Source: an uncultured Chloroflexia bacterium (lineage in GTDB: Bacteria; Chloroflexota; Dehalococcoidia; GIF9; UBA5629). From it: a stretch of DNA of 64,000 bases. How positions within the stretch are numbered: the first letter of the stretch is position 1; every line of letters begins with the position of its first letter. The stretch spans positions 23,649 to 87,648 of the forward strand of contig CAWJIA010000011.1 in the NCBI GenBank assembly GCA_963842805.1, read 5' to 3'. Shown in pieces: positions 1 through 64,000 of this stretch. The translations under genes and the position numbers were made by a program. The notes under the pieces were generated by a model. That model saw nothing but the letters and a program-made list of their open reading frames with translations, was not told the origin of the DNA and did no database searches.

Positions 1-212
1 GGCTTGATGGCCAGTATAATCACATCTGCGCTTTCGATAGCGGCCAGGTTGTCCCCGGTTACCTTCACTTTATACCTGTTATTGAGAAAATCGCGCCGGG
101 ACTTCATTACATCGCTGATAATGATATCTCCCCGATCTGCCAGTTTTTTGTGCAATGTGCTTCTAATGATGGCTTCCCCCATGGTGCCACCACCCAGTAT
201 AGCTATCTTCAT
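1..212 (-). CDS. proC: Pyrroline-5-carboxylate reductase, N-terminal fragment (gene continues beyond window start)
   Basis: Reverse-strand translation from ATG at 212 gives MKIAILGGGTMGEAIIRSTL...ADVIILAIK, a Rossmann GxGxxG N-terminus typical of P5C reductase; no stop before position 1. Confidence 0.6.
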   Translation of the reverse strand, partial: MKIAILGGGTMGEAIIRSTLHKKLADRGDIIISDVMKSRRDFLNNRYKVKVTGDNLAAIESADVIILAIK

Positions 213-215
213 GAT

Positions 216-908
216 TTAACTCCTTTCACCGAATATCGCCCGTCCGATACGTATCATGGTAGCTCCCTCTTCGACAGCCACCTCGAAATCATCGGTCATG
301 CCCATGGAAAGCTCTTTAAACCCGAAATGTTCATTTAACTCTCTCAGCTTGCGAAATACCGGCCGCACCTTTTCAGGATCATCCACTGCCGGTCCAATGG
401 TCATCAAGCCCAGAACCTCGAGGTTAGGCAATGCTGTGACCACCTTAATATTGGCGTCCAGGTTTTCAATCGGGAAGCCGTATTTAGTTTCCTCCTCCGC
501 AATGTTGACCTGGACCAGGACGGTCGATTTCTTGCCCGCACTCTCATTTAGCATGTTGGCCAGGCGCAGCGAGTCCACACTCTGGATTATGTCAACCGTT
601 TTTACGGCATCCCTAACCTTATTGGTCTGCAAATGCCCTATAAAATGCAACGTCAGTTTCGACCGGATGTCGCTTAATTCACTGTACTTGGCCTGTGCTT
701 CCTGTACCCTGTTTTCTCCGAAATGCCTGAGGCCAACCTGGAATGCCATATGCACAGCCTCCGCTGGAAAGTTCTTGGTGACCGCTACAACCTTGACCGT
801 GGATATATCCCTGCGACCCCTCTCACAGGCATCAGCCAGGCGCCGCTGTATATTTTGGATATTGGCAGCTACACTCTGGCGCAGACCACCAGCTTCAGAC
901 TTGTCCAC
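216..908 (-). CDS. YggS-family pyridoxal-phosphate homeostasis protein (alanine-racemase-fold)
   Basis: 230-aa ORF; sequence ...VKVVAVTKNFP...LHFIGHLQTNKV...MGMTDDFEVAVEEGATMIRIGRAIFG matches YggS/PROSC family; stop abuts proC start. Confidence 0.8.
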   Translation of the reverse strand: MDKSEAGGLRQSVAANIQNIQRRLADACERGRRDISTVKVVAVTKNFPAEAVHMAFQVGLRHFGENRVQEAQAKYSELSDIRSKLTLHFIGHLQTNKVRDAVKTVDIIQSVDSLRLANMLNESAGKKSTVLVQVNIAEEETKYGFPIENLDANIKVVTALPNLEVLGLMTIGPAVDDPEKVRPVFRKLRELNEHFGFKELSMGMTDDFEVAVEEGATMIRIGRAIFGERS

Positions 909-923
909 TTCTTACGCACGGTT

Positions 924-2153
924 TCATTCGTATATTTTTTCCTCCTCTGCTCCCGCCTCCTGCGCATCCTCCTCAACATTGCGCACCTTTTCAACCGGTT
1001 TCAGGGTCTCACGATAATACTCATGCTGGATAATTAAGTCCATTATCTCACTGGTGCCTGTCCATATAATGGAAAGCCTGGCGTCGCGCAACATTTTCTC
1101 AATAGGATATACGTTGGTGTAGCCGATACCTCCCACTACCTGCATAGCATTGTTGATTACCTCCCAGGCAGCTTCCGTGCCGAATTTCTTGGCCTCCGAT
1201 ACCAGCCTTCTGGTATAGCCAGTGCTTCCCAGTGAGTCGACGGCTGAAGATGCGCCGTAAACCAGCATCCTGGCTGCATCGAGCTTGGTCACGCTGTCAG
1301 CTATCCTGAAACTTACTCCTTCGAACTCACGGATCTTGCGGCCGAAGGCTTTTCTCTTGTCGGTATACCTGGCTGCAACCTCGAGCGCCGCCCTGGCCAT
1401 GCCGATAGCGCCGGCCGCAGAGGTCATCCTCTCCGGGATCATCATCTGGTTGAATACCTCGGCACCCCGGTTCAGTCCCAATACCAGGTTTTCCTTAGGC
1501 ACCTTGGTATCCTTAAAAACCAGTCTGCCGGCGCCACCACCCCTGGTGCCGAGCAAGCCGTATATATATTTGGCTTCGACGCCCATGTCCCTTTCGACTA
1601 TAAATGCGCTTATGTTTTTGCCTGCCGAGCCCTCGGTCCTGGCATAGACCAGGAATATATCAGCACCCTCAGCTCCAACCACAAACCTTTTCTGGCCATT
1701 TAAAATGAAATAATCGCCTCTCTGCACAGCCGTCGTGGTGGCACCAAAGAAATCGGAACCGCCCCTGGGCTCCGTCAGCGCTTCAGCACAGAATATCTTG
1801 CCCTTGAGCAAAGGCTCCAGATACTGGCGTTTTTGCTTGTCCGTGCCGAACACGTCGAGCGACTCACCGACAATGCTGACCAGGGAGAACAGGCAGCCCA
1901 GGGACATGCCGAGTACACCGATTTCCTCCAGAGCTATGGCCTCGTCCACCCATTTCAATCCCCGTCCACCGTACTCGGTGGAAAAGCGCAGGCCCAATAG
2001 GTTTTTCTTGGCAAGGCCGATAACATATTCACGGGGATACCTGATCTTATCGGCGTCCATATCCAGCAATAGCTGTTTGGGGACCGATTTCACATATTGC
2101 CTGACTTCGTCACGTAGTAATTTTTGCTTCTCCGTCATCAATGGTTCAAGCAT
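924..2153 (-). CDS. Acyl-CoA dehydrogenase family protein
   Basis: 409-aa ORF with ACAD hallmarks ([33 protein letters not shown]-terminal IWTGTSEIM-like motif). Confidence 0.85.
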
Positions 2154-2205
2154 GTTTTCACCTCGCGCTGTAATACAGCTTAATACCGCTTATTATAATG
2201 CGGCG

Positions 2206-4698
2206 CTATTTCAATACGATGTTGAGCAGCTTGCCAGCAACGTAAATGATTTTGAGGATGTCCCTGCCCGAGGTATAGGATTTAATACGTTCCTGATCAA
2301 AGGCTATTTTTTTAGCTTCGTCTTCGGTAATGGATGCCGGCACCGTCAGCTTATCCCGAACCTTGCCGTTTATCTGTACGACCAGGGTTACTTCCTCATC
2401 TATAGCCAGCTCCGGGTCCCATGCCGGCCATCTCTGTTTATGTATGCTGTAGGGTAGCCCGAGGCCCAGCCACAACTCTTCGGCCATGTGCGGCGCTGAA
2501 GGCGCAATTAAAATAAGTAGATTCTTGATGGCTTCATCCCACGTCGCCTTAGAAACGGAGCCCGCCTCTAAAACCTTGTTCAATAAGTTGGAGTATTCCA
2601 TGAGCGCGGCCAGCATAGTGTTGAAGCGGAAGCGCTCCATATCCTCGGAAGCTTTTTTTATTGTCTTGTGCATAACCCGCTTGCAATCCTTTTCACTCTC
2701 GGAGTCCACATCCTTTACAGCATAATCCGAGGATGCCAGGTTCCAGATCCTGCTCAGCCAGCGGCTCATACCTACGATGCCGTTGTCATTCCATTCACCT
2801 CCCTGCTCCCAGGGACCCACGAACATGAGGTAGACGCGCACGGCATCGGCGCCCATATCGGACACATAGTCATCCGGTGTGACTACGTTGCCCTTAGATT
2901 TACTCATTTTCTCGCCCTGGAAGACTATGATGCCCTGGTTAAAAAGCCTGGTAAAGGGCTCGTCGAAATCCACCAGACCCATATCACGTATGGCCTTGAT
3001 AAAGAAACGCGAATACAGCAGGTGCATGGTTGCATGTTCAGCTCCACCGGTATATAAATCGACCGGCATCCAATATTTCAGCTTGCTTTTTTCAAAGGGG
3101 AATTTATCGTAGCCGGGGCTTGTGTACCGAAGGAAATACCATGAAGAGCACATAAAGGTATCCATGGTATCCGTCTCCCTTTTGGCAGGGCCGCCGCATT
3201 CGGGGCAGGTAGTATTTACGAACGATTCGCAGTACTTGAGCGGCGACTCGCCGGTAGGCCGGAACTCCACGTCGGGTGGTAATAATACTGGAAGATCCTT
3301 TTCGGGCACCGGTACGATGCCGCATTTGGGGCAATATATCATGGGGATGGGTGCTCCCCAGTATCTCTGACGTGATATCAGCCAGTCACGCAGCCGGTAC
3401 GTGATAGTCTTTCCACCCCAGCCTTTACTTGCCAGGTAATCGCAGATCGCCGATTTCATCGCTTCGTTATCCAGACCGTCGAACTGCTTGGAGGAGTTGA
3501 CCATCTTGCCGCCTTCAATATGGGCGGCTTCAAGGTCCTTGCCATCCCAATCATATGGCGCGACAACTATCCTGATGGGGATGCCGTATTTCTTGGCAAA
3601 GTCAAAGTCCCTCTGATCGTGTGCAGGCACGCCCATGACTGCTCCGGTGCCGTATTGCGGCAGCACGTAATCTGCGATCCAGATGGGGACCTTTTCACCG
3701 TTAACAAGGTTGATCACGTAACTGCCCAAAAATACGCCGGTTTTCTCGGTCTCGGCGGCGGTCCTTTCGAACTCGGTCTGCCTTTGGGCCTTGCGTATAT
3801 AATCCTCGACTTCGGCTTTTCTGTTTGGGGTAGTCAGGGCATGAACCAGCGGATGCTCAGGCGCCAGCACAAAGAAGGTGACGCCGAAAAGCGTGTCAGG
3901 GCGGGTTGTAAATACCCGGATCTCCTTTTCGTCAATGCCCGGATGGTCCAGCCCGAATGAAATATCGGCCCCGTAGCTTTTACTTATCCAGTTGGTCTGC
4001 ATGATACGGATGCGCTCGGGCCAGTCTATGTTTTTATATTCGAGCAGCTCATCGGCATAACGTGTGATACGAAAGAACCATTGCTCGAGCTGCTTTTTCT
4101 CCACAGTACTGTCGCAGCGCCAGCAAACACCATCGCCCACCACCTGTTCATTGGCCAGCACCGTCTGGCATTTGGGGCACCAATTGACGGCTGCCTTGCC
4201 GCGATAGGCGAGACCGGCCTCATAAAGCTTCAAGAAAAACCATTCGGTCCATTTATAGTATTCGGGCAGACAGGTGACGACTTCCCGGGTCCAATCATAA
4301 ATAGCGCCGATGGTCCGAAGCTGGCGGCGCATATTCTCAACATTTTTAATCGTCCAGTCGGCCGGATGCACGCCCGTAGCTATAGCCTTGTTCTCCGCCG
4401 GCAGTCCAAAAGCATCGAAACCCACAGGATGCAAAACGTTATATCCCTGCATACTCTTATATCTGGCATAGACATCAGAGGGAGCCATGGCATACCAGTG
4501 CCCAATGTGCAGGTCTCCCGATGTATAGGGAAACATGGTTAACGCATAAAATTTCGGCCTCGGGTCATTCTCTTTGACTTCATATAAGTGGTCTGCCGCC
4601 CATCTATCCTGCCATTTCTTCTCTATTTCTTGCGGGTTGTATTTACTCGAAGCTTTCATAATAGTGGAAATTTTAACTTCAGAACCCTCTATCGTCAA
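2206..4698 (-). CDS. leuS: Leucine--tRNA ligase
   Basis: 830-aa ORF with class I HIGH (HIGHWYA) and KMSKS (KMSKSKGNVV) motifs and CP1 editing-domain region; length typical of bacterial LeuS. Confidence 0.95.
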   Translation of the reverse strand: MTIEGSEVKISTIMKASSKYNPQEIEKKWQDRWAADHLYEVKENDPRPKFYALTMFPYTSGDLHIGHWYAMAPSDVYARYKSMQGYNVLHPVGFDAFGLPAENKAIATGVHPADWTIKNVENMRRQLRTIGAIYDWTREVVTCLPEYYKWTEWFFLKLYEAGLAYRGKAAVNWCPKCQTVLANEQVVGDGVCWRCDSTVEKKQLEQWFFRITRYADELLEYKNIDWPERIRIMQTNWISKSYGADISFGLDHPGIDEKEIRVFTTRPDTLFGVTFFVLAPEHPLVHALTTPNRKAEVEDYIRKAQRQTEFERTAAETEKTGVFLGSYVINLVNGEKVPIWIADYVLPQYGTGAVMGVPAHDQRDFDFAKKYGIPIRIVVAPYDWDGKDLEAAHIEGGKMVNSSKQFDGLDNEAMKSAICDYLASKGWGGKTITYRLRDWLISRQRYWGAPIPMIYCPKCGIVPVPEKDLPVLLPPDVEFRPTGESPLKYCESFVNTTCPECGGPAKRETDTMDTFMCSSWYFLRYTSPGYDKFPFEKSKLKYWMPVDLYTGGAEHATMHLLYSRFFIKAIRDMGLVDFDEPFTRLFNQGIIVFQGEKMSKSKGNVVTPDDYVSDMGADAVRVYLMFVGPWEQGGEWNDNGIVGMSRWLSRIWNLASSDYAVKDVDSESEKDCKRVMHKTIKKASEDMERFRFNTMLAALMEYSNLLNKVLEAGSVSKATWDEAIKNLLILIAPSAPHMAEELWLGLGLPYSIHKQRWPAWDPELAIDEEVTLVVQINGKVRDKLTVPASITEDEAKKIAFDQERIKSYTSGRDILKIIYVAGKLLNIVLK

Positions 4699-4781
4699 TA
4701 TTCAGGGTGGTATAGAAGTGGAAATGTTGTCGAGGCGAAAAATTGTTATCATGGTCTTAGAGATTGCTTGCGAAATAAGTT

Positions 4782-5159
4782 ATGCGCCGAGAGAAATTTG
4801 AGGACCTGGTTTTGGATGCCATTTCCAACATTCCGGAGGAATTCAAAGAACTCCTGGAAAATATCGATATAATCGTGGAAGACTGGCCCAGCAATAGCCA
4901 GATTAAAAGGTTGGGACTGAAAAACAAATACGAGCTTCTGGGTTTATACGAAGGAATTCCCCGAACCAGAAGGGACCATAGCTACAACCTGGCACTGCCA
5001 GATAAAATAACGATATTCCAAAAACCCCTGGAGGCAGACTGCTCCTCAGAAGAGGACTTAAAGCAGGAAATCATCAGGACAGTGAAGCACGAAATCGCCC
5101 ATTACTTTGGGCTTGACGATGACCGTCTTGAAGAAATAGAAAACGACGGTGATACTTAA
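4782..5159 (+). CDS. Small putative zinc metallopeptidase (HExxH, DUF1025-like)
   Basis: 125-aa ORF with HEIAHYFGLDDD motif near C-terminus. Confidence 0.55.
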   Translation: MRREKFEDLVLDAISNIPEEFKELLENIDIIVEDWPSNSQIKRLGLKNKYELLGLYEGIPRTRRDHSYNLALPDKITIFQKPLEADCSSEEDLKQEIIRTVKHEIAHYFGLDDDRLEEIENDGDT

Positions 5160-5241
5160 TTACTATTGATTTACATTTAATTTTAGAGTAGAGTATTACA
5201 AAGGTGACATGTGTGGTAAATATTTTGGAGGCTAATATTAC

Positions 5242-7005
5242 ATGAGAAGGTTGCTGATATCGTTACCGATCGCACTGTTGATATTGATGGCGATTATTAC
5301 CCCTCGTGCAGCTTTTGCTGAGAGTGTATTATCCAACGACCCTGGCTCATGCGGTTTTGAACGGTCAGTTTCAACTTCTGGATCATCGTATCCTTCATAT
5401 TTCGCAGCAGATAACACCACTTTGCCTGACGGCCTGGTCCTCAAGAAAGGTTCACCCTTTATAACACCCTCCGAAGTCAACAAAGGTGATGTAGTCACGA
5501 TAAAAGTTAGCGCCACTAATTCGGGTCAGCAACAGATCATTTACCCTCTCGCAGTCCAAGTCAACGGCAAAACAGGCACTTCACAGACGATCACACTGGA
5601 CCCGGGTCAGACCAATGATAATATTATATTTCAGATAAATGCCGATGATTCCGGCAATAATGCAGTCATAGTCGGCAATTTACAGGGGTTTTTTACGGTT
5701 AAAGATAGCGGGTCATTTCTGGATATGTTTCCTCCTTACCTCTGGGGATTCTTCGGAATCGTGCTCGGGGTGATTATTATGTTGATTGTTCTGATGGCAA
5801 CCAAACCTTCTAAGCGAAAACCGGGAGCGCCGGGTGAGCAGCTTAAAAAGGGCGCCAAGCAAAAAGGCAAACCGGGTAGACCAGGTATGGGAGATGCCCA
5901 GATGCCAGGGGTCCCGCAACGTCCGGGCATGGCTGGCATGCCGGAAGGGATGTTCATGAGCATGCAAACACCAGGCCAGCCGGGGATGCCTCAGGATATG
6001 TCTACACCGGGCATGCCTGGAATGCAGCAGCCGTTCCAGCAGCAACCGCAACCGGGTATGCAGCCACCATTCCAACAGCCAAACCAACCGGGTATGCAAC
6101 CTCCCTTTCAACCCGGTATGCAGCCATCCGGTATGAGGGGCTCTCCTCCTGGCGGACAACCTCCCATGCAGGGAATGCCTCCAGGGGTACAGCCGATGGG
6201 CCCGGGAATGCCCCCTCAAATGGGTGGCCAACCGGGAATGCCATTCGGGATGCAGCGGCCTCAGCCTGGAATGTCTCCTGGAGCGCCGCAGATGCCTCCT
6301 CCCGGCCCGCAATATATGCAATCGGGCCCGCCGACTATGACATCACCTATTCCGTCGCAGGGTATGCCTCCCGGTATGGGCCCATCAGCTCAATCAGGTA
6401 TGCAACCTCCTGCAGCCTCCGGAGCAGGACCGATGATTGTGCCCAAGTTTTCGGTTAGCAACCTCACTATTACACCAAACAAGGTCAAAGCGGGCGAGCC
6501 TGTTAATATAAGCATCATCGTCTCCAATAATGGGATGCAGACCGGCAAATACAGCGTTGTGCTGAGAATCGGTGGGGTCGTTGAAAACATCAGCGACCTT
6601 TCCCTGCCACCCGGCGCCAGTCAAACTGCCGGTTTCACGGTCGTTAAAGATGTTCCCGGCGATTACTATGCCGATATTGACGGCCTCGGCGGTTTTTTCA
6701 CAGCCATTCCCCTGGTACCGCCTTCATTCATTATCAGCAATTTCTCCATCGGCCCTGAACGTGTCAGGCAGGGACAACCGGTGATCGTCACAGCTTCAGT
6801 AACAAACGTGGGTGAGATCACAGGGAATCACACCCTAATTCTGCGTGTAAAGGGATTATCCGAGAGCCAGCAGGAAATTAACCTGGGTCCCGGCAAGATG
6901 CAGAATATCGAATTCCAGATCATAAAGGATACGCCGGGCTTTTATCCGGTAGCGCTGGAAAATTGGACCGGCAAATTTGTGGTAGAGATGGACTGGAACG
7001 GCTGA
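5242..7005 (+). CDS. Signal-peptide membrane protein: CARDB-like domain, one TM helix, ~230-aa Pro/Gly/Met/Gln low-complexity region, two C-terminal CARDB-like domains
   Basis: N-terminal signal peptide MRRLLISLPIALLILMAIITPRAAFA; TM LWGFFGIVLGVIIMLIVLMAT; degenerate PGMQPPFQQ repeats; C-terminal KAGEPVNISIIVSNNG... and RQGQPVIVTASVTNVG... CARDB-like modules. Confidence 0.6.
   Translation: MRRLLISLPIALLILMAIITPRAAFAESVLSNDPGSCGFERSVSTSGSSYPSYFAADNTTLPDGLVLKKGSPFITPSEVNKGDVVTIKVSATNSGQQQIIYPLAVQVNGKTGTSQTITLDPGQTNDNIIFQINADDSGNNAVIVGNLQGFFTVKDSGSFLDMFPPYLWGFFGIVLGVIIMLIVLMATKPSKRKPGAPGEQLKKGAKQKGKPGRPGMGDAQMPGVPQRPGMAGMPEGMFMSMQTPGQPGMPQDMSTPGMPGMQQPFQQQPQPGMQPPFQQPNQPGMQPPFQPGMQPSGMRGSPPGGQPPMQGMPPGVQPMGPGMPPQMGGQPGMPFGMQRPQPGMSPGAPQMPPPGPQYMQSGPPTMTSPIPSQGMPPGMGPSAQSGMQPPAASGAGPMIVPKFSVSNLTITPNKVKAGEPVNISIIVSNNGMQTGKYSVVLRIGGVVENISDLSLPPGASQTAGFTVVKDVPGDYYADIDGLGGFFTAIPLVPPSFIISNFSIGPERVRQGQPVIVTASVTNVGEITGNHTLILRVKGLSESQQEINLGPGKMQNIEFQIIKDTPGFYPVALENWTGKFVVEMDWNG
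6040..6130 (+). repeat. Imperfect ~30-33 bp tandem nucleotide repeats encoding QPGMQPPFQQ units
   Basis: caaccgggtatgcagccaccattccaacagcc / caaccgggtatgcaacctccctttcaacc / cggtatgcagccatcc seen directly in sequence. Confidence 0.6.
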
Positions 7006-7024
7006 CGACCCGATTACAAAAAGC

Positions 7025-7504
7025 CTATTCCGTTTCTTCGTCGGTTTTAAGTAACTGGTCCTGATCTTGAAGATAGTCTATGTACAGGATCCCGTTGAGG
7101 TGATCTATTTCGTGCTCAAGTGCCTGGGCCAGCAGTTCTGTAGCCTTCTTGCGGACCAGTTTGCCATGCCTATCCCTGGCCCTAACCTTGACCGACTCCG
7201 ATCTTATTATCTCGGCCTGGTAACCTGGTATGCTCAGACAACCCTCTATTACACACCTTTCACCCTTCTTTTCAACTATTTCCGGGTTAATCAACGCTAT
7301 GACATCCTCCTCCTCAGGAGCTTTTATAACTATGATGCGCAGGGGTATCCCCACCTGGTTGGCCGCCAGACCCACACCGGGCGCAGCAGTCAGCGTTTCG
7401 ATCATGTTGTCAATAAAGCGCTGTACGGAATCGATGTCAGTGACCCGTTTGGCTTTTTTCCTGAGAACAGGATCGGGGTTGGTACGAATTCTCAATACGG
7501 CCAT
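7025..7504 (-). CDS. def: Peptide deformylase
   Basis: 159 aa; motifs GVGLAANQVG, EGCLSIPG, HEIDHLNG. Confidence 0.9.
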   Translation of the reverse strand: MAVLRIRTNPDPVLRKKAKRVTDIDSVQRFIDNMIETLTAAPGVGLAANQVGIPLRIIVIKAPEEEDVIALINPEIVEKKGERCVIEGCLSIPGYQAEIIRSESVKVRARDRHGKLVRKKATELLAQALEHEIDHLNGILYIDYLQDQDQLLKTDEETE

Positions 7505-7513
7505 GCTAAGTAA

Positions 7514-9736
7514 TTAAAGCATACCAACAGGGTCAATGTCCAAAATCCATCCCAGTGGGAAATTCACTTTTTCCAGTATATTCTGAACGTTGTCACCCAG
7601 TATGATTAGCTGTACCTGATGTTTACCTCGCAATCTTGAAACAAAGGCTGGCGCAGGACCTATTAATTTAAACCTTTCCACACCTTGTTCTTCGATAATT
7701 AACTTGATATTTGTGGCCAGCCTTCCGGCTTCCGCTCGGCACTTCTCTTCACTACTATGGCTGTAAACCAAGCGAACCATCCTGGAAAACGGGGGGTAAC
7801 CAAACTCCCGTCTATAGTTCAATTCACTCTTATAAAATCCGAGATAATCATGCAGCGCGGCATATCTGATAGCGTAATACCCTGGATTATAGGTCTGAAT
7901 AACCGCTTTTCCTGCTATTTTTCCACGACCGGCCCTGCCTGCAACCTGGCACAAAAGCTGAAATGTTCTTTCTCCCGAGCGGAAGTCCGGCAGATTCAAA
8001 CCGGTATCCGAGTTAACGATGCCTACCACAGAGACGCTGGGAAAATCCAGGCCCTTAGCCAGTATCTGGGTGCCGACTAAGATATCGATCTCACGTTTGC
8101 GAAAGCTGTTCATAGTTTTTTCATATTCCCGGGTTTTGGTCATAGTATCACTGTCAAAGCGCAGCACCCTGGCATAGGGGAATAATTTCCAGCATTCTGC
8201 TTCAACCGTTTCGGTGCCGATGCCAAAATATTTAATCTCCTTGCTGGAACAATTAGGACAGGTGTTGAGAATGGGGTAAGTGCGCCGGCAGTGATGGCAT
8301 ATCAGTCGCTTCTCCGCAGAATGGTAAGTGAGGGAGCCCGAGCACCTTTTGCAGTTTGGCACAAATCCGCAATTCATGCATTCCACGAAGGTCGACTGGC
8401 CGCGCCGGTTGATAAAAAGTATAACCTGCTCCTGCTGCTCGAGGGCCAGCCTTATCTGGGCTTTGAGCAAGCGGCTGAAGATGCCGCGGTTCCCTGCCTT
8501 GAATTCATCCCTCATATTGACAACACTAACTTCCGGCAAAGGTGTACTGCCCAATGGTGTGATACGTTCTTTTAGCTCGATAATCTCGTATTCACCATTA
8601 ACAGCCTTATAGTACGTCTCGATATCCGGCGTAGCGCTGCCCATGATCAGCGTGGAACCCGTCAGCTTGGCCAGATGTACTGCCACATCGCGGGCATGGT
8701 ATCTGGGTGTTTGGTCGGACTGCTTATAGGCCCATTCATGTTCCTCGTCCATTATGATCAATCCGAGGTCGGGCTGTGGAGAGAAGATGGCGCTACGCGG
8801 GCCGATTACTATGTCAAAATCCCCCTCTTGGATACGCCTCCATTCATCGTACTGTTCTCCCTGTGAAAGCTTGCTGTGGAATACGGCAACCCTGCCCGGA
8901 AACCTGGAAAAGAAACGATTGACGATTTGCGTGGTCAGAGAAATTTCAGGCACCAAACATATGCCTTTTTTACCGCGCTTTATCGTCTCTGCCAGCGCCC
9001 TCAAATATATCTCCGTTTTGCCACTACCAGTAACGCCGTGCAATAGAAACAGCTTCGGTTTACCGGCACCACCCTTACCATCCATGGCATTTTCTATTGG
9101 ACGCCAGGCCAGGTTCTGGTTATCGGTGAATGTGAAAGGCAGTTCCAGAGCAAGCTCGCGGCGGGCCAGCGGGTCACGGCTTACCTCTATTTCCTCCTCG
9201 ATCGCCAACCCTTTCGCCAGCAGCGTCTTTATAACGCTCCGGTCCAGATGCAATTGTCCCAGAATTTGGGGCACCGGTAATCTGCCTCCGGATTCGGAAA
9301 GCAATTCCAGTACAGCACGCTGTTTAGCTGATGCGCTTTTCCCGGCCGAACCGCTTTTTGCCCGTTCACCTTCAGGAACAAGCGCTAAATATTTTAATGA
9401 TTTCGGTTTGATAACAGTGTTTCTTTCAAAACCGGGGGGCAGAAACAGGGCAATTGAGCTCCAAAGCGGCGAGATGTAGTAGTCGGCAATCCACAGAGCG
9501 ACCCTTATACGTTCGGACGATATGATCGGGGATGAAGAGATAACCTGCTCTATATCTCTGGTATCGGGGAAAGAAGGTTTACCCGTAACCTCAATGATAA
9601 TCCCCTGCAGGAGTCTGGGACCAAAAGGCACCCGGACCCCGTAGCCAACCTCCACCTTTAGTGTATCCGGGATTGAGTAGGAGAAAGTATGTCGATGGCC
9701 GCCAGGCGCATTGACGGCCACCTCAGCATATTTCAT
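7514..9736 (-). CDS. priA: Primosomal protein N' (replication restart helicase)
   Basis: 740 aa; Walker A GVTGSGKTEIY, DEEH box, Cys-rich zinc-binding insert (CxxC...CxxC), C-terminal helicase motifs. Confidence 0.9.
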   Translation of the reverse strand: MKYAEVAVNAPGGHRHTFSYSIPDTLKVEVGYGVRVPFGPRLLQGIIIEVTGKPSFPDTRDIEQVISSSPIISSERIRVALWIADYYISPLWSSIALFLPPGFERNTVIKPKSLKYLALVPEGERAKSGSAGKSASAKQRAVLELLSESGGRLPVPQILGQLHLDRSVIKTLLAKGLAIEEEIEVSRDPLARRELALELPFTFTDNQNLAWRPIENAMDGKGGAGKPKLFLLHGVTGSGKTEIYLRALAETIKRGKKGICLVPEISLTTQIVNRFFSRFPGRVAVFHSKLSQGEQYDEWRRIQEGDFDIVIGPRSAIFSPQPDLGLIIMDEEHEWAYKQSDQTPRYHARDVAVHLAKLTGSTLIMGSATPDIETYYKAVNGEYEIIELKERITPLGSTPLPEVSVVNMRDEFKAGNRGIFSRLLKAQIRLALEQQEQVILFINRRGQSTFVECMNCGFVPNCKRCSGSLTYHSAEKRLICHHCRRTYPILNTCPNCSSKEIKYFGIGTETVEAECWKLFPYARVLRFDSDTMTKTREYEKTMNSFRKREIDILVGTQILAKGLDFPSVSVVGIVNSDTGLNLPDFRSGERTFQLLCQVAGRAGRGKIAGKAVIQTYNPGYYAIRYAALHDYLGFYKSELNYRREFGYPPFSRMVRLVYSHSSEEKCRAEAGRLATNIKLIIEEQGVERFKLIGPAPAFVSRLRGKHQVQLIILGDNVQNILEKVNFPLGWILDIDPVGML

Positions 9737-9741
9737 CCAAA

Positions 9742-10170
9742 TTATTTAGATTCAGAAGACGGATCGGCGGGTGCAGCTTCGGCAGCAGGCGCATCTTCAG
9801 CCGTAGCTATAACAGCATTCTCGGCTATACGCTCACGCCTCTCCTTTAGCCTGGCTTCCTTGGTGCTAAGTCTCCTGATATAGTATAATTTGCTACGACG
9901 CACCTTACCGTGCCTTACAACTTCAATTTTTTCCAGCAGCGGTGATGCCAAAGGAAATGTATGTTCAACACCTACCCCGGAAGTAACCCTGCGAACCGTG
10001 AAATTCCCGCCAGCCCCGTTCTTGGCAATTTTGATCACCAGGCCGGGGAACGTCTGCAACCTTTCCCTGCTGGCTTCCTTAATCTTGAAACTAACACGTA
10101 CATTATCACCGGCCGACAGCTTGGGCAAATTCGGGTTTATTTTAGTTTTTCCTAGAATCTTGATGTCCAT
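9742..10170 (-). CDS. rplS: 50S ribosomal protein L19 with Ala/Glu-rich C-terminal tail
   Basis: 142 aa; conserved L19 core (GDNVRVSFKIKE...RLQTFPGLVI...RRLS); 5 bp gap to priA. Confidence 0.9.
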   Translation of the reverse strand: MDIKILGKTKINPNLPKLSAGDNVRVSFKIKEASRERLQTFPGLVIKIAKNGAGGNFTVRRVTSGVGVEHTFPLASPLLEKIEVVRHGKVRRSKLYYIRRLSTKEARLKERRERIAENAVIATAEDAPAAEAAPADPSSESK

Positions 10171-10193
10171 TTTATGATCCTTTTCCTTAGAAT

Positions 10194-10976
10194 TTAATTA
10201 TTGTTCAAATCTACAGATTTTAGCATCTTGTGCTCTTTATCTGTTAGTAAAGCCTTATTCAACAGGTCCGGCCGTCTGCTGGCGGTCCGCCTCAGGCTCT
10301 CCGCTCGACGCCAATCTGCAATCTCTTTATGATTACCCGATAGCAATACGTCGGGCACTTTCCAACCTCTGTATTCCGGCGGCCTGGTGTATTGAGGATA
10401 TTCCAGCAGGCTCTCTATATGGGACTCTTCTGCCAGTGAAGTACTTGAACCGATAGCACCGGGCAACAGCCTCACCAGGCAATCTATGATCACCATAGCC
10501 GCGACCTCGCCGCCGCTCAATAAATAATCCCCGATACTGATCTCGTCTGTAGCCAGGTGCTGGGCAACCCTCTCATCTATGCCCTCATAGTGGCCGCATA
10601 TCAATATTATATTGCTTTCCTCAATGAGCTTACCTGCCAGTTCCTGCGTAAACAACCTTCCCTGGGGAGTCAGCAGAATAATACGACAATCAGCTGCCTG
10701 ATTTTCAGTTTTTACGAATTCGACTGCTTCAAATATGGGGCCTGGTTTCATGACCATCCCCGCTCCCCCACCATAGGGATAGTCATCCACCGTATTATGC
10801 TTATCATGCGTAAAATCCCTAATATTATGTAATCTTATATCTACGACCTGCTTTTCGGCAGCTCTGCCGATAATGCTGTGCGCCAGATATCCCGAAAAAG
10901 CCTCAGGGAAGAGTGTCAATACATAAATACGTAACACGGGTGCAATCGTCCGTATATACCTAAAATAGCAAACCAT
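10194..10976 (-). CDS. trmD: tRNA (guanine37-N1)-methyltransferase
   Basis: [44 protein letters not shown] motifs; true start may be internal GTG near 10937 ([12 protein letters not shown]). Confidence 0.9.
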
Positions 10977-11177
10977 TCTACCATACCTGTATTAAACCAC
11001 AAAATTTAACTTCAGGCTTTTACCTTTTATATATATATGTGAATATCCGGACCATCTGGCACAATATATTGTGTTTTTACTCCCATACAACCATTTATCT
11101 GGTGTTTTTCAAAATAAGTCGCTATTTTTTACACCAAAATCGCTAAAAATTACCGAAGTTTTTTGGCTGATTAGCTA

Positions 11178-11207
11178 TTGACAAGTGGGGTAAAAAGTGT
11201 CCATAAT
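11178..11207 (+). promoter_or_regulatory. Sigma-70-like promoter for the division cluster (TTGACA-18-CATAAT)
   Basis: TTGACA at 11178-11183, 18-nt spacer, CATAAT at 11202-11207, upstream of first ORF of the mraZ cluster. Confidence 0.45.
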
Positions 11208-11230
11208 GGTGAATAGTGGTAAAAAGTGGT
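11185..11230 (+). promoter_or_regulatory. GTGG(G/T) direct-repeat array (candidate MraZ-binding repeats)
   Basis: GTGGGG 11185, GTGT 11197, GTG 11209, GTGGT 11216, GTGGT 11226; the last two exactly 10 bp apart; overlaps the -10 region. Confidence 0.35.
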
Positions 11231-11248
11231 AAATAAGGGGAAAAGGAT

Positions 11249-11614
11249 ATGGCATTTAATTATTGTTGCGAGAACATGGTGGGGCCAGATCTTTTCTCGT
11301 TTATAAAAGAAAATGGTTTTACGGGATTGAAATTGAGACTTTTATTTTTCTGGGGGAAGCACCCTCATACTAAATTCGATCTGGATTGCATTGCACACTT
11401 TCTGGATATCACGCGTTATCACCTGCGTGACATCATCAAGGATTTAATCGATAAAGGAGTGATTAATGAACAATATTGCTCTAATGGAACGGCTCATTAC
11501 TCACTAAACCAGGAGAACGAAACAACCAAGTACATTGGTGAATTGGCCAGCCTCGATTGGAGCATCTTGAATAATATGCTTGGAACGATTGAAAGAGAAG
11601 CCCTTCCGGTATAA
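11249..11614 (+). CDS. Hypothetical small protein, possible winged-helix DNA-binding fold, first gene of mraZ cluster
   Basis: 121 aa with good RBS (aaggggaaaagga); segment FDLDCIAHFLDITRYHLRDIIKDLIDKGVINEQ...HYSL resembles wHTH; no assignable family. Confidence 0.45.
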   Translation: MAFNYCCENMVGPDLFSFIKENGFTGLKLRLLFFWGKHPHTKFDLDCIAHFLDITRYHLRDIIKDLIDKGVINEQYCSNGTAHYSLNQENETTKYIGELASLDWSILNNMLGTIEREALPV

Positions 11615-11637
11615 CAACTCCGTCAGGTTAGTTAATT

Positions 11638-12066
11638 ATGTTTGTTGGCGAATACGAATACAAGGTCGATAACAAGGGTCGTCTGCCTTTGCCACCCAAA
11701 TTCCGCAAAGACATTGATGATGGGCTTGTGCTTACCATGGTGGCGGATAACTGTATCACGGCCTACACCAGGGATGACTGGGCCAAGATGACCACCAACC
11801 AGGCCCCGACCGGGTTCCTCATGTCTGATAAGGCAAGGAAGATAAACCGTTTTATCTTCAGCAATGCCAACGAAGTCACGATAGATAATCAGGGCAGGAT
11901 ATCCCTGCCTTCAATGCTGAGGGAAAGATGTGGTATCTCCGACAGTGCCTCTATCGCCGGCGTAAACAACTATTTTGAAATTTGGAATCCGGAACACTGG
12001 AAGAAAGAAAGGATTTCCTCGGACGACGCAAGTCAAATAATGGACATTCTTGAGGAGAAGAAATGA
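11638..12066 (+). CDS. mraZ: Division/cell-wall cluster transcriptional regulator MraZ
   Basis: 142 aa; duplicated DxxGR motifs (VDNKGRLPLP and DNQGRISLP). Confidence 0.9.
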   Translation: MFVGEYEYKVDNKGRLPLPPKFRKDIDDGLVLTMVADNCITAYTRDDWAKMTTNQAPTGFLMSDKARKINRFIFSNANEVTIDNQGRISLPSMLRERCGISDSASIAGVNNYFEIWNPEHWKKERISSDDASQIMDILEEKK

Positions 12067-12998
12067 GCTTAACGTTAGAGAGAATGGTCCACACGCCGGT
12101 GCTGATCACAGAGGTCATTCAGGGGCTGGACGTGATGCCGGGGAAGCGATATGTCGACTGTACTTTAGGCGGTGGCGGCCATTCAACAGCCATACTGTCC
12201 AAATGCCAGCCCGGTGGTGAGTTGCTGGGTATAGACTCGGACCCTGAGGCCATTCGGATCGCACAACACAACCTCTATAACTATTTCGAAAGCACTATGA
12301 TCGTTAATGACAACTTCTATAACCTGGAGCAAATTTGCACGGAGACCCGTTTTATGCCGGTAGATGGTATTTTATTCGACCTGGGCCTTTCTTCCCTTCA
12401 GCTTTCCAGCGATGAACGTGGATTCAGTTTCCAGCGCAGCGGCCCGCTCGATATGAGGTTCAACCCCGATGAGCAGCTCACGGCTGCCGACATCGTCAAC
12501 AAAATGCCCGAGTCCAAGCTGGCCCAGCTCATACTTATCTACGGTGAGGAGTCTTACGCCAATCGGATAGCCAGCAATATCGTCAGGCACAGGCCGATAT
12601 CGGGTACGGCCGAACTGGCCGCCATCGTTTCCAGTTCAGTTGGCGACCGCTATACCAAGATTCATCCGGCTACCAGGACCTTTCAGGCCCTGCGCATAGC
12701 CGTCAACCGGGAACTGGATCACCTTACCTCCGCCCTCGACCAGAGCCTTAAATGCCTGGCCCCGGGGGGCAGGCTAGCGGTCATCAGCTACCATTCATTG
12801 GAAGACCGTATAGTCAAGAATTTCATGTTACGAGAAACCAGGTCCTGCATATGTCCCAGCAATATACCCGAATGCCGCTGCCATCACCAGCAGCAAATCA
12901 CCCTGATAAACAGGCATCCCATTACCCCGGCTGAAACCGAAATCGAAATAAACCCGCGCAGCAGGAGCGCCAAGCTCCGCATAGCGCAAAGATTATAA
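12063..12998 (+). CDS. rsmH: 16S rRNA (cytosine1402-N4)-methyltransferase
   Basis: HTPVLITEV...YVDCTLGGGGHS...FDLGLSS...GGRLAVISYHSLEDRIVK motifs; overlaps mraZ stop by 4 bp. Confidence 0.9.
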   Translation: MSLTLERMVHTPVLITEVIQGLDVMPGKRYVDCTLGGGGHSTAILSKCQPGGELLGIDSDPEAIRIAQHNLYNYFESTMIVNDNFYNLEQICTETRFMPVDGILFDLGLSSLQLSSDERGFSFQRSGPLDMRFNPDEQLTAADIVNKMPESKLAQLILIYGEESYANRIASNIVRHRPISGTAELAAIVSSSVGDRYTKIHPATRTFQALRIAVNRELDHLTSALDQSLKCLAPGGRLAVISYHSLEDRIVKNFMLRETRSCICPSNIPECRCHHQQQITLINRHPITPAETEIEINPRSRSAKLRIAQRL

Positions 12999-13222
12999 AA
13001 ATAGCAGGAGGCACGGAAAATGATACAAGCAAGCAGATTCGGCACCATTCTTAATAGGGATGGGAAACTCCTGGCAATATTCAGCGGCATGGTTTTTGAC
13101 GGCATCGTTTTCATCAGCCTGATAATCGCTATTGCCATACTTTACTTCTTATAGCGTGTATTAATTTACTCACCAGGAAATTTAGCAGTTAAGTATCACT
13201 AAATCGAAGGAGGCATGGATAA

Positions 13223-14449
13223 ATGACAAAAAGGTTAATCACCGGCATCGATGTAGGTACAACTAAGATTTGTACAATAGTTGCCACCCTTGATTCCGGC
13301 GGTGCCCTGCAGGTACTTGGGGTCGGCCAGGTACCTTCCCATGGTTTACACAAAGGCATGGTTGTCAACGTTGATGAAGCCAGAGATTCGGTTGCCGAAT
13401 CGGTCAAACGTGCTGAACAGGCCAGCGGTGTCAAGATCGAGTCAGCCTACATCGGCGTAACCGGCAGGCACATCAGTTCGGTCAATAGTCATGGCGTCGT
13501 GGCTATACCCCGAACCGACCGCCTTGTCAGGCAGGACGACCTGTCACGTGTTCTGTCATCTGCCAAGAACATCAACATCCCCGATGACAGAAAAATCCTT
13601 CACCAGATCCCCAGGGGTTACAGTCTGGACACCCAGGAAAAAATCAAGAACCCGGTCGGCATGCATGGGTTCAGGCTGGATGTCGAAACCCATATCATCA
13701 CCGCTTCCACTGCTTCTGTGCAGAACCTGGTTAAATGTGTTCGTAGCGTTGGTGTGGAAATCGACGACCTGGTGCTCGAACCACTGGCCAGCGGCGAGTC
13801 GGTACTTACGCCGGAAGAAAAAGAGATCGGCGTAATCATGGCAGATATCGGCGGAGGTACCACTGACATCGCCGTATTTAAGGACGGCAGTATTTATCAC
13901 ACCTCCATCATACCCGTGGCCGGCTACCAGTTCACAAGCGACCTGTCGATCGGTCTAGGTCTGCCCTTTGAAATCGCAGAAGCGATGAAGAAGAAGTACG
14001 GCAATGTTTACCCTGAGACGGGTCAGAAAGACGAGGGTTCCACCCTGACGGTGGAAGATGGACACAGCGTTTCCTACAAAGACCTTTGCAACATACTTCG
14101 GGACCGCATGGAAGAGCTGCTCAGGCTTATCTTACTGGAAATGCCGGATACCAGCTATGCATCGCTGGCCCCTGCCGGACTGGTAATGACCGGAGGTGGA
14201 TCCAAGATGAACGGCCTGGAAGCTCTCGCCCGCGGCACCATCCGCATCCCCACCAGGATAGGAGAACCAATGGGAGTCTATGGTATTACTGATGTGCTGC
14301 ATGACCCGGCCAACGCTACCGGCGTGGGTCTTCTCCTCTGGGCCATCAAGACCGGAGGAAAGCCCACATGGGAATCGAAGGGCGGCGACGCCAGAACCAG
14401 CCAGGTAAGCAACGTCATGGGCATGCTCAAGAAATTCTTTAGTGCCTGA
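13223..14449 (+). CDS. ftsA: Cell division protein FtsA
   Basis: 408 aa actin-fold protein: GIDVGTTKICTIVA, DIGGGTTDIAVF, MTGGGSKMNGL; immediately precedes ftsZ. Confidence 0.9.
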   Translation: MTKRLITGIDVGTTKICTIVATLDSGGALQVLGVGQVPSHGLHKGMVVNVDEARDSVAESVKRAEQASGVKIESAYIGVTGRHISSVNSHGVVAIPRTDRLVRQDDLSRVLSSAKNINIPDDRKILHQIPRGYSLDTQEKIKNPVGMHGFRLDVETHIITASTASVQNLVKCVRSVGVEIDDLVLEPLASGESVLTPEEKEIGVIMADIGGGTTDIAVFKDGSIYHTSIIPVAGYQFTSDLSIGLGLPFEIAEAMKKKYGNVYPETGQKDEGSTLTVEDGHSVSYKDLCNILRDRMEELLRLILLEMPDTSYASLAPAGLVMTGGGSKMNGLEALARGTIRIPTRIGEPMGVYGITDVLHDPANATGVGLLLWAIKTGGKPTWESKGGDARTSQVSNVMGMLKKFFSA

Positions 14450-14488
14450 TAATAAACATTTTTGAAATAGCAGGAGGTTTTAGAAAGT

Positions 14489-15601
14489 ATGTCGAAATCA
14501 ATGTTCTCAACAGCACCAGCTAAGATCAAAGCCATAGGCTGCGGCGGTGGCGGCTCAAATGCTATCACCCGCATGGTCCGCGAGGGGATCAAGGGCGTCG
14601 AATTCATCTGTATGAATACTGATGCGCAGGCATTAGCCCTGGCAGAGGTCCCGGTTCGCGTCCAACTCGGTGAAAAACTCACACGCGGGCTTGGCGCAGG
14701 CGGCGACCATAATGTCGGCAGGAAATCGGCCGAAGAAAGCCGTCAGGCGATCCAGGAAGTGGTATCCGGCGCTGACATGGTATTCATCACAGCAGGCATG
14801 GGTGGCGGCACCGGCACAGGCAGCATCCCTGTAGTGGCTGAAGTTGCCAGGTCATCCGGCGCTCTGACCATTGCCATCGTGACCAAACCGTTTGCCTTCG
14901 AAGGCGCAAGGCGCATGAAGGTAGCCGAAGAGGGTATCCTGCAGCTTTGCGACAAGGTAGACACCCTAGTCATCATCCCCAACGACCGCATAATCGAGCT
15001 CTGCGACAACAAAACCACAGTCGACAACGCTTTCCGGTTGGCTGATGATGTGTTGAAGCTGGGCGTGCAGGCTATTGCTGAAGTGGTAACCGTCCCTGGC
15101 CTTATCAACCTGGATTTCGCTGACATCAGGGCCATCATGAAGAACTCCGGACCGGCATGGATGTCTGTTGGCCACGGCAAGGGTTCCAACAGGGCGGTAG
15201 AGGCAGCCAAGGCGGCCCTGGCCAGCCCGATGCTCGACGTTTCTATCAGCGGCGCCAAAGGCGTACTATTCAACGTGACCGGCGGCAGCAGCCTGACGCT
15301 TTTCGAATGCAACGAGGCGGCTGACGTAATTGCCCAATCAGTCGATCCCGACGCCAACATCATATTCGGCGTGGTCTTCAATTCTCAGCTTGAGGATGAA
15401 GTCCAGATCACTATCATAGCTACCGGGTTCACCGCACAGTATGGTTCCGGGGTTCCAACCGAGGTGGAACTGCGCAGACTGTTGCGTGGAGCAACCGAAG
15501 ACAGCCTTGATGTTCCTTCATTCCTGAGAAGAGGATCGCGTTATCCCAATGCCCAATCGGGGGCACCCCGCCAGTCAGATTTTAGCAGAATGCCTCGCTA
15601 A
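14489..15601 (+). CDS. ftsZ: Cell division GTPase FtsZ
   Basis: [19 protein letters not shown] tubulin signature, ATGFT; 370 aa. Confidence 0.95.
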
Positions 15602-15633
15602 CAAAGTGTAGATCGATTAATGCATCGGACCCA

Positions 15634-15670
15634 AAGAGGTCGGAGAAATTTCTCCGACCTCTTTTATTAT
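15634..15670 (+). terminator. Rho-independent terminator after ftsZ
   Basis: aaagaggtcggagaaatttctccgacctcttt perfect hairpin followed by tattat T-rich tract. Confidence 0.7.
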
Positions 15671-15683
15671 GTATTGTTAGCCA

Positions 15684-15737
15684 TTGACTCCTACTATATC
15701 TTGTGCTAGTATCCTTCTACACCACACAGTGTAGTGT
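15684..15737 (+). promoter_or_regulatory. Promoter (TTGACT-17-TAGTAT) plus NrdR-box-like palindrome abutting nrdR start
   Basis: TTGACT 15684-15689, TAGTAT 15707-15712; palindrome ACACcACACaGTGTaGTGT at 15719-15737 (16/19 symmetric), resembles NrdR operator (ACAC..GTGT type). Confidence 0.45.
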
Positions 15738-16283
15738 TTGATGATGAAGTGCCCTTCTTGCGGAGAGATGGAATCTAAGGTGATAGATTCGCGAAGCCTT
15801 GGTGATGAAATACGGAGGCGTCGTGAATGTATTAAATGCAGGGAGCGCTTCACGACTTATGAGAGGATCCAGAACAGGGGCCTCTACGTAATCAAGAAAG
15901 ACGGCAGAAGGGAAGATTTCAATCGTGAGAAATTGTTTTCAGGCATACGCAAAGCCTGTGAGAAGCGTCCCATGCCGACTGGGACAATTGAAAAACTGGT
16001 CGAGACAATCGAAACCGACCTGTATCGCCTCGGCAAGACTGAGGTCCCCAGCTCGCTGATAGGGAAGATAATCGTCAGCAAACTGGCCGACATAGACCAC
16101 ATCGCATATATCAGATTCGCCAGTGTTTACTATGAGTTCTCGGATATAACCACTTTAAAGCAAGCGGTGGATACTCTGATCGAGAGCAAACACGGGGCAC
16201 CTCTGGACGGCCAGTTGCCCCTGATAAATCCCAGGGAAGCCGCAGGGCAAAAACGCAGAAGCAAGAAACAGCAACGTGGTTAA
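15738..16283 (+). CDS. nrdR: Transcriptional repressor NrdR (zinc ribbon + ATP cone)
   Basis: MKCPSCG...CIKC zinc ribbon followed by ATP-cone (VIKKDGRREDFNREKL...); real start likely ATG at 15741 or 15744. Confidence 0.9.
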   Translation: MMMKCPSCGEMESKVIDSRSLGDEIRRRRECIKCRERFTTYERIQNRGLYVIKKDGRREDFNREKLFSGIRKACEKRPMPTGTIEKLVETIETDLYRLGKTEVPSSLIGKIIVSKLADIDHIAYIRFASVYYEFSDITTLKQAVDTLIESKHGAPLDGQLPLINPREAAGQKRRSKKQQRG

Positions 16284-18888
16284 TAAGCAATCGAAGAATT
16301 ATCTATCGGACCCAATGCGCAATTACGTTGCGAAGACCGTCTTTACATACATGCAGACACTGGGGTTGGCCGACAGGCATCAGCAGGAAGACCTGACAGA
16401 GCAAGTAATTTTGAGGTTGGAGAAGAGTATGTCTCTTGAAGAACACACAAAAACTAAAAAAGTGGAACGCACTTTCCCCGGTATGGAAAACCTCGTAGCT
16501 TCATTGGCTCCCCAACCGCCCGGCAAGGAACAGATAGAGTCCGTGGTCAATGAACTTCTGGCAGAGAAAGCCGGCTCAAAGGCCTCGGTAGAAAGCCCCC
16601 CTGTCACGCCTTCGGCCGCTCCTGTTATCGCGCCCGCCGCCAGTGAACTAAAGCTAACTGAGAATGCTCTGATAGTCCTGGAGAAAAGATACCTGCAAAA
16701 AGATGGCCAGGGAAATGTTATAGAGACTCCCGAAGAGTTGTTCCACCGGGTCAGCAGTTACATTGCTTCCGCTGAGCTTGTGTTTGATAAATCTGCCAGG
16801 ATTGCCGAGTGGGAAGCCAAATTCTACAGTCTCATGACGTCGCTGGAATTCCTGCCCAATTCACCCACTCTCATGAATGCTGGCCGCGAGCTGGGACAAC
16901 TATCGGCCTGCTTTGTGCTGCCAATCGATGACACCATGGAGTCAATCTTCGATGCCGTTAAATATACGGCTCTGATTCATAAAAGCGGTGGAGGAACAGG
17001 CTTTTCCTTCTCACGCATCAGACCCAAGAAGGACAGGGTAGGATCTACGGGAGGCGTCGCCAGCGGACCTGTCTCTTTCATGCGCGCCTTCGATACAGCA
17101 ACAGACGTCATTAAACAGGGTGGCATGCGCCGCGGCGCCAACATGGGCATATTGAATGTAGACCACCCGGATATCCTGGAATTCATCTCATCCAAGGAAG
17201 ACCTGAAAGCATTTACGAATTTCAACATCTCGGTAGCTATTACCGACCATTTTATGAAGGCTGTGGAGCAGAATACAGACTACGATCTGATCAATCCGCA
17301 TAACAAGGAGGTTGTGGGCAAGCTTAACGCCAGGGAGGTCTTCAGCAAGATAGTAGACATGGCATGGAGAACAGGCGACCCCGGCGTAATCTTCCTGGAC
17401 AGGATAAATGAATCTAACTCAACTCCCAATCTGGGCAAAATAGAAAGCACCAACCCCTGCGGTGAACAACCTCTGTTGCCATATGAATCATGCAATCTGG
17501 GATCGATCAATTTATCAAGGATGGTCAAACGGGTCAACAGCCATAGCGAAATAGACTATGATAAGCTCAGGGAGGTTATCAAGCTGGCCGTGAGATTTCT
17601 GGATGATGTGATCGAGGTCAATAAGTTCCCTCTGCCCCAGATCGGGGAGATGACCCGTAAAACCCGCAAGATCGGGCTGGGGGTGATGGGTTTCGCCGAC
17701 ATGCTTATGCAGTTGCAGATACCATACAACTCGGATAGGGCGCTTGAAACTGCCGAGAGGGTAATGCGTTTCGTTTCGGAAGAAGCCAGTAAGGAATCCG
17801 AATCGCTAGGAAGGTCCAGGGGAACCTTCCCTGCTTTCAACGGCAGCATATATGACACCAGGAACGGACCCAGGGTGAGAAATGCCAACAGGACCACCAT
17901 CGCTCCTACCGGCACCTTAAGCATTATAGCCGGTTGCTCCAGCGGTATCGAGCCGATATTCGCCTTAAGTTACTTCCGCCATATACTCGACGGGCAGACA
18001 TTAATAGAGATCAACCCCTATTTTGAAGAAGCGGCAAAGAAGGATTGTTTCTATTCAGCCGATCTCATGAAAAAGCTGGCGGAGGGAGGGAAATTAAATG
18101 ACATTCCGTCAGTGCCCGCGCAGGTCAAGGATGTTTTTGTAACCTCGCATGACATCTCGCCCGAATGGCATGTGAAAATCCAGGCTGCCTTCCAGAAATA
18201 TACAGATAGCGCCGTTTCCAAAACGGTGAACCTGCCTCACGAAGCTACCGTAGAAGACGTGCAAAACGTTTATCTGATGGCTTACAAGCTGGGATTGAAA
18301 GGTATCACAATTTACAGAGACAGGAGCCGCGACAGCCAGGTATTGAATACGGGCCAGAAAGAACCCGTTACAGAAAAGGAAAAGAGGACGGACAATGAAG
18401 CCGAGGCCGAAGCCAGGCTTTCTCCTCGCCAGAGGCCCAAGATCACCAGGGGCATTACTGAGCGTGTAACCACTGGGTGCGGTTATATTTATGTGACCGT
18501 CAATTTTGATGATAAGGGAATATGTGAAGTTTTTTGCAGCCTGGGTAAAGCCGGAGGCTGTGCTTCCGCACAGCTTGAAGCTACCAGTCGGCTCATTTCG
18601 CTTATTTTCAGATCGGGCATCGATGTCAGCTCAGTCATAAAACAGCTGCGAGCCATCAGATGCCCTTCCGTTTCCTGGGAGCACGGACGTGCCATATTAT
18701 CCTGCGCAGATGCTATCGGCAGCGTATTGGAAAAATACGTAAAAAAAGATGATGACATCGTGCCCATAAAAAGTATCAGCCAGTCTACCGGAAGCTCTAC
18801 CGGGCAATGCCCCGACTGCGGAAATCTGCTTGTTTATCAAGAGGGCTGTCACATTTGCCCGAGTTGCGGCTATACTAAATGCGGATGA
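16276..18888 (+). CDS. nrdJ: Adenosylcobalamin-dependent (class II) ribonucleoside-triphosphate/diphosphate reductase with ~110-aa N-terminal extension and C-terminal zinc ribbon
   Basis: Conserved class II core (FLPNSPTLMNAG, SACFVLP, GGGTGFSFSRIRP, NPCGEQPL, ...TIAPTGT); C-terminal CPDCG...CPSCG; start may be a downstream Met (e.g. MSLEEH) because the annotated start overlaps nrdR. Confidence 0.85.
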   Translation: MVNKQSKNYLSDPMRNYVAKTVFTYMQTLGLADRHQQEDLTEQVILRLEKSMSLEEHTKTKKVERTFPGMENLVASLAPQPPGKEQIESVVNELLAEKAGSKASVESPPVTPSAAPVIAPAASELKLTENALIVLEKRYLQKDGQGNVIETPEELFHRVSSYIASAELVFDKSARIAEWEAKFYSLMTSLEFLPNSPTLMNAGRELGQLSACFVLPIDDTMESIFDAVKYTALIHKSGGGTGFSFSRIRPKKDRVGSTGGVASGPVSFMRAFDTATDVIKQGGMRRGANMGILNVDHPDILEFISSKEDLKAFTNFNISVAITDHFMKAVEQNTDYDLINPHNKEVVGKLNAREVFSKIVDMAWRTGDPGVIFLDRINESNSTPNLGKIESTNPCGEQPLLPYESCNLGSINLSRMVKRVNSHSEIDYDKLREVIKLAVRFLDDVIEVNKFPLPQIGEMTRKTRKIGLGVMGFADMLMQLQIPYNSDRALETAERVMRFVSEEASKESESLGRSRGTFPAFNGSIYDTRNGPRVRNANRTTIAPTGTLSIIAGCSSGIEPIFALSYFRHILDGQTLIEINPYFEEAAKKDCFYSADLMKKLAEGGKLNDIPSVPAQVKDVFVTSHDISPEWHVKIQAAFQKYTDSAVSKTVNLPHEATVEDVQNVYLMAYKLGLKGITIYRDRSRDSQVLNTGQKEPVTEKEKRTDNEAEAEARLSPRQRPKITRGITERVTTGCGYIYVTVNFDDKGICEVFCSLGKAGGCASAQLEATSRLISLIFRSGIDVSSVIKQLRAIRCPSVSWEHGRAILSCADAIGSVLEKYVKKDDDIVPIKSISQSTGSSTGQCPDCGNLLVYQEGCHICPSCGYTKCG

Positions 18889-18921
18889 TATGTTACATTA
18901 GGACGAAGGGGTGGAAGAGGC

Positions 18922-20343
18922 ATGGATGCCACTGAAAATCGCTGTTCTCTTGCATTCAAGCAGATAGCTAAAGTAGTCAACAGTGATTTACCTTTAAAGA
19001 AAATAATGGGACTGATTGCCGCCAGCGCAGCGCGAGCTTTGCAAGCTTCAGGCTGTGCTATTATGCTGCTCAACCCCCAGCGTGAATATCTGGATATCAT
19101 CGGCGCTTTCGGATTGAGTGACATCTACTTACGCAAAGGAGCCTTGAACGCTCGTAAAAGCTACCCTGAGATCCTGGACGGCAAGACTGTCGCTGTTGAA
19201 GATATTATCGTCGATAAAAGGACTCAGTTCCCCGAACAAGCAGCTAAGGAAAATCTGAAGTCGCTGCTGGGTGCGCCTATTTTGCAGAAAGAGGAGGTAA
19301 TAGGGGAGATCAGGATTTACACCCATGAAAAAAAGCATTTCAAACCTCATGAGAAAGACTTCATTGCCACCGTGGCTAATATCATTGCGGTGACAGTGGG
19401 AAAAAACGAATTGTACCAGTACTTAAATACACATCATGAGACCAATGTCACACAGCAGAAGAAACTCACCAGTTTCTCCCACCTTCCTTTGAAGCCGGTG
19501 CGTCCGACCAGTTTCAGCCACCCCAGTGAAGAAGAGTTTGCCAGGTTGCTGGATTTTTACCAGGTGGAATGGCTTTACGAGCCACGTTCATTTCCATTGT
19601 CCTGGGAAGCTAACAGAATCACCGAGATGTTCACGCCGGATTTCTATCTGCCTGAGATAGATTTATATATCGAATTGACAACTTCCAGACAAAGCCTTAT
19701 CACAGAGAAGAACCATAAGCTGCGCCAGCTCAAAGAACTGTATCCGGATGTCAACGTAAAACTGCTCAATAAAGCCGATTACCTAAAGCTTTTTGTAAAA
19801 TACGATTTTATACCCCTGGGCGAAAACAAGATGAACGGCGTGCAAAAATACCTGTTCAATAAAACGCAGCTCGACAGGCGCGTAAAGTCGCTGGCCAAGC
19901 AGATATCGAAAGATTATCATGGGAAGGACCTTATTCTTATTGGCATTCTTAAAGGGGTCATATGTTTTATGTCGGACCTGATGCAGAATATATCCATACC
20001 CCTTGAATGCGATTTTATGGCGATATCCACTCCCCAGGGCAAATCCGATTCGCTAATTAAAATAACTAAAGACCTGGATATTGATATCAGAGGCAAGCAC
20101 GTATTGATGGTGGAAGATATAATCGATACGGGAATGACCTTGAACTACGTATTAAACTACCTTGCGACACGCAAGCCGGCGAGTTTAAAAGTGTGCACAC
20201 TTTTAGATAAGAGGGTTAGGCGCTTAATCGATGTACATCTCGACTATATCGGATTCGAGATACCGGACGAGTTTGTCGTGGGCTACGGCCTGGATGTCAG
20301 GGGGAAATACCGCAACTTACCCTTCATAGCGATTTTGGAATAA
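18922..20343 (+). CDS. hpt: Three-module fusion: N-terminal GAF domain, central PD-(D/E)xK-like (DUF559/Vsr-like) module, C-terminal hypoxanthine phosphoribosyltransferase
   Basis: C-terminal 175 aa match HPRT (LILIGILKGVICFMSDL..., VLMVEDIIDTGMTL PRPP motif, VVGYGLDVRGKYRNLPFI); N-terminus GAF-like (KIMGLIAASAARALQASGCAIMLL...IGEIRIYTHE); middle region EEEFARLLDFYQVEWLYEP...PDFYLPEIDLYIELT. Confidence 0.7.
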   Translation: MDATENRCSLAFKQIAKVVNSDLPLKKIMGLIAASAARALQASGCAIMLLNPQREYLDIIGAFGLSDIYLRKGALNARKSYPEILDGKTVAVEDIIVDKRTQFPEQAAKENLKSLLGAPILQKEEVIGEIRIYTHEKKHFKPHEKDFIATVANIIAVTVGKNELYQYLNTHHETNVTQQKKLTSFSHLPLKPVRPTSFSHPSEEEFARLLDFYQVEWLYEPRSFPLSWEANRITEMFTPDFYLPEIDLYIELTTSRQSLITEKNHKLRQLKELYPDVNVKLLNKADYLKLFVKYDFIPLGENKMNGVQKYLFNKTQLDRRVKSLAKQISKDYHGKDLILIGILKGVICFMSDLMQNISIPLECDFMAISTPQGKSDSLIKITKDLDIDIRGKHVLMVEDIIDTGMTLNYVLNYLATRKPASLKVCTLLDKRVRRLIDVHLDYIGFEIPDEFVVGYGLDVRGKYRNLPFIAILE

Positions 20344-20349
20344 AAAAGC

Positions 20350-20461
20350 CCCAAGTAACCTCAGTATCCCGGTTCCTCATCTTCCCCCCTTACACTATTC
20401 GGCCTTCGCCTACCTTGTGCTAGGGACCTCTGCCTCCCCGTTCCAACTTCGATTACTTGGG
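20350..20461. other. 9-bp inverted repeat (CCCAAGTAA / TTACTTGGG) enclosing a 94-nt pyrimidine-rich segment in the hpt / pilD convergent intergenic region
   Basis: seen directly; could be a long-range stem of a small RNA or terminator structure. Confidence 0.25.
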
Positions 20462-20551
20462 ACGTTTTCAAAAGTAGCACATAAACGCATACATGTCAAT
20501 ACCCTATTTACGATCAACAGAATTTTTTTATAAAATTTTTGTTTATTTTTA

Positions 20552-21337
20552 TCAGGCTCCGGGCACCAGTAAAGCTATAAACAAATATATTTCCCTGCCC
20601 CACACCAAAGTCACCAGCGTACCCAAAGCCAGGAATAATCCGAAGGAAACAGGCTCGGTAAGTTTCCTGAGTCTGAGTATTACCAGGACTATTGCGGTCA
20701 GGCCACCCGTCAAAACCGCCAGGTATATTGCTGCCATGACCAGGGGAAAACCCACCATAACGCCGATCAACCCTCCCATTACAACATCGCCCAATCCTAT
20801 GACTTCTTTTTTGAATAGCCTGGCTATGCACCAGATTAGAAAGAAAAATCCGAAGCCTGAGGCAAATCCGATAGCTGCATTGACTATATCGGGAGATAAG
20901 CCTGCGAGAGTTTTGACCAATGTAATTATCAGGGCAATCCCGATGGCTGGATAGATAATTATTCCCGGTAATAAACCGCTCTCCAGGTCGGTGATGGATA
21001 GTACTACCAGGATGGAGATGTAGAGTAGGACAACCGGCAACTGCCATTGCAGTCCCAATACGGCCCATGCCAGCACAAAGAGCAGCCCTGTCATCAGCTC
21101 TACCAGCATCGACCTTAATGCTATGCCGGCGCCGCAGTAACGGCACCTGCCCCTTAATACAACATAGCTGACAACAGGTATGAGATCTCTTGTTTCCAGT
21201 GGATGACCGCACTGGAAACAATGGGACGGGGGGGATATAATCGATTTATGCTGGGGCACCCGGTCCGCCACGACATTCAAAAAACTGCCGAAGCTAATGC
21301 CGATCAAGAAAAAAATAAGCGCTAAAACAATTTCCAA
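20552..21337 (-). CDS. pilD: Prepilin peptidase (A24 family)
   Basis: 261 aa polytopic membrane protein; N-terminal CxxC...CxxC zinc motif (CFQCGH...CRYCG) and conserved D-containing GLGDVVMGGLIG segment. Confidence 0.85.
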   Translation of the reverse strand: MEIVLALIFFLIGISFGSFLNVVADRVPQHKSIISPPSHCFQCGHPLETRDLIPVVSYVVLRGRCRYCGAGIALRSMLVELMTGLLFVLAWAVLGLQWQLPVVLLYISILVVLSITDLESGLLPGIIIYPAIGIALIITLVKTLAGLSPDIVNAAIGFASGFGFFFLIWCIARLFKKEVIGLGDVVMGGLIGVMVGFPLVMAAIYLAVLTGGLTAIVLVILRLRKLTEPVSFGLFLALGTLVTLVWGREIYLFIALLVPGA

Positions 21338-21342
21338 GTGAT

Positions 21343-23814
21343 TTAATTACTTCTGTGTATTTTTGATTCTTTATCCATCAAGCCGCTGACGATTTCTTGT
21401 CCTTCGGTTTGAAATCCGCTTCCATTGTTCAACATAGCATCAACGACGCCTGCCAACAAGGTAATATCCTCGTCCGGTACAATTGCGGCCGATTTCTTAA
21501 AGGCCTGAACGGAGCCCTGGTAGTCCCCACCGTAGATATCGGAAATACCCAACAACATATATCCCTTCCAGTTGACTCCGTCACTATCAATGCGGGATTT
21601 TAAAGCACCGATTACCGAATCTATTTCACCAGCCCTGTAAGTGTTCAATACACTGCAAAAGTTCATATAGTAGGTTACATCTTTCACATCATCCTTAATA
21701 GGCGTGATAAGAAAATCAGCCGCCGCCCGGTTATCGCCTCTATATATTTGCAGCAGTCCCTGAAAAAATGAGGTCTGTATCCACAGCGGGTCGCTCTTTG
21801 TAGAGTCAGCTAATTTCTGTTCCGCAGCTTGATGATCTCCTTTGAAAATCAGCGCCAGCGCCCATTTGTTTAAAATCACCGGATTGGCCGGGAATATCCG
21901 GTCGGCTTTCTCATATAGGCCAAGGGCATCATTAAATTTGTCTTTATTACCGTTCAGAGCCCAGTAGACGTCCACATCAGCCAGCCTGTAATACCAGATA
22001 GCCATGGCCGGGTCCACGCGGATAGCCTCCTTGTAAGCTGACTCACTGAGGGAGAGCAGTTTTAACTGCTCTTGGGGGTCCTTGCTCTCTTGAGCCATCA
22101 TATAAGCCAGGTTGCCCAGGAAGTTCTGATAGTAAGATTGCTGGGGTTCAATCCTTACCGCCTCGCTATACATGGCCATAGCAGCATTCTTATCTTTGTT
22201 ATATAGGCTGAGGCCGCTCTCAACATAGGTATTAGCCAGTAACGGAGTGACGGTAAGGCCGGCTCCGATAATAATAAATATTGCAAATACTATCACTGCC
22301 ATGAATTTCCTTATCAGGCCGGGTCCTGTTCCCTCGGGTTTACACACTTCATTCAACATGCCGGCAGGCTGTTTGGGCAGGTTAATCTCTGCCGCGGAGT
22401 CGATTTTGATATTGGCCACGGTCAGCGCTAAAACCAGCCAGAACACCAGCTCCGGCGTGATAACCGACGGGTCGAAAAATACATGGGCACAGTATTGCAC
22501 AATGGCAGCAATGAAAGCCGACATAAGCAGAATTGAATCCCTTTCACCGCTTCGCAGCAGATATTTGAAGCCCATGTAGAAGAATATGCCTAGGATGACC
22601 AGGAAGGCCAGCAATCCCAGGATGCCCAGGGTCAGTGCCAGGTACAGATAATGGTTTTCGGGCTGCGAGATAACCAGCGACCCAAAGGTATATGTGCCTT
22701 TCCAGGCGGGAGGAAACCTGGTCTGTGACACGGCTATGAACGTTTCGGGCCCATATCCGATGAGGCGCCGTAAGCCGTGCAGATTATCCTGCAGATAGGG
22801 TATTTCAGGTGACTGAGTAATTACTTCGAGGGCGCACTGCCAGGTCTGTAAACGGATAGGCAACGTTCCCAGCCCAACCTGTTCGGCAACTGTGGCGCCG
22901 GGATTGCGGCTCTCGCCGGGTGCAACGCCGTTTTGTGGAACCAGCATCTGCCCCAGCAGTACGGCAGCAATAATGCCAACCAGTACGAGGGAAAAAATGC
23001 TGAGGGCCAGAGTTGCCCTCCTCTGCAGGAAAATCCCCGCTAACACAAAGAAAGCGAAAATCCCTATTATGAATAGCAGCAGGGTGATGGAATATTGCGC
23101 CAGTGCCAGGCAACACATCTGCAGGACAAATACCACCAGCAGGCCGATGAACCTGACCCACTTCCGGGTTCTGGACAACGGCGCATACCAGGTCAGTACG
23201 ATTAAAGCCAGCGTGACCGGCAAAATCATGGCTATGAAACCGCTTAACGATAGTGGGTTGCCGTCTATAGATACTACCCTGCCGCCCAATAAACCCCACG
23301 GCGCAAGGAAAAATTGCACTATGCCGATCAAACAAACTATGGCTGAAGATATCACCAGCGCATACAGGGCACGGTAAACCTGTTGGCGTGATCTTACTTT
23401 CTGTGACAGGATCAGGAAAAAGATGATCCAGGATATATTGGGGAGCAAGCCTACACTGCCCGCCAAATTCCCCCAGAGGCTCTTATAGGGCATGATGGAA
23501 CAGGCGGTCGATATCATCCATATCAAACCGAAGACCAGTACCGCAACCTGCAGCGGCGATGATTTTACTCTATCAGTTAAGTCCCTCCAACTAATTTCAT
23601 GCTTCCGGAGCAGCCACTGAGCCAGCGCCAGGCCCAGTAATGCGCACACCAGGAAAACCAGTGTAAGCGATTTAACAAAATAATAGGGGTCGAGGCAAAA
23701 AGGATCGTAAGCAAGGGGAACCAGGAAGATCGTCAGCAGCCAGATACATTCGATGGCTGTCTCCAGCCTGCCAAACAATTTGCTGCTTCGATTGCTGATC
23801 AATTCCATTAGCAT
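21343..23814 (-). CDS. Polytopic membrane protein with Wzy_C/O-antigen-ligase-like core and C-terminal TPR-repeat domain
   Basis: 823 aa; ~12 predicted TM helices in first ~470 aa, then soluble repeat domain with TPR-like helical periodicity (AYKEAIRVDPAMAIWYYRLA..., ALGLYEKADRIFPANP...); sits between prepilin peptidase and pilin. Confidence 0.5.
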   Translation of the reverse strand: MLMELISNRSSKLFGRLETAIECIWLLTIFLVPLAYDPFCLDPYYFVKSLTLVFLVCALLGLALAQWLLRKHEISWRDLTDRVKSSPLQVAVLVFGLIWMISTACSIMPYKSLWGNLAGSVGLLPNISWIIFFLILSQKVRSRQQVYRALYALVISSAIVCLIGIVQFFLAPWGLLGGRVVSIDGNPLSLSGFIAMILPVTLALIVLTWYAPLSRTRKWVRFIGLLVVFVLQMCCLALAQYSITLLLFIIGIFAFFVLAGIFLQRRATLALSIFSLVLVGIIAAVLLGQMLVPQNGVAPGESRNPGATVAEQVGLGTLPIRLQTWQCALEVITQSPEIPYLQDNLHGLRRLIGYGPETFIAVSQTRFPPAWKGTYTFGSLVISQPENHYLYLALTLGILGLLAFLVILGIFFYMGFKYLLRSGERDSILLMSAFIAAIVQYCAHVFFDPSVITPELVFWLVLALTVANIKIDSAAEINLPKQPAGMLNEVCKPEGTGPGLIRKFMAVIVFAIFIIIGAGLTVTPLLANTYVESGLSLYNKDKNAAMAMYSEAVRIEPQQSYYQNFLGNLAYMMAQESKDPQEQLKLLSLSESAYKEAIRVDPAMAIWYYRLADVDVYWALNGNKDKFNDALGLYEKADRIFPANPVILNKWALALIFKGDHQAAEQKLADSTKSDPLWIQTSFFQGLLQIYRGDNRAAADFLITPIKDDVKDVTYYMNFCSVLNTYRAGEIDSVIGALKSRIDSDGVNWKGYMLLGISDIYGGDYQGSVQAFKKSAAIVPDEDITLLAGVVDAMLNNGSGFQTEGQEIVSGLMDKESKIHRSN

Positions 23815-23879
23815 CTATAGCGGGACATGCGCTGTTTTTCACTTATTATACTATGCCGCGGGCAACTTTGGATTATACC

Positions 23880-23912
23880 AAAATGTGACCTTAGTACTAT
23901 GAAAATGTGACC
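23880..23912 (+). promoter_or_regulatory. Two direct repeats AAAATGTGACC spaced 22 bp, just upstream of pilin promoter
   Basis: exact 11-bp repeats at 23880-23890 and 23902-23912. Confidence 0.4.
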
Positions 23913-23921
23913 AATTGGCTA

Positions 23922-23949
23922 TTTACATTACGATCGGGGTCGGTATAAT
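23922..23949 (+). promoter_or_regulatory. Putative pilin promoter (TTTACA-16-TATAAT)
   Basis: TTTACA 23922-23927, TATAAT 23944-23949; strong RBS aaggagg before ATG 24039. Confidence 0.45.
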
Positions 23950-24038
23950 TGAATCGTAGGACAAAAATGGGATCAGAAGATTAACGTAGCCGGTCAGGTC
24001 GATCCGGCTTGTTGAGCAGCTAATTAAGGAGGTAACTT

Positions 24039-24344
24039 ATGAAATTATTTAAATCAGCACAAAAGGGTTTTACGCTAATCGAGTTGTTGGTGGTCATTTC
24101 CATCCTGGGTGTGCTCGCCGCTGTGGTAATACTGAACGTTACCAAGTACATGAGCGCTGGTAAGGAGCAGGCTGCGGCAACCGAGCTGGCCAATGTACAG
24201 ACGGCAGTATCAGCCTATATGTATGACAACACCGGCGCCGTCCCGTCCGGTCAGGCGGCACTATCCCCCTATTTCCTGGGCTCGCCGCATGGAACCTATT
24301 CCATTGACACGTACGGCAAGGTAACCCAGACATCCTACCCGTAA
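24039..24344 (+). CDS. pilA: Type IV major pilin (prepilin-type N-terminal cleavage/methylation domain)
   Basis: 101 aa; leader MKLFKSAQKG followed by FTLIELLVVISILGVLAAVV class III signal peptide. Confidence 0.85.
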   Translation: MKLFKSAQKGFTLIELLVVISILGVLAAVVILNVTKYMSAGKEQAAATELANVQTAVSAYMYDNTGAVPSGQAALSPYFLGSPHGTYSIDTYGKVTQTSYP

Positions 24345-24373
24345 AAACAATCAGCTAACGTAATCCGGATATA

Positions 24374-24416
24374 AAAGAGAGCGTGGACTAAAATCCACGC
24401 TCTCTTTATGCTGTTT
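24374..24416. terminator. Bidirectional rho-independent terminator between pilin (+) and pilT (-)
   Basis: aaagagagcgtgga-ctaaaa-tccacgctctcttt 14-bp perfect stem, T-runs on both strands. Confidence 0.75.
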
Positions 24417-24423
24417 TCATGCT

Positions 24424-25494
24424 TCATGGAAACCCATTATCCGACCTCAATATTTTGTTTATATCGTCTGCATCCTGGCAGAAGGCATATACCGATTCCC
24501 GCGATATTACCTTTTTCCTGAACAGGTCTACCAGCGCGTCATCCAGCGTCTTCATCCCCAGATTGGCGCTGGTGCGAATGGTGTTGGGAATCAGGAAAGG
24601 TTTCCCCTCCCTGATAAGGTTTTTAACAGCCGCGGTGGCCAGCATGATTTCCACGGCAGCCACACGTCCTCCGCCTATACGCGGCACCAGCACCTGGCAG
24701 AAAACCGCCAGTAGCGTTGATGCCAGCCTGGCCTGGGCCATCTGCCTCTCATGGGGCGGGAACAGGTCCACAATCCTCTCAACGGATTGGGCTGCGCTGG
24801 GAGCATGCCCGGTGGATAGCACCAGATGGCCTGTTTCGGCTACGGTCAGGACGGCGGAGGCCGTCTCAAGGTCCCTCATTTCACCTACCAGTATCACATC
24901 CGGGTCCTGCCTCAGCACATACTTTAAAGCATTAACGAACGAATGTGTATCCTGATCGAGCTCCCTCTGTGAGAAGGCGCATTTAAGGCCGGGGTGAACG
25001 TATTCGATAGGGTCTTCGATGGTAACGACATACCTCTGCAGCGAGTGGTTAAGGTGATTGAACATAGCAGCAATGGTCGTGCTTTTACCTGAGCCGGTGG
25101 GGCCGGTAACCAGTATCAGGCCCCTGGGACGTATTATCAGCTCCTTGGCAATATCCGGCAGCCCGATCTCTTCTACCGTCGGTATATGGTCCGACAAAAT
25201 ACGTATGGCCAAACTGATCGAGCCCTGCTGCCAGCAGGCATTACACCGGCCGCGCCCACCACCGGGAAGCTCATGCGCAAAATCAACTTCCAGCTCGCTC
25301 TTTAACAAATCCCTCAAATGCGTATTCGCGACCTGGTGAAAGAGGCGCTCTATTTCCTCGCCCGCCATGATCCCGAACTCGGGGAACGGCTTTAACTCGC
25401 CGTCAATCCTCAATATGGGAGGTACGCCTGCTACCAGATGGAGGTCGGAGCCTTTTTTATCTTGTGCCAGCTTTATCAAATCCTGGATATTCAT
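24424..25494 (-). CDS. pilT: Type IV pilus retraction ATPase PilT
   Basis: 356 aa; Walker A GPTGSGKST, ...GHLVLST, PilT-type AIRNLIRE-like motif (AVKNLIREGK). Confidence 0.9.
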   Translation of the reverse strand: MNIQDLIKLAQDKKGSDLHLVAGVPPILRIDGELKPFPEFGIMAGEEIERLFHQVANTHLRDLLKSELEVDFAHELPGGGRGRCNACWQQGSISLAIRILSDHIPTVEEIGLPDIAKELIIRPRGLILVTGPTGSGKSTTIAAMFNHLNHSLQRYVVTIEDPIEYVHPGLKCAFSQRELDQDTHSFVNALKYVLRQDPDVILVGEMRDLETASAVLTVAETGHLVLSTGHAPSAAQSVERIVDLFPPHERQMAQARLASTLLAVFCQVLVPRIGGGRVAAVEIMLATAAVKNLIREGKPFLIPNTIRTSANLGMKTLDDALVDLFRKKVISRESVYAFCQDADDINKILRSDNGFP

Positions 25495-25528
25495 CTATGG
25501 CCTTTGGATCTCCTTGAGGTTCTGCTTT

Positions 25529-26938
25529 TTACCTGTCCGCTGTCAGGGTAATCTCAAATTGCGTTTGATTGTATGATGTGCTGGTTATGGAAGTCACATC
25601 TACCTTCTTATAATTTCCATTCTGCTTGAGGTTGCGGGCATAATCGAGCACCATATCCCCGTTGGGAGCTGTGCCCTGGACCACTATGCTTTGGCCATCA
25701 TCGTGGATGGACGTCAAATACATAAATCCAGGCAGGGGAGCCATTAAATCGCCCCAGTCCCTGTTGATAGAAGCTCTCTCCTGCGCCAGATAATCCAGCG
25801 GAGCTTTTAAGGCATTAAGTGTTTGCTGGTACTGGTCGCGTTGTTGGGCGGCTTTATCTCCCTGCTCTTTGACATTTTTCTGCGTATCCACAACCTGCTT
25901 TGTTTTCTCATTGACCAGCATTTGCAGGCTATTATTCTGTGCGGCTGTCGAGCTATAAAGGACATAGGTGGCAATAAATATTACTGAAGCAAGGGCCAGG
26001 GCGAAAAGTGGAAGCGTGCTGGTTCTGGCCGCAGGTTTAGCAGCGGCCAGCCGGGGCATGACATCGATATTGACCCTCATCAGCCTGGCCGCGGCGCCGG
26101 TACCCCTCAGGGCCATACCGGTATTGGCGGCAAACCTGCCCTCATCGGCCCCGGCGGGATAAACCAGCTTAGAAGGCAGAGGTCTTATACTGTACGGAAT
26201 AACCTGCGCCAGGCCCTCGCTCAGATCGCCGCTCAGGAAGCACCTTGCATTCTTGTCCAATTGCCTGTCGGCATGGCTGGAATTATAAAAATTGACCGTC
26301 CTGATAATTTCATCGTTGATGATGGATATTTTATCGGGCTGGCTCATGTCTGTTTGAGCAAAAGTCAGGCTGCGCATCAGCTCGGGTATCCCCGAGTCCA
26401 GCACGCTGATATCAAAGCCGTTTACCTGGACATTGACCACCACGGCGGTCTGTTCATCCACCACCCGGTCTACGGCCAGCGGCTTAAGCTCCAGCGATTT
26501 TAGCCTCAGGCCGCACAGCTTCAGGGTATCTATCACCGAGTCGACATTATCACGGGGCAAACCCAGCAAGCACAGTGCCGATTCAACACCCGATATTTTG
26601 ATGTCCTGCCAGGATGTATAAAGGGTTTCCAGCGGGACGGGACTGACGCGTTCCATCTCTTTCCGGGCGGCCTCCGCCAGCAAACCCCTTTCGAGCCTGG
26701 GCACATATACCACCCGGTAAATTGAGTGCACGCCGCTCACGCAGGCTATGGCTTCCCTCTCGCGGATATTGTTGGTGGTAAGCAGGTTAATGATTTGCTG
26801 ACTTACGGAATCTTTATCAATAACCACTCCATTCTGCACCCAACCGGCCGTCAAATTCCCTTCAACGGCGGAAATCACCCGTTTGCCGCTGACCCGGGTT
26901 ATCCTTACCGAATCATCTTCAATATTAAGCGTTAACAT
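25529..26938 (-). CDS. Fused PilM (actin-like) - PilN (TM + coiled coil) pilus alignment protein
   Basis: 469 aa; N-terminal ~300 aa PilM-like; then TM segment LFALALASVIFIATYVLY and Gln-rich coiled coil plus C-terminal domain typical of PilN. Confidence 0.7.
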   Translation of the reverse strand: MLTLNIEDDSVRITRVSGKRVISAVEGNLTAGWVQNGVVIDKDSVSQQIINLLTTNNIREREAIACVSGVHSIYRVVYVPRLERGLLAEAARKEMERVSPVPLETLYTSWQDIKISGVESALCLLGLPRDNVDSVIDTLKLCGLRLKSLELKPLAVDRVVDEQTAVVVNVQVNGFDISVLDSGIPELMRSLTFAQTDMSQPDKISIINDEIIRTVNFYNSSHADRQLDKNARCFLSGDLSEGLAQVIPYSIRPLPSKLVYPAGADEGRFAANTGMALRGTGAAARLMRVNIDVMPRLAAAKPAARTSTLPLFALALASVIFIATYVLYSSTAAQNNSLQMLVNEKTKQVVDTQKNVKEQGDKAAQQRDQYQQTLNALKAPLDYLAQERASINRDWGDLMAPLPGFMYLTSIHDDGQSIVVQGTAPNGDMVLDYARNLKQNGNYKKVDVTSITSTSYNQTQFEITLTADR

Positions 26939-26953
26939 TTTTTCATGACGTTC

Positions 26954-27553
26954 TCATTGATTAGTACAAAACACCGTCAATGTAATAGTGGCCTGGTCCG
27001 GAAGCCCCTGGGCCTGAGCAGGCTGCATGGTTATATCCGTAGCTACGCTGGACGGCAAAGTTTTATCCAGGTCCCTAATGAAATTCAGAAAATTCTGGAT
27101 CCAGCCATTCATGCCCAGTGCATAAATAGTCACTGGATAGTCTGTTCCCTGTATTTGAGACGTGCCAGATGAGATGGACATGGAAGTGATGGTAATATCA
27201 TATTGAAATGCCAGGTTGATCAATTTCTGCGCTGTCTCGACGCTGTCGCAGGCATTCCCGTAAATTGCTCTCTGAGCGGCGATGTCGGAGCTTAATTTGC
27301 TTATTTCACTGTCCACGGAGGTCTGCGCAGTTAATTGCCCTTGGAGATTATTGTACTGCGTGCCCAATTCCGCCAGCCTGTTATTTAAGGCGCTCTGCCT
27401 GTAGATCTCGTCCGAGTAGGACATCGCGATGGGCACGATAGCCATCAGAAACAGGGCGCCTACTATGATCAGCCAGACGGACGTGCTCAGGCGGGGTAGC
27501 CTTTGCAACAGGCTACTCGTGGCACTTTTGGAATAATTAGCGGGTGGACGCAA
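26954..27553 (-). CDS. PilO-like pilus assembly protein (N-terminal TM, coiled coil, C-terminal domain)
   Basis: 199 aa; TM VWLIIVGALFLMAIVPIAM followed by coiled-coil RLAELGTQYNNLQGQL. Confidence 0.6.
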   Translation of the reverse strand: MRPPANYSKSATSSLLQRLPRLSTSVWLIIVGALFLMAIVPIAMSYSDEIYRQSALNNRLAELGTQYNNLQGQLTAQTSVDSEISKLSSDIAAQRAIYGNACDSVETAQKLINLAFQYDITITSMSISSGTSQIQGTDYPVTIYALGMNGWIQNFLNFIRDLDKTLPSSVATDITMQPAQAQGLPDQATITLTVFCTNQ

Positions 27554-27638
27554 TTCTATTTATTCCTACCAGCCTATTGCGCATATTATACATTAAATAA
27601 GTCTGTTTTAACCCGTCTCTCTATTTTAACAGAGTATC

Positions 27639-28889
27639 TCACTGATAATTGTAGCCAATTAAAAGGGGCGTACCACCCAGGCCTGCGCCGGGTATCTGGG
27701 TCTCCGAGTGGATGCCGCTCATGTACTTGATAATTGCGCTTCCTTGCATCGTGATGCTCTTGGCTATAACAGATCCGTACACGTAAGCGGAACCGCTCAG
27801 AGTGGCATCTGCATTGGGCGCATATATAACGGCTGCTACTTGTCCGCTGCCGCCGATAGTAACCGTAGTGCCCTGACAGATTATAAAGGGTATATTCCCT
27901 GCCACAAGGTTTGCGTTAGCGCTTCCGTCTAACGTTAGATTTCCTCCACATACAATTGTATACGCCCCATCCACTACGCCGCTATTTGCAATATGCAGGT
28001 TGCCCGTGCAATACACTGTGCCATTCAAATGGACTGTGACGCTGCCCCCTATGGTCAGGTCGCCGGTTATATAGGCCGGGCCCGGGAATGTATAAGTCCC
28101 ATAGCCCGGCACAGGGCTACTGCCGTAATGGGTGCCGGCGCTGGCCTGGTTGATGAAAGTCTGGACGTTAACAGTATATGAGACGGGGGCAGCGCTGGTC
28201 ACCGTGCTGCCGTCACACGTGCCGGTATTGCAGTTGCTGATCGTTGCCGTCCCGGTTGCCGATGCCACACCCTGCGCAGCAGTGCCTGAACCGCAGGTAT
28301 TGCAGGCAGAACAGCATGTGCCTCCTACCGTTGCACTTGGCGTTAAAGTTATATTCCCGTTGGCATAAATATTGCCATAGTTGCCGGCCTGCCTACCATC
28401 GGATAGTATATGGGCTCCGCCTGTCATCGAAAAATTACCATTGAGGCTGGCTGCTGCCTGGTTGAATATATTGTTGCCGGGCGCCGGAACCCGGATTAGC
28501 GCAATTACCTTTGCCCGGGTTTTACCGGCCGAGGCCGCGCTGGATGTAATCGTATAATTATCGTATGAGTTATCGGGAGCCCGGCTATCCGCCGCCGCTA
28601 CCGTCACCGTCATCCCGTTTATTGGATTAGGAATAGTAGGAAGATAAGTAGAAGTAATATTGTTGGGGTTTGTATTCCAGTACCAGTACAGTGCCTGGAT
28701 GCCCGAATCGGCCGCATAATAAGCCGCCATGTCCTGCTGAGCATTGGAGTTAATGGTCAGGAGTGAATACATGAACCCCAGCCCGGGCACAACTATTAAA
28801 GTTGCCGCAACAAGAAGTATCAAAGCCAGGGGCAATATCATGCCGCGCTCTTTACGGCCGATTTTTCTCAGAAACTTCTTAAATCTCAC
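27639..28889 (-). CDS. PilX_N-domain large minor pilin-like protein, Gly/Thr/Asn/Ser-rich beta-repeat body
   Basis: N-terminal hydrophobic anchor GMILPLALILLVAATLIV and AAYYAADSGIQ motif typical of PilX N-terminal domain; 416 aa. Confidence 0.6.
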   Translation of the reverse strand: MRFKKFLRKIGRKERGMILPLALILLVAATLIVVPGLGFMYSLLTINSNAQQDMAAYYAADSGIQALYWYWNTNPNNITSTYLPTIPNPINGMTVTVAAADSRAPDNSYDNYTITSSAASAGKTRAKVIALIRVPAPGNNIFNQAAASLNGNFSMTGGAHILSDGRQAGNYGNIYANGNITLTPSATVGGTCCSACNTCGSGTAAQGVASATGTATISNCNTGTCDGSTVTSAAPVSYTVNVQTFINQASAGTHYGSSPVPGYGTYTFPGPAYITGDLTIGGSVTVHLNGTVYCTGNLHIANSGVVDGAYTIVCGGNLTLDGSANANLVAGNIPFIICQGTTVTIGGSGQVAAVIYAPNADATLSGSAYVYGSVIAKSITMQGSAIIKYMSGIHSETQIPGAGLGGTPLLIGYNYQ

Positions 28890-29422
28890 AATGCACCCAA
28901 CTGCGGCGGCATCCTCTGGTAAAACTTGAATGTTATATTGTCGCTGGCATATTTATTTGTACCCAAACTTTTAGCCGCCCTTATAGTTAGTAAATATGTG
29001 TTATTCTCTGTAATCGTTGGATTGACCTTAATAAAAGAGGTACTGGCCGGGTCTATATATTGCGCGATGTATTTCCCGTTGCGCAGCAAGTTCCCATTGG
29101 TTATTCTATAGGTGACGGTGCTGCGAGTGAATGCGCTCCCGCTCCATTGATAGCAGGTCATCGAGCACAGGTTGCCTGGAGAGACGGCCGTTATATTGTC
29201 GGCGCTGGCAACGTCTTTAGCTATCGATGCTCCGGCCTGGTGGACCTGAGCCAGCACTATAGCCTGCGCCATACCGGAGCTCGTCACCCTGGTCGCCTCG
29301 CTGAATGTCAGGGCCATAACCGCGCTCGCCCCACCGATGATTGACAGGATAATAATAAGTTCAAGCAGTGTAAAACCCCTGCTCCACTTTGCAGCCGCAT
29401 TGCCCTTTTTAAAAATATTCAT
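28886..29422 (-). CDS. Minor pilin (prepilin-type N-terminal methylation domain)
   Basis: leader ...KWSRG then FTLLELIIILSIIGGASAV; ATGA overlap with upstream gene. Confidence 0.75.
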   Translation of the reverse strand: MNIFKKGNAAAKWSRGFTLLELIIILSIIGGASAVMALTFSEATRVTSSGMAQAIVLAQVHQAGASIAKDVASADNITAVSPGNLCSMTCYQWSGSAFTRSTVTYRITNGNLLRNGKYIAQYIDPASTSFIKVNPTITENNTYLLTIRAAKSLGTNKYASDNITFKFYQRMPPQLGAL

Positions 29423-29432
29423 ATTATGTAAT

Positions 29433-29903
29433 CTAATAGCCGATAATATATTCGGTCATTCCCGCCTCTTGCTTGTTATTATATTTAACGGTAACTGTCA
29501 CCTGCTGGATTTTGGGGTCGCTGTTATACGGCGATGCGCCTAGCGAAGCACCCTGCACGGTAACTGTATAGCCTGTATAACCCGGGGGAAGGCTGTTGTG
29601 AGAAGAATCCCAGGCCGGGTATCCGGGAGATCCACCCGGTATTGTATATGACCAGGGTGGCTTCCCAGCGGGTGTTCCAGCTTTGAGGATATTGGTCCAG
29701 TTGTCGCCGACAGACCTTACGTACTCCAACTCATAACGCGCCAGGCCCTCGGCTGTCATATTGGTGCGCGCAATATTATTGCCCTGGATGGTGGTATATA
29801 TACCGGCCACCAGGGTGACTCCTACAAAGCCCAGAATGGCGACGGCAACCAGGGCTTCCGCCAGGCTGACACCTCGCTCACCCCCAGCGCTTAACCACCG
29901 CAC
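29433..29903 (-). CDS. Minor pilin / pseudopilin (PilV-like)
   Basis: leader MRWLSAGGERG then VSLAEALVAVAILGFVGV. Confidence 0.65.
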   Translation of the reverse strand: MRWLSAGGERGVSLAEALVAVAILGFVGVTLVAGIYTTIQGNNIARTNMTAEGLARYELEYVRSVGDNWTNILKAGTPAGKPPWSYTIPGGSPGYPAWDSSHNSLPPGYTGYTVTVQGASLGASPYNSDPKIQQVTVTVKYNNKQEAGMTEYIIGY

Positions 29904-29907
29904 GCCT

Positions 29908-31122
29908 TTACCCTCCCCCCCCGACGACGCTGACGGCGGAGTAGATAGGCACGAAAATAGATAATGCCAGGAAGCCGACCACCAGGCCGATGGCTACGGT
30001 CATGGCAGGCTCGATCAAGCCCAGCAGCGTCTGCAGCTTGTCCGCCGCCTCAATTTCGAAGCTGTCCGAGACTACCGTCAAGGTGCTGTCGAGGTTACCC
30101 GTCTCCTCTCCCACCCTGGTCATCTCCACCATAAGCGGCAGGAAAACGTGCTTGCCCCTCATGGCCCCGGCCAGCGCCTCGCCCTTGATAATATCCTGCT
30201 CCACATCCCTGAGGGCTTGGGCGATAACCCTGTTGCCTGCCGAATCAGCTGTCAGAGTTAATATATCGGGCAGGGGCAGGCCTGACCTGAATAAGAGGGT
30301 AATGCTGCGACAGATGCGTGAAAGGGTGTTGAGCAGTATAAGCCTCCCCAACACCGGCAATCTCAATAAAAGGGCATCCTTCCGATAGGCGCCCTCAGGC
30401 GTGCGGGTGTATAGATAGCCGGCTACCCCCACTATGGCAATAGCCAACAATATGTATATGCCGTAGCTGGTGGCGAATGTAATCCCCCATATCAGTATCT
30501 GCGTGATGAGCGGCAGGTTGCCGCCCAGGTTTTTAAATACGGCCAGGATCGGCGGCAAAATAAAGGTGACCATAAGTATGGCCACCAGAATGGCCAGGAC
30601 CAGCACCACAGCGGGATAAGTTGTCGCCTGCTTGACCTTCCTCATAGCCGCCGTGGCCTGCTCGGAATAGCCGGCAAGGTTCCTCAATACGCTCTCCAAT
30701 TGGCCGGTCTGTTCGCCGACTGCAATAATCTTACAGAACATCTTGTTAAATGCCCCGGGGTGTTTTTCCAGGGCAATGGATAGCGCCAACCCTGCGCGCA
30801 GGTCGGTCACCACCTTGCCCAGCATGGCAGAAAAATTCTTATTGGCCGACTGTGCGCGCAGCAGGTCCAGGCTTTGTACGATCCCCACCCCTGACTCGAG
30901 AAGCAGGGCCAGCTGCCTGGAAAACATCACTACATCTTCCGGCTTGATTTTCGGCTGCATAAAAGAAGGCATGCCCGTGATGAAAGGGGTTATGGGCTTT
31001 ACATTAAGTATCTGGTACCCGTCGCGTAAAAGCGCGTCACCGGCGCTCTTCTCGCTGTCGGCAGTTATCCTGCCTTTTACCACCCGGCGGTCTACCGTAT
31101 ATCCGACATATTCGTATTCCAT
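29908..31122 (-). CDS. pilC: Type IV pilus inner-membrane platform protein PilC (GspF family)
   Basis: 404 aa with duplicated GspF-type domains and three TM segments. Confidence 0.85.
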   Translation of the reverse strand: MEYEYVGYTVDRRVVKGRITADSEKSAGDALLRDGYQILNVKPITPFITGMPSFMQPKIKPEDVVMFSRQLALLLESGVGIVQSLDLLRAQSANKNFSAMLGKVVTDLRAGLALSIALEKHPGAFNKMFCKIIAVGEQTGQLESVLRNLAGYSEQATAAMRKVKQATTYPAVVLVLAILVAILMVTFILPPILAVFKNLGGNLPLITQILIWGITFATSYGIYILLAIAIVGVAGYLYTRTPEGAYRKDALLLRLPVLGRLILLNTLSRICRSITLLFRSGLPLPDILTLTADSAGNRVIAQALRDVEQDIIKGEALAGAMRGKHVFLPLMVEMTRVGEETGNLDSTLTVVSDSFEIEAADKLQTLLGLIEPAMTVAIGLVVGFLALSIFVPIYSAVSVVGGGG

Positions 31123-31172
31123 ATTCCTTCTATCCGGTACTATCTGAGCAAGATGGTACCTGCATGTGCTTA

Positions 31173-32729
31173 TTAAGTGATGGAAAAGGCGTTCCTGAGG
31201 ACTTCATAGGGGGTGGTGATCCCGGCTTTGGCCTTCATCATGCCGTCTTTGGCAATAGTAACCAGGCCCTGGCTCAAGGCGGTGGCATGGATGTCCTGGT
31301 TGCCGGCGCCCGCCACGATCATGCGGCGCAGCTCATCGGTCATGGTCAATATCTCAAATATGGCGGTGCGACCCAGGTAGCCGGAATATACGCATTCCTT
31401 GCAGCCTGCGCCGTACATAAACTCCGTCCTGCTCTCGCCCATCTCCTTCTCATAAGCTATTTGCTCAACCAGCGGCGCCGTCACCTTGCGGGCGCAGTGA
31501 GGGCAGACGCGCCTTACCATCCTCTGGGCCACTATGCCTACCAATGCGGAGCTTATGAGGAACGGCTCAACGCCCAGGTCGATCAAACGGAAGAGCACCC
31601 CCACCGTCTCATTGGCGTGCACGGATGAAAGGACCAGATGCCCGGTAAGCGCCGACTGCACGGCGATCTGCGCAGTCTCGCTATCACGTATCTCACCCAC
31701 CAGGATCACATCCGGGTCCAGCCTGACGATGGAGCGCAGCCCGCCGGCAAAGGTCAGGCCCGCCTTGATATTTACCTGTATCTGATTAATATTCTCAAAG
31801 CGGTATTCGACGGGATCTTCGATGGTTATGATGTTTTTGCCCACGCTGTCCAGGGAGTTGACGGCTGCATACAGCGTTGTGGTCTTGCCGGCGCCCGTCG
31901 GGCCGCTGATCAGGACCATGCCGTAGGGCATCATCAACATCTTTTCATATTGCTCCTGGCTCTCCCTGAGAAAGCCGATCTGGGGAAGGGCCAGCGCCGC
32001 CATGGACTTATCCAGCAGCCGCAGCACACCCATCTCACCGTTGACGGTGTTGATGGTGGCCACACGCACATCGATCCGCTTGCCGGCCGCCTCGAAAGAG
32101 AACTGGCCGTCCTGCGGCCGGCGGTGGTCGGCAATATTCATGTCCGAAAGGATCTTGATGCGCGAAATCAAAGCGGTATGCACGCTCAGCGGCAGTGAGG
32201 CGACCTCATGTAAAATGCCGTCGATCCTGTAACGCACGCGCACCCTTATCTCATCCGGCTCGATATGTATGTCGGAGGCGCGTGACTTAACACCTTCCTC
32301 CAGCAGCCTGTCCAGCTGGCGCGCTATAGGTGTATCGGAAGCCTCATCCGCCATCGTGACATCGACTGACGCCTGGGCTGCGGAAGTACGATCACTACCC
32401 TTTCCTCCCTCTTTCAGCGTCCTGTAATTGTAATCAATGGCTTCCTTGATATCGGCCTCTGTGGCAGGTATCGGCTCAATCCTTTTTTTGGTATAGATCG
32501 ACAGGTTCTCTATGGTGAGTATGTCACTGGGATTGGCCATGTAGACGCGGCACGTGTTGCCGTCGAGGGATTGAGGCAGCACATTATATTTCCTGGCGAT
32601 ATCCTCGGGCACTAGTTGCAGCGCCTCCGGCATGGGCCCGTCCGACTGGACATTCAACCTAGCAATACCAGGCTTGGCCGACCCGCTGGCATTGGCCCGG
32701 CCCTTTGTTTCTTTAGAATCAGATGCCAT
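31173..32729 (-). CDS. pilB: Type IV pilus assembly ATPase PilB (GspE family)
   Basis: 518 aa; Walker A GPTGAGKTTT, tetracysteine motif CPHC...CKEC, GspE N-terminal domain. Confidence 0.9.
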   Translation of the reverse strand: MASDSKETKGRANASGSAKPGIARLNVQSDGPMPEALQLVPEDIARKYNVLPQSLDGNTCRVYMANPSDILTIENLSIYTKKRIEPIPATEADIKEAIDYNYRTLKEGGKGSDRTSAAQASVDVTMADEASDTPIARQLDRLLEEGVKSRASDIHIEPDEIRVRVRYRIDGILHEVASLPLSVHTALISRIKILSDMNIADHRRPQDGQFSFEAAGKRIDVRVATINTVNGEMGVLRLLDKSMAALALPQIGFLRESQEQYEKMLMMPYGMVLISGPTGAGKTTTLYAAVNSLDSVGKNIITIEDPVEYRFENINQIQVNIKAGLTFAGGLRSIVRLDPDVILVGEIRDSETAQIAVQSALTGHLVLSSVHANETVGVLFRLIDLGVEPFLISSALVGIVAQRMVRRVCPHCARKVTAPLVEQIAYEKEMGESRTEFMYGAGCKECVYSGYLGRTAIFEILTMTDELRRMIVAGAGNQDIHATALSQGLVTIAKDGMMKAKAGITTPYEVLRNAFSIT

Positions 32730-32756
32730 CTTAGCCTCGCTTGCTTAAAATAGGCC

Positions 32757-34118
32757 TTAACCTAAAGCGTCCGCCTTCTCGACATTTATGATTTTAATCT
32801 TCTGCTGGTCGGCGAATTGCTGGGCCTCTTTGGCCAGACCCGGCGAAGCCAGCAGTATCTTATCGTGGATTCCGATATCATAGGCCTTGGTATCATAGGC
32901 GGATACGGCTTCCAGACCGACCCCCTTGGGGTCCGCCAGGATGCCGATGGATATGGTATGCGTGAACAGGCCGTCGTCGTAATACGCGATGATATCCATG
33001 GTATATTCAGCGCCCGAGCGGCCGCGTATCCTGGCTTTTTCCTCCGTCCTGTAGCCCTGTTCGTGCAGGTATTTCAACAACTGTTTGCGGCTTTCAAATT
33101 TGAACGGCTTTTTATTCACGTTGCCCGGCAAGTTATCACCTGCACCCTTTAAGAATGTCTCCAGTTCGTCGGCATTGAACGATTTGATGCGCTGCCTCTG
33201 GGCAAATTGCCTGGCCTCGCTGTTTAGCCCGGGCATGGCCAGCAGGATCTTATCATGTATACCCAGGTCATAGGCCTTGTTATCGAACCTGAATACGTCT
33301 TCGAGGCCGATATTTTCCGAGTTGTGCCCGATGGCTATGCCGATGCCCAGGATAAAGGTCAGGAAGCCGTCGTCACGCTCGGCCAGCATATCCAGCACAT
33401 GCGTGACGCCCGAACCGGACCCGCTGCTCGCCCTGGCCTTTTCAAATACCTTATAGCCCTGCTGTTCCAGGTAGGTGATAAACTTGGACTTGAAGCCCAT
33501 ATCGAATGTAAGCCAGTTCCTGCTCTGCTCGTTTAAAATGTAGGAGTTAATGGTCTGGACTTTAGCTTCTTCATCGGAGAAGAAGATGGAGCACTTAAGG
33601 CACTGCCACTTCATGGTGATCTCGGTGGACAGGCCGCCGCAACTCTGGCACTTATAATTCACTCCCAAGCTGCGGTAATCAGTCCCCAGGAATTTAAGCG
33701 GCTTCTTACAATGCGGGCAAACATATTTCCCGCCGGCGATAAACTCCTGTTCCAACCCGTTCTTTCCGCAGGCGAAGTGCTCCAGTATCCTCCCCTTGGC
33801 AACATTGCCCGACCCGCATTTAGGGCACCTCAAGCTGGGCCTCAAATTCATGGAATTACATACGGGGCAGAAGATCAGGCGCTCATAGAAGCGCCCTTCC
33901 AGCATGCGCTCTTGCACCAGGCTGTCCAGTATTTTTATAACCTCTTCCGAGGTCTTGCCCAGCGTCGCTTCAACCTGGGGATACACCGCGCCGGACTGCC
34001 TGGTGAAGTCGATAACCGGACGTATCTCCTCAATACGGCCTTCGATCATATCGTTGATAAGCTGCAGCACCTTGGGATCATGGGTTGCCGTTTGAGAAGA
34101 TTCTAATATCTCAATCAT
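32757..34118 (-). CDS. Uncharacterised lead gene of pilus operon: three CxxC zinc-ribbon pairs and a tandem-duplicated ~95-aa C-terminal domain
   Basis: 453 aa; CPVCNS...CPKCGS, CPHCKK...CQSCGG, CLKCS; repeats GYKVFEKARASSGSGSGVTHVLDMLAERDDGFLTFILGIGIA...DKILLAMPGLNSEARQFAQRQRIK and GYRTEEKARIRGRSGAEYTMDIIAYYDDGLFTHTISIGIL...DKILLASPGLAKEAQQFADQQKIK. Confidence 0.5.
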   Translation of the reverse strand: MIEILESSQTATHDPKVLQLINDMIEGRIEEIRPVIDFTRQSGAVYPQVEATLGKTSEEVIKILDSLVQERMLEGRFYERLIFCPVCNSMNLRPSLRCPKCGSGNVAKGRILEHFACGKNGLEQEFIAGGKYVCPHCKKPLKFLGTDYRSLGVNYKCQSCGGLSTEITMKWQCLKCSIFFSDEEAKVQTINSYILNEQSRNWLTFDMGFKSKFITYLEQQGYKVFEKARASSGSGSGVTHVLDMLAERDDGFLTFILGIGIAIGHNSENIGLEDVFRFDNKAYDLGIHDKILLAMPGLNSEARQFAQRQRIKSFNADELETFLKGAGDNLPGNVNKKPFKFESRKQLLKYLHEQGYRTEEKARIRGRSGAEYTMDIIAYYDDGLFTHTISIGILADPKGVGLEAVSAYDTKAYDIGIHDKILLASPGLAKEAQQFADQQKIKIINVEKADALG

Positions 34119-34421
34119 TTCTTTCCCCGCATATGCAAGCGCATAAATTGCTCATATATAAAATCGGCCACAGCTTGCTTCAAGAGCAAACAGCCGGCCC
34201 CCATGTTCGAGCTTGTTGATAATAGCTATGGCCTGCCCTGTGTTTTCACTGCATTTCAGATTCATTTAGCTTAATCTAGCATGCGATTTCGTATTTTGCA
34301 AATATCTCATTGTTTATGGTAGATTTCGACTAACTCTAATATAAATGAATTCCTGCCAAAAACTGTGCTGCTCTAGTACCAGGGACTAAAGTCCTATGTA
34401 TGATAAACTTGGCTACCGCAT

Positions 34422-37400
34422 ATGGTTATGCTTCTTTTACTGGTCCTGAGCATTTTAGATATATGTTCGTTCTGCCCGGCCGCCCATGCCGACAATACCA
34501 GTGGCAGGACGCTGACCTGGTCGGTGGTCAAGACACCGATTAACAATGGCCCCGACAACGTAATCTGCAGCCCTGGCGAGATCAACTCCATGGCCCTGGG
34601 CAACGGCGTGATCTATTGCGCCGATACGGCCAACAGCAGGCTGTTCCGCTCCGTGAACGGAGGATACAGCTTCACCGATATAAGCAGCGATCTTGCTGCC
34701 GCCGGGGCGAATTTACCGGTCTGGTCGGTGGCCGTAGCCCCGGATGATCCGAAATTTGTAGTGGTTGTCACCTTCACTACACTACCGTTGCCACCCAATC
34801 CAGGGCCTCAGCAGGTCTATGTATCCATCGATGGGGGAAACAACTGGCAAAATACGGGCCCTACAATTAACGGGGCAGGACCAGCTACAGACAAGATTGG
34901 AACAGACGAATATATAAGCTGCATAGACATATCCAGGTCATATGGCGCGTATCGCGATATCGCCATCGGCACACGCACCACTACAGCGACTACAGGAACC
35001 GGACAGGTATTAAATCTTAAGTACGGCTCTGCCGGTACGGGATGGTCTTCGCAGCCAGTCTTAACTGCAGCCATAACATCCCTTAAATTCTCCCCCAACT
35101 ACGGGTCGGATTCGACGCTGGCAGTTATCACGTGCAATCCTACTTCACCATTCCTCAACCTGGGGCAGCATGATACAACCACCAACTCCACGATCTGGAA
35201 TACACCGTATGGCGCTTACCCTATCCCGCTCGCCCCTGCGGCTTCAGGTGTGGTTCCAGGTGTGGTGATAGGAACCGACCTATCACTGCCGTCCGATTTC
35301 AACGCACAGAACCCCGCCCTGATGGGCTGTTTCGCCAGCATCCAATCCGACACAGCGTTCCAAGATTTTATGGGCAGGACCACTCAGACGGGTGTCTTTT
35401 ATATAAATACCTCTATCGGCGCCACGCCATTCACTATAACCCCCCCGCCGGTGGTCCCCCCGGGACTCCCACCGGGACGCCGCATTTACTCGATTGCCTA
35501 CAACGGCAGTGAGGCCAGTGGCATCCTGCTGGCTGGCGAGGCCACGGCCGACCCGGCTACCGCCATGGTCCCCGTCTATCAAAGCTCCAATGCCCAGTCG
35601 TTCAGCCCGGGTGCCGCCACCTGGACCAGCTCGCAGGACTATAACGATTATAAGTCGCCCACGGGCGGCGGGAATTCGGGCCGCGCCAACGCCATACTGG
35701 GCTGGGGCTATAACGGCGTTCCCTATTGCGCTACCAGCTCTGAAAACGACATTACAGGTGGAACAGCATGGGCAGTGGGTCAATGGCCTTTTTCAAAATC
35801 GCTTGGAGTCCCTCTTGATGAATCCGCCTTTTCATATAGCTCCAACGGCGGGCTGAGCTGGAACCAGATCGGCCTGATAGATACCAGCATCGATCAACTG
35901 TCCGATTCGGCCGCCCTTGAAGCTCCGCCCGATGCCACCCAGAGCAGCGTGCTCTACCTGTCTTCCCTTAATAAAAAGGGCGCGCCCAATAGCTTCGACA
36001 GCGTGTGGCGCTCTACCAGCGATACGCTGGGGGATCAATGGGAACGCATCCTGACCCGCACGACCAGTGACAGCGGAACGATCTTGCGTGTGAACGATAA
36101 GACGCCCGGTTCCACTGCCCTGATCCTGGGGGACCTGACCACGCCCAATATCATGTATACAGCAGATGAGGGCCAGAAATGGGAAACGGTATTTGCCGGA
36201 ATATCGTCCCTGCGCGATATCGCATTTAGGGATGAATCGACCATCTACGTACTTGAGGATTACCGGGTAAGGCAACTATCCATGGGAGACACCAACTGGG
36301 TGCCGGGGCAATTCGTCAACACGGATTTGCTGATACCCGCACATACCATATGTACCCCGCTGGTCAACCCTACCAGCGCAGATCTAGTCTTCGTAGGCTC
36401 AGGCATCTACACACTGGGAAACCCCGAGGCCTATGTAGCCTGGACCGATTTTTCTCAACCTTCGCCTAAATTCACCGCACTTAAAATGCTGCCGCAGAGC
36501 GGCAACGTGCATGTTATCGCGGACAGCAAGTACGACCAGAACAATATGATCTATGCGGCGGTAAACACTGATTTTAAGCCCAGCAGCGAGGGGGTTATTT
36601 ACAGGTGGACTGTAGGCACAAGCACTGACTGGGATGAACTGGAGCCGCTCAACCGCGCCTTTTTTGGGATCGCCATGGCCGGCGATGTGCTTTATGGCTC
36701 CTGGAACTTTGACACCACCACGCTACAGAACAGCGGGGGCGTGGACCGTACGCTCTCTCCCAGGGTCAAAGTGCCCCCGGCGCCCGATTGGGATGAGCTG
36801 AAAGACGGCCTCCCCATACCGCCCGCTATTAATTATCCCGTCGTCTTCACCCGCGAACCCACATCGCTCAAAATCTCCTCCAATACCAATAATACGCTGT
36901 GGTCAATCGATAACAGTGCAAATCCTTACAACTACGATAATAAGATAGGCTGCCTCTGGCAATTCATCGATTCGGTAGCCAGGGTAAGCCCCTGGCCCAC
37001 TGCGCCGCCCTCCGGCAGCTTCATCGGGGTGGATCCGGTGACGGGCAGGTCTCAACAGATTGATATTAAGTGGCGGCAACTGAAAGATGTCTTCGGTTAC
37101 GACCTGCTGATAGCCAAAGATGTGAATTTTACGACGCTTCTATCGGAGAACGCCACGAAGATTTTCAATATGGTCACGGTTGATAGCAAGACGGGTGCGT
37201 GGGTCATAGGGTGGGACAAGATGACGGGTAAGTGGATAGCGACGCTCGACCAATCACAGCAGTTGTCGCCGGGCGTATGGATACCCCCCGGTATATTGGA
37301 AGCCGGCCAGCCATACTACTGGAAAGTGAGGGGCAGCCGCAGCATAACTGGCGCCGCCATTCACAGCCTGTGGTCGCCGGTCATGTTTTTCTCGGTCAAA

Positions 37401-37835
37401 CCGGGTTTCGCTGTGAGGAGCAGCGTAAGCGGTCCCCAGCTCCTGGCACCCATCGACGGCGTCTGCCGGGACTGCCAGCCTACCGTCGGCTTTAGCTGGA
37501 CACCCGTTAAAAATGCCAAAAAATATGAATTCACCCTGGCTTATGATCAGGACCTCAAAAACGTAATTGTTCAGACTGTTACGACCACGACTGCATATAA
37601 ATATGAGGACCGGCTCGAGCCGGGCAGAATTTATTTCTGGCAGGTGAAAGCTGTGGCGCCGTTTGAAAGCGATCCCAGCCCTACAGGCACTTTCGTCATA
37701 GCCGGCAGCCGGCCCGTAATGCCCCTGGAGTCCCTGCCCCCGTCCTACCTGTGGATAGCTGTAATCATAGCCACGACCGTCATACTGGTTTTGATCATCG
37801 TCATATTCTTTTACAATTATATGCGCAGGTATTAA
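34422..37835 (+). CDS. BNR/Asp-box repeat cell-surface protein with signal peptide and C-terminal TM anchor (S-layer-like)
   Basis: 1137 aa; signal peptide MVMLLLLVLSILDICSFCPAAHA; Asp-box motifs SVNGGYSF, SIDGGNNW, SSNGGLSW, TADEGQKW; C-terminal LWIAVIIATTVILVLIIVIFFY + RRY. Confidence 0.7.
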   Translation: MVMLLLLVLSILDICSFCPAAHADNTSGRTLTWSVVKTPINNGPDNVICSPGEINSMALGNGVIYCADTANSRLFRSVNGGYSFTDISSDLAAAGANLPVWSVAVAPDDPKFVVVVTFTTLPLPPNPGPQQVYVSIDGGNNWQNTGPTINGAGPATDKIGTDEYISCIDISRSYGAYRDIAIGTRTTTATTGTGQVLNLKYGSAGTGWSSQPVLTAAITSLKFSPNYGSDSTLAVITCNPTSPFLNLGQHDTTTNSTIWNTPYGAYPIPLAPAASGVVPGVVIGTDLSLPSDFNAQNPALMGCFASIQSDTAFQDFMGRTTQTGVFYINTSIGATPFTITPPPVVPPGLPPGRRIYSIAYNGSEASGILLAGEATADPATAMVPVYQSSNAQSFSPGAATWTSSQDYNDYKSPTGGGNSGRANAILGWGYNGVPYCATSSENDITGGTAWAVGQWPFSKSLGVPLDESAFSYSSNGGLSWNQIGLIDTSIDQLSDSAALEAPPDATQSSVLYLSSLNKKGAPNSFDSVWRSTSDTLGDQWERILTRTTSDSGTILRVNDKTPGSTALILGDLTTPNIMYTADEGQKWETVFAGISSLRDIAFRDESTIYVLEDYRVRQLSMGDTNWVPGQFVNTDLLIPAHTICTPLVNPTSADLVFVGSGIYTLGNPEAYVAWTDFSQPSPKFTALKMLPQSGNVHVIADSKYDQNNMIYAAVNTDFKPSSEGVIYRWTVGTSTDWDELEPLNRAFFGIAMAGDVLYGSWNFDTTTLQNSGGVDRTLSPRVKVPPAPDWDELKDGLPIPPAINYPVVFTREPTSLKISSNTNNTLWSIDNSANPYNYDNKIGCLWQFIDSVARVSPWPTAPPSGSFIGVDPVTGRSQQIDIKWRQLKDVFGYDLLIAKDVNFTTLLSENATKIFNMVTVDSKTGAWVIGWDKMTGKWIATLDQSQQLSPGVWIPPGILEAGQPYYWKVRGSRSITGAAIHSLWSPVMFFSVKPGFAVRSSVSGPQLLAPIDGVCRDCQPTVGFSWTPVKNAKKYEFTLAYDQDLKNVIVQTVTTTTAYKYEDRLEPGRIYFWQVKAVAPFESDPSPTGTFVIAGSRPVMPLESLPPSYLWIAVIIATTVILVLIIVIFFYNYMRRY

Positions 37836-37871
37836 ACCGTATATGTCCGTATTTTCGGGTGGTTTTAAGTT

Positions 37872-38528
37872 ATGGATACAGAGAAATCCGCTTTTGCATT
37901 TGCATCACAGGTGAAAGGATACCTGGCCGAGGACGAGGGGCAATGCCTCTTCAGGCTGGCACTGGAGGCATCCGCCTCAGGCCCCTGTCTGGAGATAGGC
38001 AGTTTCTGTGGCAAGTCCACCGTCTATTTAGGCGCAGCCTGTAAAATCAAGGGCGTTACGCTTTTTACCATAGACCATCACCGCGGTTCGGAGGAGCAGC
38101 AGCCGGGGCAACTCTACTTCGATCCTGAGATCTACGATGAGAAGAAGCAGGAAATAGACAGTTTCCCCATCCTGAGAGCCACTTTAAAAAAAGCGGGGCT
38201 GGAAGATACGGTAGTGCCTATGGTTACATGGTCCAGGGTGGCAGCCAGGAATTGGTCCACACCGCTCAGCCTAGTATTCATCGACGGCGGCCATAGTTAT
38301 GAAACTGCCCTATCGGACTATAACTGCTGGAACCCTCACCTGGCGCCGGGCGGCTACCTGATTTTCCACGATATTTACCTGGATCCTTCGAAGGGCGGTC
38401 AGGCGCCCTACGAAGTGTATAAAAAAGCCGTCAAGAGCGGCAACTATGAGGAGCTGCCCATGGTAAATACGCTGGGGATACTAAAGAAGAGCGGCCCCAT
38501 GGTGATCGAAAAGAAGGTTTGTTGCTGA
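37872..38528 (+). CDS. Class I SAM-dependent O-methyltransferase-like protein
   Basis: 218 aa; SAM motif I LEIGSFCGKSTVYLG, motif FIDGGHSYE typical of Methyltransf_24/TylF-like enzymes. Confidence 0.6.
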   Translation: MDTEKSAFAFASQVKGYLAEDEGQCLFRLALEASASGPCLEIGSFCGKSTVYLGAACKIKGVTLFTIDHHRGSEEQQPGQLYFDPEIYDEKKQEIDSFPILRATLKKAGLEDTVVPMVTWSRVAARNWSTPLSLVFIDGGHSYETALSDYNCWNPHLAPGGYLIFHDIYLDPSKGGQAPYEVYKKAVKSGNYEELPMVNTLGILKKSGPMVIEKKVCC

Positions 38529-39542
38529 TTCCCGGTTGAGCATATCCGCCGCCAGAATAACTGCGGCGGCCGTCCAGGTCGGCTTCTCCAGCGGCCATAT
38601 CTCATTTTCCGGATAAGCCACGCCGTACCAGTAGGCTCCGTCATCATCACGAAGGTGGTGTATCCAGTTGTAGACCATCGCAGCCTGCCGGTATTCCCCG
38701 TGCACCGCCAGGGAAATGGCCAGTTCGCTAGTTTCGGCAGCTGTGACCCACTGCTTTTCAAGGTTGCACACCGATCCTTTGCCATGCACTATGAATTTGT
38801 CCCAGCTATCATAAATGCGGCTGATCGCTTCACGCCCGTTGATGACGCTGCACAATGCGGGATAATACCAGTCCATGGCAAACGCTGATAGGCTGTCGCC
38901 TTCGGACTTTGCAACGTAAGGCAAAGGCATTCTCAAGATTGCTGAGCGCAATACGTTATTTGCTTCCCGCCAGTCGCGGCGGTCTTCGCCCATAAGTTCT
39001 GCCATCTTTAAAGCGCATCTGATGCTTAAATAAGAAGAACTGCAGCTGGTAATCTGCGCTGATGGATACAAAATGTCATCGGCATCCCTGGCCCAGTATA
39101 TTTCCCCATGGGGGCCGCGCATCCCGAGAATATAGTCTACGGCTCTTCGCACGCTTGGCCACATCCTGTCGACAAAACGAACATCGTCATTAATAAGATA
39201 ATGGTGCCAGATGCCCACGGCAATATAAGAGATAGCGTGCGACACCTTGTACATGTCTTTGGGCAATCCGTTCCTGTAATTGGCATACCAGCTCCCATCT
39301 GGAAGCTGGACATTGGCCAGCCACTCGTAGGCTTTTTCCGCTTCGTCGTGGAAACTGCCGGCGTCGATGGCCATGGCGCACTCTATATGGGTCCACGGTT
39401 CTACGATGCCGCCCTCCAGTTCCGGCACGGCGCCCCCCTGTTCCTGCACGCTGACTATGCCCTCCAGCGTGGGGTTCAGGAACTGCCGGGACAATTGATT
39501 TTCCGTGCCGGATGCATCAAGAGTGCTGCTGTTTATGCTCAT
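38481..39542 (-). CDS. Prenyltransferase/squalene-oxidase-repeat (alpha/alpha-toroid) protein
   Basis: QLPDGSWYANY and RDDDGAYWYGVAY match QxxDGGW repeat; start chosen at MSINSS (39542) to avoid overlap with upstream GT; 48-bp convergent overlap with methyltransferase 3' end. Confidence 0.5.
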   Translation of the reverse strand: MSINSSTLDASGTENQLSRQFLNPTLEGIVSVQEQGGAVPELEGGIVEPWTHIECAMAIDAGSFHDEAEKAYEWLANVQLPDGSWYANYRNGLPKDMYKVSHAISYIAVGIWHHYLINDDVRFVDRMWPSVRRAVDYILGMRGPHGEIYWARDADDILYPSAQITSCSSSYLSIRCALKMAELMGEDRRDWREANNVLRSAILRMPLPYVAKSEGDSLSAFAMDWYYPALCSVINGREAISRIYDSWDKFIVHGKGSVCNLEKQWVTAAETSELAISLAVHGEYRQAAMVYNWIHHLRDDDGAYWYGVAYPENEIWPLEKPTWTAAAVILAADMLNRESATNLLFDHHGAALL

Positions 39543-39549
39543 AGTAGTT

Positions 39550-40800
39550 TTAAACCCCGGCGTGAGCGGCCTGTAGCTCCACTGCCTCCCTGTAATAGTC
39601 GGCCGTTTGCCTGGCCGTATTTTCCCAGTTAAATAATCTCCCGACCCTTTCAACCCCCATCCTGCCTAGCTGCCTGCGTTTGTTTGCATCATCCAGCAAC
39701 GAAGTGACGGCGCCGACTATTGCCCCTGTATCGCCGGGTGGTATCAGGATGCCGGCATCACCCACAACCTCGGGCAAAGCTCCCGCAGTAGTCGATATCA
39801 CCGGGGTGCCGCAGGCCATAGCTTCGGCTGCCGGCAATCCGAAACCCTCGTAAATCGAAGGGACAACCAGCATAGCGGCGGTGGAATAATGGCTGACCAG
39901 CTCATCGGTATCAATTTTGCCCGTATATGTGGCACAGTCCTCAAGCTGCAGCGACCTTATCAGCCCCTGCGTATAGCCGTTCTTCATGGGCTGCCCGACT
40001 ATGGTCAACCCGATGTTTCTTGTTTTACGCAGTTCGGCAACAGCCTCCATTAAATACTTTAAACCCTTTAACGGCGTGTCGCCGCTGTTGATTACCAGTA
40101 TTCTATTATCCGATCTAACCGAACCCGGCGCTTCCTTGAAAGTCTCTCGGTCCACACCACAGTAGATTATCTTGAATTTATCAGAAGTAAGACCGAAGCT
40201 CTGCGCTATTTCATCCAGCGAATTCTGCGAATCCGTGATGAAGTGTGACAACTGGCCGGCTACCTTGATCTGAGTGTCGCAGAAGGCATACCAGCGGCGT
40301 ATACCCAGGGTTCGGATGAAAGAGCGTGATGCTTTAAGCGCCAGCTCCCGGTCAATAGTTATGGGATGGTGAATGGTGGTAACCATAGGCATTCCCATCT
40401 GCCTGATCTTTAATATCCCCTCTGTAATGCACTGGTTGTCATGCACGATATCATATTTCTTCGAATGTCCGTTCTGGCGGAACATATCGTGGGCACGCAT
40501 CCCGAAGGTCATCGGCTCGGTAAAGAAGCCGCCGCATTCTCCGATCCACTCCACAAAGTTAGGCCAGGTATTTAACAGTAGTGGATTGATAAAATAACGT
40601 CTGATCTCTGGGTATCTATAAAGGTCCAGGCTGGGAAGCTTGATTAGCCTGATGCCGTCTGCAAGTTCCGGATAGGGCGGTCCGGCCACCACATCCACCT
40701 CATGTCCCAGGTCCCGCAGAGACTGGCTGAGATATTTTACATATACTCCCTGTCCGCCGGAGTATTTATATGCCCGGTAACTGAGTAAACACACGCGCAT
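39550..40800 (-). CDS. Glycosyltransferase family 4 (GT-B, group 1)
   Basis: 416 aa; N-terminal SYRAYKYSGGQGVYVKYLSQSLRDLGHEVDVV; C-terminal EGFGLPAAEAMACGTPVISTTAGALPEVV (E-x7-E GT4 motif). Confidence 0.8.
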   Translation of the reverse strand: MRVCLLSYRAYKYSGGQGVYVKYLSQSLRDLGHEVDVVAGPPYPELADGIRLIKLPSLDLYRYPEIRRYFINPLLLNTWPNFVEWIGECGGFFTEPMTFGMRAHDMFRQNGHSKKYDIVHDNQCITEGILKIRQMGMPMVTTIHHPITIDRELALKASRSFIRTLGIRRWYAFCDTQIKVAGQLSHFITDSQNSLDEIAQSFGLTSDKFKIIYCGVDRETFKEAPGSVRSDNRILVINSGDTPLKGLKYLMEAVAELRKTRNIGLTIVGQPMKNGYTQGLIRSLQLEDCATYTGKIDTDELVSHYSTAAMLVVPSIYEGFGLPAAEAMACGTPVISTTAGALPEVVGDAGILIPPGDTGAIVGAVTSLLDDANKRRQLGRMGVERVGRLFNWENTARQTADYYREAVELQAAHAGV

Positions 40801-40915
40801 CGGATATCCGCCAACCTCGTTTTATTAATAATCATGCCCAAGGCACCCGAACATTTTACATGTAATTAACCAGTTAATCAATACTGGAACAAATTGGAGC
40901 GTATATTACAGACCC

Positions 40916-42148
40916 TTATTCCCTGCCTTTGATAGCTTCGAGGTATATATCGGCTGTACGTTTGGCTGCGTTCTTCCAGTTGAAATTATCCAGGATGCGC
41001 CGACGGCCCAGCGAGCTATATTCCAGCCTTTTGACAGGATCAGCGACCATGCGAGCAATGGCCAAGGCCAGCGCTGCGGAATCGGCGGGTGGCACCAGTA
41101 TCCCGGCGTCACCTACCACCTCTGGCAATGCCCCGGCTGTGGTGGATACCACTGGCGCGCCGCATGACATGGCTTCGGCTGCCGGTATCCCAAACCCTTC
41201 GTAGGTGGAGGGCACAGCCACCAGTGTTGCCGACCTGTAGAGGTCTATCAGCTCATCGGTGTCGATCCGGTCGCGGAAGGTTACATTGGCGGTGACACCC
41301 AACCTCTCCATAAGCTTCTCCGTCAGGCCGTCTCCCATGGTCCTGCCCACTACCACAAGTTTTAAATCGTATTTTTTCCTCAATTCGGCCAGGGCTTCCA
41401 GCAGGAAGCGCAGGCCTTTGACGGCAGTGTCACGGCTCATCACCATCAATATCATGTTTTCCAGCCGTTTTACGCTTTCCGAAGGGCTGAAGAGCCCGGT
41501 ATCGATGCCGTTGTAAATCACTCTGAGATTGTCCTCAGGCACCTTGAAGACCTCGTGAATATGCTGTTTGGCCATCTCCGAGACGGTGATAATATAAGGC
41601 AATTGCTTCGCAACCTTCATCTGCATGCCGGTGAAGGAAAACCAGCGCCGGTAGCCCAGCTTGTCTTTAATCGATTTCGCCGAGCTGATGGCCAGATCGC
41701 GATCCTTGGTGACCGGATGATGAATGGTTTCCACGACGGGATAGCCGGCCTTTTGTATGTCGACTATCCCGTAGGACAGTGTCTGGTTGTCGTGTATCAC
41801 GTCGTAGAGCTTTTTACTGTCGCGGCAGAGGTACTGGTAGGCGCGCATGCCGAAGGTCAGAGGCTCTGAGAAATAGCCGGTCACGGTGCCACCCCACTCT
41901 ACGAAGTTGGCATAGGTATTGAGCTTGCGAGGGTCTATAAAAAGCCTCTGAACGGATGTCATCGAATACAGATCGAGGCTGGGCAGCTTTATCAGCCCTA
42001 CGCCTTCATCCACGATGGGATAAGGAGGCCCCGACATGAGGTCTACTTCGTGCCCCAGGTCCCGCAGGGCATTGCTCAAATAGCGCATGTAAATGCCCTG
42101 GCCGCCTGAATAGGGGTAGCTGCGATAGCTTAAAATGCAAATCCGCAT
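40916..42148 (-). CDS. Glycosyltransferase family 4, tandem paralog of preceding gene
   Basis: 410 aa; ~55-60% identical to 39550-40800 product (MRICILSYRSYPYSGGQGIYMRYLSNALRDLGHEVDLMSGPPYP..., EGFGIPAAEAMSCGAPVVSTTAGALPEVV). Confidence 0.8.
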   Translation of the reverse strand: MRICILSYRSYPYSGGQGIYMRYLSNALRDLGHEVDLMSGPPYPIVDEGVGLIKLPSLDLYSMTSVQRLFIDPRKLNTYANFVEWGGTVTGYFSEPLTFGMRAYQYLCRDSKKLYDVIHDNQTLSYGIVDIQKAGYPVVETIHHPVTKDRDLAISSAKSIKDKLGYRRWFSFTGMQMKVAKQLPYIITVSEMAKQHIHEVFKVPEDNLRVIYNGIDTGLFSPSESVKRLENMILMVMSRDTAVKGLRFLLEALAELRKKYDLKLVVVGRTMGDGLTEKLMERLGVTANVTFRDRIDTDELIDLYRSATLVAVPSTYEGFGIPAAEAMSCGAPVVSTTAGALPEVVGDAGILVPPADSAALALAIARMVADPVKRLEYSSLGRRRILDNFNWKNAAKRTADIYLEAIKGRE

Positions 42149-42244
42149 GTGTAAAGACCGTTACACCTTATTTGACGCCAGATATAATACCAGACCTGCC
42201 AGGCCCAACTAAAACAGAAATGCGCAAGTGAGCGACTGAAACGG

Positions 42245-42991
42245 CTATTTAGCCTTGCCCTGGTTGGCCACGGCGCTGGTAGCTTTCTCCAGCTCCTCGG
42301 CGCTGGCCAGGTAATAGCTTTTCAACTTTTTCAGGTTGGAGTCCACCTCGTAGACCAGCGGGATGCCGGTGGGAATATTAAGGCCGACTATATCCTGATT
42401 GGAGACATTATCAAGATATTTCACCAGCGCCCGCAGACTGTTGCCGTGAGCGGAAATTATGACCCGTTTGCCTGATTTTACCGCCGGCGCAATAGAAGTA
42501 TGCCAGTAGGGAAGGCAGCGTCTGTAGGTATCCTTCAGGCTCTCCGAAAGGGGTATTTGATCCAGTTTCAGGTCAGCGTACCTCGGTTCACGGCCCGGGT
42601 AGCGCTCATCCTTCTTATCAAGTGCCGGGGGCGGGATATCGTAGCTTCGCCGCCAGACCAACACCTGGTCTTCGCCGTACTTACGGGCCGTCTCGGACTT
42701 ATTCAAGCCCTGCAGCGCGCCGTAGTGCCTCTCATTCAGACGCCATGAATTTTTCACCGGTATCCACATCAGGTCCAGCTCATCCAGTGCGATCCAGAGC
42801 GTCCTGATGGCCCGCTTCAGCACAGATGTGAATGCAAGGTCGAATACATATCCCTGCTGGCGTAATACCCTGCCAGCCTTGGCGGCCTCCTTAATACCCT
42901 TATCTGAAAGGTCTACGTCGGTCCAGCCGGTGAACCTGTTCTCACTATTCCACACGCTTTCACCGTGCCGCAGCAAAACCAGCTTGATCAT
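42245..42991 (-). CDS. gpmA: 2,3-bisphosphoglycerate-dependent phosphoglycerate mutase
   Basis: [12 protein letters not shown] phosphohistidine motif, [12 protein letters not shown], 248 aa. Confidence 0.9.
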
Positions 42992-43173
42992 ATGAATTTC
43001 TCCGTAAAACCTATAAAATATTACATGTAGTACTTTGATTTTATTTCATTGACGTTTTATTATAACCAAAGCTAGCCCGGCCTGCATTGTTTGCGAAGAG
43101 ACGTCAGCAAACAATAGATGCATTGCCCCGTTTGAAAAAACTGGGTTGAAACCGATTTTTTAGGGGGATTGAA

Positions 43174-45159
43174 TTGGTACAAACAGTTAATCTAAGCAAG
43201 GACCTCGGGTTCCTGCGAATCGGCGCGGCTGTGCCTGCACTAAAGGTTGCCGATGTCGACTTCAATATAAAAGCCATCTTGGATATAGTCGAAAAAGCGG
43301 GCGCTGCCGGTGTGCAGGTGTTATCCCTGCCTGAAATGTGTATAACCGGTTATACGCTGGGCGACCTGGTGCAGCAGGAATCGCTGCTGTCAAAGGCCGC
43401 TGAGGGGTTGAATTCGCTGGTCGACTCTACAGCCGGTTCGAATATGATGGTGATAGCCGGGCTGCCGATGTGCATCGACCAGAAGGTCTTCAACTGCGCT
43501 GCGGTGATCTGCGGCGGCCAGATACTGGGGATTATACCGAAGACCTATCTGCCCTCTTATAAAGAATTTTATGAGAACAGATGGTTCGTTTCCTCTGAGG
43601 ATGCTCTCTCCGATACCGTGCATATCGCCGGCAGAGCCGTGCCGTTCGGCACAAATATATTGTTCACACTTCACGGGATACCTTCCGCCATCATCGGCAT
43701 TGAGATTTGCGAAGACATGTGGGTGCCTCTGGCGCCGCATGAATACCAGGCCCTTGCCGGCGCTACGGTGCTGATCAACATCTCCGCCAGCAACGAAATA
43801 CTGGCCAAGGCAGACTGGCGGCGTACCATGGTCTCCTCTGAATCGGGCCGCTGCGTGGCTGCTTCCTGCTATGTTTCGGCCGGCATAGGCGAATCGTCCA
43901 ACGACGTGGTCTTCGGCGGCCACTGCCTGATAGCCGAGAACGGCAATATACTCAAAGAATCGCAGAGGCTTATCCCGGACCTAGTTCTACTTACAGCGGA
44001 TGTCGACCTGGACAGGCTGGTCCATGACCGCATTACACTCAACAGCTTCCGGCAGTCTCCCGCGCATATAAAACCCTTTCGCGTCATCGAGACCTATGTA
44101 GAAGATACTGCAGCAACCGGGCTCCTGAGGGATATCGACCCGCAGCCTTTCGTTCCCAAGGACCCGACCAGGCGCGCTGAGAGGTGCCACGACATCTTTT
44201 CCATGCAGGTGGCGGCGCTGGCCAAAAAGCTGACAGGGGCGAAAATCGACCGTGTCGTGCTGGGTGTATCGGGCGGCCTCGATTCCACCCTGGCGCTGCT
44301 GGCCGCCGCCAAGACCGCCGACTTCCTCAAGATGCCACGGAAAAACATTTACGCCTTCACCATGCCGGGCTTCGGTACTACCGAACGCACACGCAATAAT
44401 GCCACCGGCCTGTGCAAAGCCCTGGGGGTAAACATCAAGCGCGTGGATATTTCCACGAGTTGCAAAGCGCACCTTTCAGACCTTGAGCACGGCGAGAACG
44501 AAGACATCGTTTTTGAAAATAACCAGGCCCGCTATCGCACCGAGTTCCTTTTCAACAAGGCCAACGAGCTGCACGGCATGCTGCTCGGCACCGGCGATTT
44601 GACCGAGGTAGCGCTGGGCTGGAGCACTTTCTCCGGCGACCATATGTCGCACTACCATATAAACGTATCGGTGCCCAAGACGCTGGTGCGCTACCTGATA
44701 CGCTGGGTGGCGGATGAGGAGCTGTCAGGCACCCCGGCTCAGAAGGTGCTGTACGATGTGCTGGATACCCCCATCTCCCCCGAGCTGAAAAGGCCCACTA
44801 AGGGCAAGATCAGCCAGATGAGCGAAGATGTTATAGGCCCCGTTGAGCTGGCCGATTTCTTCCTCTATCCGCTGGTCAGGCTGGGCACCCGTCCCGGCAA
44901 GATACTTTTCCTGGCCAATGAAGCCCGCAAGCAGAAGCTGTTCGAAGGCCACTATACCCTGGAAGATATCCACCGCTGGCTGATGAATTTCATCAAACGG
45001 TTTTTCTCCAACCAGTTCAAGAGGACCTGCCTGCCCGAGGGGCCGAAGGTGGGTTCGGTCAGCCTGTCGCCCAGGGGCGACTGGAGGATGCCTTCCGATG
45101 CCGAGCCGGCCCTGTGGCTGGAAGACCTGGAAAATATGTACTCGAAATTGCGCCGCTAG
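43174..45159 (+). CDS. nadE: Glutamine-dependent NAD+ synthetase (nitrilase domain + NAD synthetase domain)
   Basis: 661 aa; N-terminal CN-hydrolase domain (catalytic E/K/C context ...IEICEDMW...), C-terminal ATP-PPase SGGLDS motif (VLGVSGGLDSTLALL); TTG start with strong RBS. Confidence 0.9.
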   Translation: MVQTVNLSKDLGFLRIGAAVPALKVADVDFNIKAILDIVEKAGAAGVQVLSLPEMCITGYTLGDLVQQESLLSKAAEGLNSLVDSTAGSNMMVIAGLPMCIDQKVFNCAAVICGGQILGIIPKTYLPSYKEFYENRWFVSSEDALSDTVHIAGRAVPFGTNILFTLHGIPSAIIGIEICEDMWVPLAPHEYQALAGATVLINISASNEILAKADWRRTMVSSESGRCVAASCYVSAGIGESSNDVVFGGHCLIAENGNILKESQRLIPDLVLLTADVDLDRLVHDRITLNSFRQSPAHIKPFRVIETYVEDTAATGLLRDIDPQPFVPKDPTRRAERCHDIFSMQVAALAKKLTGAKIDRVVLGVSGGLDSTLALLAAAKTADFLKMPRKNIYAFTMPGFGTTERTRNNATGLCKALGVNIKRVDISTSCKAHLSDLEHGENEDIVFENNQARYRTEFLFNKANELHGMLLGTGDLTEVALGWSTFSGDHMSHYHINVSVPKTLVRYLIRWVADEELSGTPAQKVLYDVLDTPISPELKRPTKGKISQMSEDVIGPVELADFFLYPLVRLGTRPGKILFLANEARKQKLFEGHYTLEDIHRWLMNFIKRFFSNQFKRTCLPEGPKVGSVSLSPRGDWRMPSDAEPALWLEDLENMYSKLRR

Positions 45160-45173
45160 TGTAGCCTGCGCAA

Positions 45174-45782
45174 TCAAACAACCAGTTTGAACTGCTCTTT
45201 CTTAGCGCCGCAGATGGGGCATTCATCCGGAGCAGAGCCCACTGCCACATAGCCACAGACGTTGCAGACGTAATACTCCACGCCCTGCGGGTCCATCATG
45301 CGGTCCAGCGCTTTTTCATACAGCTTGGCATGGCCTCTTTCCACATCGCGGTGAAACTCGAACACCTTGGCTACCGCCGCATTCCCCTCCTCATTAGCGT
45401 CTTTGATAAAGTCCGGGTAGGCGTCCTTGGCATAGTTTTCACGTTCAAATGCGGCCTGCAGGTTCTCCTGCGTGTCGGCTATGACTCCCAGCAGTTGGAG
45501 GTGGCGGGAGGCATGAATGGCCTCGGACTGCGCTACCGCCCGGAAAAGTCCGCCGATCGCAGGTAAACCTTCCTGGTCGGCCTTTAAAGCGAAGGCCAGG
45601 TCGCGGATATTGGCCTTTGATTCACCGGCAAAGCCCTGCTGCAAATTCTTAAGGGTCTTGGTGCCTTTTATTTTGGTATTTTGATAAAGCTCCATCTGGT
45701 CGGCGGGGGCGCCGCACACCGGGCAATGCTCGGGTTTGGCCTCGGCCATTTCAAGATGTCGGCAGTTAGTGCACAGCCACAT
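45174..45782 (-). CDS. Rubrerythrin-family protein with N- and C-terminal rubredoxin-like CxxC pairs
   Basis: 202 aa; CTNC...CPVCG at N-terminus, ferritin-like diiron core (E..H motifs), CNVCGY...CPICG at C-terminus. Confidence 0.8.
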   Translation of the reverse strand: MWLCTNCRHLEMAEAKPEHCPVCGAPADQMELYQNTKIKGTKTLKNLQQGFAGESKANIRDLAFALKADQEGLPAIGGLFRAVAQSEAIHASRHLQLLGVIADTQENLQAAFERENYAKDAYPDFIKDANEEGNAAVAKVFEFHRDVERGHAKLYEKALDRMMDPQGVEYYVCNVCGYVAVGSAPDECPICGAKKEQFKLVV

Positions 45783-45813
45783 AATTTAACCTCCGAATGC
45801 TTATTTATAGCTG

Positions 45814-46416
45814 CTATGGCGCCGGGAAGTTAGCGATCCCGCGGTGGATCATGCTGATGGCGATAGCAGCCAGCAGCAGCGCGAATATTTTGGATACTGC
45901 CAGCACCCCGCCGCGCCCCAGTATTTTAACCAGTTTGTTGGCCTGGACGAAGAACAACCAGGATATCAGCAGGTTCACGATGAAAGAGAATGTTACGACT
46001 AAGATATTATACTGGTCATTAAGTATCAGCAAAGTAGTAAGCACGGCCGGGCCGACAACCAGCGGCGTACCGAGGGGCACGACGCCGACCACATTGTCTC
46101 CCATAGAAGCCTGCGCCTCAAACATCTTGCCGACTACCAGTTCCTTGGCGCCCAGCAGAAAGAGGATCAGCCCGCCCGCTATCAGGAAATCGTTCACCGT
46201 TATCCCCATAAAGATAAAGATGCCTTTGCCTATGGCAATGAAGATGAGCCCCAGGGCCAGGGCCGTGATCAGCCCGTTGCGGATCACGCCACCACGCTGC
46301 CTATCGGTCATTTCCTGAGTGAGCGTAAGCAGGATGGGTATAACGCTGATGGAATCCATGGCCACGAACAGCGGGACAAAGGTCAGGCCGAAATCACGCA
46401 GCAAATTCAAAAACAA
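45814..46416 (-). CDS. MarC-family (UPF0056) integral membrane protein
   Basis: 200 aa, six hydrophobic helices, N-terminus LTFVPLFVAMDSISVIPILLTL typical of MarC family. Confidence 0.75.
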   Translation of the reverse strand: MFLNLLRDFGLTFVPLFVAMDSISVIPILLTLTQEMTDRQRGGVIRNGLITALALGLIFIAIGKGIFIFMGITVNDFLIAGGLILFLLGAKELVVGKMFEAQASMGDNVVGVVPLGTPLVVGPAVLTTLLILNDQYNILVVTFSFIVNLLISWLFFVQANKLVKILGRGGVLAVSKIFALLLAAIAISMIHRGIANFPAP

Positions 46417-46502
46417 ACCCGTGCCTCACTCCTTCGATTTTAAATGAATGCGCTTGTATCGCAGGTAGTATAGCAAAGGGCTATTTTGCCTACAAATTAA
46501 AG

Positions 46503-47537
46503 TTAACGTGCCTGAATATAGCGGACATAGAGTTTTTCAGCCAGTTCCTCATCAAGCGTATTATGGATAATCGCACGCCTGTCCGGGAAGACCGTGATAT
46601 GATAATTATCGACATCAAAACTCAGCATATATTCATTGTAGGTCAGGTTCTGGACATCGGTCAGGCGCCCGGCAAGTTGCTCGAACTTTATCTCTCCGGC
46701 GGTTGTATCCACTATCTGTACAGCCCGGCTCTGACCGCAGAGCGACGATTTTATAAGCGTCTTTATTTCTTTAAGAAAGTCATAGCTGCCCTTGCAGGCC
46801 GGGCAGCCTTCCTTCCGTGATATGGGCAGGCGCTGGAAAGATCCATCCCAGATATCGAGGCTGATCAGGTCCTTATTTAATTGGTAATTGCCGACCAGTA
46901 TTTTGATGGCCTCAGTAGCTTCAAACGAGCTGATAGCTGCAGCTGCCGTGCCCAGTACCCCGTCCGTCTCACAGGTAGGCATGGTCCCGCTGGGCAGTAT
47001 ATCCGGGAAAACGCACCTGAAGCAGGGAGTCCGGCCGGGTATTATGGTCATAGTCATGCCGAATGATGAAATCGCTCCTCCGTAGACGTAGGGAATACCC
47101 AGTTTAAGGGCGACGTCGTTAATCAAATAGCGGGTTCCCAGATTGTCCAGGCCGTCCATAATGACATCCATGCCGGAGCAAAGCCTTTCCACATTGCTCA
47201 CATTCACATCGGCAACTACGGATTCGACCTCAACCAGCGAATTAATCGCATTCAGACGCCTTTTGGCGGCTATGGCCTTGGGCAATTGTTCTTTAACGTC
47301 GTTTTCGTCGAAAAGCACCTGCCGCTGCAGGTTATGATATTCTACGAAGTCCCTGTCGATAATTCTTACTTTGCCCACTCCCGCCCTTACCAGTAGATTG
47401 GCCACATTGCTGCCCAATGCCCCACACCCAACTATTACTATGCTGCTCTGTTCCAGTTTTTCCTGGCCCTCTTCACCTATGCCGCGGAACATCACCTGCC
47501 TGGAATAGCGCTGCCTGACCTGTTTTTCCATTTCCAT
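46503..47537 (-). CDS. ThiF/MoeB/HesA-family E1-like adenylyltransferase with C-terminal extension
   Basis: RYSRQ motif, IVGCGALGSNVANLLVRAGVGK Rossmann, CxxC pairs (CFRC, CPAC); extra ~90-aa C-terminal domain. Confidence 0.8.
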   Translation of the reverse strand: MEMEKQVRQRYSRQVMFRGIGEEGQEKLEQSSIVIVGCGALGSNVANLLVRAGVGKVRIIDRDFVEYHNLQRQVLFDENDVKEQLPKAIAAKRRLNAINSLVEVESVVADVNVSNVERLCSGMDVIMDGLDNLGTRYLINDVALKLGIPYVYGGAISSFGMTMTIIPGRTPCFRCVFPDILPSGTMPTCETDGVLGTAAAAISSFEATEAIKILVGNYQLNKDLISLDIWDGSFQRLPISRKEGCPACKGSYDFLKEIKTLIKSSLCGQSRAVQIVDTTAGEIKFEQLAGRLTDVQNLTYNEYMLSFDVDNYHITVFPDRRAIIHNTLDEELAEKLYVRYIQAR

Positions 47538-47670
47538 ATGATCTTTTCCAGCTTGATCGTTATTTCAGATATAGGTAACAGGATTTCCACGTAATAATAT
47601 CATGCCTGACAGGCTGATGAAATTGTCAACAGAGGCCGTGCAGAATTTAGCTATTTTTCGCTGTGATTAT

Positions 47671-49200
47671 TTAATCCAGATAGTCTTTGAGTTTACGGCT
47701 GCGGCTGGGATGACGCAATTTACGCAGAGCTTTGGCTTCGATCTGACGGATGCGTTCCCTGGTCACGTTGAATTCCTGACCCACTTCCTCCAGCGTCCTG
47801 GCCCTGTCGTCTTCCAGGCCGAAGCGCAATAAAATGACCCGCCTTTCCCTGTCAGTCAATTCACCAAGCAATTCATTTATCTGCGTCCGGAGCAATCCAA
47901 TGGTTGCGACCTCGCTGGGAGGCAAGCCTGTCTTGTCTTCTATAAAATCCCCCAAATGGCTGTCTTCTTCTTCTCCGACAGGCGTCTCCAGCGATAAAGG
48001 GGTCCTGGTTAATTTCAGGATTTCCGTTACCTTTTCCACGGAAAGCTCCATGGCCAGGGCAATCTCATCTATATTGGGCTCACCGCCGCCCTCTTGGCTT
48101 AACTGCCTGCGGGTCCTCAACAACCTGTTGATATTTTCCACCATATGAACTGGAATCCTGATAGTGCGTGACTGGTCGGCGAGCGCCCGTGTTACGGCCT
48201 GCCGTATCCACCATGTAGCATAAGTGCTGAATTTAAAACCCCGCCTGTATTCGAATTTATCAACGGCCCGCACAAGACCTATATTCCCTTCCTGTATCAG
48301 ATCCAGAATCGGCATATGTTGCTGGCTGTATTTCTTGGCGATACTGACTACCAGCCTCAGGTTGGCCTCAATAAGGTGCCTTGACGATTTATCCGCATCC
48401 CGTTTTACACTGCTGGAAAATTGTATGAACTGGTCTTTAAGGAGTTGCAACTCCGTCAGCAATTTTTCATCCACCGGGTCTTTAAGGAGCAGCTCAACCT
48501 GGTCCCACGACGTGCGGCTCCCGATGATGTCATAGATTTTCAGGGGCAACAGACGGCTGTATATGGATATATCGGCAATATCACGCCAGACTTCCATGAA
48601 CGTCTTTCCGCAACTTGCGCATATTGCTTCAACAAAGGATATTTCTACTACGCCGTCAATGGCAGTCCTCAATTCCGGTTTGAGAATCGTTTGCTTGAAA
48701 TTGCTTCCACACTTCATTCCCAGACTTTTGTATAAAGCCAGAACTATCGGGTAGGCGGAAACCAGCTTTCGCAAGCTGGCCAGGATTACGCTGATCTCCC
48801 GGTCATATTGTTCCGGATTGGCCATATAGAACTTTTCCAGCCTTTCCAGGTAACGGCCGTCCTCAACCTTGCCTGCTAGAGAGCGCTCCTCCTTTGCAGT
48901 AAGAAGGGCCACTTTCCCGATCTCCCGCAGATACAAATGTATCGGGTCATCATAGAATTCGGGTACCTCAGCCGCTATGGCGGATGGCAACGGCAGTTTG
49001 TTATCCGGCCGTAGCGCCGCCGGCTCCTCCAACCCATTCTCAATCGATACCAGGTCTTCCCAGATAGAGGAGGTGCGGGCGAATTCATCTACTTCCTTTT
49101 CATCGAAAACATCCAGTACGACGTCAAGGCCCACCGATGACTGCTGGCCCGGCGTTGAAATGAATGGGCTCTTAAGCCCAATCTCTTTACTATTTATCAA
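47671..49200 (-). CDS. rpoD: Primary RNA polymerase sigma factor (sigma-70 family) with large non-conserved insert
   Basis: region 1.2 ([21 protein letters not shown]), region 2 ([16 protein letters not shown]...[12 protein letters not shown]), region 3 and 4.2 ([12 protein letters not shown]...[28 protein letters not shown]). Confidence 0.9.
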
Positions 49201-49277
49201 TATGAATATCTCAATAACACCCGGTAAATTTTGTTATTTCCAGGCTGTAACCTGCTTGTGTAGTTGAAGAAGCTTTT

Positions 49278-49583
49278 TTATATCTTCGGTTTTATCGCAC
49301 TATAGCAATCGCTGCAATAGACCGGCCTGTCAGCTCGAGGTTCGAAAGGTATCTCGGCCTGTTTGCCGCACTGAGCGCATACCGTCGAATACATCTGCCG
49401 CACATAGCCCTGACGGCCACCATTGCCGCCGCCGCGGGATGATTTTCTGGCCTGCCTGCAATCAGGACAGCGCTTGGGCTCGTTGGTATAACCTTTGGAC
49501 GCGTAAAATTCCTGATCGTTGGTGCTGAACGTGAACTCTTTGTTGCAGTCGGCGCAGGTTAGATTTTTGTCGGTGAAACCCAT
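49278..49583 (-). CDS. Small zinc-ribbon protein (tandem CxxC-x17-CxxC modules)
   Basis: 101 aa; CADC...CPDC and CAQCG...CSDC, Gly/Arg-rich linker. Confidence 0.6.
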   Translation of the reverse strand: MGFTDKNLTCADCNKEFTFSTNDQEFYASKGYTNEPKRCPDCRQARKSSRGGGNGGRQGYVRQMYSTVCAQCGKQAEIPFEPRADRPVYCSDCYSAIKPKI

Positions 49584-49969
49584 GTGATGACCTCCAATTT
49601 TTTTCTAATGGCTTGAAGTCGGGGTCATCTAAAACGTGAATAAATTAAGGCGGGATAATGCGTTAATGTAATTCAGTTAACAATAACCGAAACTTGACCA
49701 CCTCTTTAACTATACAGGAGAAAGCGGCATCAATCAAATTCACATCGTATTTATCGGCAACTGCCCACGATGTAGAACTGAACGGCCTCTGCGCGGCCGG
49801 GAAAAGCTTTCAACCTATGTCCCAGCTTTACACAAAGCCTTATGTAATATATAATGTGTCTATAGTTCAAGTTAAGGTTATTCACCAGCTTCGTATAGTC
49901 TCTTCAGATTTATCTCAAGTTCTTGGATGGCCCAACCTGGCTAAATTAATAATTTAAGAGGTCATCCAT

Positions 49970-51181
49970 TTGAGTTTCCAAAATTTCAATCTCCATCCTA
50001 GCATCATGGCCGGCGTAGAGGCAGCTGGTTACACAACGCCCACGCCCATCCAGATGCAGGCCATCCCCCCGATTATGCAGGGCCGCGATATCATAGGCCT
50101 GGCGCAAACCGGGACGGGCAAAACGGCGGCTTTCCTGCTGCCCGCAATGCACCGCCTGTTGCAGCTTCCCAGGGGCAAGATAGGAGCCCTTATCATTTCT
50201 CCCACGCGTGAGCTTGCCGAGCAAACCTGCGAGGCAATCGACGACCTGGGCAAGAAAACCGGTTTAAAAAGCATAGCCATTTATGGCGGCGTCGGTATGG
50301 ACCAGCAGGTGCGCAGGCTGCGCAGCGGCGTAGAGATAGCTGTTGCCTGCCCGGGCCGGCTCCTGGACCACATCTGGAAGGGGACGATAGACCTGTCCAA
50401 ACTGGATATACTGATAATCGACGAGGCCGACCGCATGTTCGACATGGGGTTCCTTCCCGATATAAAAAGCATCCTGAAATGCGTGATGGAGCGGCGTCAG
50501 ACGCTGCTCTTTTCAGCCACTATGCCGGCGGATATCCGCAGGTTAGTGAAGGACACATTACGCAACCCGGTCACTATTCAAATCGGGCAATCGGCACCTG
50601 CCGACACCGTTTCGCACGCGGTATATCCGGTCAAGCAGCATTTAAAAACCTCCCTGCTGATCGAGTTCCTGCGGCAGAATGAAACCGACTCCGTGCTGGT
50701 ATTCACACGCACTAAGCGCCGCGCAGACCGCGTTGCCATGCAGTTGGAGAGGGCCGGCTTCCACGTGGCGCAAATACACAGTGATTTAGCCCAGAACAGG
50801 CGCCAGGCCGCGCTGGATTCGTTCCGTTCCGGATCAGTTAAAATCCTGGTAGCGACCGACATTGCCGCCCGCGGCATCGATGTCCTGAGCATTTCACACG
50901 TAATCAACTACGATATGCCGGAGAGCGTTGATGCCTATACACACCGCATAGGCCGTACGGGCCGGGTGGAACAAAAGGGCATTGCGTTGACTCTTGTTAC
51001 GCATGAAGATGCTTCCCTGATACGTGACATTGAGAACGTGCTGAATGCGCCGCTGGAGCGCATGACACTGGACGGTTTCAACTACTTGGTTCCTGCGCCT
51101 GCTATGACAGCCAGGCCGGCTGTTAACCGGTCCAACGGCCGACGCCCTTTCAGGAACCATGTTACGAGCGGGCGCAGATAG
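49970..51181 (+). CDS. DEAD-box ATP-dependent RNA helicase
   Basis: Q-motif (TPTPIQ), Walker A AQTGTGKT, DEAD (IIDEADRM), SAT, HRIGRTGR. Confidence 0.9.
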   Translation: MSFQNFNLHPSIMAGVEAAGYTTPTPIQMQAIPPIMQGRDIIGLAQTGTGKTAAFLLPAMHRLLQLPRGKIGALIISPTRELAEQTCEAIDDLGKKTGLKSIAIYGGVGMDQQVRRLRSGVEIAVACPGRLLDHIWKGTIDLSKLDILIIDEADRMFDMGFLPDIKSILKCVMERRQTLLFSATMPADIRRLVKDTLRNPVTIQIGQSAPADTVSHAVYPVKQHLKTSLLIEFLRQNETDSVLVFTRTKRRADRVAMQLERAGFHVAQIHSDLAQNRRQAALDSFRSGSVKILVATDIAARGIDVLSISHVINYDMPESVDAYTHRIGRTGRVEQKGIALTLVTHEDASLIRDIENVLNAPLERMTLDGFNYLVPAPAMTARPAVNRSNGRRPFRNHVTSGRR

Positions 51182-52810
51182 TTATCGATGTCCGGTTAAT
51201 AAAGTATTATTAGTTGAGCGTAATCGGATTGATGCATTCGCCGGATTGATCTTATATAACACTCGTTGAATATTTGGGACTCGAACAATTACGTATTTCG
51301 ATGCTCTTCCACGCTGCCTTCGCTTGTCTGTGCAAAGGCAAGTCTAAACATTTTGGGGTCAATTACAAATTCTTTTCCCGTACAACGGATCCAATCATTG
51401 ACCGCTTCTATCACGCCAAAGAGCATACCCGCATATCCCTGTATATAGGCCTCATTCACCTTATACATCCGTAGCAAGTTGGGCACTTGATGTGCCGAAA
51501 AATCCCCAAAATCGGCAACAACATATTTATCGCCTGTCAGGCGACTCAAAAGCAGATATCTTTGCAACTGATCTGAAGCTGGAGCGGACTTCCCACCTGG
51601 TAAAGTGACCTTTTGTAAGAGTTGGGGCCGGTCGCTGTTTCATATTACGCCCGCAATAGTTGAGGAGCATATTTTACGTAATGGCCTGGAAGAAGAGGAC
51701 GAAGATGCCCCCAATTTCTAGCGTAGATGTACAACAGATGAGTTGCTAAGATGTCTACTCTCGAATTTGTCATCGCAGCCCGTATTACGATCAAAGGGGG
51801 CAAAGGGTAAAATGCAAGGATACAAGGATATATTCCTGGAAAAGAGGGTAGGGAAAAATTAAAAAACGATCAAAAGGGCTAAAATGATTTTTAATATCTC
51901 CGTACCCCCTTTTATGGCAAGTATATCCTTGTATCCTTGTAAGCCACTCTCAGCCCACGATCGACAAGGATATCCCTTTTCGGCAAAATGATATCCCTGT
52001 CGATCCTTGTATCCTTGCATGTAAACAAATGTTTTGGGCTGGCAAAAAGATAGACTTAACGGATGAGTTACCCGTCAGATACTTCTGATAAAAGTACCGG
52101 TTTGAAGCTAATCTGCAGATGGAACGGTACTTCTTCCCTAGCAAAGTGATCTTGTGGAAGCTGACTTCCCACCTGGCAACGTCCCGAATCCGGAAACTGT
52201 GCGAGGGGTGGTAGGGTCGATGGACTGACCCACAGCCAGCAGACTATCAGGCTGGCAGGTAGCAGCGTGACAGGCACTATCCGGTTATGTTGGAGATGAG
52301 GGAGGCCCCGCCTACATCATACCATTCATTCTTCAGCTACTGATACAAAGAAGAGTGTTGGCTGTTAGGTTCAACGCGGGAGGATGATATGACTGATCTG
52401 AAATGTTCAAACTGCGACTGTAACACACCGCCGGATGCCGCCAGGCGTCCAAATTGCGAACGATACGCAAAGGGAGAGATAGGATGTCTCCGAAGAATAA
52501 TGTGAATAGCCTCGTCTTAACAAAGTGTGGCATGATAACGGCAACATGCAGACTTTAGTAGTATTCAATAATTTGATTATATATTAGATAACTATATTTG
52601 ATTATGTCGTGTAAATAAGAGTATTTTCAACAAATAAAAATGCTGGCGGAGGAAACTTGACAGATAATTCTATGTAGTTATACTATTTGTACTGAATGAT
52701 ACTAATGTTATGGCAATATGGTAGTTTCGACAATTTTAGCGAGTAAGCTTCATAGATAGCTCCATATAACGCCAAGATTCAAACTGAATGAAACTAATGT
52801 TGGGGACATA
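51182..52810. repeat. 1.6-kb repeat-dense non-coding region (direct repeats and CAAGGATA-type inverted-repeat cluster); possible decayed mobile element/MITE or regulatory array
   Basis: ~37-bp direct repeats gcaA(C/A)(T/G)TGATCT..GAAGCTG..GACTTCCCACCTGG at 51564-51600 and 52141-52176; perfect 18-bp inverted repeats CAAGGATACAAGGATATA at 51815-51832 and 51922-51939 with third inverted copy at 52002-52020; no convincing ORF. Confidence 0.5.
52657..52801 (+). promoter_or_regulatory. Putative promoter (TTGACA-16-TATACT) and two 19-bp direct repeats (ACTGAATGAWACTAATGTT) upstream of the TetR-GRE operon
   Basis: TTGACA 52657-52662, TATACT 52679-52684; repeats at 52691-52709 and 52783-52801 (1 mismatch), the second ending 9 bp before the GTG start of the TetR gene. 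Confidence 0.4.
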
Positions 52811-54004
52811 GTGATCGAACGCAAACGGGCTCCGATGCTGACCAGGCAGAATATTCTAAACGCTGCTTCCAGAGGAATGGCCCAGAATGGATACGAGGGT
52901 TCTAAGTTGAACGAAATTGCGCAAGAAGCAGGCGCGACAGAACCAACTATTTATCTGCATTTTAAAGGAAAGGAGAGTCTGTTGTTCTCTGTTGCTGAGG
53001 AACATATGGCTAGATACCTCCTTTTCCTTAACGAACACGAACAGGGGATCATCGGCGCTCATGACAAATTACGTAAACTTGTCTGGGCCCACCTGCGATA
53101 CAGCGATATAGACACAGAATTTATGCGTCTAGTTCTGTTTGACTGTAGAAACAACCGGAATTTTTATGAATCTGATGCCTACAAGCTGGTTCGTAAGTAT
53201 TCTGGAATTCTATCGTCCATTCTCGACGAAGGTATCAGGGAGAAAGTTTTCAGGTCGGACATGAACGTACCGCTGGTTCGGGACATTATTTTTGGCCTCA
53301 TGGATTACGAGGCGATCCAATATTTTGTAAGCAAAGAAAAGCCTAATGCTGTTTTGGACCTGGAAGATATTATGCAACTTCTCGATCAAATGCTTTTGCG
53401 CAAATACCAAATGGAAGATCAGCCTGCGGATAAAAGACAACGTATTCTTCAAGCAGCAGTCCAAGCTTTTGCCGAGAACGGATATGCCAAGGCGACCATT
53501 GCGGAGATCGCCCACGAGGCTGGTGTGGCGGACGGAACAGTTTATGAGTATTTCAAAAATAAGGAAGATGTTCTAGTCTATATTGCGGAAGAACGTTTCG
53601 CAGGACACCTAGAACAACTTAAACAGACTTTCAGCGGTAACACCCCTAGAAAGCTGTGGCTTTTAATGCTGAACCATTTTCAGCAGTATCTGGATGATCC
53701 GAATTTTGCCGTAGTCTTCTTAACCATGATTCAGTTTAACCGCCGTTTTTATCAATCACGCGCGTACATAAGCCAGCACAACTACGTGATCGAACTTGAA
53801 AAACTGATACAGGAAATCATCAATGAGGGAAGTCTGCAGAATATTAATATCAGGGTTTTTGGAAATATGTTTTTAGGAGCATTTAGCCATATGGCACTCC
53901 GGTGGTTTCTGGTAGATCGTGATCGAAATTTTGACAAGATGGCAGAAATCAAGGAGGTTGCTATACTTTTTTCAGATGCATTATCTCCCAAATTTAATTT
54001 ATAG
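52811..54004 (+). CDS. Tandem double TetR-family transcriptional regulator (two complete TetR HTH + ligand-binding modules in one polypeptide)
   Basis: 397 aa; two TetR_N HTH segments: ILNAASRGMAQNGYEGSKLNEIAQEAGATEPTIYLHFKGKESLL and ILQAAVQAFAENGYAKATIAEIAHEAGVADGTVYEYFKNKEDVL; GTG start. Confidence 0.8.
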   Translation: MIERKRAPMLTRQNILNAASRGMAQNGYEGSKLNEIAQEAGATEPTIYLHFKGKESLLFSVAEEHMARYLLFLNEHEQGIIGAHDKLRKLVWAHLRYSDIDTEFMRLVLFDCRNNRNFYESDAYKLVRKYSGILSSILDEGIREKVFRSDMNVPLVRDIIFGLMDYEAIQYFVSKEKPNAVLDLEDIMQLLDQMLLRKYQMEDQPADKRQRILQAAVQAFAENGYAKATIAEIAHEAGVADGTVYEYFKNKEDVLVYIAEERFAGHLEQLKQTFSGNTPRKLWLLMLNHFQQYLDDPNFAVVFLTMIQFNRRFYQSRAYISQHNYVIELEKLIQEIINEGSLQNINIRVFGNMFLGAFSHMALRWFLVDRDRNFDKMAEIKEVAILFSDALSPKFNL

Positions 54005-54041
54005 GACACTATCATAAAATGCTTAAAAGGGAAGAAATAAG

Positions 54042-56459
54042 ATGACAGTAGCGAAATCCAAAAAGGTTGAACACTTGGCTGAAAAGATCAGTATTAAGGC
54101 AGTACGCAACATTCGCAGGGGCCAGGAGATTGAAGAGGGGCAGGGGATTTATCGACCCGGTGTAAAGGTTTGCCCAGAGAGGAATGGTCTGCTGACCGAG
54201 TCCTATAAAACGACCGAAGGTGAACCGGCCGTGATTCGGCAGGCCAAGGCGCTTGAACATATACTCCTTAATATGACCATATATATTCGTGACTGGGATA
54301 AAATAGTAGGAAATTATGCATCATCGCCGGATGCAGTCTTCTGGCCGATTGAGCAGAACTGGAAGTCGGTGCACAGGCTGCTCCATGGTGAGGGAAGGTC
54401 TCTAATTGATGATGCGGGCAGAGAGAAACTCGACAGGCTTGTCGAGTATTGGGACGGAAAGGCGGTAAGTGATATAAGGAAAAGGGCGTTTGGCGGTTCC
54501 CCGGATCTTGAAAAGTACTGGAGATATGAAGGTACCATGTTATGGTCGCAATGGTCAGACCAGGGCGTGCCGAACTATGACAAAGTAATCAGCACCGGAC
54601 TTAATGCGATTATTAGAAAAGCAGAAGAAAGACTTAAGGAGTTAGGAACAAGCCTTCCTTCTGATTATATTCAGCAAAAGGATTTTCTGGAGGCAGTAAT
54701 CATTGCCCTGAGAGCAGCAATAAAATGGGCTGAGAGATACGCTATAAAGGCAGAGGAATTGGCGACAAAAGAGGAGGACAAGAAGAGGAAAAAGGAGCTC
54801 GAGGAAATTGCTCGTATCTGCAGAAAAGTTCCAGCAAACCCGGCATCTACCTTCCAGGAAGCTCTCCAGTCCTTCATTTTTACACACCTTATCGGGCATC
54901 AGATTGAATTTATCACCCTTGGATGCGGCCTCCGATTTGACATGACCCTGGAACCCTTTTTCCAGAAGGATATCGCCGAGGGTAAAATCACCAGAGATGA
55001 AGCGATTGAGCTGATTAAACACACCCGGATCCACCTTGAAGAGCTTGGCCAGATGTACTCCCCGACCACCACACAGGTTTACGGGGGGGTCCAGGTTCTC
55101 CAGTCCATTGTCATTGGCGGTGTTGACTCCGAGGGAAGGGATGTTACTGGAGAGACAAGCTACATGATCCTCAATTCTGTCCTGGAATTGCCAACCCTGC
55201 AACCGAGCATTGTCTTAAGAGTTCATGACGGTACTCCCAAAGAACTTATCCTCAAGGCGATCGATGTTATCAAGACAGGTGTCGGCTATCCGTCCCTTCA
55301 GAATGACAAGGCGCTTATTCCTCTGATGATGAAATGGAACTGCCCTCTCGAAGATGCAAGAAATTACACCATAAGCGGGTGCGTTTACCTTGATGTTCCC
55401 GGCAAGAATATTCTGCGCCGGAACGCAACCTACTTTTCTCTGCCCAAGTGCCTATGGTGGGCACTTCACCAGGGAGTCAATCCCAAAAACGGAGAGCAAT
55501 ATGGAGCCGCTACAAAGGATCCAGCCTACTTTGAATCTATTGATGATGTGATGGATGCCTACATTGAGCAGGTTAGATTCTTCATGGATAAACAGGTCAA
55601 AGTGGAAAATATCACAAGAGCCATATATGCCGAACGGTATCCGCGACCCTTTGAATCTGCATTGACCGATGGCTGTATTGAGCGCGGTCAGGATATGAGA
55701 AAGTGGCGATATCAGGGACGTGTCGAGAGTTTTTCAATATCCGTGGGGTTGACCAATGTGGCTGATTCGCTGGCGGCTATAAAGAATGTAGTGTTTGCTG
55801 AAAGAAGAGTAACCATGAAGCAACTGATCGAAATCATGGACAAAAACTGGGAAGGGCATGAGGAGTTACGTCTGATAATGCTGGCAGCACCCAAATTTGG
55901 GAATGACGATGATTATGTAGACATGATCGCCAACGACTTACATCATCGGACGGAAGAGGTGGTCGAACAGTTCTCAGATATTTATGGCTCCGCTTTTCAC
56001 CTAGATGGGAGTGCGGTTTCCGCCAGCTACGGCCTGTCTCTTGACACCCCAGCCACGCCGGACGGAAGAAAAGACGGAGACGGGTTTGCGGATGGGTCCA
56101 TCTCACCAATGCTTGGGATGGATGTCAACGGGCCGACCGCCGTACTGAAATCCTGCTCGAAGATAGATACACTCAAGACCTATAATCATCTGCTGAACCA
56201 GAAGTTTCTTCCCCAGTTTCTGGAAGGGAAAAACAGGGAAATCTTTTACTACTATATCAAGTCATGGGTCGATTTTGGAATCCCTCATATCCAGTTCAAC
56301 GTGATAGACAGGGAAACACTTCTTGATGCCCAAAAACACCCTGAAAAGCACAGCAACCTAATTGTAAGGGTTGCCGGGTACAGTGCCTATTTTGTAGATC
56401 TTTCCACAGGGCTCCAGGACCATATAATCGAAAGGACCGAGCAGGCGTTTGCAGGGTAA
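54042..56459 (+). CDS. Glycyl radical enzyme (PFL/glycerol-dehydratase superfamily), paralog 1
   Basis: 805 aa; C-terminal glycyl radical signature LIVRVAGYSAYFVDL; single-Cys loop ISGCVYLDVPGKN; ~55-60% identity to downstream paralogs. Confidence 0.85.
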   Translation: MTVAKSKKVEHLAEKISIKAVRNIRRGQEIEEGQGIYRPGVKVCPERNGLLTESYKTTEGEPAVIRQAKALEHILLNMTIYIRDWDKIVGNYASSPDAVFWPIEQNWKSVHRLLHGEGRSLIDDAGREKLDRLVEYWDGKAVSDIRKRAFGGSPDLEKYWRYEGTMLWSQWSDQGVPNYDKVISTGLNAIIRKAEERLKELGTSLPSDYIQQKDFLEAVIIALRAAIKWAERYAIKAEELATKEEDKKRKKELEEIARICRKVPANPASTFQEALQSFIFTHLIGHQIEFITLGCGLRFDMTLEPFFQKDIAEGKITRDEAIELIKHTRIHLEELGQMYSPTTTQVYGGVQVLQSIVIGGVDSEGRDVTGETSYMILNSVLELPTLQPSIVLRVHDGTPKELILKAIDVIKTGVGYPSLQNDKALIPLMMKWNCPLEDARNYTISGCVYLDVPGKNILRRNATYFSLPKCLWWALHQGVNPKNGEQYGAATKDPAYFESIDDVMDAYIEQVRFFMDKQVKVENITRAIYAERYPRPFESALTDGCIERGQDMRKWRYQGRVESFSISVGLTNVADSLAAIKNVVFAERRVTMKQLIEIMDKNWEGHEELRLIMLAAPKFGNDDDYVDMIANDLHHRTEEVVEQFSDIYGSAFHLDGSAVSASYGLSLDTPATPDGRKDGDGFADGSISPMLGMDVNGPTAVLKSCSKIDTLKTYNHLLNQKFLPQFLEGKNREIFYYYIKSWVDFGIPHIQFNVIDRETLLDAQKHPEKHSNLIVRVAGYSAYFVDLSTGLQDHIIERTEQAFAG

Positions 56460-56482
56460 GCAGTCATTAGGGGATTAACGAC

Positions 56483-57406
56483 ATGAGTTTTAACAACTCT
56501 GACAACAATAGCAAAGGGTTGGTATTCAACATCCAGAAGTATTCTCTTGATGACGGCCCTGGAATCAGAACGACGGTCTTTATGAAGGGATGTTCCCTGG
56601 CCTGCAAGTGGTGCAGTAATCCGGAATCAATAAATCGGAATCAAGAGACCATGACCCGTAACCTGAGATGTATCGCATGCGGAAAATGTGCGGCGGCCTG
56701 TCCAATTGTGGCGATCGCCTTTACAGACGGACACAGGGAAATAAACTGGGAGAGGTGCAACAACTGCCTTGAATGTGCCAGGGTATGCCCGGCAAAGGCT
56801 ATTGAATCTATCGGGCATTACATGACCGTGGAAGAAGTAATGAAAAAGGTAGAAGCTGACCGGACATTCTATGAAAATTCAAACGGCGGAATGACAATAT
56901 CGGGCGGTGAACCACTTGTTCAGCCGAAATTTGTCAGAGACCTGTTTAAAAATTGTCGGGAAAAAGGAATCCATACCACCTTAGACACCACCAGCAACGC
57001 ACCGTGGCAGGACATAGAGAACGTCCTCGAGTATGTTGACCTTGTTCTTCAGGATATCAAGCACATGGACACAGGGATGCATAAGAAAGGCACAGGTGTC
57101 GGGAATAAGCTTATACTTGAAAATGCCAAAAAAATCGCTATGCGGAAGAGGATATGGATTAGGATACCGCTTATCCCGGGGTTCAATGATTCGGAAGTAA
57201 ACATAAAAAAGACTGCTGAATTGGGATTAGATATAGGTGTGGAAAAAGTATCGCTGCTGCCATACCACGAGCTGGGGGCATCCAAATATCCGGCGCTAGG
57301 CCGGGTCTATCCGATGCAGGGAACCAAGCCTCCTGAGAAGAAAGTTATAGAAAAGATCAGAAAGACAATGGAATCATATGGGTTGAAGGTTGAAATCGGG
57401 AGGTAA
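56483..57406 (+). CDS. Glycyl-radical-enzyme activating enzyme (radical SAM, with ferredoxin-like insert)
   Basis: 307 aa; GIRTTVFMKGCSLACKWCSNPE radical-SAM CxxxCxxC, additional CIACGKCAAACP and CNNCLECARVCP clusters, GGEPL motif. Confidence 0.9.
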   Translation: MSFNNSDNNSKGLVFNIQKYSLDDGPGIRTTVFMKGCSLACKWCSNPESINRNQETMTRNLRCIACGKCAAACPIVAIAFTDGHREINWERCNNCLECARVCPAKAIESIGHYMTVEEVMKKVEADRTFYENSNGGMTISGGEPLVQPKFVRDLFKNCREKGIHTTLDTTSNAPWQDIENVLEYVDLVLQDIKHMDTGMHKKGTGVGNKLILENAKKIAMRKRIWIRIPLIPGFNDSEVNIKKTAELGLDIGVEKVSLLPYHELGASKYPALGRVYPMQGTKPPEKKVIEKIRKTMESYGLKVEIGR

Positions 57407-57440
57407 AAAATTTTCAAGAATTCTTACGGAGGGACAAAAA

Positions 57441-59888
57441 ATGAGTAGAGTAATGACTGAAAAAAGCACCGGGACACCGTGGCCGGAGCTTAGTGACGAT
57501 CTCCGCATGCTCAGACAGAATGTCTCGATCAAGGTGTCCAGGAATGTTCGGCAGGGGTATGAGAAAGATGAGCACAAACGGGGTATGTACAGAACAAGCA
57601 TCAAGCTGAATGTTGTAAGGAATCGCCTTTTGACCGAATCATACAAGGCTACGGAAGGCGAACCAATGGTCCTGCGGCGGGCAAAGGCCCTGGCCCACAT
57701 CCTGAGAAATCTGCCTGTTTATACTGTGCCCCACGAGCGCATTGTCGGCCATTCAGGAGCAACCCCGGATGAGCTTTATTATCCCATAGAGGTGAACTGG
57801 GAATCTGCCTGGCGGGCCATGAACTCCGATGACGCTCGCGAGATCCTGGATGATGAGGGACGCGCCGAGATGGAGAAGATTGTTGAATACTGGAAAGGCA
57901 AGACCCTGAGTGACCTGCGCAAGAATGCCTTTAAGGGAGACCTGGAAAAATACTTCAAGTTTGAAGGAACATTCCTCTGGTCCCACTGGGACGAAGGGGC
58001 CGTACCGAATTATGAAAGGCTGTTCAAAATTGGCCTGAAAGGTCTCAGAAAAGAGGCAGAGGAAAGGCTTCAGGAAGTGATTGACACCATTCCTGATAAT
58101 TACCTTGAACAGCATGATTTTTTGCAGGGCGTTTTGATCACTCTGGATGCAGCAGTGGATTTTGCCCGAAGATATGCGGAAAGAGCAAGAGAGGACGCTG
58201 CCAAGGAGAATGATCCAAAAAGGAAGAAGGAGCTTGAGCAGATCGCCAGAATTTGTGACCGGGTGCCTGAAAATCCGGCACAAACCCTGCACGAGGCCCT
58301 TCAGTTCTTCTGGTTTATTACCCTGATTAAGGGGCAACTTGAATTTGCAAACCTTACCCTCGGTAGCAGGTTTGATATTCTATTTAACCCTTATTACCAG
58401 AAAGATCTAGCTGAACGGAGGATTACCAGAAAGGAGGCTGTTGAGCTGATACAGCACCTGTTCGTACATTTCGAGGAGTCGGGGGAGTGGTTTTCTCCCA
58501 TGATCACCGGTATCTATGGAGGTGTCCAGCAGCTTGAGGGAATCACCCTGGGCGGTATTGACGAAAACGGACATGATGTCACCAATGATATGACATATAT
58601 ATGCCTTGAAGCAGCTAAGGGCCTCCGTCAGCTTCAGCCGACCATCGCCCTGAGGGTGCACAAAAACACTCCCAAGGAACTTCTTGCAGCAGCCACGGAC
58701 GTCATAAGAACCGGAGTCGGGTATCCCTCCCTGTTTAATGACGAGGCACTGATTCCTCTCATAAATAAATGGGGTACCCCCCTGAAGGACGCCAGAAATT
58801 ATAACGTGTTCGGCTGTGTGTACCTTGATATTCCCGGGAAAAACAATAATGCAAGGCGTGCATCAGGCTATTTTGTACTTCCGAAATGTCTGTGGTGGGC
58901 TCTGCACCGGGGCGTTAATCCAAAGACAGGCGAGCAATACGGTGCACGGACGCCTGACCCTGAAACCTTCACCGGCATCCAGGATGTTATTGAAACGTAT
59001 CTCGATCAGGTCAGATTCTTCTTCGGCAAGATGGTAAAGCTGGAGAACACCTCCCGAGGACTCTACCGGGAATATGCGCCCAGGCCTTTCCTGTCAGCCT
59101 TCCTGGACGGCTGCATAGAGCGTGGGCAGGATGCAAAGGAGTGGGCCGATACTACTTCCTCTATTAACGCCTTTAACATCATCATCGGTCCGACCAATGT
59201 GGCCGATTCCCTGGCTGCGATAAAGAAGCTGGTTTTTGATGACAAGGAATTGACCATGCGGGAGTTCATCGACATCCTGGATAAAAACTGGGAAGGTCAT
59301 GAAGATCTTCGCCAGAGGGTCATAAACCAGGTCCCCAAATTTGGCAATGATGACGACTATGTTGATCTTCTTGCCAAGGAGGTTCACGAACGTTCAGAAG
59401 CTATCTATCAGGAGTTTACCGATGAGCACGGTGCTAAATGGAGAGGTGACGGAAGCGGCGTATCTGCGACATATGGCCTTGGACCCGGAACACCGGCCAC
59501 ACCCGATGGTAGAAAAGACGGCGAGCCTTTTTCCGATGCTACCCTGTCGCCAATGCTTGGCCGGGATATAAACGGCCCCACTGCCGTTCTGGCATCATGC
59601 GCCAAAATCAAACCCCTTAATCAGCTTCTGAATCAGAAGTTCCTTCCCCAGTTTCTGGATGACGAGCATAAGGAACAGTTTATCAGCTACCTCAGGTCCT
59701 GGTGCGATATGGGAGTCCCTCATATCCAGTTTAATGTCGTGGACAATGCAACCTTGAGGGATGCCCAGAAACATCCCCAAAAGTACACCAACCTGATTGT
59801 AAGAGTTGCAGGTTACAGCACCTATTTCGTGGATCTCAGCAAAGGCCTGCAGAACCATATTATTGCAAGGGCAGAACAGCAGTTTTAG
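57441..59888 (+). CDS. Glycyl radical enzyme, paralog 2
   Basis: start at ATG 57441 (MSRVMTEKS, RBS ggaggga) by analogy with paralog 3; Cys loop FGCVYLDIPGKNNN; C-terminal RVAGYSTYFVDL. Confidence 0.85.
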   Translation: MSRVMTEKSTGTPWPELSDDLRMLRQNVSIKVSRNVRQGYEKDEHKRGMYRTSIKLNVVRNRLLTESYKATEGEPMVLRRAKALAHILRNLPVYTVPHERIVGHSGATPDELYYPIEVNWESAWRAMNSDDAREILDDEGRAEMEKIVEYWKGKTLSDLRKNAFKGDLEKYFKFEGTFLWSHWDEGAVPNYERLFKIGLKGLRKEAEERLQEVIDTIPDNYLEQHDFLQGVLITLDAAVDFARRYAERAREDAAKENDPKRKKELEQIARICDRVPENPAQTLHEALQFFWFITLIKGQLEFANLTLGSRFDILFNPYYQKDLAERRITRKEAVELIQHLFVHFEESGEWFSPMITGIYGGVQQLEGITLGGIDENGHDVTNDMTYICLEAAKGLRQLQPTIALRVHKNTPKELLAAATDVIRTGVGYPSLFNDEALIPLINKWGTPLKDARNYNVFGCVYLDIPGKNNNARRASGYFVLPKCLWWALHRGVNPKTGEQYGARTPDPETFTGIQDVIETYLDQVRFFFGKMVKLENTSRGLYREYAPRPFLSAFLDGCIERGQDAKEWADTTSSINAFNIIIGPTNVADSLAAIKKLVFDDKELTMREFIDILDKNWEGHEDLRQRVINQVPKFGNDDDYVDLLAKEVHERSEAIYQEFTDEHGAKWRGDGSGVSATYGLGPGTPATPDGRKDGEPFSDATLSPMLGRDINGPTAVLASCAKIKPLNQLLNQKFLPQFLDDEHKEQFISYLRSWCDMGVPHIQFNVVDNATLRDAQKHPQKYTNLIVRVAGYSTYFVDLSKGLQNHIIARAEQQF

Positions 59889-59919
59889 CGCATAAATAAA
59901 AGATGAAGCGAGGACGAAA

Positions 59920-62361
59920 ATGAGTAGAGTAATGACTGAAAAAAGCACCGGGACACCGTGGCCGGAGCTTAGTGACGATCTCCGCATGCTCAGACAGAAT
60001 GTCTCGATCAAGGTGTCCAGGAATGTTCGGCAGGGATACCAGAAAGATGAGCACAAACGGGGCATGTACCGGTCAAGCATCAAACTGAATGTGGAAAGGA
60101 ATCGCCTTTTGACCGAATCATACAAGGCTACGGAAAGCGAACCAATGGTCCTGCGGCGGGCAAAGGCCCTGGCGCATATCCTAAGGAATATGAGTATATT
60201 CATTGTCCCGAACTCCCGTATTGTTGGCCACTCCGGGTCAACACCAAACGATCTTTATTATCCCATAGAGGTGAACTGGAAATCTGCCTGGCGGGCCATG
60301 AATTCGGATGACGCTCGCGAGATCCTGGATGATGAGGGACGCGCCGAGATGGAGAAAATTGTTGAATACTGGAAAGGCAAGACCCTGAGTGACCTGCGCA
60401 AAAATGCCTTCAAGGGAGACCTGGAAAAATACTTCACATATGAAGGAACATTCCTCTGGTCCCACTGGGACGAACTGGGAATTCCCAACTATGAAAAACT
60501 GTTGACAAAAGGGATCAACGGAATAAAGAAGGAAGCTGAAGAAAAACTAAAGAAGGTAATAGCATCGATTCCCGATGACTACCTTGAGCAGTGTGAATTT
60601 TTAGAAGCTGTTATCATCAGCTTGGAGGCAACAATCGATTTTGCCCGAAGGTATGCTAAAAAGGCAAAGGAGATTGCCAAAAGTGAAAAAAATGGGGCAT
60701 GGAAAAGGCAGCTTGAGCAGATTGCGGAAGTCTGCCGCCGAGTACCTGCTGAGCCAGCAACTACTTACTACGAAGCTCTGCAGTCCTTTTGGTTTATCAA
60801 CCTGATCACCAGACAGATCGAGCTTGTGAGCCTCGGATGCGGCGCCAGGTTTGATGCCCTCTTTGGTCCGTACTATCAGAATGATCTTGCCGAGGGCAGA
60901 ATTACCAGGGAAGAGGCGCTTGAGCTAATGGAGCATCTTTTGTTGAAGTTTGAGGAGTCGGGGATGTGGTATTCACCACTGGTCACCGGTATTTATGGCG
61001 GTGTCCAGCAGCTCCAAGGAATCACCCTGGGCGGTATTGACGAAAACGGACATGATGTCACCAATGACATAACATATATAACCCTTGAGGCTGCCAGAAA
61101 GCTTTACATCCTTCAACCGACCATCGCCCTGAGGGTGCACAAAAACACTCCCAAGGAACTTCTTGCAGCAGCCACGGACGTCATAAGAACCGGAGTCGGG
61201 TATCCCTCCCTGTTTAATGACGAGGCACTGATTCCTCTCCTGCATGAATGGAAGGTTGCTGAAAAGGACATCTATAATTACTCCGTCAGCGGATGCGTTT
61301 ATCTTGACGTCCCCGGTAAAAACCTGGTTCGCAGGGCATCAGGCTATTTTGTACTTCCGAAATGTCTGTGGTGGGCTCTGCACCGGGGCGTTAATCCAAA
61401 GACAGGCGAGCAATACGGTGCACGGACGCCTGACCCTGAAACCTTCACCGGCATCCAGGATGTTATTGAAGCGTATCTCGATCAGGTCAGATTCTTCTTC
61501 GGCAAGATGGTAAAGCTGGAGAACACCTCCAGAGGACTCTACCGGGAATATGCGCCCAGGCCTTTCCTGTCAGCCTTCCTGGACGGCTGCATAGAGCGTG
61601 GGCAGGATACAAGAAGATGGGCCTATCCCTCAAACATGAACTCCTTTAACATCATCATCGGTCCGACCAATGTGGCCGATTCCCTGGCTGCGATAAAGAA
61701 GCTGGTTTTTGATGACAAGGAATTGACCATGCGGGAGTTCATCGACATCCTGGATAAAAACTGGGAAGGTCATGAAGATCTTCGCCAGAGGGTCATAAAC
61801 CAGGTCCCCAAATTTGGCAATGATGACGACTATGTTGATCTTCTTGCCAAGGAGGTTCACGAACGTTCAGAAGCTATCTATCAGGAGTTTACCGATGAGC
61901 ACGGTGCTAAATGGAGAGGTGACGGAAGCGGCGTATCTGCGACATATGGCCTTGGACCCGGAACACCGGCCACACCCGATGGTAGAAAAGACGGCGAGCC
62001 TTTTTCCGATGCTACCCTGTCGCCAATGCTTGGCCGGGATATAAACGGCCCCACTGCCGTTCTGGCATCATGCGCCAAAATCAAACCCCTTAATCAGCTT
62101 CTGAATCAGAAGTTCCTTCCCCAGTTTCTGGATGACGAGCATAAGGAACAGTTTATCAGCTACCTCAGGTCCTGGTGCGATATGGGAGTCCCTCATATCC
62201 AGTTTAATGTCGTGGACAATGCAACCTTGAGGGATGCCCAGAAACATCCCCAAAAGTACACCAACCTGATTGTAAGAGTTGCAGGTTACAGCACCTATTT
62301 CGTGGATCTCAGCAAAGGCCTGCAGAACCATATTATTGCAAGGGCAGAACAGCAGTTTTAG
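59920..62361 (+). CDS. Glycyl radical enzyme, paralog 3 (mosaic; C-terminal ~350 aa almost identical to paralog 2)
   Basis: 813 aa; identical first 40 aa and last ~330 aa to paralog 2, divergent central region and Cys-loop cassette SGCVYLDVPGKNLVR. Confidence 0.85.
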   Translation: MSRVMTEKSTGTPWPELSDDLRMLRQNVSIKVSRNVRQGYQKDEHKRGMYRSSIKLNVERNRLLTESYKATESEPMVLRRAKALAHILRNMSIFIVPNSRIVGHSGSTPNDLYYPIEVNWKSAWRAMNSDDAREILDDEGRAEMEKIVEYWKGKTLSDLRKNAFKGDLEKYFTYEGTFLWSHWDELGIPNYEKLLTKGINGIKKEAEEKLKKVIASIPDDYLEQCEFLEAVIISLEATIDFARRYAKKAKEIAKSEKNGAWKRQLEQIAEVCRRVPAEPATTYYEALQSFWFINLITRQIELVSLGCGARFDALFGPYYQNDLAEGRITREEALELMEHLLLKFEESGMWYSPLVTGIYGGVQQLQGITLGGIDENGHDVTNDITYITLEAARKLYILQPTIALRVHKNTPKELLAAATDVIRTGVGYPSLFNDEALIPLLHEWKVAEKDIYNYSVSGCVYLDVPGKNLVRRASGYFVLPKCLWWALHRGVNPKTGEQYGARTPDPETFTGIQDVIEAYLDQVRFFFGKMVKLENTSRGLYREYAPRPFLSAFLDGCIERGQDTRRWAYPSNMNSFNIIIGPTNVADSLAAIKKLVFDDKELTMREFIDILDKNWEGHEDLRQRVINQVPKFGNDDDYVDLLAKEVHERSEAIYQEFTDEHGAKWRGDGSGVSATYGLGPGTPATPDGRKDGEPFSDATLSPMLGRDINGPTAVLASCAKIKPLNQLLNQKFLPQFLDDEHKEQFISYLRSWCDMGVPHIQFNVVDNATLRDAQKHPQKYTNLIVRVAGYSTYFVDLSKGLQNHIIARAEQQF

Positions 62362-62392
62362 CGCATAAATAAAAGATGAAGCGAGGACGAAA

Positions 62393-64000
62393 ATGAGTAG
62401 AGTAATGACTGAAAAAAGCACCGGGACACCGTGGCCGGAGCTTAGTGACGATCTCCGCATGCTCAGACAGAATGTCTCGATCAAGGTGTCCAGGAATGTT
62501 CGGCAGGGGTATGAGAAAGATGAGCACAAACGGGGTATGTACAGAACAAGCATCAAGCTGAATGTTGTAAGGAATCGCCTTTTGACCGAATCATACAAGG
62601 CTACGGAAGGCGAACCAATGGTCCTGCGGCGGGCAAAGGCCCTGGCCCACATCCTGAGAAATCTGCCTGTTTATATTACGCCCCACGAGCGCATTGTCGG
62701 CCATTCAGGAGCAACCCCGGACGATCTTTTCTACCCCATAGAGGTGAACTGGAAATCTGCCTGGCGGGCCATGAACTCCGATGACGCTCGCGAGATCCTG
62801 GATGATGAGGGACGCGCCGAGATGGAGAAGATTGTTGAATACTGGAAAGGCAAGACCCTGAGTGACCTGCACAAGAATGCCTTTAAGGGAGACCTGGAAA
62901 AATACTTCAAGTTTGAAGGAACATTCCTCTGGTCTCTGTTTGACTCAGGGTCCATCCCTAATTATGAAAGGCTGTTCAAAATTGGCCTGAAAGGTCTCAG
63001 AAAAGAGGCAGAGGAAAGGCTTCAGGAAGTGATTGACACCATTCCTGATAATTACCTTGAACAGCATGATTTTTTGCAGGGCGTTTTGATCACTCTGGAT
63101 GCAGCAGTGGATTTTGCCCGAAGATATGCGGAAAGAGCAAGAGAGGACGCTGCCAAGGAGAATGATCCAAAAAGGAAGAAGGAGCTTGAGCAGATCGCCA
63201 GAATTTGTGACCGGGTGCCTGAAAATCCGGCACAAACCCTGCACGAGGCCCTTCAGTTCTTCTGGTTTATTACCCTGATTAAGGGGCAGATGGAGTTCGC
63301 CAACCTCGGAGGCGGCGGACGGTTTGACCTTCTCTTTTATCCGCTCTATAAGAAGGAGCTTTCCAAAGGAAAGATCACCAGACGGGAAGCCATTGAACTG
63401 TTGCAGCACCTGTTCGTACATTTCGAGGAGTCGGGGGAGTGGTTTTCTCCCATGATCACCGGTATCTATGGAGGTGTCCAGCAGCTTGAGGGAATCACCC
63501 TGGGCGGTATTGACGAAAACGGACATGATGTCACCAATGATATGACATATATATGCCTTGAAGCAGCTAAGGGCCTCCGTCAGCTTCAGCCGACCATCGC
63601 CCTGAGGGTGCACAAAAACACTCCCAAGGAACTTCTTGCAGCAGCCACGGACGTCATAAGAACCGGAGTCGGGTATCCCTCCCTGTTTAATGACGAGGCA
63701 CTGATTCCTCTCATAAATAAATGGGGTACCCCCCTGAAGGACGCCAGAAATTATCATGTACCCGGTTGTGTGTACCTTGATATTCCCGGGAAAAACAATA
63801 ATGCAAGGCGTGCATCAGGCTATTTTGTACTTCCGAAATGTCTGTGGTGGGCTCTGCACCGGGGCGTTAATCCAAAGACAGGCGAGCAATACGGTGCACG
63901 GACGCCTGACCCTGAAACCTTCACCGGCATCCAGGATGTTATTGAAGCGTATCTCGATCAGGTCAGATTCTTCTTCGGCAAGATGGTAAAGCTGGAGAAC
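62393..64000 (+). CDS. Glycyl radical enzyme, paralog 4 (5' partial, runs off window end; mosaic of paralog 2 with a distinct cassette)
   Basis: open frame from ATG 62393 to window end; nearly identical to paralog 2 except LHKNAFK, WSLFDSGSIP, and the segment MEFANLGGGGRFDLLFYPLYKKELSKGKITRREAIELLQ; Cys loop PGCVYLDIPGKNNN. Confidence 0.8.
   Translation, partial: MSRVMTEKSTGTPWPELSDDLRMLRQNVSIKVSRNVRQGYEKDEHKRGMYRTSIKLNVVRNRLLTESYKATEGEPMVLRRAKALAHILRNLPVYITPHERIVGHSGATPDDLFYPIEVNWKSAWRAMNSDDAREILDDEGRAEMEKIVEYWKGKTLSDLHKNAFKGDLEKYFKFEGTFLWSLFDSGSIPNYERLFKIGLKGLRKEAEERLQEVIDTIPDNYLEQHDFLQGVLITLDAAVDFARRYAERAREDAAKENDPKRKKELEQIARICDRVPENPAQTLHEALQFFWFITLIKGQMEFANLGGGGRFDLLFYPLYKKELSKGKITRREAIELLQHLFVHFEESGEWFSPMITGIYGGVQQLEGITLGGIDENGHDVTNDMTYICLEAAKGLRQLQPTIALRVHKNTPKELLAAATDVIRTGVGYPSLFNDEALIPLINKWGTPLKDARNYHVPGCVYLDIPGKNNNARRASGYFVLPKCLWWALHRGVNPKTGEQYGARTPDPETFTGIQDVIEAYLDQVRFFFGKMVKLEN

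Follow-up and report, generated by a model that had tools for sequence, protein, structure and literature searches.

A conserved Dehalococcoidia membrane protein with CARDB-like domains on both sides of a transmembrane helix and a long, Pro-rich disordered linker

The 64-kb window analysed here, meaning the whole stretch of DNA under study, contains a gene for a 587-residue membrane protein at 5242..7005 on the + strand, with 587 codons plus a stop and an ATG start; all features of the gene given below lie on this strand. A Shine-Dalgarno-like GGAGG at 5227..5231, read directly in the sequence, sits 10 nt 5' of the ATG at 5242, which is therefore taken as the gene start. In a database search the product is covered over 100% of its length by homologs of 590-640 aa. 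Its modules follow in the order signal peptide, beta-sandwich ectodomain, transmembrane (TM) helix, basic patch, disordered tract and two CARDB domains, and a hydropathy scan finds exactly two hydrophobic segments, at residues 1-26 and 166-188. A sequence-only reading of this DNA had described a signal peptide, an N-terminal CARDB-like domain, a single TM helix, a P/G/M/Q-rich tract and two C-terminal CARDB domains, and this anatomy is correct. Scans for promoters and terminators did not rise above background, and Rfam and tRNA scans of the 64-kb window gave no match. The NCBIfam search of the protein returned no match near any cut-off, and querying the sequences of solved structures with the full-length protein gave two marginal matches only (E about 0.08-0.09).

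The Sec-type signal peptide (residues 1-26; 5242..5319) consists of MRR, a hydrophobic core and an AFA|E site, and is supported by hydropathy and by an AlphaFold2 (AF2) helix at residues 2-22. The M[KR][KR] start, the hydrophobic core and an AxA-like site are kept in nearly all homologs, and we infer that the signal peptide is cleaved. It is followed by a disordered, putatively extracellular lead-in (residues 27-60; 5320..5421; pLDDT 35-46) which ends in an ADN-x-T / LPxGL motif conserved in the alignment. The lead-in carries the sequon NTT58, present in 38/48 homologs. The predicted extracellular ectodomain (residues 61-155; 5422..5706) is a CARDB-like beta-sandwich recognised by AF2 and hhalign. 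AF2 gives it 8 strands at a pLDDT of about 95, in the same strand order as the C-terminal domains. Residues 61-155 alone gave no Pfam match at E <= 0.01, while hhalign aligned the ectodomain with the profile of the C-terminal domains at 96.6% probability (E 5.9e-10, 36% identity, 81 columns). To judge from profile and predicted structure, the ectodomain is homologous to the C-terminal CARDB domains, though below Pfam's own threshold, so that CARDB-like domains flank the TM helix on both sides. The N-terminal CARDB-like domain of the sequence-only reading thus stands despite the silence of Pfam. Family members have 0, 1 or 2 copies of the ectodomain, and its identity within the close clade is 46-58%. 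The TM helix (residues 165-188; 5734..5805; hydropathy peak 2.79; AF2 helix 165-187) comes after a conserved FPPYLW motif in which W168 is invariant. It leads into a basic juxtamembrane patch, KPSKRKPG...KKGAKQKGKPGRPG (residues 188-215; 5803..5886). The patch holds about 10 Lys/Arg in 28 residues, and within the close clade its KP..KK and GK.G elements reach a conservation of at least 80%.

The linker (residues 216-400; 5887..6441) is P/G/Q/M-rich, nearly uncharged and disordered, as judged by composition, codon usage, AF2 and indels. Residues 191-400 consist of 26% P, 19% G, 16% Q and 14% M, and the best 100-aa window of the linker reaches 88% P/G/Q/M, against a maximum of 32% in the other long ORFs of the 64-kb window. 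Within residues 216-400, Pro+Gly account for 45% and only 6/185 residues are charged. AF2 predicts no secondary structure here (pLDDT 43-56). The idea of a flexible spacer, put forward from the sequence, fits these values. The tract contains 11 PGM tripeptides and 6 copies of QPGM, and the conserved motif islands of the linker are RP...GMP.G, DM...GM.GMQ and QPG.PFG.Q.P. The imperfect QPGMQPPFQQ repeats noted earlier are real in the protein sequence; in the DNA, Tandem Repeats Finder reports a sole tandem repeat inside the linker, of 36 bp in 2.1 copies, coding MQPPFQQPNQPG-type units (6022..6098). Likewise, the tract that had been put at 230 aa exists, but its length is about 185-210 aa, depending on whether the patch at 188-215 is included. 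Synonymous codons are mixed and the indels that distinguish the linkers of close relatives are in frame, which points to selection on the protein and away from DNA slippage.

Linker length is bimodal among 154 full-length members: it is either 50-75 aa (P/A/T-rich) or 200-275 aa (P/Q/G/M-rich), with about 27% Pro in both classes. A Pro-rich linker of some kind is thus present in all family members, and the P/G/Q/M-rich form of 200+ aa is found in one clade only. The sequence-only reading had held that a tract not conserved in homologs would count against it, and this is borne out in part: the long form is restricted and the Pro-rich linker is always kept. The P/G/Q/M tract is a clade-specific expansion of that linker.

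The two C-terminal CARDB domains lie at residues 401-492 (6442..6717) and 493-587 (6718..7002). Pfam CARDB (PF07705) matches residues 401-587 in 2 stretches at 37.1 bits (cut-off 22.7; E 3.8e-9), the best stretch being 401-477 in the first domain and the second stretch falling in the second domain. AF2 models both as beta-sandwiches with a pLDDT of about 95. The fold is an Ig-like beta-sandwich similar to solved CARDB domains, and structural searches returned generic Ig/FnIII folds only. The second domain ends in an invariant G[KR]FVVEM[DE]W motif, with F579, V580, E582, M583 and W585 as invariant residues. For CARDB domain 1, identity is 87% within the close clade and 62% for the distant one. 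Mean identity to the close-clade loci is 84% for the tandem and 58% for the ectodomain; for housekeeping proteins of the same loci it is 81% (RplS), 86% (LeuRS), 75% (Def), 78% (TrmD) and 68% (PriA). Conservation of the tandem is on a par with that of ribosomal protein L19 or LeuRS. The tandem also contains 6 N-x-S/T sequons, NLT407, NIS449 and NWT574 among them, where shuffles predict 1.6, and five are conserved, each in 47-54 of 60 homologs.

The same layout and chromosomal position recur in some 150 full-length homologs and in 63 species-level genomes, every one from uncultured Dehalococcoidia. The 63 loci were found by a genome scan with two exact peptide patterns, including the G[KR]FVVEM[DE]W motif. 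No cultured host is found among these loci and all the named proteins, which come from uncultured MAGs, although a scan with two exact patterns could let a divergent Dehalococcoides or Dehalogenimonas orthologue escape. The gene is apparently single-copy per genome. In every locus examined it lies about 4 kb from orf121-mraZ-rsmH-ftsA-ftsZ, with only def-priA-rplS-trmD, on the opposite strand, in between; the downstream neighbour def is convergent. The upstream neighbour varies by clade (Zincin_1 versus comEA-comEC), and no conserved co-transcribed partner was found in the loci compared across clades. In the window, Zincin_1 lies at 4782-5159, a 44-aa ORF at 13020-13154, FtsA at 13223-14449 and FtsZ, which carries the C-terminal peptide LDVPSFLRR, at 14489-15601. 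The database names 'TatA', 'FliL', 'DUF58' and 'cupredoxin-like' given to some members are evidently spurious, and others are called 'hypothetical protein'; none of these names tells anything of function. Searches of the literature on Dehalococcoidia and CARDB, and on Dehalococcoides with FtsZ, S-layer and cell division, turned up no mention of the family.

The topology assignment uses the rules of positive-inside charge and hydropathy only. Averaged over 71 homologs, the net charge is +4.4 in the 15 residues that follow the TM helix and -0.45 in the 15 that precede it, and the hydropathy scan finds no third hydrophobic segment in the 587-aa protein. Members whose ectodomain is just some 20-45 aa long (P0146, P0150, P0156, P0071, P0119) retain the signal peptide and the TM helix. 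A signal peptide and TM helix with almost no ectodomain would be needed only for a cytoplasmic C-terminus, and this supports the C-in orientation. In the sister proteins P0187, P0191 and P0250 the only TM helix is N-terminal. Its N-flank is not positive, its C-flank is Lys-rich, and 3-5 CARDB repeats ending in FVVEMA-type motifs come after it. Given the charge bias, the missing third segment and the ectodomain-poor members that keep both signal peptide and TM helix, the linker and the C-terminal tandem are most likely cytoplasmic.

We favour, with a probability of about 0.55, a type I (N-out, C-in) single-pass protein that serves as a flexible membrane tether or adaptor. The Sec signal peptide would export the short disordered segment and one fast-evolving CARDB-type Ig-like domain to the cell surface. 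The stop-transfer helix and the Lys/Arg patch, the latter probably lying against acidic lipid head groups, would hold the remaining chain in the cytoplasm. The almost uncharged Pro/Gly/Gln/Met-rich disordered chain of about 185 aa would then act as a long entropic leash, with a contour length of about 70 nm and an expected end-to-end distance of about 10 nm (polymer-scaling estimate). The leash would carry at its tip the tandem Ig-like pair with its GKFVVEMDW end, whose proposed role is to bind a conserved cytoplasmic partner just beneath the membrane.

The tract could instead be an extracellular stalk, that is, a spacer across the S-layer or envelope of a peptidoglycan-less cell, with the CARDB pair forming part of the surface layer. 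The sequence-only reading had likewise proposed a segment spanning the cell wall or envelope. CARDB relatives, for which an exhaustive profile search returned 10,222 matches, usually have the architecture SP-(CARDB)n-TM-RRRR or PGF-CTERM and are mostly surface proteins; one homolog is named 'COG1361 family protein' in its NCBI record. It is a point against the C-in orientation that CARDB domains are overwhelmingly extracellular. The enriched and conserved sequons of the tandem would suit a glycosylated surface domain, and the short linkers of the distant clade are P/T/A-rich, as extracellular stalks often are too. However, a stalk requires either a third crossing, for which there is no hydrophobic segment, or the translocation of about 10 Lys/Arg in 28 residues, and the charge bias is consistent across the 71 homologs. 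Members all but devoid of an ectodomain, such as P0146, P0150 and P0156, still keep both signal peptide and TM helix. Moreover, the tandem is ribosomal-protein-like in its conservation and the true ectodomain evolves fast, the reverse of the pattern that surface-exposed repeats would be expected to show. The stalk is thus unlikely, and the envelope-spanning role proposed earlier for the tract is not upheld. The comparison with CARDB/COG1361-type surface proteins of archaea and Chloroflexota (PF07705; e.g., PDB 3idu, Pyrococcus PF1109) points to a further difference. The first 195 residues match the architecture of small members of that group, which usually end just after the TM helix and basic tail, whereas the present family would continue for about 400 residues across the membrane. 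The canonical surface plan has its TM helix at the extreme C-terminus; here the helix lies at residues 166-188 of 587, with about 400 residues after the patch. The two extra domains show much stronger conservation than surface repeats typically do and have the family-specific GKFVVEMDW end. The FPPYLW-TM-KRK arrangement is similar in form to LPXTG, PGF-CTERM and PEP-CTERM signals but is internal (residues 163-195 of 587), and among the sorting-signal models of NCBIfam there was no match other than PACE-CTERM-PROT at 9.8 bits (cut-off 110).

The resemblance of the N-terminal 195 residues to a complete small CARDB surface protein also raises the question of an artefact, in which a frameshift or chimera has joined an SP-CARDB-TM-KRK surface protein to a downstream CARDB gene. 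Many database entries are indeed C-terminal fragments of 190-230 aa that start within the tract. These fragments begin at internal Met codons of the tract and come mostly from contigs of 1-5 kb, with a few of 11-67 kb, and they look like truncated gene calls. Dozens of samples have given independent assemblies with the same uninterrupted frame, some of them closed or near-closed MAG chromosomes (L009 in a 2.46-Mb record and L061 in a 1.76-Mb record), and the indels in the tract are all in frame. An assembly error in the tract, which the sequence-only reading had named as a reason to give up its interpretation, was looked for and not found. With the frame intact and one layout shared by 71 database homologs and 63 genome loci, an assembly error or frameshift is rejected, and an artefactual origin of the protein is exceedingly improbable. 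It is also possible to read the tract, with 30 Met in 185 residues often spaced 3-8 residues apart, as a Met-rich element that binds Cu(I)/Ag(I) or senses or sinks methionine oxidation, the CARDB domains being passive scaffolds; some homologs are named 'cupredoxin-like copper-binding protein' by JGI. This is very unlikely. A high Met content is not conserved (the mean is 5% in the short-linker clade), the tract is without His or Cys, and the tandem, not the tract, is the best-conserved part. The JGI name probably comes from the beta-sandwich fold only.

The module order invites comparison with ZipA, which anchors FtsZ to the membrane in Escherichia coli and other Gammaproteobacteria. ZipA of Escherichia coli has 6 aa outside, a TM helix at 7-28, a charged region at 29-85, an unstructured P/Q domain at 86-185 and a globular domain at 186-328 (PMC6904479). 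Both proteins cross the membrane once and have most of their chain in the cytoplasm, which for the protein described here follows from the positive-inside rule only (+4.4 versus -0.45, n=71). Both have a TM helix, a charged region, a long unstructured Pro/Gln-rich linker and a C-terminal globular domain in the same order; here these are the basic patch 188-215 and then a tract of 26% P and 16% Q (with 19% G and 14% M) at pLDDT 43-56. Unlike ZipA, which lacks a signal peptide and leaves only 6 residues outside, the present protein carries a signal peptide and, as a rule, one Ig-like ectodomain. Its linker is twice as long and is also Gly- and Met-rich, and it ends in a tandem CARDB beta-sandwich in place of the ZipA_C FtsZ-binding fold. 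No ZipA_C match was found in Pfam or NCBIfam, and no sequence homology to ZipA was detected. TonB, RodZ and the RsgI anti-sigma factors also combine a membrane anchor, a Pro-rich spacer and a terminal globular domain, but with a cytoplasmic N-terminus and with the spacer and terminal domain outside the cytoplasmic membrane. This orientation is opposite to that indicated here by the charge distribution, and Pfam and NCBIfam found no TonB_C, RodZ or RsgI domain in the protein.

The ZipA-like order suggests a divisome anchor, in which the cytoplasmic tandem would bind FtsZ or FtsA as a ZipA analogue in wall-less Dehalococcoidia, possibly linking the Z-ring to the S-layer via the ectodomain. The gene's constant distance from the ftsA-ftsZ cluster agrees with such a role, and in the window that cluster has no peptidoglycan genes between rsmH and ftsA. 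However, the gene is neither in the same operon as ftsA-ftsZ nor adjacent to the cluster, and because the region is collinear across genomes, nearness to ftsAZ may mean shared ancestry alone. The tandem has a beta-sandwich fold instead of the FtsZ-binding domain of ZipA. The FtsA encoded in the window ends in ...VMGMLKKFFSA, which by eye looks like a membrane-targeting helix of its own; if this is correct, an extra anchor is not required. We regard the anchor role as quite improbable. A broader form of the same proposal, equally speculative, is a trans-membrane coupling device of wall-less Dehalococcoidia. In it, a surface Ig domain would be connected through an elastomer-like chain to a cytoplasmic tandem Ig that docks on core machinery, most attractively the FtsZ/FtsA ring, and the protein would be a non-homologous ZipA analogue or a sub-membrane cortical scaffold.

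The protein remains a conserved hypothetical, known here from sequence and predicted structure. Dehalococcoidia are reported to lack peptidoglycan, and little is understood of how their cells take shape, stay stable and divide. On the favoured reading of a membrane tether or adaptor, the protein is a candidate link between the surface and cytoplasmic machinery. The candidate combines four properties: it is apparently single-copy and at the same position in every locus recovered from the 63 species-level genomes, it has a module, predicted to face the cytoplasm, that is conserved at the ribosomal level, it spans the membrane, and its domains are of a type usually seen outside the cell. Bacteria would then offer, in this protein, a clear case of homologous Ig-like domains flanking a single membrane. 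If the C-terminus is instead external, the conserved sequons would point to N-glycosylated surface proteins in this class, which would also be new. The lineage-specific, three- to four-fold expansion of the linker would let nature itself serve as an experiment on the length of a tether.

The gene at 5242-7005 (+) encodes 587 residues and carries GGAGG 10 nt 5' of its ATG. In a hydropathy scan, only residues 1-26 (MRRLLISLPIALLILMAIITPRAAFA|E) and 166-188 stand out as hydrophobic, and the second segment is followed by a strongly basic stretch (residues 188-215, KPSKRKPG...KKGAKQKGKPGRPG). Residues 401-587 match the Pfam CARDB model (PF07705) twice, scoring 37.1 bits where the cut-off is 22.7. 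AlphaFold2, run on the whole protein with a 61-sequence alignment, predicts a signal-peptide helix at 2-22, a disordered stretch at 23-60, a β-sandwich at 61-155 (pLDDT ~95), a transmembrane helix at 165-187, no structure at 190-400 (pLDDT 43-56) and two β-sandwiches at 401-583 (pLDDT ~95); the C-terminal pair modelled alone reaches pLDDT 94.6. The N-terminal sandwich has no match in Pfam, and a profile alignment relates it to the C-domain profile (probability 96.6%, E 5.9e-10, 36% identity). The three folded domains are mutually homologous, and the sequence-only reading, with CARDB-like domains on both sides of a membrane helix and a Pro/Gly/Gln/Met-rich tract, had the anatomy right. Foldseek matches are generic tandem Ig/FnIII proteins. 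The same fold thus occurs in cytoplasmic bacterial proteins such as AlkC, and the comparison points to no specific function.

Residues 191-400 are composed of 26% Pro, 19% Gly, 16% Gln and 14% Met. Within residues 216-400, Pro and Gly make up 45%, only 6 residues are charged, and there are 11 copies of the tripeptide PGM and 6 of QPGM. The best 100-residue window of the tract is 88% Pro, Gly, Gln and Met, a share of at most 32% in every other long ORF of the window. The tract is no artefact: Tandem Repeats Finder detects a single DNA-level repeat in it (36 bp, 2.1 copies), it uses a mixture of codons for Pro, Gly and Gln, and the layout is common to 71 database proteins. When one genome per species was scanned, the same gene turned up at 63 loci, two of them in records labelled "chromosome" (1.76 and 2.46 Mb), with the reading frame unbroken wherever the contig is long enough. 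Compared with the window protein, five close relatives (92-95% identity in the C-terminal domains) show in-frame tract indels of 1-9 residues or more and retain recognisable tract motifs. Across 50 long-linker sequences, the islands KP..KK, GK.G, RP...GMP.G, DM...GM.GMQ and QPG.PFG.Q.P are at least 80% conserved. The original observation is confirmed.

Among 154 full-length members, the distance from the transmembrane helix to the C-terminal tandem is bimodal. The short mode spans 50-75 residues (P 27%, A 13%, T 13%, M 5%) and the long mode 200-275 residues (P 26%, Q 21%, G 14%, M 11%); the window protein, at 207 residues, belongs to the latter. The tract is thus a clade-specific expansion of a Pro-rich linker, which argues against a function depending specifically on methionine and favours a spacer of tunable length.

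The N-termini of the 71 homologs almost always combine M[KR][KR] with a hydrophobic core and an AxA-like site. Over 15 residues on each side of the internal helix, net charge averages +4.4 after it and -0.45 before it. By the positive-inside rule, and with no third hydrophobic segment, the first domain would lie outside and the basic patch, tract and tandem inside. This topology agrees with two sets of relatives. In P0146, P0150, P0156, P0071 and P0119 the ectodomain has shrunk to ~20-45 residues while signal peptide and helix are retained, a combination required only if the C-terminal part has to remain in the cytoplasm. P0187, P0191 and P0250, recovered by an exhaustive search, have one helix, at the N-terminus, preceded by an uncharged or acidic flank and followed by a Lys-rich one; a short linker rich in Pro and Ala leads from there to 3-5 CARDB repeats, which end in an FVVEMA-like motif. 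This sister group apparently comprises further membrane-tethered, cytoplasm-facing CARDB proteins.

Conservation is uneven along the protein. Mean identity to the close-clade loci is 84% for the tandem, within the range of LeuRS (86%), RplS, MraZ and RsmH (81% each), TrmD (78%), Def (75%) and PriA (68%), and 58% for the ectodomain; measured from the alignment, the tandem stands at 81-87% and the ectodomain at 46%. Family members have 0, 1 or 2 ectodomains. G[KR]FVVEM[DE]W, the last strand and tail of the tandem, is invariant. A rapidly evolving, dispensable outer domain and a slowly evolving inner module are what a surface part and a part contacting conserved cytoplasmic components would show.

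We consider it unlikely that tract and tandem form a stalk outside the cell, although CARDB domains are normally extracellular and the short-clade linkers are P/T/A-rich, as in many external stalks. The tandem also holds five conserved N-x-S/T sequons (residues 407, 422, 449, 500 and 574; window 6442-7002 (+)), each present in 47-54 of 60 homologs, with 6 sequons observed versus 1.6 in shuffles. Such conservation is unexpected for a domain placed in the cytoplasm. The first sequon of each tandem domain lies at a homologous position (SNLTITP, SNFSIGP); the sequons may stem from the way polar residues alternate along edge strands of this fold, or could indicate N-glycosylation and an external location. 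The interpretation first put forward for the tract is partly supported: a flexible spacer is plausible, an envelope-spanning segment unlikely.

The gene is convergent with def-priA-rplS-trmD, beyond which lies a reduced division cluster, orf121-mraZ-rsmH-(44-aa ORF)-ftsA-ftsZ (11249-15601 (+)), whose rsmH-ftsA interval contains no mur, ftsW or ftsI gene. The 44-aa ORF (13020-13154) has a hydrophobic C-terminus and holds a position usually occupied by ftsL. The 121-aa orf121 (11249-11614 (+)), directly upstream of mraZ, has no Pfam match and keeps its place in every related locus extending that far (27-89% identity). Gene order is the same in all related loci long enough to show it, ftsA and ftsZ being seen only in genome loci L001-L004. 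A Zincin_1 (PF06262) metallopeptidase-like small protein is encoded 82 bp upstream on the same strand (4782-5159 (+)). As upstream neighbour the long-linker clade has Zincin_1/LeuRS and the short-linker clade comEA-comEC, and no operon partner is conserved across the compared loci. Elsewhere in the window, a 473-aa ORF (18922-20343 (+)), judged by eye, seems to join a GAF-like sensor region at its N-terminus to a hypoxanthine phosphoribosyltransferase-like region at its C-terminus. The minimum of the cumulative GC skew falls near 50-52 kb, at a change of gene orientation from an rpoD-like gene (47671-49200 (-)) to plus-strand genes; no dnaA-like ORF was seen there among ORFs of at least 150 aa, and the whole 64 kb yields no tRNA gene or Rfam family at threshold.

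Of the models considered, a type I membrane tether has the best support. In it, a variable Ig-like domain would be displayed at the cell surface, followed by a stop-transfer helix and a lipid-facing basic patch; the long disordered tract would act as a leash for the conserved Ig-like tandem, which in the cytoplasm would bind a putative partner. Escherichia coli ZipA has 6 residues outside, a transmembrane helix at 7-28, a charged region at 29-85, an unstructured P/Q region at 86-185 and a globular FtsZ-binding domain at 186-328 (PMC6904479). The module order of the window protein matches, but its globular fold is unrelated, and Pfam and NCBIfam searches detect no ZipA domain in it. By analogy, it would be a ZipA-type tether in layout, outside the ZipA family. 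A link to the nearby ftsA-ftsZ is attractive but improbable: its one basis is proximity, in a region collinear across all these genomes.

A search of 1.84 billion representative proteins with the tandem profile returned 10,222 matches. Most are large proteins of many repeats that start with a signal peptide and carry at the C-terminus a transmembrane helix with an Arg-rich tail or a PGF-CTERM-like end; one also has a subtilase domain. The first 195 residues of the window protein reproduce this classical surface architecture in miniature, and its unusual part is the predicted cytoplasmic extension. The named members, none of which carries a functional name, are all from MAGs of uncultured Dehalococcoidia/Chloroflexota. 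The family is uncharacterised, was recovered here from uncultured Dehalococcoidia only, and sets a known domain type in an unusual arrangement.

Follow-up and report, generated by a model that had tools for sequence, protein, structure and literature searches.

The locus is very probably a reduced dcw operon of an uncultured member of the Dehalococcoidia that probably comes from peat, a remnant left after an ancestor of the wall-less Dehalococcoidales/SAR202 lineages lost the genes that separated rsmH from ftsA. Because this layout has already been described for wall-less Dehalococcoidia and for mycoplasmas, the window (the whole 64-kb stretch of DNA that was analyzed) is an ordinary new example of it. 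Its additions are modest and specific to the lineage: a small gene, orf121, which follows the MraZ operator and precedes mraZ, and a conserved 44-amino-acid peptide, orf44, in the ftsL slot (Table 1).

Table 1. Features of the reduced division operon, in positions of the window
Feature	Position	Strand	Basis or description
Pmra, predicted sigma-70-type promoter	11178..11207	+	TTGACA, 18-nt spacer, CATAAT
MraZ operator, predicted GTG(G/T)-type boxes	11185..11239	+	sequence reading
orf121, predicted MarR-like winged-helix fold	11249..11614	+	121 aa, first gene of the operon
mraZ, division-cluster transcriptional regulator	11638..12066	+	PF02381 E=9e-28; TIGR00242 99.0 bits
rsmH (mraW), 16S rRNA m4C1402 methyltransferase	12063..12998	+	TIGR00006 350.9 bits; PF01795 E=1.8e-109
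orf44, predicted membrane micro-protein, 44 aa	13020..13154	+	conserved ORF, ribosome-binding site
ftsA, actin-like membrane tether for FtsZ	13223..14449	+	TIGR01174 390.8 bits; PF14450; PF02491 (SHS2/1C)
ftsZ, tubulin-like GTPase	14489..15601	+	TIGR00065 406.6 bits; PF00091; PF12327
Intrinsic terminator	15633..15664	+	14-bp stem, 4-nt loop, U-rich tail

The original prediction had placed an mraZ-rsmH-ftsA-ftsZ cluster at 11178 to 15601, and the genes were found there, 11178 being the start of the Pmra -35 element and 15601 the ftsZ stop. All six genes lie on the plus strand between the promoter and the terminator. The identities of mraZ, rsmH, ftsA, and ftsZ rest on curated HMMs that scored above cutoff; for mraZ the TIGR00242 cutoff was 98.35 bits, and the PF02381 match is split over two stretches. 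RsmH, the gene for which shares 4 nt with the end of mraZ, has the GGGGHS SAM motif, and the FtsZ sequence has GGGTGTG. FtsZ ends in the peptide LDVPSFLRR followed by a 22-amino-acid basic tail, both kept in relatives, and the C terminus of FtsA is the amphipathic segment VSNVMGMLKKFFSA, the character of which is also kept. Judged from these sequences, LDVPSFLRR is the predicted FtsA-binding C-terminal peptide, and FtsA retains its putative C-terminal amphipathic helix.

The promoter that had been proposed for the cluster matches the consensus at 11 of 12 positions and is the best promoter-like site within 10900 to 16400. Related loci (L003, L005, L006, L007, L087, L089, and L090) have an equivalent TTGACA promoter ahead of their MraZ boxes. 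These features suggest that Pmra functions as a promoter. Two of the boxes lie within its spacer (GTGG at 11185 and GTGT at 11197), and those that follow (ATGG at 11206, GTGG at 11216, GTGG at 11226, and AGGG at 11236) run in exact 10-nt phase over the -10 element and the transcript start. The boxes match the published MraZ consensus of GTG(G/T) boxes with a 6-nt separation (PMC12957436), with the irregularities that the first two are 12 nt apart, not 10, and that ATGG and AGGG are imperfect. The pattern RTGGK-N5-RTGGK-N5-RTGGK occurs once in the 64 kb compared with 0.01 occurrences expected, and phased boxes are likewise present in relatives. MraZ carries both DNxGR motifs, and its K13, R15, and R87 correspond to residues Lys13, Arg15, and Arg86 that are reported to contact DNA in Mycoplasma genitalium MraZ (PMC12957436). 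Thus read, the sequence is consistent with MraZ binding to these boxes. At the other end of the operon, the terminator has a predicted RNA fold of -23.9 kcal/mol (z-score, -5.96), and the gene downstream, nrdR (15738 to 16283), has its own promoter-like site at 15684 to 15712.

The small winged-helix ORF of the original prediction is borne out by structural modeling. The AF2 model of orf121 (pLDDT 81.5) has the topology H-H-H-H-E-E-H-H, and the best fold matches in a Foldseek search of the PDB were MarR-family regulators throughout, headed by PefR (7dvt), YusO (1s3j), ZitR (5yi1), and MepR (3eco), with TM scores of about 0.5 to 0.6 and E values of about 1e-3. The model shares with these proteins the winged-helix core, the beta-hairpin wing, and the flanking helices. 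MarR proteins are typically about 140 to 150 amino acids long, whereas orf121 has 121, and orf121 has no significant sequence match to MarR or Rrf2 models; its best hit in Pfam or NCBIfam, where nothing passed the default thresholds, was Rrf2 (E=0.06 to 0.11). Nine homologue clusters with 54 to 88% identity are always upstream of mraZ, and the orf121 profile comprises 157 representatives. The orf121 product is probably a second DNA-binding regulator with a MarR-like winged-helix fold, as modeled. The RMSD to MarR structures is high (5 to 10 A), so dimerization geometry and ligand sensing are not inferable from the comparison.

The expectation that ftsA and ftsZ directly follow rsmH was correct in that no wall or divisome gene intervenes, but it overlooked orf44, the sole content of the 225-bp gap between rsmH and ftsA. 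This ORF, which occupies the usual ftsL position, is preceded by a GGAGG Shine-Dalgarno sequence 8 nt upstream and encodes a basic N terminus and a C-terminal transmembrane segment (hydropathy, 2.3 to 2.6 over residues 17 to 44). It is called as a gene in L001, L083 to L088, and two further contigs, and 22 homologue clusters, almost all 44 amino acids long, have 65 to 95% identity. We suggest that orf44 is a lineage-specific, tail-anchored membrane peptide and a candidate component of the operon.

It is possible, although somewhat doubtful, that orf121 and orf44 are passenger or spurious ORFs and that the functional unit is the four known genes alone. Neither matches a curated family in Pfam or NCBIfam; orf121 is missing from the related MAG loci L003 and L005 to L008, and orf44 was not found in L003 to L008. 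Distant members of the orf121 family are in unrelated contexts (L092 and L093), and a codon comparison of the window with L083 gave synonymous-to-nonsynonymous counts that were close to even for orf121 (16:15) and for orf44 (8:6), compared with 66:6 for ftsA. However, both ORFs retain length, frame, and ribosome-binding sites despite substantial divergence. For example, orf44 in L087 is unchanged in length and ribosome-binding site at 70% protein and 74% DNA identity, and 17 columns, F26-D27-G28 among them, are invariant over 23 orf44 sequences. The fold predicted for orf121 is a confident winged helix, and in other lineages (L089 and L090), homologues only 39 to 48% identical still have the MraZ boxes on one side and mraZ on the other.

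The mur, fts, and ddl genes that the original prediction reported as absent are indeed missing from the locus. In a comparison of all ORFs of the 64 kb that encode at least 80 amino acids with Pfam and/or NCBIfam, no Mur ligase, MraY, MurG, FtsW/RodA, PBP/FtsI, FtsQ/DivIB, FtsL, or Ddl was found. A split dcw cluster alone is no proof of peptidoglycan loss, and one possibility is that the organism makes peptidoglycan, with the mur, mraY, ftsW, and ftsI genes elsewhere in the genome, in which case the four-gene adjacency would be uninformative about the wall. The inspection for mur, mraY, ftsW, and pbp genes covered the 64-kb window and stretches of about 20 kb in relatives, and gene order near ftsZ varies in the Chloroflexota, as exemplified by an Anaerolineae locus (L038) with mraZ directly upstream of ftsZ. 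Nevertheless, we consider this quite unlikely. The reduced cluster is kept by 5/5 of the nearest species representatives among the matches listed (L003 to L007) and by every contig of the orf121/orf44 clade, whereas wall-bearing Chloroflexota in the same scan, which served as a control, retain mur genes beside ftsA. Furthermore, Pfam scans found no peptidoglycan-binding domain in the proteins of the window, and an HMM survey of Dehalococcoidia orders is reported to link the reduced cluster to dcw gene loss (PMC10608941). It is barely credible that an error of assembly or binning, through a chimeric join or a collapsed deletion between rsmH and ftsA, created the adjacency. The sequence is of metagenome type, and a near-identical ENA contig (L001) has frameshifts in priA, ftsA, and hpt, but independent ENA, JGI, and NCBI assemblies have the junction, together with orf44 and its ribosome-binding site, at about 74 to 99% nucleotide identity, and more distant MAGs also have rsmH adjacent to ftsA. 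Recurrence of the arrangement in independent contigs (L001, L083 to L088, and L090) and MAGs effectively refutes chance or an assembly artifact.

The value of the cluster as a taxonomic indicator was upheld by its relatives. The nearest genomes among the matches listed are Dehalococcoidia or Dehalococcoidales MAGs with 61 to 70% FtsZ identity and identical synteny (priA-rplS-trmD<>mraZ-rsmH-ftsA-ftsZ-nrdR-nrdJ), and the orf121 and orf44 homologues come from MAGs with the NCBI source name 'Dehalococcoidia bacterium'. FtsZ similarity, synteny, and record names suggest placement in the wall-less Dehalococcoidales/SAR202 clade. From lineage and synteny, the host would be expected to lack peptidoglycan.

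A model for the reduced dcw operon is that the ancestor of the wall-less Dehalococcoidales/SAR202 lineages lost the genes for peptidoglycan synthesis and the late divisome that had lain between rsmH and ftsA. The single sigma-70-type promoter would yield one transcript, orf121-mraZ-rsmH-orf44-ftsA-ftsZ, ending at the strong hairpin terminator, and MraZ on the phased boxes over spacer, -10 element, and start site may repress its own operon. RsmH would methylate C1402 of the 16S rRNA. FtsZ would polymerize, and FtsA would bind its C-terminal peptide and anchor the filaments to the membrane via the amphipathic helix. Constriction would then proceed without septal peptidoglycan synthesis, beneath an S-layer-type envelope. 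FtsZ-driven constriction is not guaranteed in wall-less cells because ftsZ is reported to be dispensable in M. genitalium (PMC8475190).

The window also encodes a 1137-amino-acid protein that starts with a signal peptide, is anchored at its C terminus, and gives weak signals of the BNR/sortilin type. It is a candidate S-layer-type protein that fits an S-layer-type envelope (compare DET1407; PMC5102406).

The match to wall-less Dehalococcoidia that had been proposed agrees with the literature. Wiegand et al. 2023 (PMC10608941) report that D. mccartyi and every Dehalococcoidales and SAR202 genome in their study have mraZ, rsmH (mraW), ftsA, and ftsZ side by side, an arrangement that they liken to that of Mollicutes; D. 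mccartyi, Dehalococcoidales, and SAR202 are described as being without peptidoglycan genes (PMC10608941; PMC11994032). The window, likewise from the class Dehalococcoidia, has the same four genes adjacent on one strand with the intervening mur and fts genes missing. Its lineage is distinct from the species representatives among the matches listed, with FtsZ at most 70% identical, and it adds to the published cluster the MarR-like gene before mraZ and orf44 between rsmH and ftsA. Neither is mentioned in the consulted passages of the literature.

In the dcw clusters of wall-bearing Chloroflexota, ftsA and ftsZ are also at the distal end, and FtsA and FtsZ are homologous to those of the window (43 to 58% identity). 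However, the genes immediately upstream of ftsA are ftsW-murG-murC-murB (L026) or murB-ddl (L019) plus an unassigned ORF, where the window has rsmH and orf44. The Mollicutes, an unrelated phylum in which reduction was independent of that in Dehalococcoidia, are wall-less with the same four genes in the same order (for example, M. genitalium mraZ-mraW-MG_223-ftsZ; PMC8475190 and PMC12957436), and they share with the window phased GTG(G/T) MraZ boxes in the promoter and the DNA-contacting MraZ residues Lys13, Arg15, and Arg86/87 (PMC12957436). Unlike the Mollicutes boxes, which are wholly upstream, those of the window overlap and follow the -10 element, and the window operon has two extra small genes. 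The window FtsA is canonical and high scoring, with a 1C domain, whereas MG_223 is described as only a putative FtsA homologue (PMC12957436).

The division genes mraZ, rsmH, ftsA, and ftsZ were adjacent and co-oriented in the window. The open reading frame (ORF) listing and scans with curated HMMs (Pfam, NCBIfam) recovered every gene named in the original prediction on the plus strand and in the predicted order. The genes trmD, rplS, and priA were found upstream of the cluster on the opposite strand, and nrdR and the gene for a class II ribonucleotide reductase were found downstream. The order of the four division genes was kept in the related loci L001, L003 to L007, L083 to L088, and L090. 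The original prediction that rsmH is followed directly by ftsA was accurate for wall and divisome genes, which are absent from the 225-bp gap, but it overlooked the sole ORF within that gap, which encodes 44 amino acids (orf44). None of ftsL, ftsI, murE, murF, mraY, murD, ftsW, murG, murC, murB, ddl, or ftsQ was located between rsmH and ftsA. Furthermore, a scan of all window ORFs of at least 80 amino acids found no Mur enzymes, MraY, FtsW/RodA, penicillin-binding proteins, FtsQ/DivIB, FtsL, or Ddl. As a control, the same method detected mur genes immediately upstream of ftsA in two loci from wall-bearing Chloroflexota (ftsW-murG-murC-murB in L026 and murB-ddl in L019). Therefore, the method finds such genes where they are present. 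Rfam families and tRNAs, which were sought in the window as taxonomic or regulatory markers, were not found.

Features of the predicted division operon and its flanking control elements
Feature	Position	Strand	Evidence or description
Putative MraZ boxes within promoter spacer	GTGG 11185; GTGT 11197
Putative MraZ boxes across the -10 and likely start site	ATGG 11206; GTGG 11216; GTGG 11226; AGGG 11236		exact 10-nt phase
orf121	11249-11614	+	no family match at default thresholds
mraZ	11638-12066	+	PF02381, E=9e-28; TIGR00242, 99.0 bits (cutoff 98.35)
rsmH	12063-12998	+	TIGR00006, 350.9 bits
orf44	13020-13154	+	44-aa ORF in rsmH-ftsA gap
ftsA	13223-14449	+	TIGR01174, 390.8 bits (cutoff 175.85); SHS2/1C domain
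ftsZ	14489-15601	+	TIGR00065, 406.6 bits (cutoff 295.2)
Hairpin terminator	15633-15664		after ftsZ; 14-bp stem, U-rich tail; -23.9 kcal/mol, z = -5.96

The original prediction begins at 11178, which coincides with the -35 element of a promoter-like site (TTGACA, 18 nt, CATAAT) that has 11 of 12 matches and is the best of its region. An array of putative MraZ boxes spans 11185 to 11239, at the promoter of mraZ itself, with the GTG(G/T) box consensus taken from PMC12957436. The pattern RTGGK-N5-RTGGK-N5-RTGGK occurred once in the window versus 0.01 occurrences expected. MraZ matched PF02381 in two stretches and scored barely over the TIGR00242 cutoff. Both half-domains contain a DxxxR motif (DNKGR at residues 11 to 15 and DNQGR at residues 83 to 87). 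In the M. genitalium MraZ structure (PMC12957436), the box contacts are Lys13, Arg15, and Arg86, whose counterparts in the window protein are K13, R15, and R87. Past the terminator, nrdR has a separate promoter-like site of its own. Because of the promoter and box array, the terminator 3' of ftsZ, and the separate nrdR site, the unit is most likely a single MraZ-autoregulated transcript extending from approximately 11214 to 15664, for which we infer co-transcription and repression. The operon would represent a clean natural case of an MraZ operator, presumably bound by MraZ, over a six-gene unit.

Between the divergent trmD and orf121 genes, roughly 105 nt before the division promoter, is another possible regulatory site. 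The sequence at 11059 to 11074 (GCACAATATATTGTGT) includes a 14-nt stretch, CACAATATATTGTG at 11060 to 11073, that is perfectly palindromic. This site fits the NrdR-box consensus (acaCwAtATaTwGtgt) in 15 of its 16 positions and is conserved across the clade (6570 in L001, 9813 in L083, and 918 in L087). A search for a partner box yielded weak matches only, none of them convincing. The NrdR box preceding nrdR is degenerate in the window (15692 to 15705) and good in L005, L007, and L087.

PF02491 (SHS2/1C) spans residues 81 to 160 of FtsA, and the C terminus of FtsA is an amphipathic segment (VSNVMGMLKKFFSA) that is predicted to be a membrane-binding helix and whose character is conserved in Dehalococcoidia relatives. 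FtsZ also matched PF00091 and PF12327 and contains GGGTGTG. Its C-terminal peptide, LDVPSFLRR, the established FtsA-binding motif of FtsZ, is conserved in L003, L005 to L008, and L087. The FtsZ peptide and the amphipathic FtsA end fit the standard picture in which FtsA would tether FtsZ filaments to the membrane, here with no wall-synthesis machinery encoded alongside. A 22-residue basic tail follows LDVPSFLRR in the window FtsZ. The tail was approximately 16 to 30 amino acids long and rich in arginine and lysine in all of the Dehalococcoidia FtsZ proteins examined (window 15536 to 15601, residues 350 to 370; L003, L005 to L008, and L087). In E. coli and B. subtilis, the FtsZ tail has only 4 to 6 residues, far fewer than in these Dehalococcoidia proteins.

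The gene that separates the MraZ operator from mraZ was described in the original prediction as a small wHTH ORF, and the predicted fold agrees with this description. Searches with the 121-amino-acid protein (orf121) against Pfam and NCBIfam gave Rrf2 (E=0.06) and HypR (E=0.14) as the best matches, far below the cutoffs. Homologues formed nine clusters at 54 to 88% identity, and a confident AF2 model based on an alignment of those homologues, which left out the one in the related locus L004, had a winged-helix topology (pLDDT 81.5, pTM 0.71). The top 50 Foldseek matches in the PDB were almost all MarR-family proteins, such as PefR, YusO, ZitR, and MepR, with TM scores of 0.5 to 0.6. For the family assignment, the sequence models gave nothing significant, and only the fold comparison was informative. 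Thus, the modeled orf121 protein resembles a MarR-type wHTH in fold, and assignment to the MarR family by sequence was rejected for want of a significant sequence-model match.

A profile search recovered 157 representatives of a wider orf121 family, with lengths of roughly 100 to 170 amino acids. Homologues at 39 to 48% identity (L089 and L090/L091) were again situated between an MraZ-box promoter and mraZ, and a weak homologue was found in the same place in L004. A more distant family member (L092/L093) is in an unrelated context. An association of the whole family with mraZ was therefore rejected: it holds at identities of at least 39% (L089 and L090) and fails for L092/L093. Because the distant member breaks the link, association with mraZ is a property of an orf121 subfamily. 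Among other relatives, L005 and L006 have no gene at the orf121 position, and in L003, L007, and L008 this position is taken by a MoaB/Mog-like gene on the other strand.

The overlooked gene, orf44, occupies the slot where ftsL normally sits. It is preceded by a GGAGG ribosome-binding site, and gene calling picked it up in all contigs of the clade. Its homologues formed 22 clusters, nearly all of them exactly 44 amino acids long, with 17 invariant columns that include an F-D-G motif. The hydrophobic segment of the protein extends to the C terminus. The L087 protein was 70% identical at a locus where the DNA was 74% identical. A search of the more distant relatives L003 to L008 did not find orf44. 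Comparison with Pfam and NCBIfam at E values up to 1 gave no match to FtsL/DivIC or any other family. The possibility that orf44 is FtsL or a remnant of it was rejected because both the ectodomain and an FtsL/DivIC match are absent. A role for orf44 in division can only be guessed at from its position.

In L003, L005, and L006, RsmH has a C-terminal extension of approximately 40 amino acids with the conserved motif W[KR]xPxLLxKLRQxF, a second copy of which is found in L005 as a separate 72-amino-acid ORF before ftsA (L003, 4751 to 4890; L005, 8254 to 8383 and 8439 to 8657; L006, 5563 to 5686). The window lacks this motif, and orf44 fills the gap there instead.

It is conceivable, if unlikely, that in one wall-less Dehalococcoidia clade the operon gained two dedicated parts: a MarR-like winged-helix regulator that adds a second layer to the control of the division genes, and the tail-anchored orf44 membrane peptide, which would act with FtsA and FtsZ, for example as an additional membrane anchor or modulator of a Z-ring that lacks septal wall machinery. 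If so, orf44 would constitute a small, new division factor found specifically in bacteria lacking peptidoglycan. The presence of orf121 in several lineages and of orf44 in one clade provides the only leads beyond the literature, and these would be of moderate interest if the proteins were shown to act in division.

The gene at 34422 to 37835 (plus strand) encodes a 1,137-amino-acid protein with an N-terminal signal peptide, weak BNR and Sortilin-Vps10 signals only, and a transmembrane anchor at the C terminus. This protein is a candidate S-layer or cell-surface glycoprotein, and its architecture fits an S-layer-type, wall-less envelope as a supporting detail. DET1407 of D. mccartyi is presumably a BNR-repeat protein. 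The window protein can be compared with DET1407, a putative S-layer protein (PMC5102406). Near the S-layer candidate is a 390-amino-acid ORF with no Pfam match (38481 to 39653, minus strand), beside which are two GT4 glycosyltransferase genes (39550 to 42148) and a Methyltransf_24 gene (37872 to 38528). Together, these genes may form a surface-glycosylation cluster.

A type IV pilus gene set at 20552 to 32729 (mostly minus strand) includes genes for a prepilin peptidase, a pilin (24039 to 24344), PilT, a PilM-PilN fusion (25529 to 26938), PilC, PilB, and several unassigned small proteins. No secretin was found in this set, as expected for a single-membrane cell. Adjoining it is a gene for an 823-amino-acid TPR protein with a weak Wzy_C match. 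The protein encoded at 32757 to 34118 (minus strand) has a TackOD1 (thaumarchaeal output domain 1) region with zinc ribbons and a C-terminal Mrr_cat restriction-endonuclease domain. Directly 3' of nrdR-nrdJ is a gene for a hypoxanthine phosphoribosyltransferase with an N-terminal GAF-type sensor domain (18922 to 20343, plus strand), a fusion kept in L083 to L088. The region from 52811 to 64000 (plus strand) encodes four tandem glycyl-radical (PFL-like) paralogues (54042 to 56459, 57390 to 59888, 59920 to 62361, and 62393 to the window end) with one radical-SAM activase among them (56483 to 57406), preceded by a gene for a 397-amino-acid protein with two TetR units (52811 to 54004).

A 106-kb ENA contig (L001, contig_35999) was nearly identical to the window. 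Its priA, ftsA, and GAF-HGPRT genes, which are intact in the window, are split by frameshifts that most likely represent assembly errors rather than biology. A sister species with approximately 90% nucleotide identity and identical gene order is represented by the NCBI MAG GCA_050011675.1 ('Dehalococcoidia bacterium') and by large contigs of two JGI metagenomes, which, judging by their sample names, probably come from peatland. In a scan of species-representative genomes with FtsZ, the best five among the matches listed (61 to 70% identity) were labelled as Dehalococcoidia, Dehalococcoidales, or Chloroflexota MAGs, and all five keep the arrangement priA-rplS-trmD<>mraZ-rsmH-ftsA-ftsZ. L005 to L007, whose contigs are long enough, also keep nrdR-nrdJ downstream. 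The NCBI records of orf121 and orf44 homologues are labelled 'Dehalococcoidia bacterium'. These labels and the full synteny bear out the suggestion that the cluster is a taxonomic indicator. Similarity, synteny, and record names suggest possible membership in the wall-less Dehalococcoidales/SAR202 clade of this class; a search of the PMC10608941 supplements for the nearest MAGs did not find their names. A different arrangement was observed in an Anaerolineae MAG (L038, 9522 to 11020), in which mraZ directly precedes ftsZ, and neither rsmH nor ftsA was matched in between. Division loci of Chloroflexota thus also include this kind of rearrangement.

The arrangement in the window is not an assembly artefact, as its recurrence in independent assemblies demonstrates. 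According to Wiegand et al. 2023 (PMC10608941), D. mccartyi has neither a dcw cluster nor a peptidoglycan layer, the four division genes sit side by side in this species and in every Dehalococcoidales and SAR202 genome examined in that study, as they do in Mollicutes, and basal Dehalococcoidia (Tepidiformales, UBA6077) keep the dcw genes. SAR202 genomes are also described as lacking peptidoglycan genes, ftsW, and ftsI (PMC11994032). The match to wall-less organisms in the original prediction is well founded, in that the layout equals the published Dehalococcoidia pattern (PMC10608941, PMC11994032). We consider it likely that the organism from which the window derives lacks a peptidoglycan wall. 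The absence of wall genes covers the 64-kb window and the approximately 20-kb neighborhoods of its relatives, a scope with which a split dcw cluster, with peptidoglycan genes elsewhere in the genome, would be compatible; such a split appears improbable.

The interpretation of the cluster as that of a wall-less organism is supported and has already been published, and the window adds one more example, from a lineage that is uncultured. To a specialist, this reduced cluster is precisely what Dehalococcoidia should show. The cluster is a reliable marker of a Dehalococcoidia lineage, one that very probably relies on only FtsZ and FtsA for division and has an envelope of protein, not peptidoglycan. 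It could be used for annotation and for picking organisms for work on FtsZ division that is independent of a wall. The division cluster of Mollicutes is well studied (PMC8475190, PMC12957436). The window shares its adjacent, co-oriented mraZ, rsmH, ftsA, and ftsZ with the reduced dcw cluster of Mollicutes and of Dehalococcoidales and SAR202, in contrast to the wall-bearing Chloroflexota loci L026 and L019, in which wall genes directly precede ftsA.

What the first reader, a model, noticed from the sequence alone, without database searches (positions are those of the whole stretch)
18922..20343. GAF / PD-(D/E)xK-like / hypoxanthine phosphoribosyltransferase three-module fusion
A canonical Hpt (175 aa) is fused downstream of an N-terminal GAF-like sensor domain and a middle region whose motif pattern (EEEFARLLDFYQVEW...PDFYLPEIDLYIELT) resembles the DUF559/Vsr-type restriction-endonuclease fold. 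Purine salvage enzymes are normally stand-alone. A sensor-domain fusion suggests ligand-regulated salvage (e.g. by cyclic nucleotides or another small molecule) or a moonlighting role.
Basis: partly seen in the sequence, partly recalled or inferred. Interest (0 to 1): 0.6.

Follow-up and report, generated by a model that had tools for sequence, protein, structure and literature searches.

The report
Hpt enzyme with endonuclease-I-like partner domain
A purine-recycling enzyme (hypoxanthine phosphoribosyltransferase) in this Dehalococcoidia genome is fused to a small-molecule sensor (GAF) domain and to a domain descended from phage T7 endonuclease I; that nuclease-like domain turns out to be a near-constant, previously undescribed companion of this enzyme in at least 599 species, and its role is unknown.

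Summary
Window 18922..20343 (+) is one uninterrupted 473-aa ORF with three modules: GAF (about residues 8-170, ending in a long helix 142-184), a PD-(D/E)xK-fold module "X" (about 196-296) and a bona fide Hpt (306-473; TIGR01203 at 194.9 bits against a cutoff of 150). More than 120 full-length homologs (64-94% identity) rule out an assembly artefact.

The main refinement concerns X. By sequence it belongs to the T7 endonuclease I lineage: the family profile hits PDB endonuclease I at E=1.5e-5, and 22 of 54 members hit PF05367. DUF559 and Vsr are structural neighbours. X keeps the acidic catalytic residues (E203, D240, E251) invariantly. The catalytic lysine is an invariant threonine (ExT), with conserved K/R256 and invariant K263 nearby.

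X is tied to Hpt. In 87 of 87 first-surveyed loci it is fused to Hpt or encoded immediately upstream, and at least 599 species-representative genomes carry it. The N-terminal module varies: GAF, a cytidylate-kinase-like P-loop domain, a basic low-complexity tail, or nothing. X is as conserved as the Hpt catalytic domain.

Function is inferred, not shown. I favour a dimerising, metal-binding, nucleic-acid-engaging module coupled to purine salvage, with GAF as a lineage-specific input. I found no description of the X-Hpt link in the searched literature.

The parts
18922..20343 (+). Complete ORF (473 aa plus stop): GAF-X-Hpt fusion protein
   Evidence: Full-length homologs of 472-497 aa at 64-94% identity. 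Single copy in the window.
18943..19431 (+). GAF domain (about residues 8-170; Pfam match 26-158)
   Evidence: PF01590 E=1.1e-9 and PF13185 E=7.8e-8. PDB 3e0y E=1.3e-7. pLDDT 80-95 in the full-length model. Least conserved module, mean pairwise identity 0.45.
19345..19473 (+). Long alpha-helix (residues 142-184) running from the end of GAF toward X; a possible signalling or dimerisation helix (inference)
   Evidence: DSSP helix H142-184 in model md80b97551f80. Confidence drops after about residue 170.
19507..19809 (+). X module (residues 196-296): PD-(D/E)xK fold, endonuclease I lineage, non-canonical ExT active-site motif
19528..19530 (+). E203, invariant; aligns to T7 endonuclease I E20 (first core helix)
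19639..19641 (+). D240 of the invariant TPDFYLP motif; aligns to T7 endonuclease I D55
19672..19680 (+). E251-L-T253: E251 aligns to T7 E65; invariant T253 occupies the position of the catalytic K67
   Evidence: All phage homologs have E-x-K-G, whereas the X clade has E-(L/I)-T-T.
19687..19710 (+). R256 to K263 at the start of the second core helix. Position 256 is K or R in at least 90% of members and K263 is invariant. These are candidate replacements for the missing lysine (inference).
   Evidence: Precedent for lysine migration to the second core helix (Pa4535) in PMC3424549.
19837..20340 (+). Hpt catalytic domain (residues 306-473)
   Evidence: TIGR01203 194.9 bits, above cutoff. PDB 1r3u E=1.7e-57, with identical LKG, VEDIIDTG, LLDK, FVVGYGLD and YRNLP motifs.
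20110..20133 (+). PRPP-binding and catalytic motif VEDIIDTG (residues 397-404)
   Evidence: Alignment to solved HGPRTs. E398, D399, D402, T403 and G404 are invariant in the family.
20026..20052 (+). Loop II (residues 369-377, STPQGKSDS): 2 residues shorter than in solved HGPRTs and lacking the Ser-Tyr dyad. The Tyr loss is specific to the window's sub-clade.
15738..18888 (+). Upstream co-oriented nrdR (15738-16283) and class II-type ribonucleotide reductase (16276-18888); probably the same transcription unit (33-nt gap to the ORF)
   Evidence: Pfam. Terminator 15633-15664 and promoter-like site 15684-15712 lie before nrdR, with no terminator between the RNR gene and the ORF. The RNR is upstream in 25 of 44 GAF-X-HPT loci.

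Best explanation
The gene encodes an active hypoxanthine/guanine phosphoribosyltransferase whose N-terminus carries two accessory modules. The first is X, a cellular descendant of the phage T7 endonuclease I family that is an ancient, essentially obligate partner of Hpt in Chloroflexota, Dormibacterota and some other lineages. The second is a GAF small-molecule sensor added in Dehalococcoidia.

Proposed mechanism:
- Shown: the Hpt domain has every canonical catalytic motif.
- Shown: X keeps the metal-binding acidic residues of endonuclease I (E203, D240, E251, plus E220) invariantly, but the catalytic Lys is replaced by an invariant Thr, next to a conserved basic helix (K/R256, K263, K266, R268).
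- Inferred: X forms a dimer like endonuclease I, which is a domain-swapped dimer, and binds Mg2+ plus a nucleic acid or other phosphodiester ligand at the re-wired site. It probably still carries out phosphodiester chemistry using a relocated basic residue. This would physically couple nucleic-acid binding or cleavage to purine salvage and fix the oligomeric state of Hpt.
- Inferred: GAF, through the long 142-184 helix, gates this assembly in response to an unknown metabolite. In other lineages the same input position is occupied by a cytidylate-kinase-like P-loop domain or a basic nucleic-acid-binding-type tail.

The gene is probably co-transcribed with nrdR and the class II RNR, which places it in nucleotide-pool homeostasis. 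The confidence of 0.4 refers to the mechanism. The architecture and the X-Hpt linkage themselves are about 0.95 certain.
For: Architecture.

Hpt motifs: about 60% identical to T. tengcongensis HGPRT, with LKG, VEDIIDTG, LLDK, GYGLD and YRNLP conserved.

Homology of X to endonuclease I. PD-(D/E)xK fold.

Active-site residues: invariance of E203, D240, E251, T253 and K263 across stand-alone and fused members from several phyla. Phage relatives all keep ExK.

X-Hpt linkage: 87 of 87 loci fused or adjacent; 3 of 4 further independent contexts; 3 of 3 in the first sample. At least 599 species genomes. 1706 representatives at 50% identity.

Conservation: X is as conserved as the Hpt catalytic domain (0.60 vs 0.58), while GAF is 0.45.

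Variable N-terminal modules: CK2-like P-loop (L005-L007, L083) and basic RGG-like tails conserved in frame.

Dimer hint: tandem X-X with a degenerate first copy (P0313).

Context: nucleotide-metabolism neighbours (RNR, carB/pyrF, PNP) and no defence or mobile genes. X is absent from viral contigs.

Precedents: lysine migration and the endonuclease I domain swap (PMC3424549); a TilS-HprT DNA-binding complex (PMC8152036); Hpt regulation depends on oligomeric state and loop II (PMC6783271).
Against: The canonical catalytic lysine is missing. The T7 endonuclease I structure 2pfj carries Ala at that position (ETAG), which I recall as the inactive K67A variant used to trap the junction complex, so X may not cleave anything.

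No coordinates were available to test whether K263 or R256 reaches the acidic cluster.

The full-length model was poor (pTM 0.42), so there is no evidence on X-Hpt or GAF-X contacts.

Dimerisation, metal binding and nucleic-acid binding are all inferred from homology.

The X core is not basic (net charge about -0.7), although the same is true of the T7 endonuclease I core.

A nuclease step is not adjacent to the Hpt reaction in any known pathway.

One Blastocatellia contig shows X without Hpt in the 279 nt remaining.

The 80 genome loci examined are those most similar to the query, so more distant X members may have other contexts.
Confidence: 0.4

Rival explanations
1. X is a catalytically dead endonuclease-I relic that serves only as a dimerisation and nucleic-acid-binding module. 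That would make Hpt a 'trigger enzyme' which binds DNA or RNA to regulate genes according to purine, PRPP or (p)ppGpp status, in the manner of PyrR, PurR or the B. subtilis TilS-HprT complex.
For: The invariant Lys-to-Thr change at the catalytic position. Strict pairing with a ligand-sensing enzyme, with sensor-type modules in the N-terminal position. Basic tails. The precedent of a gene immediately upstream of hprT encoding a partner with which HprT binds DNA (PMC8152036). From my own knowledge, junction binding by T7 endonuclease I does not require catalysis.
Against: All three acidic metal ligands, plus E220, are 100% invariant across phyla. From my own knowledge, inactivated PD-(D/E)xK domains normally lose these residues. 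No conserved target gene or RNA element was found next to the locus (no Rfam hit; variable neighbourhoods).
Confidence: 0.3
2. X is a small-molecule phosphohydrolase or nucleotide-binding domain acting on a metabolite of the Hpt reaction or its regulators (PPi, PRPP, (p)ppGpp or a cyclic/linear dinucleotide). In that case the operon or fusion would unite consecutive or regulatory steps of nucleotide salvage.
For: Rosetta-stone logic: X is fused or adjacent only to nucleotide-metabolism proteins, namely Hpt and the cytidylate-kinase-like P-loop domain, within nucleotide-metabolism neighbourhoods. A conserved acidic cluster lies next to a conserved Lys/Arg helix. From my own knowledge, some PD-(D/E)xK enzymes (Rai1/DXO) hydrolyse pyrophosphate linkages.
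Against: Every identified relative by sequence or structure is a nucleic-acid endonuclease. Basic low-complexity tails point to polymer binding. There is no precedent within the endonuclease I lineage.
Confidence: 0.12
3. X is merely a structural oligomerisation scaffold or linker with no ligand of its own. The interesting regulation is all GAF-to-Hpt.
For: Endonuclease I is an intertwined dimer (PMC3424549). Hpt regulation depends on oligomeric state (PMC6783271). Fused Hpts have a loop II shortened by 2 residues.
Against: X is conserved as strongly as the catalytic domain, including surface polar and charged residues and the metal ligands. X persists with Hpt where GAF is absent (35 X-HPT and 8 X|HPT loci), so GAF cannot be the core of the system.
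Confidence: 0.12
4. The fusion is an assembly or gene-calling artefact joining separate genes.
For: Some database entries are artefactual: P0261 is a frameshift read-through into DUF1697, and L092 is a frameshift-split gene.
Against: The window has a continuous frame. There are more than 120 independent full-length homologs and 44 species representatives with the same single-frame architecture.
Confidence: 0.01

Closest known systems
Bacteriophage T7 endonuclease I (gp3; Pfam PF05367 Phage_endo_I; PDB 1fzr, 1m0d, 2pfj, 3cae)
   Same: Closest family by sequence for the X module (profile E=1.5e-5). Same PD-(D/E)xK core order. E20, D55 and E65 correspond to the invariant E203, D240 and E251. TPDF(L/Y)LP and the (Y/H)P-x-(L/V)-x-(I/V) motif are shared. 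A 2012 survey already listed Dehalococcoides and Thermomicrobium proteins in this family (PMC3424549).
   Different: The catalytic K67 is an invariant Thr (ExT-T). The clade is cellular, not viral (no hit on viral contigs). It is always linked to Hpt. Identity is only 20-30%. The window's own segment does not reach any Pfam threshold. Domain-swapped dimerisation and junction cleavage are untested.
Bacterial Hpt/HGPRT (TIGR01203; e.g. Thermoanaerobacter tengcongensis HGPRT, PDB 1r3u/2geb)
   Same: Residues 306-473 are about 60% identical, with all catalytic motifs present, and score above the equivalog cutoff.
   Different: A 300-residue N-terminal extension (GAF + X). Loop II is 2 residues shorter and lacks Ser-Tyr in this sub-clade. 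One relative genome (L039) carries a canonical hpt right next to the fused gene, which hints at specialisation.
TilS-HprT (B. subtilis complex; KEGG-style 'bifunctional protein TilS/HprT', the label JGI gives many homologs)
   Same: Hpt is partnered with a protein encoded immediately upstream (or fused) that deals with nucleic acid. The B. subtilis complex binds DNA and activates ftsH (PMC8152036).
   Different: There is no TilS (PP-loop) domain here and no tilS or ftsH in the sampled neighbourhoods. The JGI label is a mis-transfer. The partner here is an endonuclease-I-like domain.
PyrR / PurR (PRT-fold proteins that double as RNA- or DNA-binding regulators)
   Same: The concept of a phosphoribosyltransferase-fold module coupled to nucleic-acid binding for nucleotide homeostasis. 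Weak PRT-fold hits to PyrR.
   Different: In PyrR the PRT fold itself binds RNA, and PurR uses a winged helix. Here a separate nuclease-derived domain is attached and the PRT domain is a canonical Hpt. No regulatory target is known.
DUF559 / Vsr-type endonucleases
   Different: No sequence-level hit to DUF559 or Vsr Pfam models. Sequence profiles point to endonuclease I instead.
PD-(D/E)xK proteins with a relocated lysine (e.g. Pa4535, PDB 1y0k; motif PD-EXX-K)
   Same: The pattern D...E-x-(non-K) plus a conserved Lys in the second core helix matches what PMC3424549 describes. Here that is ExT plus K263.
   Different: No detected homology to Pa4535. The spatial proximity of K263 or R256 to the acidic cluster was not verified.

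Membership tests
Hypoxanthine phosphoribosyltransferase (TIGR01203 equivalog) | Score above the curated equivalog cutoff over the full model | tested here: met
   194.9 bits against a cutoff of 150; residues 312-472 cover model positions 3-166 of 167.
Hypoxanthine phosphoribosyltransferase (TIGR01203 equivalog) | PRPP-binding acidic motif (VEDIIDTG), loop I LKG, 6-oxopurine Lys (LLDK), GYGLD Mg site, YRNLP Arg | tested here: met
   All are identical to solved HGPRTs in the pairwise alignments and invariant or nearly invariant in the family.
Hypoxanthine phosphoribosyltransferase (TIGR01203 equivalog) | Flexible loop II with conserved Ser-Tyr | tested here: not met
   AIST--PQGKSDS against AVSSYGSSTKSSG. 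Tyr is retained in most other X-linked Hpts, so this is a sub-clade peculiarity. Its catalytic consequence is unknown.
Hypoxanthine phosphoribosyltransferase (TIGR01203 equivalog) | Enzymatic conversion of hypoxanthine/guanine + PRPP to IMP/GMP | not testable with these tools
   Requires an enzyme assay.
GAF domain (PF01590 / PF13185) | Sequence match above the Pfam gathering threshold | tested here: met
   PF01590 39.4 bits (cutoff 22.4) and PF13185 33.1 bits (cutoff 28.6), residues 26-158. Confident fold in the AF2 model.
   The nearest matches are the PtsP and NifA N-terminal GAFs and PDB 3e0y. No evidence for cNMP.
PD-(D/E)xK (restriction-endonuclease-like) fold | alpha-beta-beta-beta-alpha-beta core topology and structural similarity to members | tested here: met
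PD-(D/E)xK (restriction-endonuclease-like) fold | Canonical D...(D/E)-x-K signature | tested here: not met
   D240...E251-L-T253; Thr is invariant. Possible relocated basic residues are K/R256 and K263.
T7 endonuclease I family (PF05367) | Significant sequence similarity to the family | tested here: inconclusive
   The window segment alone has no Pfam hit and PDB endonuclease I at E=0.02-0.09. The family profile gives 3cae E=1.5e-5, and 22 of 54 members hit PF05367 with a best E of 4.3e-6. This indicates homology, but as a divergent sister clade outside the Pfam threshold.
T7 endonuclease I family (PF05367) | Catalytic residues E20, D55, E65, K67 | tested here: not met
   E203, D240 and E251 are present and invariant. 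The K67 position is Thr in all X members, whereas all phage homologs have Lys.
T7 endonuclease I family (PF05367) | Domain-swapped homodimer; resolves four-way DNA junctions | not testable with these tools
DUF559 / Vsr endonucleases | Sequence match to the family models | tested here: not met
   No DUF559 or Vsr Pfam hit for the protein or for 54 family members. Only fold-level similarity.
Bifunctional TilS/HprT (the label JGI gives homologs) | N-terminal tRNA(Ile)-lysidine synthetase PP-loop domain | tested here: not met
   No TilS or ATP_bind_3 hit in Pfam or NCBIfam.
Anti-phage defence PRTase effectors (e.g. ShosT) or defence nucleases | Match to a PADLOC model and a defence-island context | tested here: not met
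   Only marginal PADLOC hits: PDC-S69 E=7e-4, ShosT E=0.016, HEAT_CxxC_PDDEXK E=0.033. The context is housekeeping.

The most novel reading that the evidence does not exclude
X-Hpt is an ancient two-part machine, widespread in Chloroflexota, Dormibacterota and relatives. In it, an endonuclease-I-derived domain with a re-wired active site (E-D-E-T plus a relocated Lys/Arg) is a metabolite-controlled nuclease or nucleic-acid switch. The Hpt domain, which binds PRPP, purine nucleotides and, in other bacteria, (p)ppGpp, together with interchangeable input modules (GAF, a P-loop kinase-like domain, basic tails), would gate cleavage or binding of a specific RNA or DNA. This would link nucleic-acid turnover or gene control directly to purine-pool status, a new class of trigger enzyme.
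Probability: 0.25. Interest if true: 0.8.

Novelty: new variant of a known kind. Interest (0 to 1): 0.6.

Why it matters
Hpt is a textbook stand-alone salvage enzyme. In a large part of the bacterial tree (at least 599 species representatives, including abundant subsurface and soil Chloroflexota and Dormibacterota) it instead comes with a nuclease-derived partner. That partner is as conserved as the catalytic domain and is currently unannotated or mislabelled ('hypoxanthine phosphoribosyltransferase', 'TilS/HprT', 'hypothetical').

If X binds or cuts nucleic acid, this would be a new physical link between purine salvage and nucleic-acid transactions. It would also be a domesticated cellular branch of a phage junction-resolvase family with a re-wired active site. 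If X is only regulatory, it offers a new solution to the oligomer-dependent control of Hpt described for (p)ppGpp.

Either way it is directly testable with recombinant protein, and it would correct the annotation of thousands of genes.

Tried and rejected
- The full-length AF2 model was too poor (pTM 0.42) to infer inter-domain contacts.
- Net-charge analysis of X did not discriminate nucleic-acid binding, because the T7 endonuclease I core is equally neutral.
- The loss of the loop II Ser-Tyr looked like a possible family hallmark but is confined to the window's sub-clade.
- Synteny with nrdR and the RNR holds only for the closest 25 of 44 GAF-X-HPT loci, so it is not a defining feature.
- tilS and ftsH were looked for around X-hpt and not found.
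- The defence-system reading is rejected: PADLOC hits are marginal and the context is housekeeping.
- A viral origin of this clade is rejected for present-day sequences: no X relative on IMG/VR contigs.
- The 'X-PRT-DUF1697' architecture (P0261) is a frameshift artefact.
- No Rfam element, such as a purine riboswitch, was found anywhere in the window.
- Six literature searches found no description of an Hpt/endonuclease-I-like association. The 2012 PD-(D/E)XK survey lists Chloroflexi members of Phage_endo_I but never mentions phosphoribosyltransferase.
Full report
**1. The observation**

Window 18922..20343 on the + strand is a single 473-aa ORF starting at ATG with no internal stop. Pfam places a GAF domain at residues 26-158 (PF01590 E=1.1e-9; PF13185 E=7.8e-8) and a phosphoribosyltransferase domain at 316-459 (E=1.8e-25). 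The NCBIfam equivalog model for hypoxanthine phosphoribosyltransferase (TIGR01203) scores 194.9 bits against a curated cutoff of 150, over residues 312-472. The best solved relatives are bacterial HGPRTs (1r3u, E about 1e-57). The pairwise alignments show identical LKG, VEDIIDTG, LLDK, FVVGYGLD and YRNLP motifs.

**2. Not an artefact**

A search of the 5.8-billion-protein collection returned 2604 hits. The top 120 are all 427-497 aa (116 of them at least 470 aa) and 64-94% identical, with the same GAF + PRTase content. They come from Dehalococcoidia and Chloroflexi MAGs and many independent metagenomes. The N-terminus (MD..EN) and the protein length are conserved.

**3. The middle module (X)**

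Alone, residues 186-306 hit nothing in Pfam or NCBIfam, and PADLOC gives only marginal hits. Within the family, however, X is the best-conserved stretch of the protein.

Sequence evidence:
- A single-sequence search of the PDB puts three T7 endonuclease I entries on top (E=0.02-0.09), with an alignment spanning the whole core.
- A profile built from 54 sequences raises this to E=1.5e-5 for 3cae, with 2pfj, 1m0d and 1fzr following.
- 22 of the 54 members individually hit PF05367 Phage_endo_I, best E=4.3e-6.
- tblastn against phage genomes finds 68 records at 26-40% identity, overwhelmingly annotated endodeoxyribonuclease I or Holliday junction resolvase.

Structural evidence:
- An AF2 model of X is confident (pLDDT 83.8, pTM 0.74) and has the alpha-beta-beta-beta-beta-alpha-beta-alpha order of the PD-(D/E)xK fold.
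- Against predicted viral structures there are 57 hits at E<=1e-3, led by a DUF559 protein and several proteins named Endonuclease I.

The nearest family by sequence is endonuclease I rather than DUF559/Vsr.

**4. The active site of X**

In alignments with T7 endonuclease I and four phage homologs, E203, D240 (in TPDFYLP) and E251 align with the T7 catalytic residues E20, D55 and E65. Together with E220 they are invariant in every sequence examined.

The catalytic Lys (T7 K67) is different. All phage proteins have E-x-K-G, whereas all X members, stand-alone or fused and from several phyla, have E-(L/I)-T-T. The PDB entry 2pfj carries Ala at this position, which I recall as the inactive K67A mutant.

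Immediately after the motif, position 256 is K or R in at least 90% of members, and K263 in the second core helix is invariant. N264, K266 and R268 are also conserved. The 2012 superfamily survey documents relocation of the lysine to exactly this helix in another member, Pa4535 (motif PD-EXX-K). I could not inspect model coordinates, so whether K263 or R256 reaches the acidic cluster is untested.

**5. X is an Hpt-linked module**

- Searching with X alone found 207 proteins, mostly stand-alone genes of 107-212 aa with 55-70% identity.
- An exhaustive HMMER scan found 1706 cluster representatives at E<=1e-3, of which 828 are at E<=1e-10.
- In the first three stand-alone contexts examined, from unrelated neighbourhoods, the next gene downstream (gaps of 1-24 nt) is a PRTase of 189-204 aa.
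- I scored all 87 loci then in hand with HMMs for GAF, X, Hpt and the kinase-like domain. The result was 44 GAF-X-HPT, 35 X-HPT, 4 X|HPT, 3 CK2|X|HPT and 1 CK2-X|HPT, so X was fused or adjacent to Hpt in 87 of 87.
- X is as conserved as the Hpt catalytic domain (mean pairwise identity 0.60 vs 0.58; 57-68% vs 46-60% to the query across phyla). GAF is looser at 0.45.
- No X relative was found on IMG/VR viral contigs.

**6. The N-terminal position is modular**

Besides GAF, the position upstream of X can be occupied as follows.
- A cytidylate-kinase-like P-loop domain (PF13189, E=1e-30 to 1e-38), either fused (P0265, P0267, P0279, P0314; L083) or as an overlapping upstream gene (L005-L007).
- Nothing, giving true two-domain X-Hpt proteins with 13-30 aa before X.
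- A 150-300-aa Arg/Lys-rich repetitive tail, for example KPKRRRGSRGGRRHKK repeated 4-5 times. It is conserved in frame across species and present in called proteins. From my own knowledge this resembles tails of RNA- and DNA-binding proteins, and T7 endonuclease I also has basic termini.

One representative (P0313) is a tandem X-X whose first copy has lost the PDF and ExT motifs, which suggests a pseudo-dimer. An apparent X-PRT-DUF1697 fusion (P0261) is a frameshift artefact.

**7. Context**

In the window the ORF lies 33 nt downstream of nrdR (15738-16283) and a class II-type RNR with a TSCPD domain (16276-18888), all on the + strand. A strong terminator-like hairpin (15633-15664) and a promoter-like site (15684-15712) precede nrdR, and none separates the RNR gene from the ORF. 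These are pattern matches only.

The RNR is upstream in 25 of 44 GAF-X-HPT loci but in none of the X-HPT loci. Elsewhere the neighbours include carB and pyrF, a divergent purine nucleoside phosphorylase family gene, and UPF0182. No tilS, ftsH, defence or mobile-element genes were seen. There are no Rfam hits in the window.

One genome (L039) has a canonical hpt with the usual SSYG loop about 50 nt downstream of the fused gene. The fused form is therefore not always the only Hpt.

**8. The Hpt domain**

All catalytic motifs are intact. Fused Hpts have a loop II two residues shorter than solved HGPRTs. In the window's sub-clade the Ser-Tyr dyad is lost (STPQG), whereas most X-linked Hpts keep the Tyr. 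Loop II is the element through which the oligomeric state tunes (p)ppGpp inhibition of bacterial HPRTs (PMC6783271). That study contains no Chloroflexi enzymes and mentions no fusion.

**9. Interpretation**

Shown:
- the three-module architecture;
- homology of X to the endonuclease I lineage and its PD-(D/E)xK fold;
- retention of the acidic metal ligands and replacement of the lysine;
- the near-obligate genomic linkage of X to hpt;
- the modular N-terminal position.

Inferred: what X does. The invariant acidic cluster argues that a metal site is maintained, which is unusual for a dead nuclease domain. The missing canonical lysine argues against classical junction resolution, although a relocated Lys/Arg is plausible. 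The strict 1:1 pairing with Hpt and the sensor-type or basic N-terminal modules argue for a function integrated with purine salvage and involving a phosphate-rich or nucleic-acid ligand.

I therefore favour a dimerising, metal-binding, nucleic-acid-engaging module, probably still a phosphodiesterase, that couples to Hpt and helps organise it, with GAF as a Dehalococcoidia-specific input through the long 142-184 helix. My confidence in this mechanism is about 0.4. The rivals are:
- a catalytically dead binding and dimerisation domain that makes Hpt a trigger enzyme, as with TilS-HprT in B. subtilis (PMC8152036) (0.3);
- a small-molecule phosphohydrolase or nucleotide binder (0.12);
- a pure scaffold (0.12);
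- an artefact (0.01).

**10. Novelty and score**

Each domain belongs to a known superfamily, and a 2012 survey had already listed Chloroflexi proteins under Phage_endo_I. I found no description of the association with Hpt, of the ExT active-site variant, or of the modular GAF / P-loop / basic-tail inputs. Databases label these proteins simply Hpt, 'TilS/HprT' or hypothetical. I rate this as a new variant of a known kind, with interest 0.6. It is a widespread and strongly conserved accessory to a textbook enzyme, with no described function in the searched literature, and it is readily testable. The mechanism remains inferred.

Noticed in passing
L054, L060, L065, L069, L070, L072, L078, L085 (in-frame N-termini of X-HPT ORFs); proteins P0258, P0289: Arg/Lys-rich repetitive low-complexity tails of 150-300 aa (for example 'AEAKPKRRRGSRGGRRHKKA' repeated 4-5 times, ending in a conserved 'RPRVPVTGAPT') precede X in several GAF-less lineages. 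They resemble nucleic-acid-binding disordered tails.
   Followed up: partly
L039:3868-4209 (+), directly downstream of GAF-X-HPT at L039:2425-3864: A second, canonical stand-alone hpt (loop II 'AVSSYGSGTESS') lies about 50 nt after the fused gene and is cut by the contig end. The fused and canonical forms can therefore coexist.
   Followed up: partly
Protein P0313 (269 aa, from the representative search): Tandem X-X protein. The first copy has lost the PDF and ExT motifs and the second is intact. This is a possible covalent pseudo-dimer, consistent with X working as a dimer.
   Followed up: no
L005-L007 (Cytidylate_kin2 / X / PRTase operon), L083 (CK2-X fusion), proteins P0265, P0267, P0279, P0314: An uncharacterised cytidylate-kinase-like P-loop family (PF13189) is a recurrent second partner of X. 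It is fused to X or overlaps it by 17 nt, and it occupies the same N-terminal position as GAF.
   Followed up: partly
window 20026-20052 (residues 369-377): Hpt loop II lacks the conserved Ser-Tyr dyad (STPQG) in the window's sub-clade only, and is 2 residues shorter in all fused Hpts.
   Followed up: yes
window 11638-15601 (+): mraZ (11638), rsmH/mraW (12063), ftsA (13223) and ftsZ (14489) lie close together with no room for mur/fts peptidoglycan genes between rsmH and ftsA. This is a strongly reduced dcw cluster, in line with my recollection that Dehalococcoides-type bacteria lack peptidoglycan.
   Followed up: no
window 16276-18888 (+) and 15738-16283 (+): The ribonucleotide reductase (870 aa) carries a C-terminal TSCPD domain and ends in a Cys-rich C-x2-C...C-x2-C tail. 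It overlaps the nrdR stop by 8 nt (GTG start).
   Followed up: no
window 20552-25494 (-): A convergent cluster: prepilin peptidase (A24) at 20552-21337, an 823-aa polytopic membrane protein with C-terminal TPR repeats at 21343-23814, and a T2SSE/PilB-type ATPase at 24424-25494. This looks like a type IV pilus or secretion-like locus.
   Followed up: no
L092:2933-4360: GAF, X and PRTase are called as four separate short genes in frames 1, 0, 2, 1. This is most likely indel errors in a long-read assembly splitting a GAF-X-Hpt gene, which is a caution for counting 'stand-alone' X proteins.
   Followed up: yes
L094 (Blastocatellia MAG contig DATLZH010000699.1), protein P0181; also P0128: Stand-alone X with an extra N-terminal domain of about 80 aa ('...INVYLRVKDGGATVVF...') and no Hpt in the remaining 279 nt of the contig. 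This is a possible exception to the X-Hpt rule.
   Followed up: partly
Protein P0261: The apparent X-PRTase-DUF1697 fusion is a frameshift read-through. The Hpt domain runs out of frame after 'RYLLT', so it is not a real architecture.
   Followed up: yes
Homolog annotations: JGI labels many GAF-X-Hpt proteins 'bifunctional protein TilS/HprT' and many stand-alone X proteins 'hypoxanthine phosphoribosyltransferase'. Both labels are annotation transfers that the domain content does not support.
   Followed up: yes
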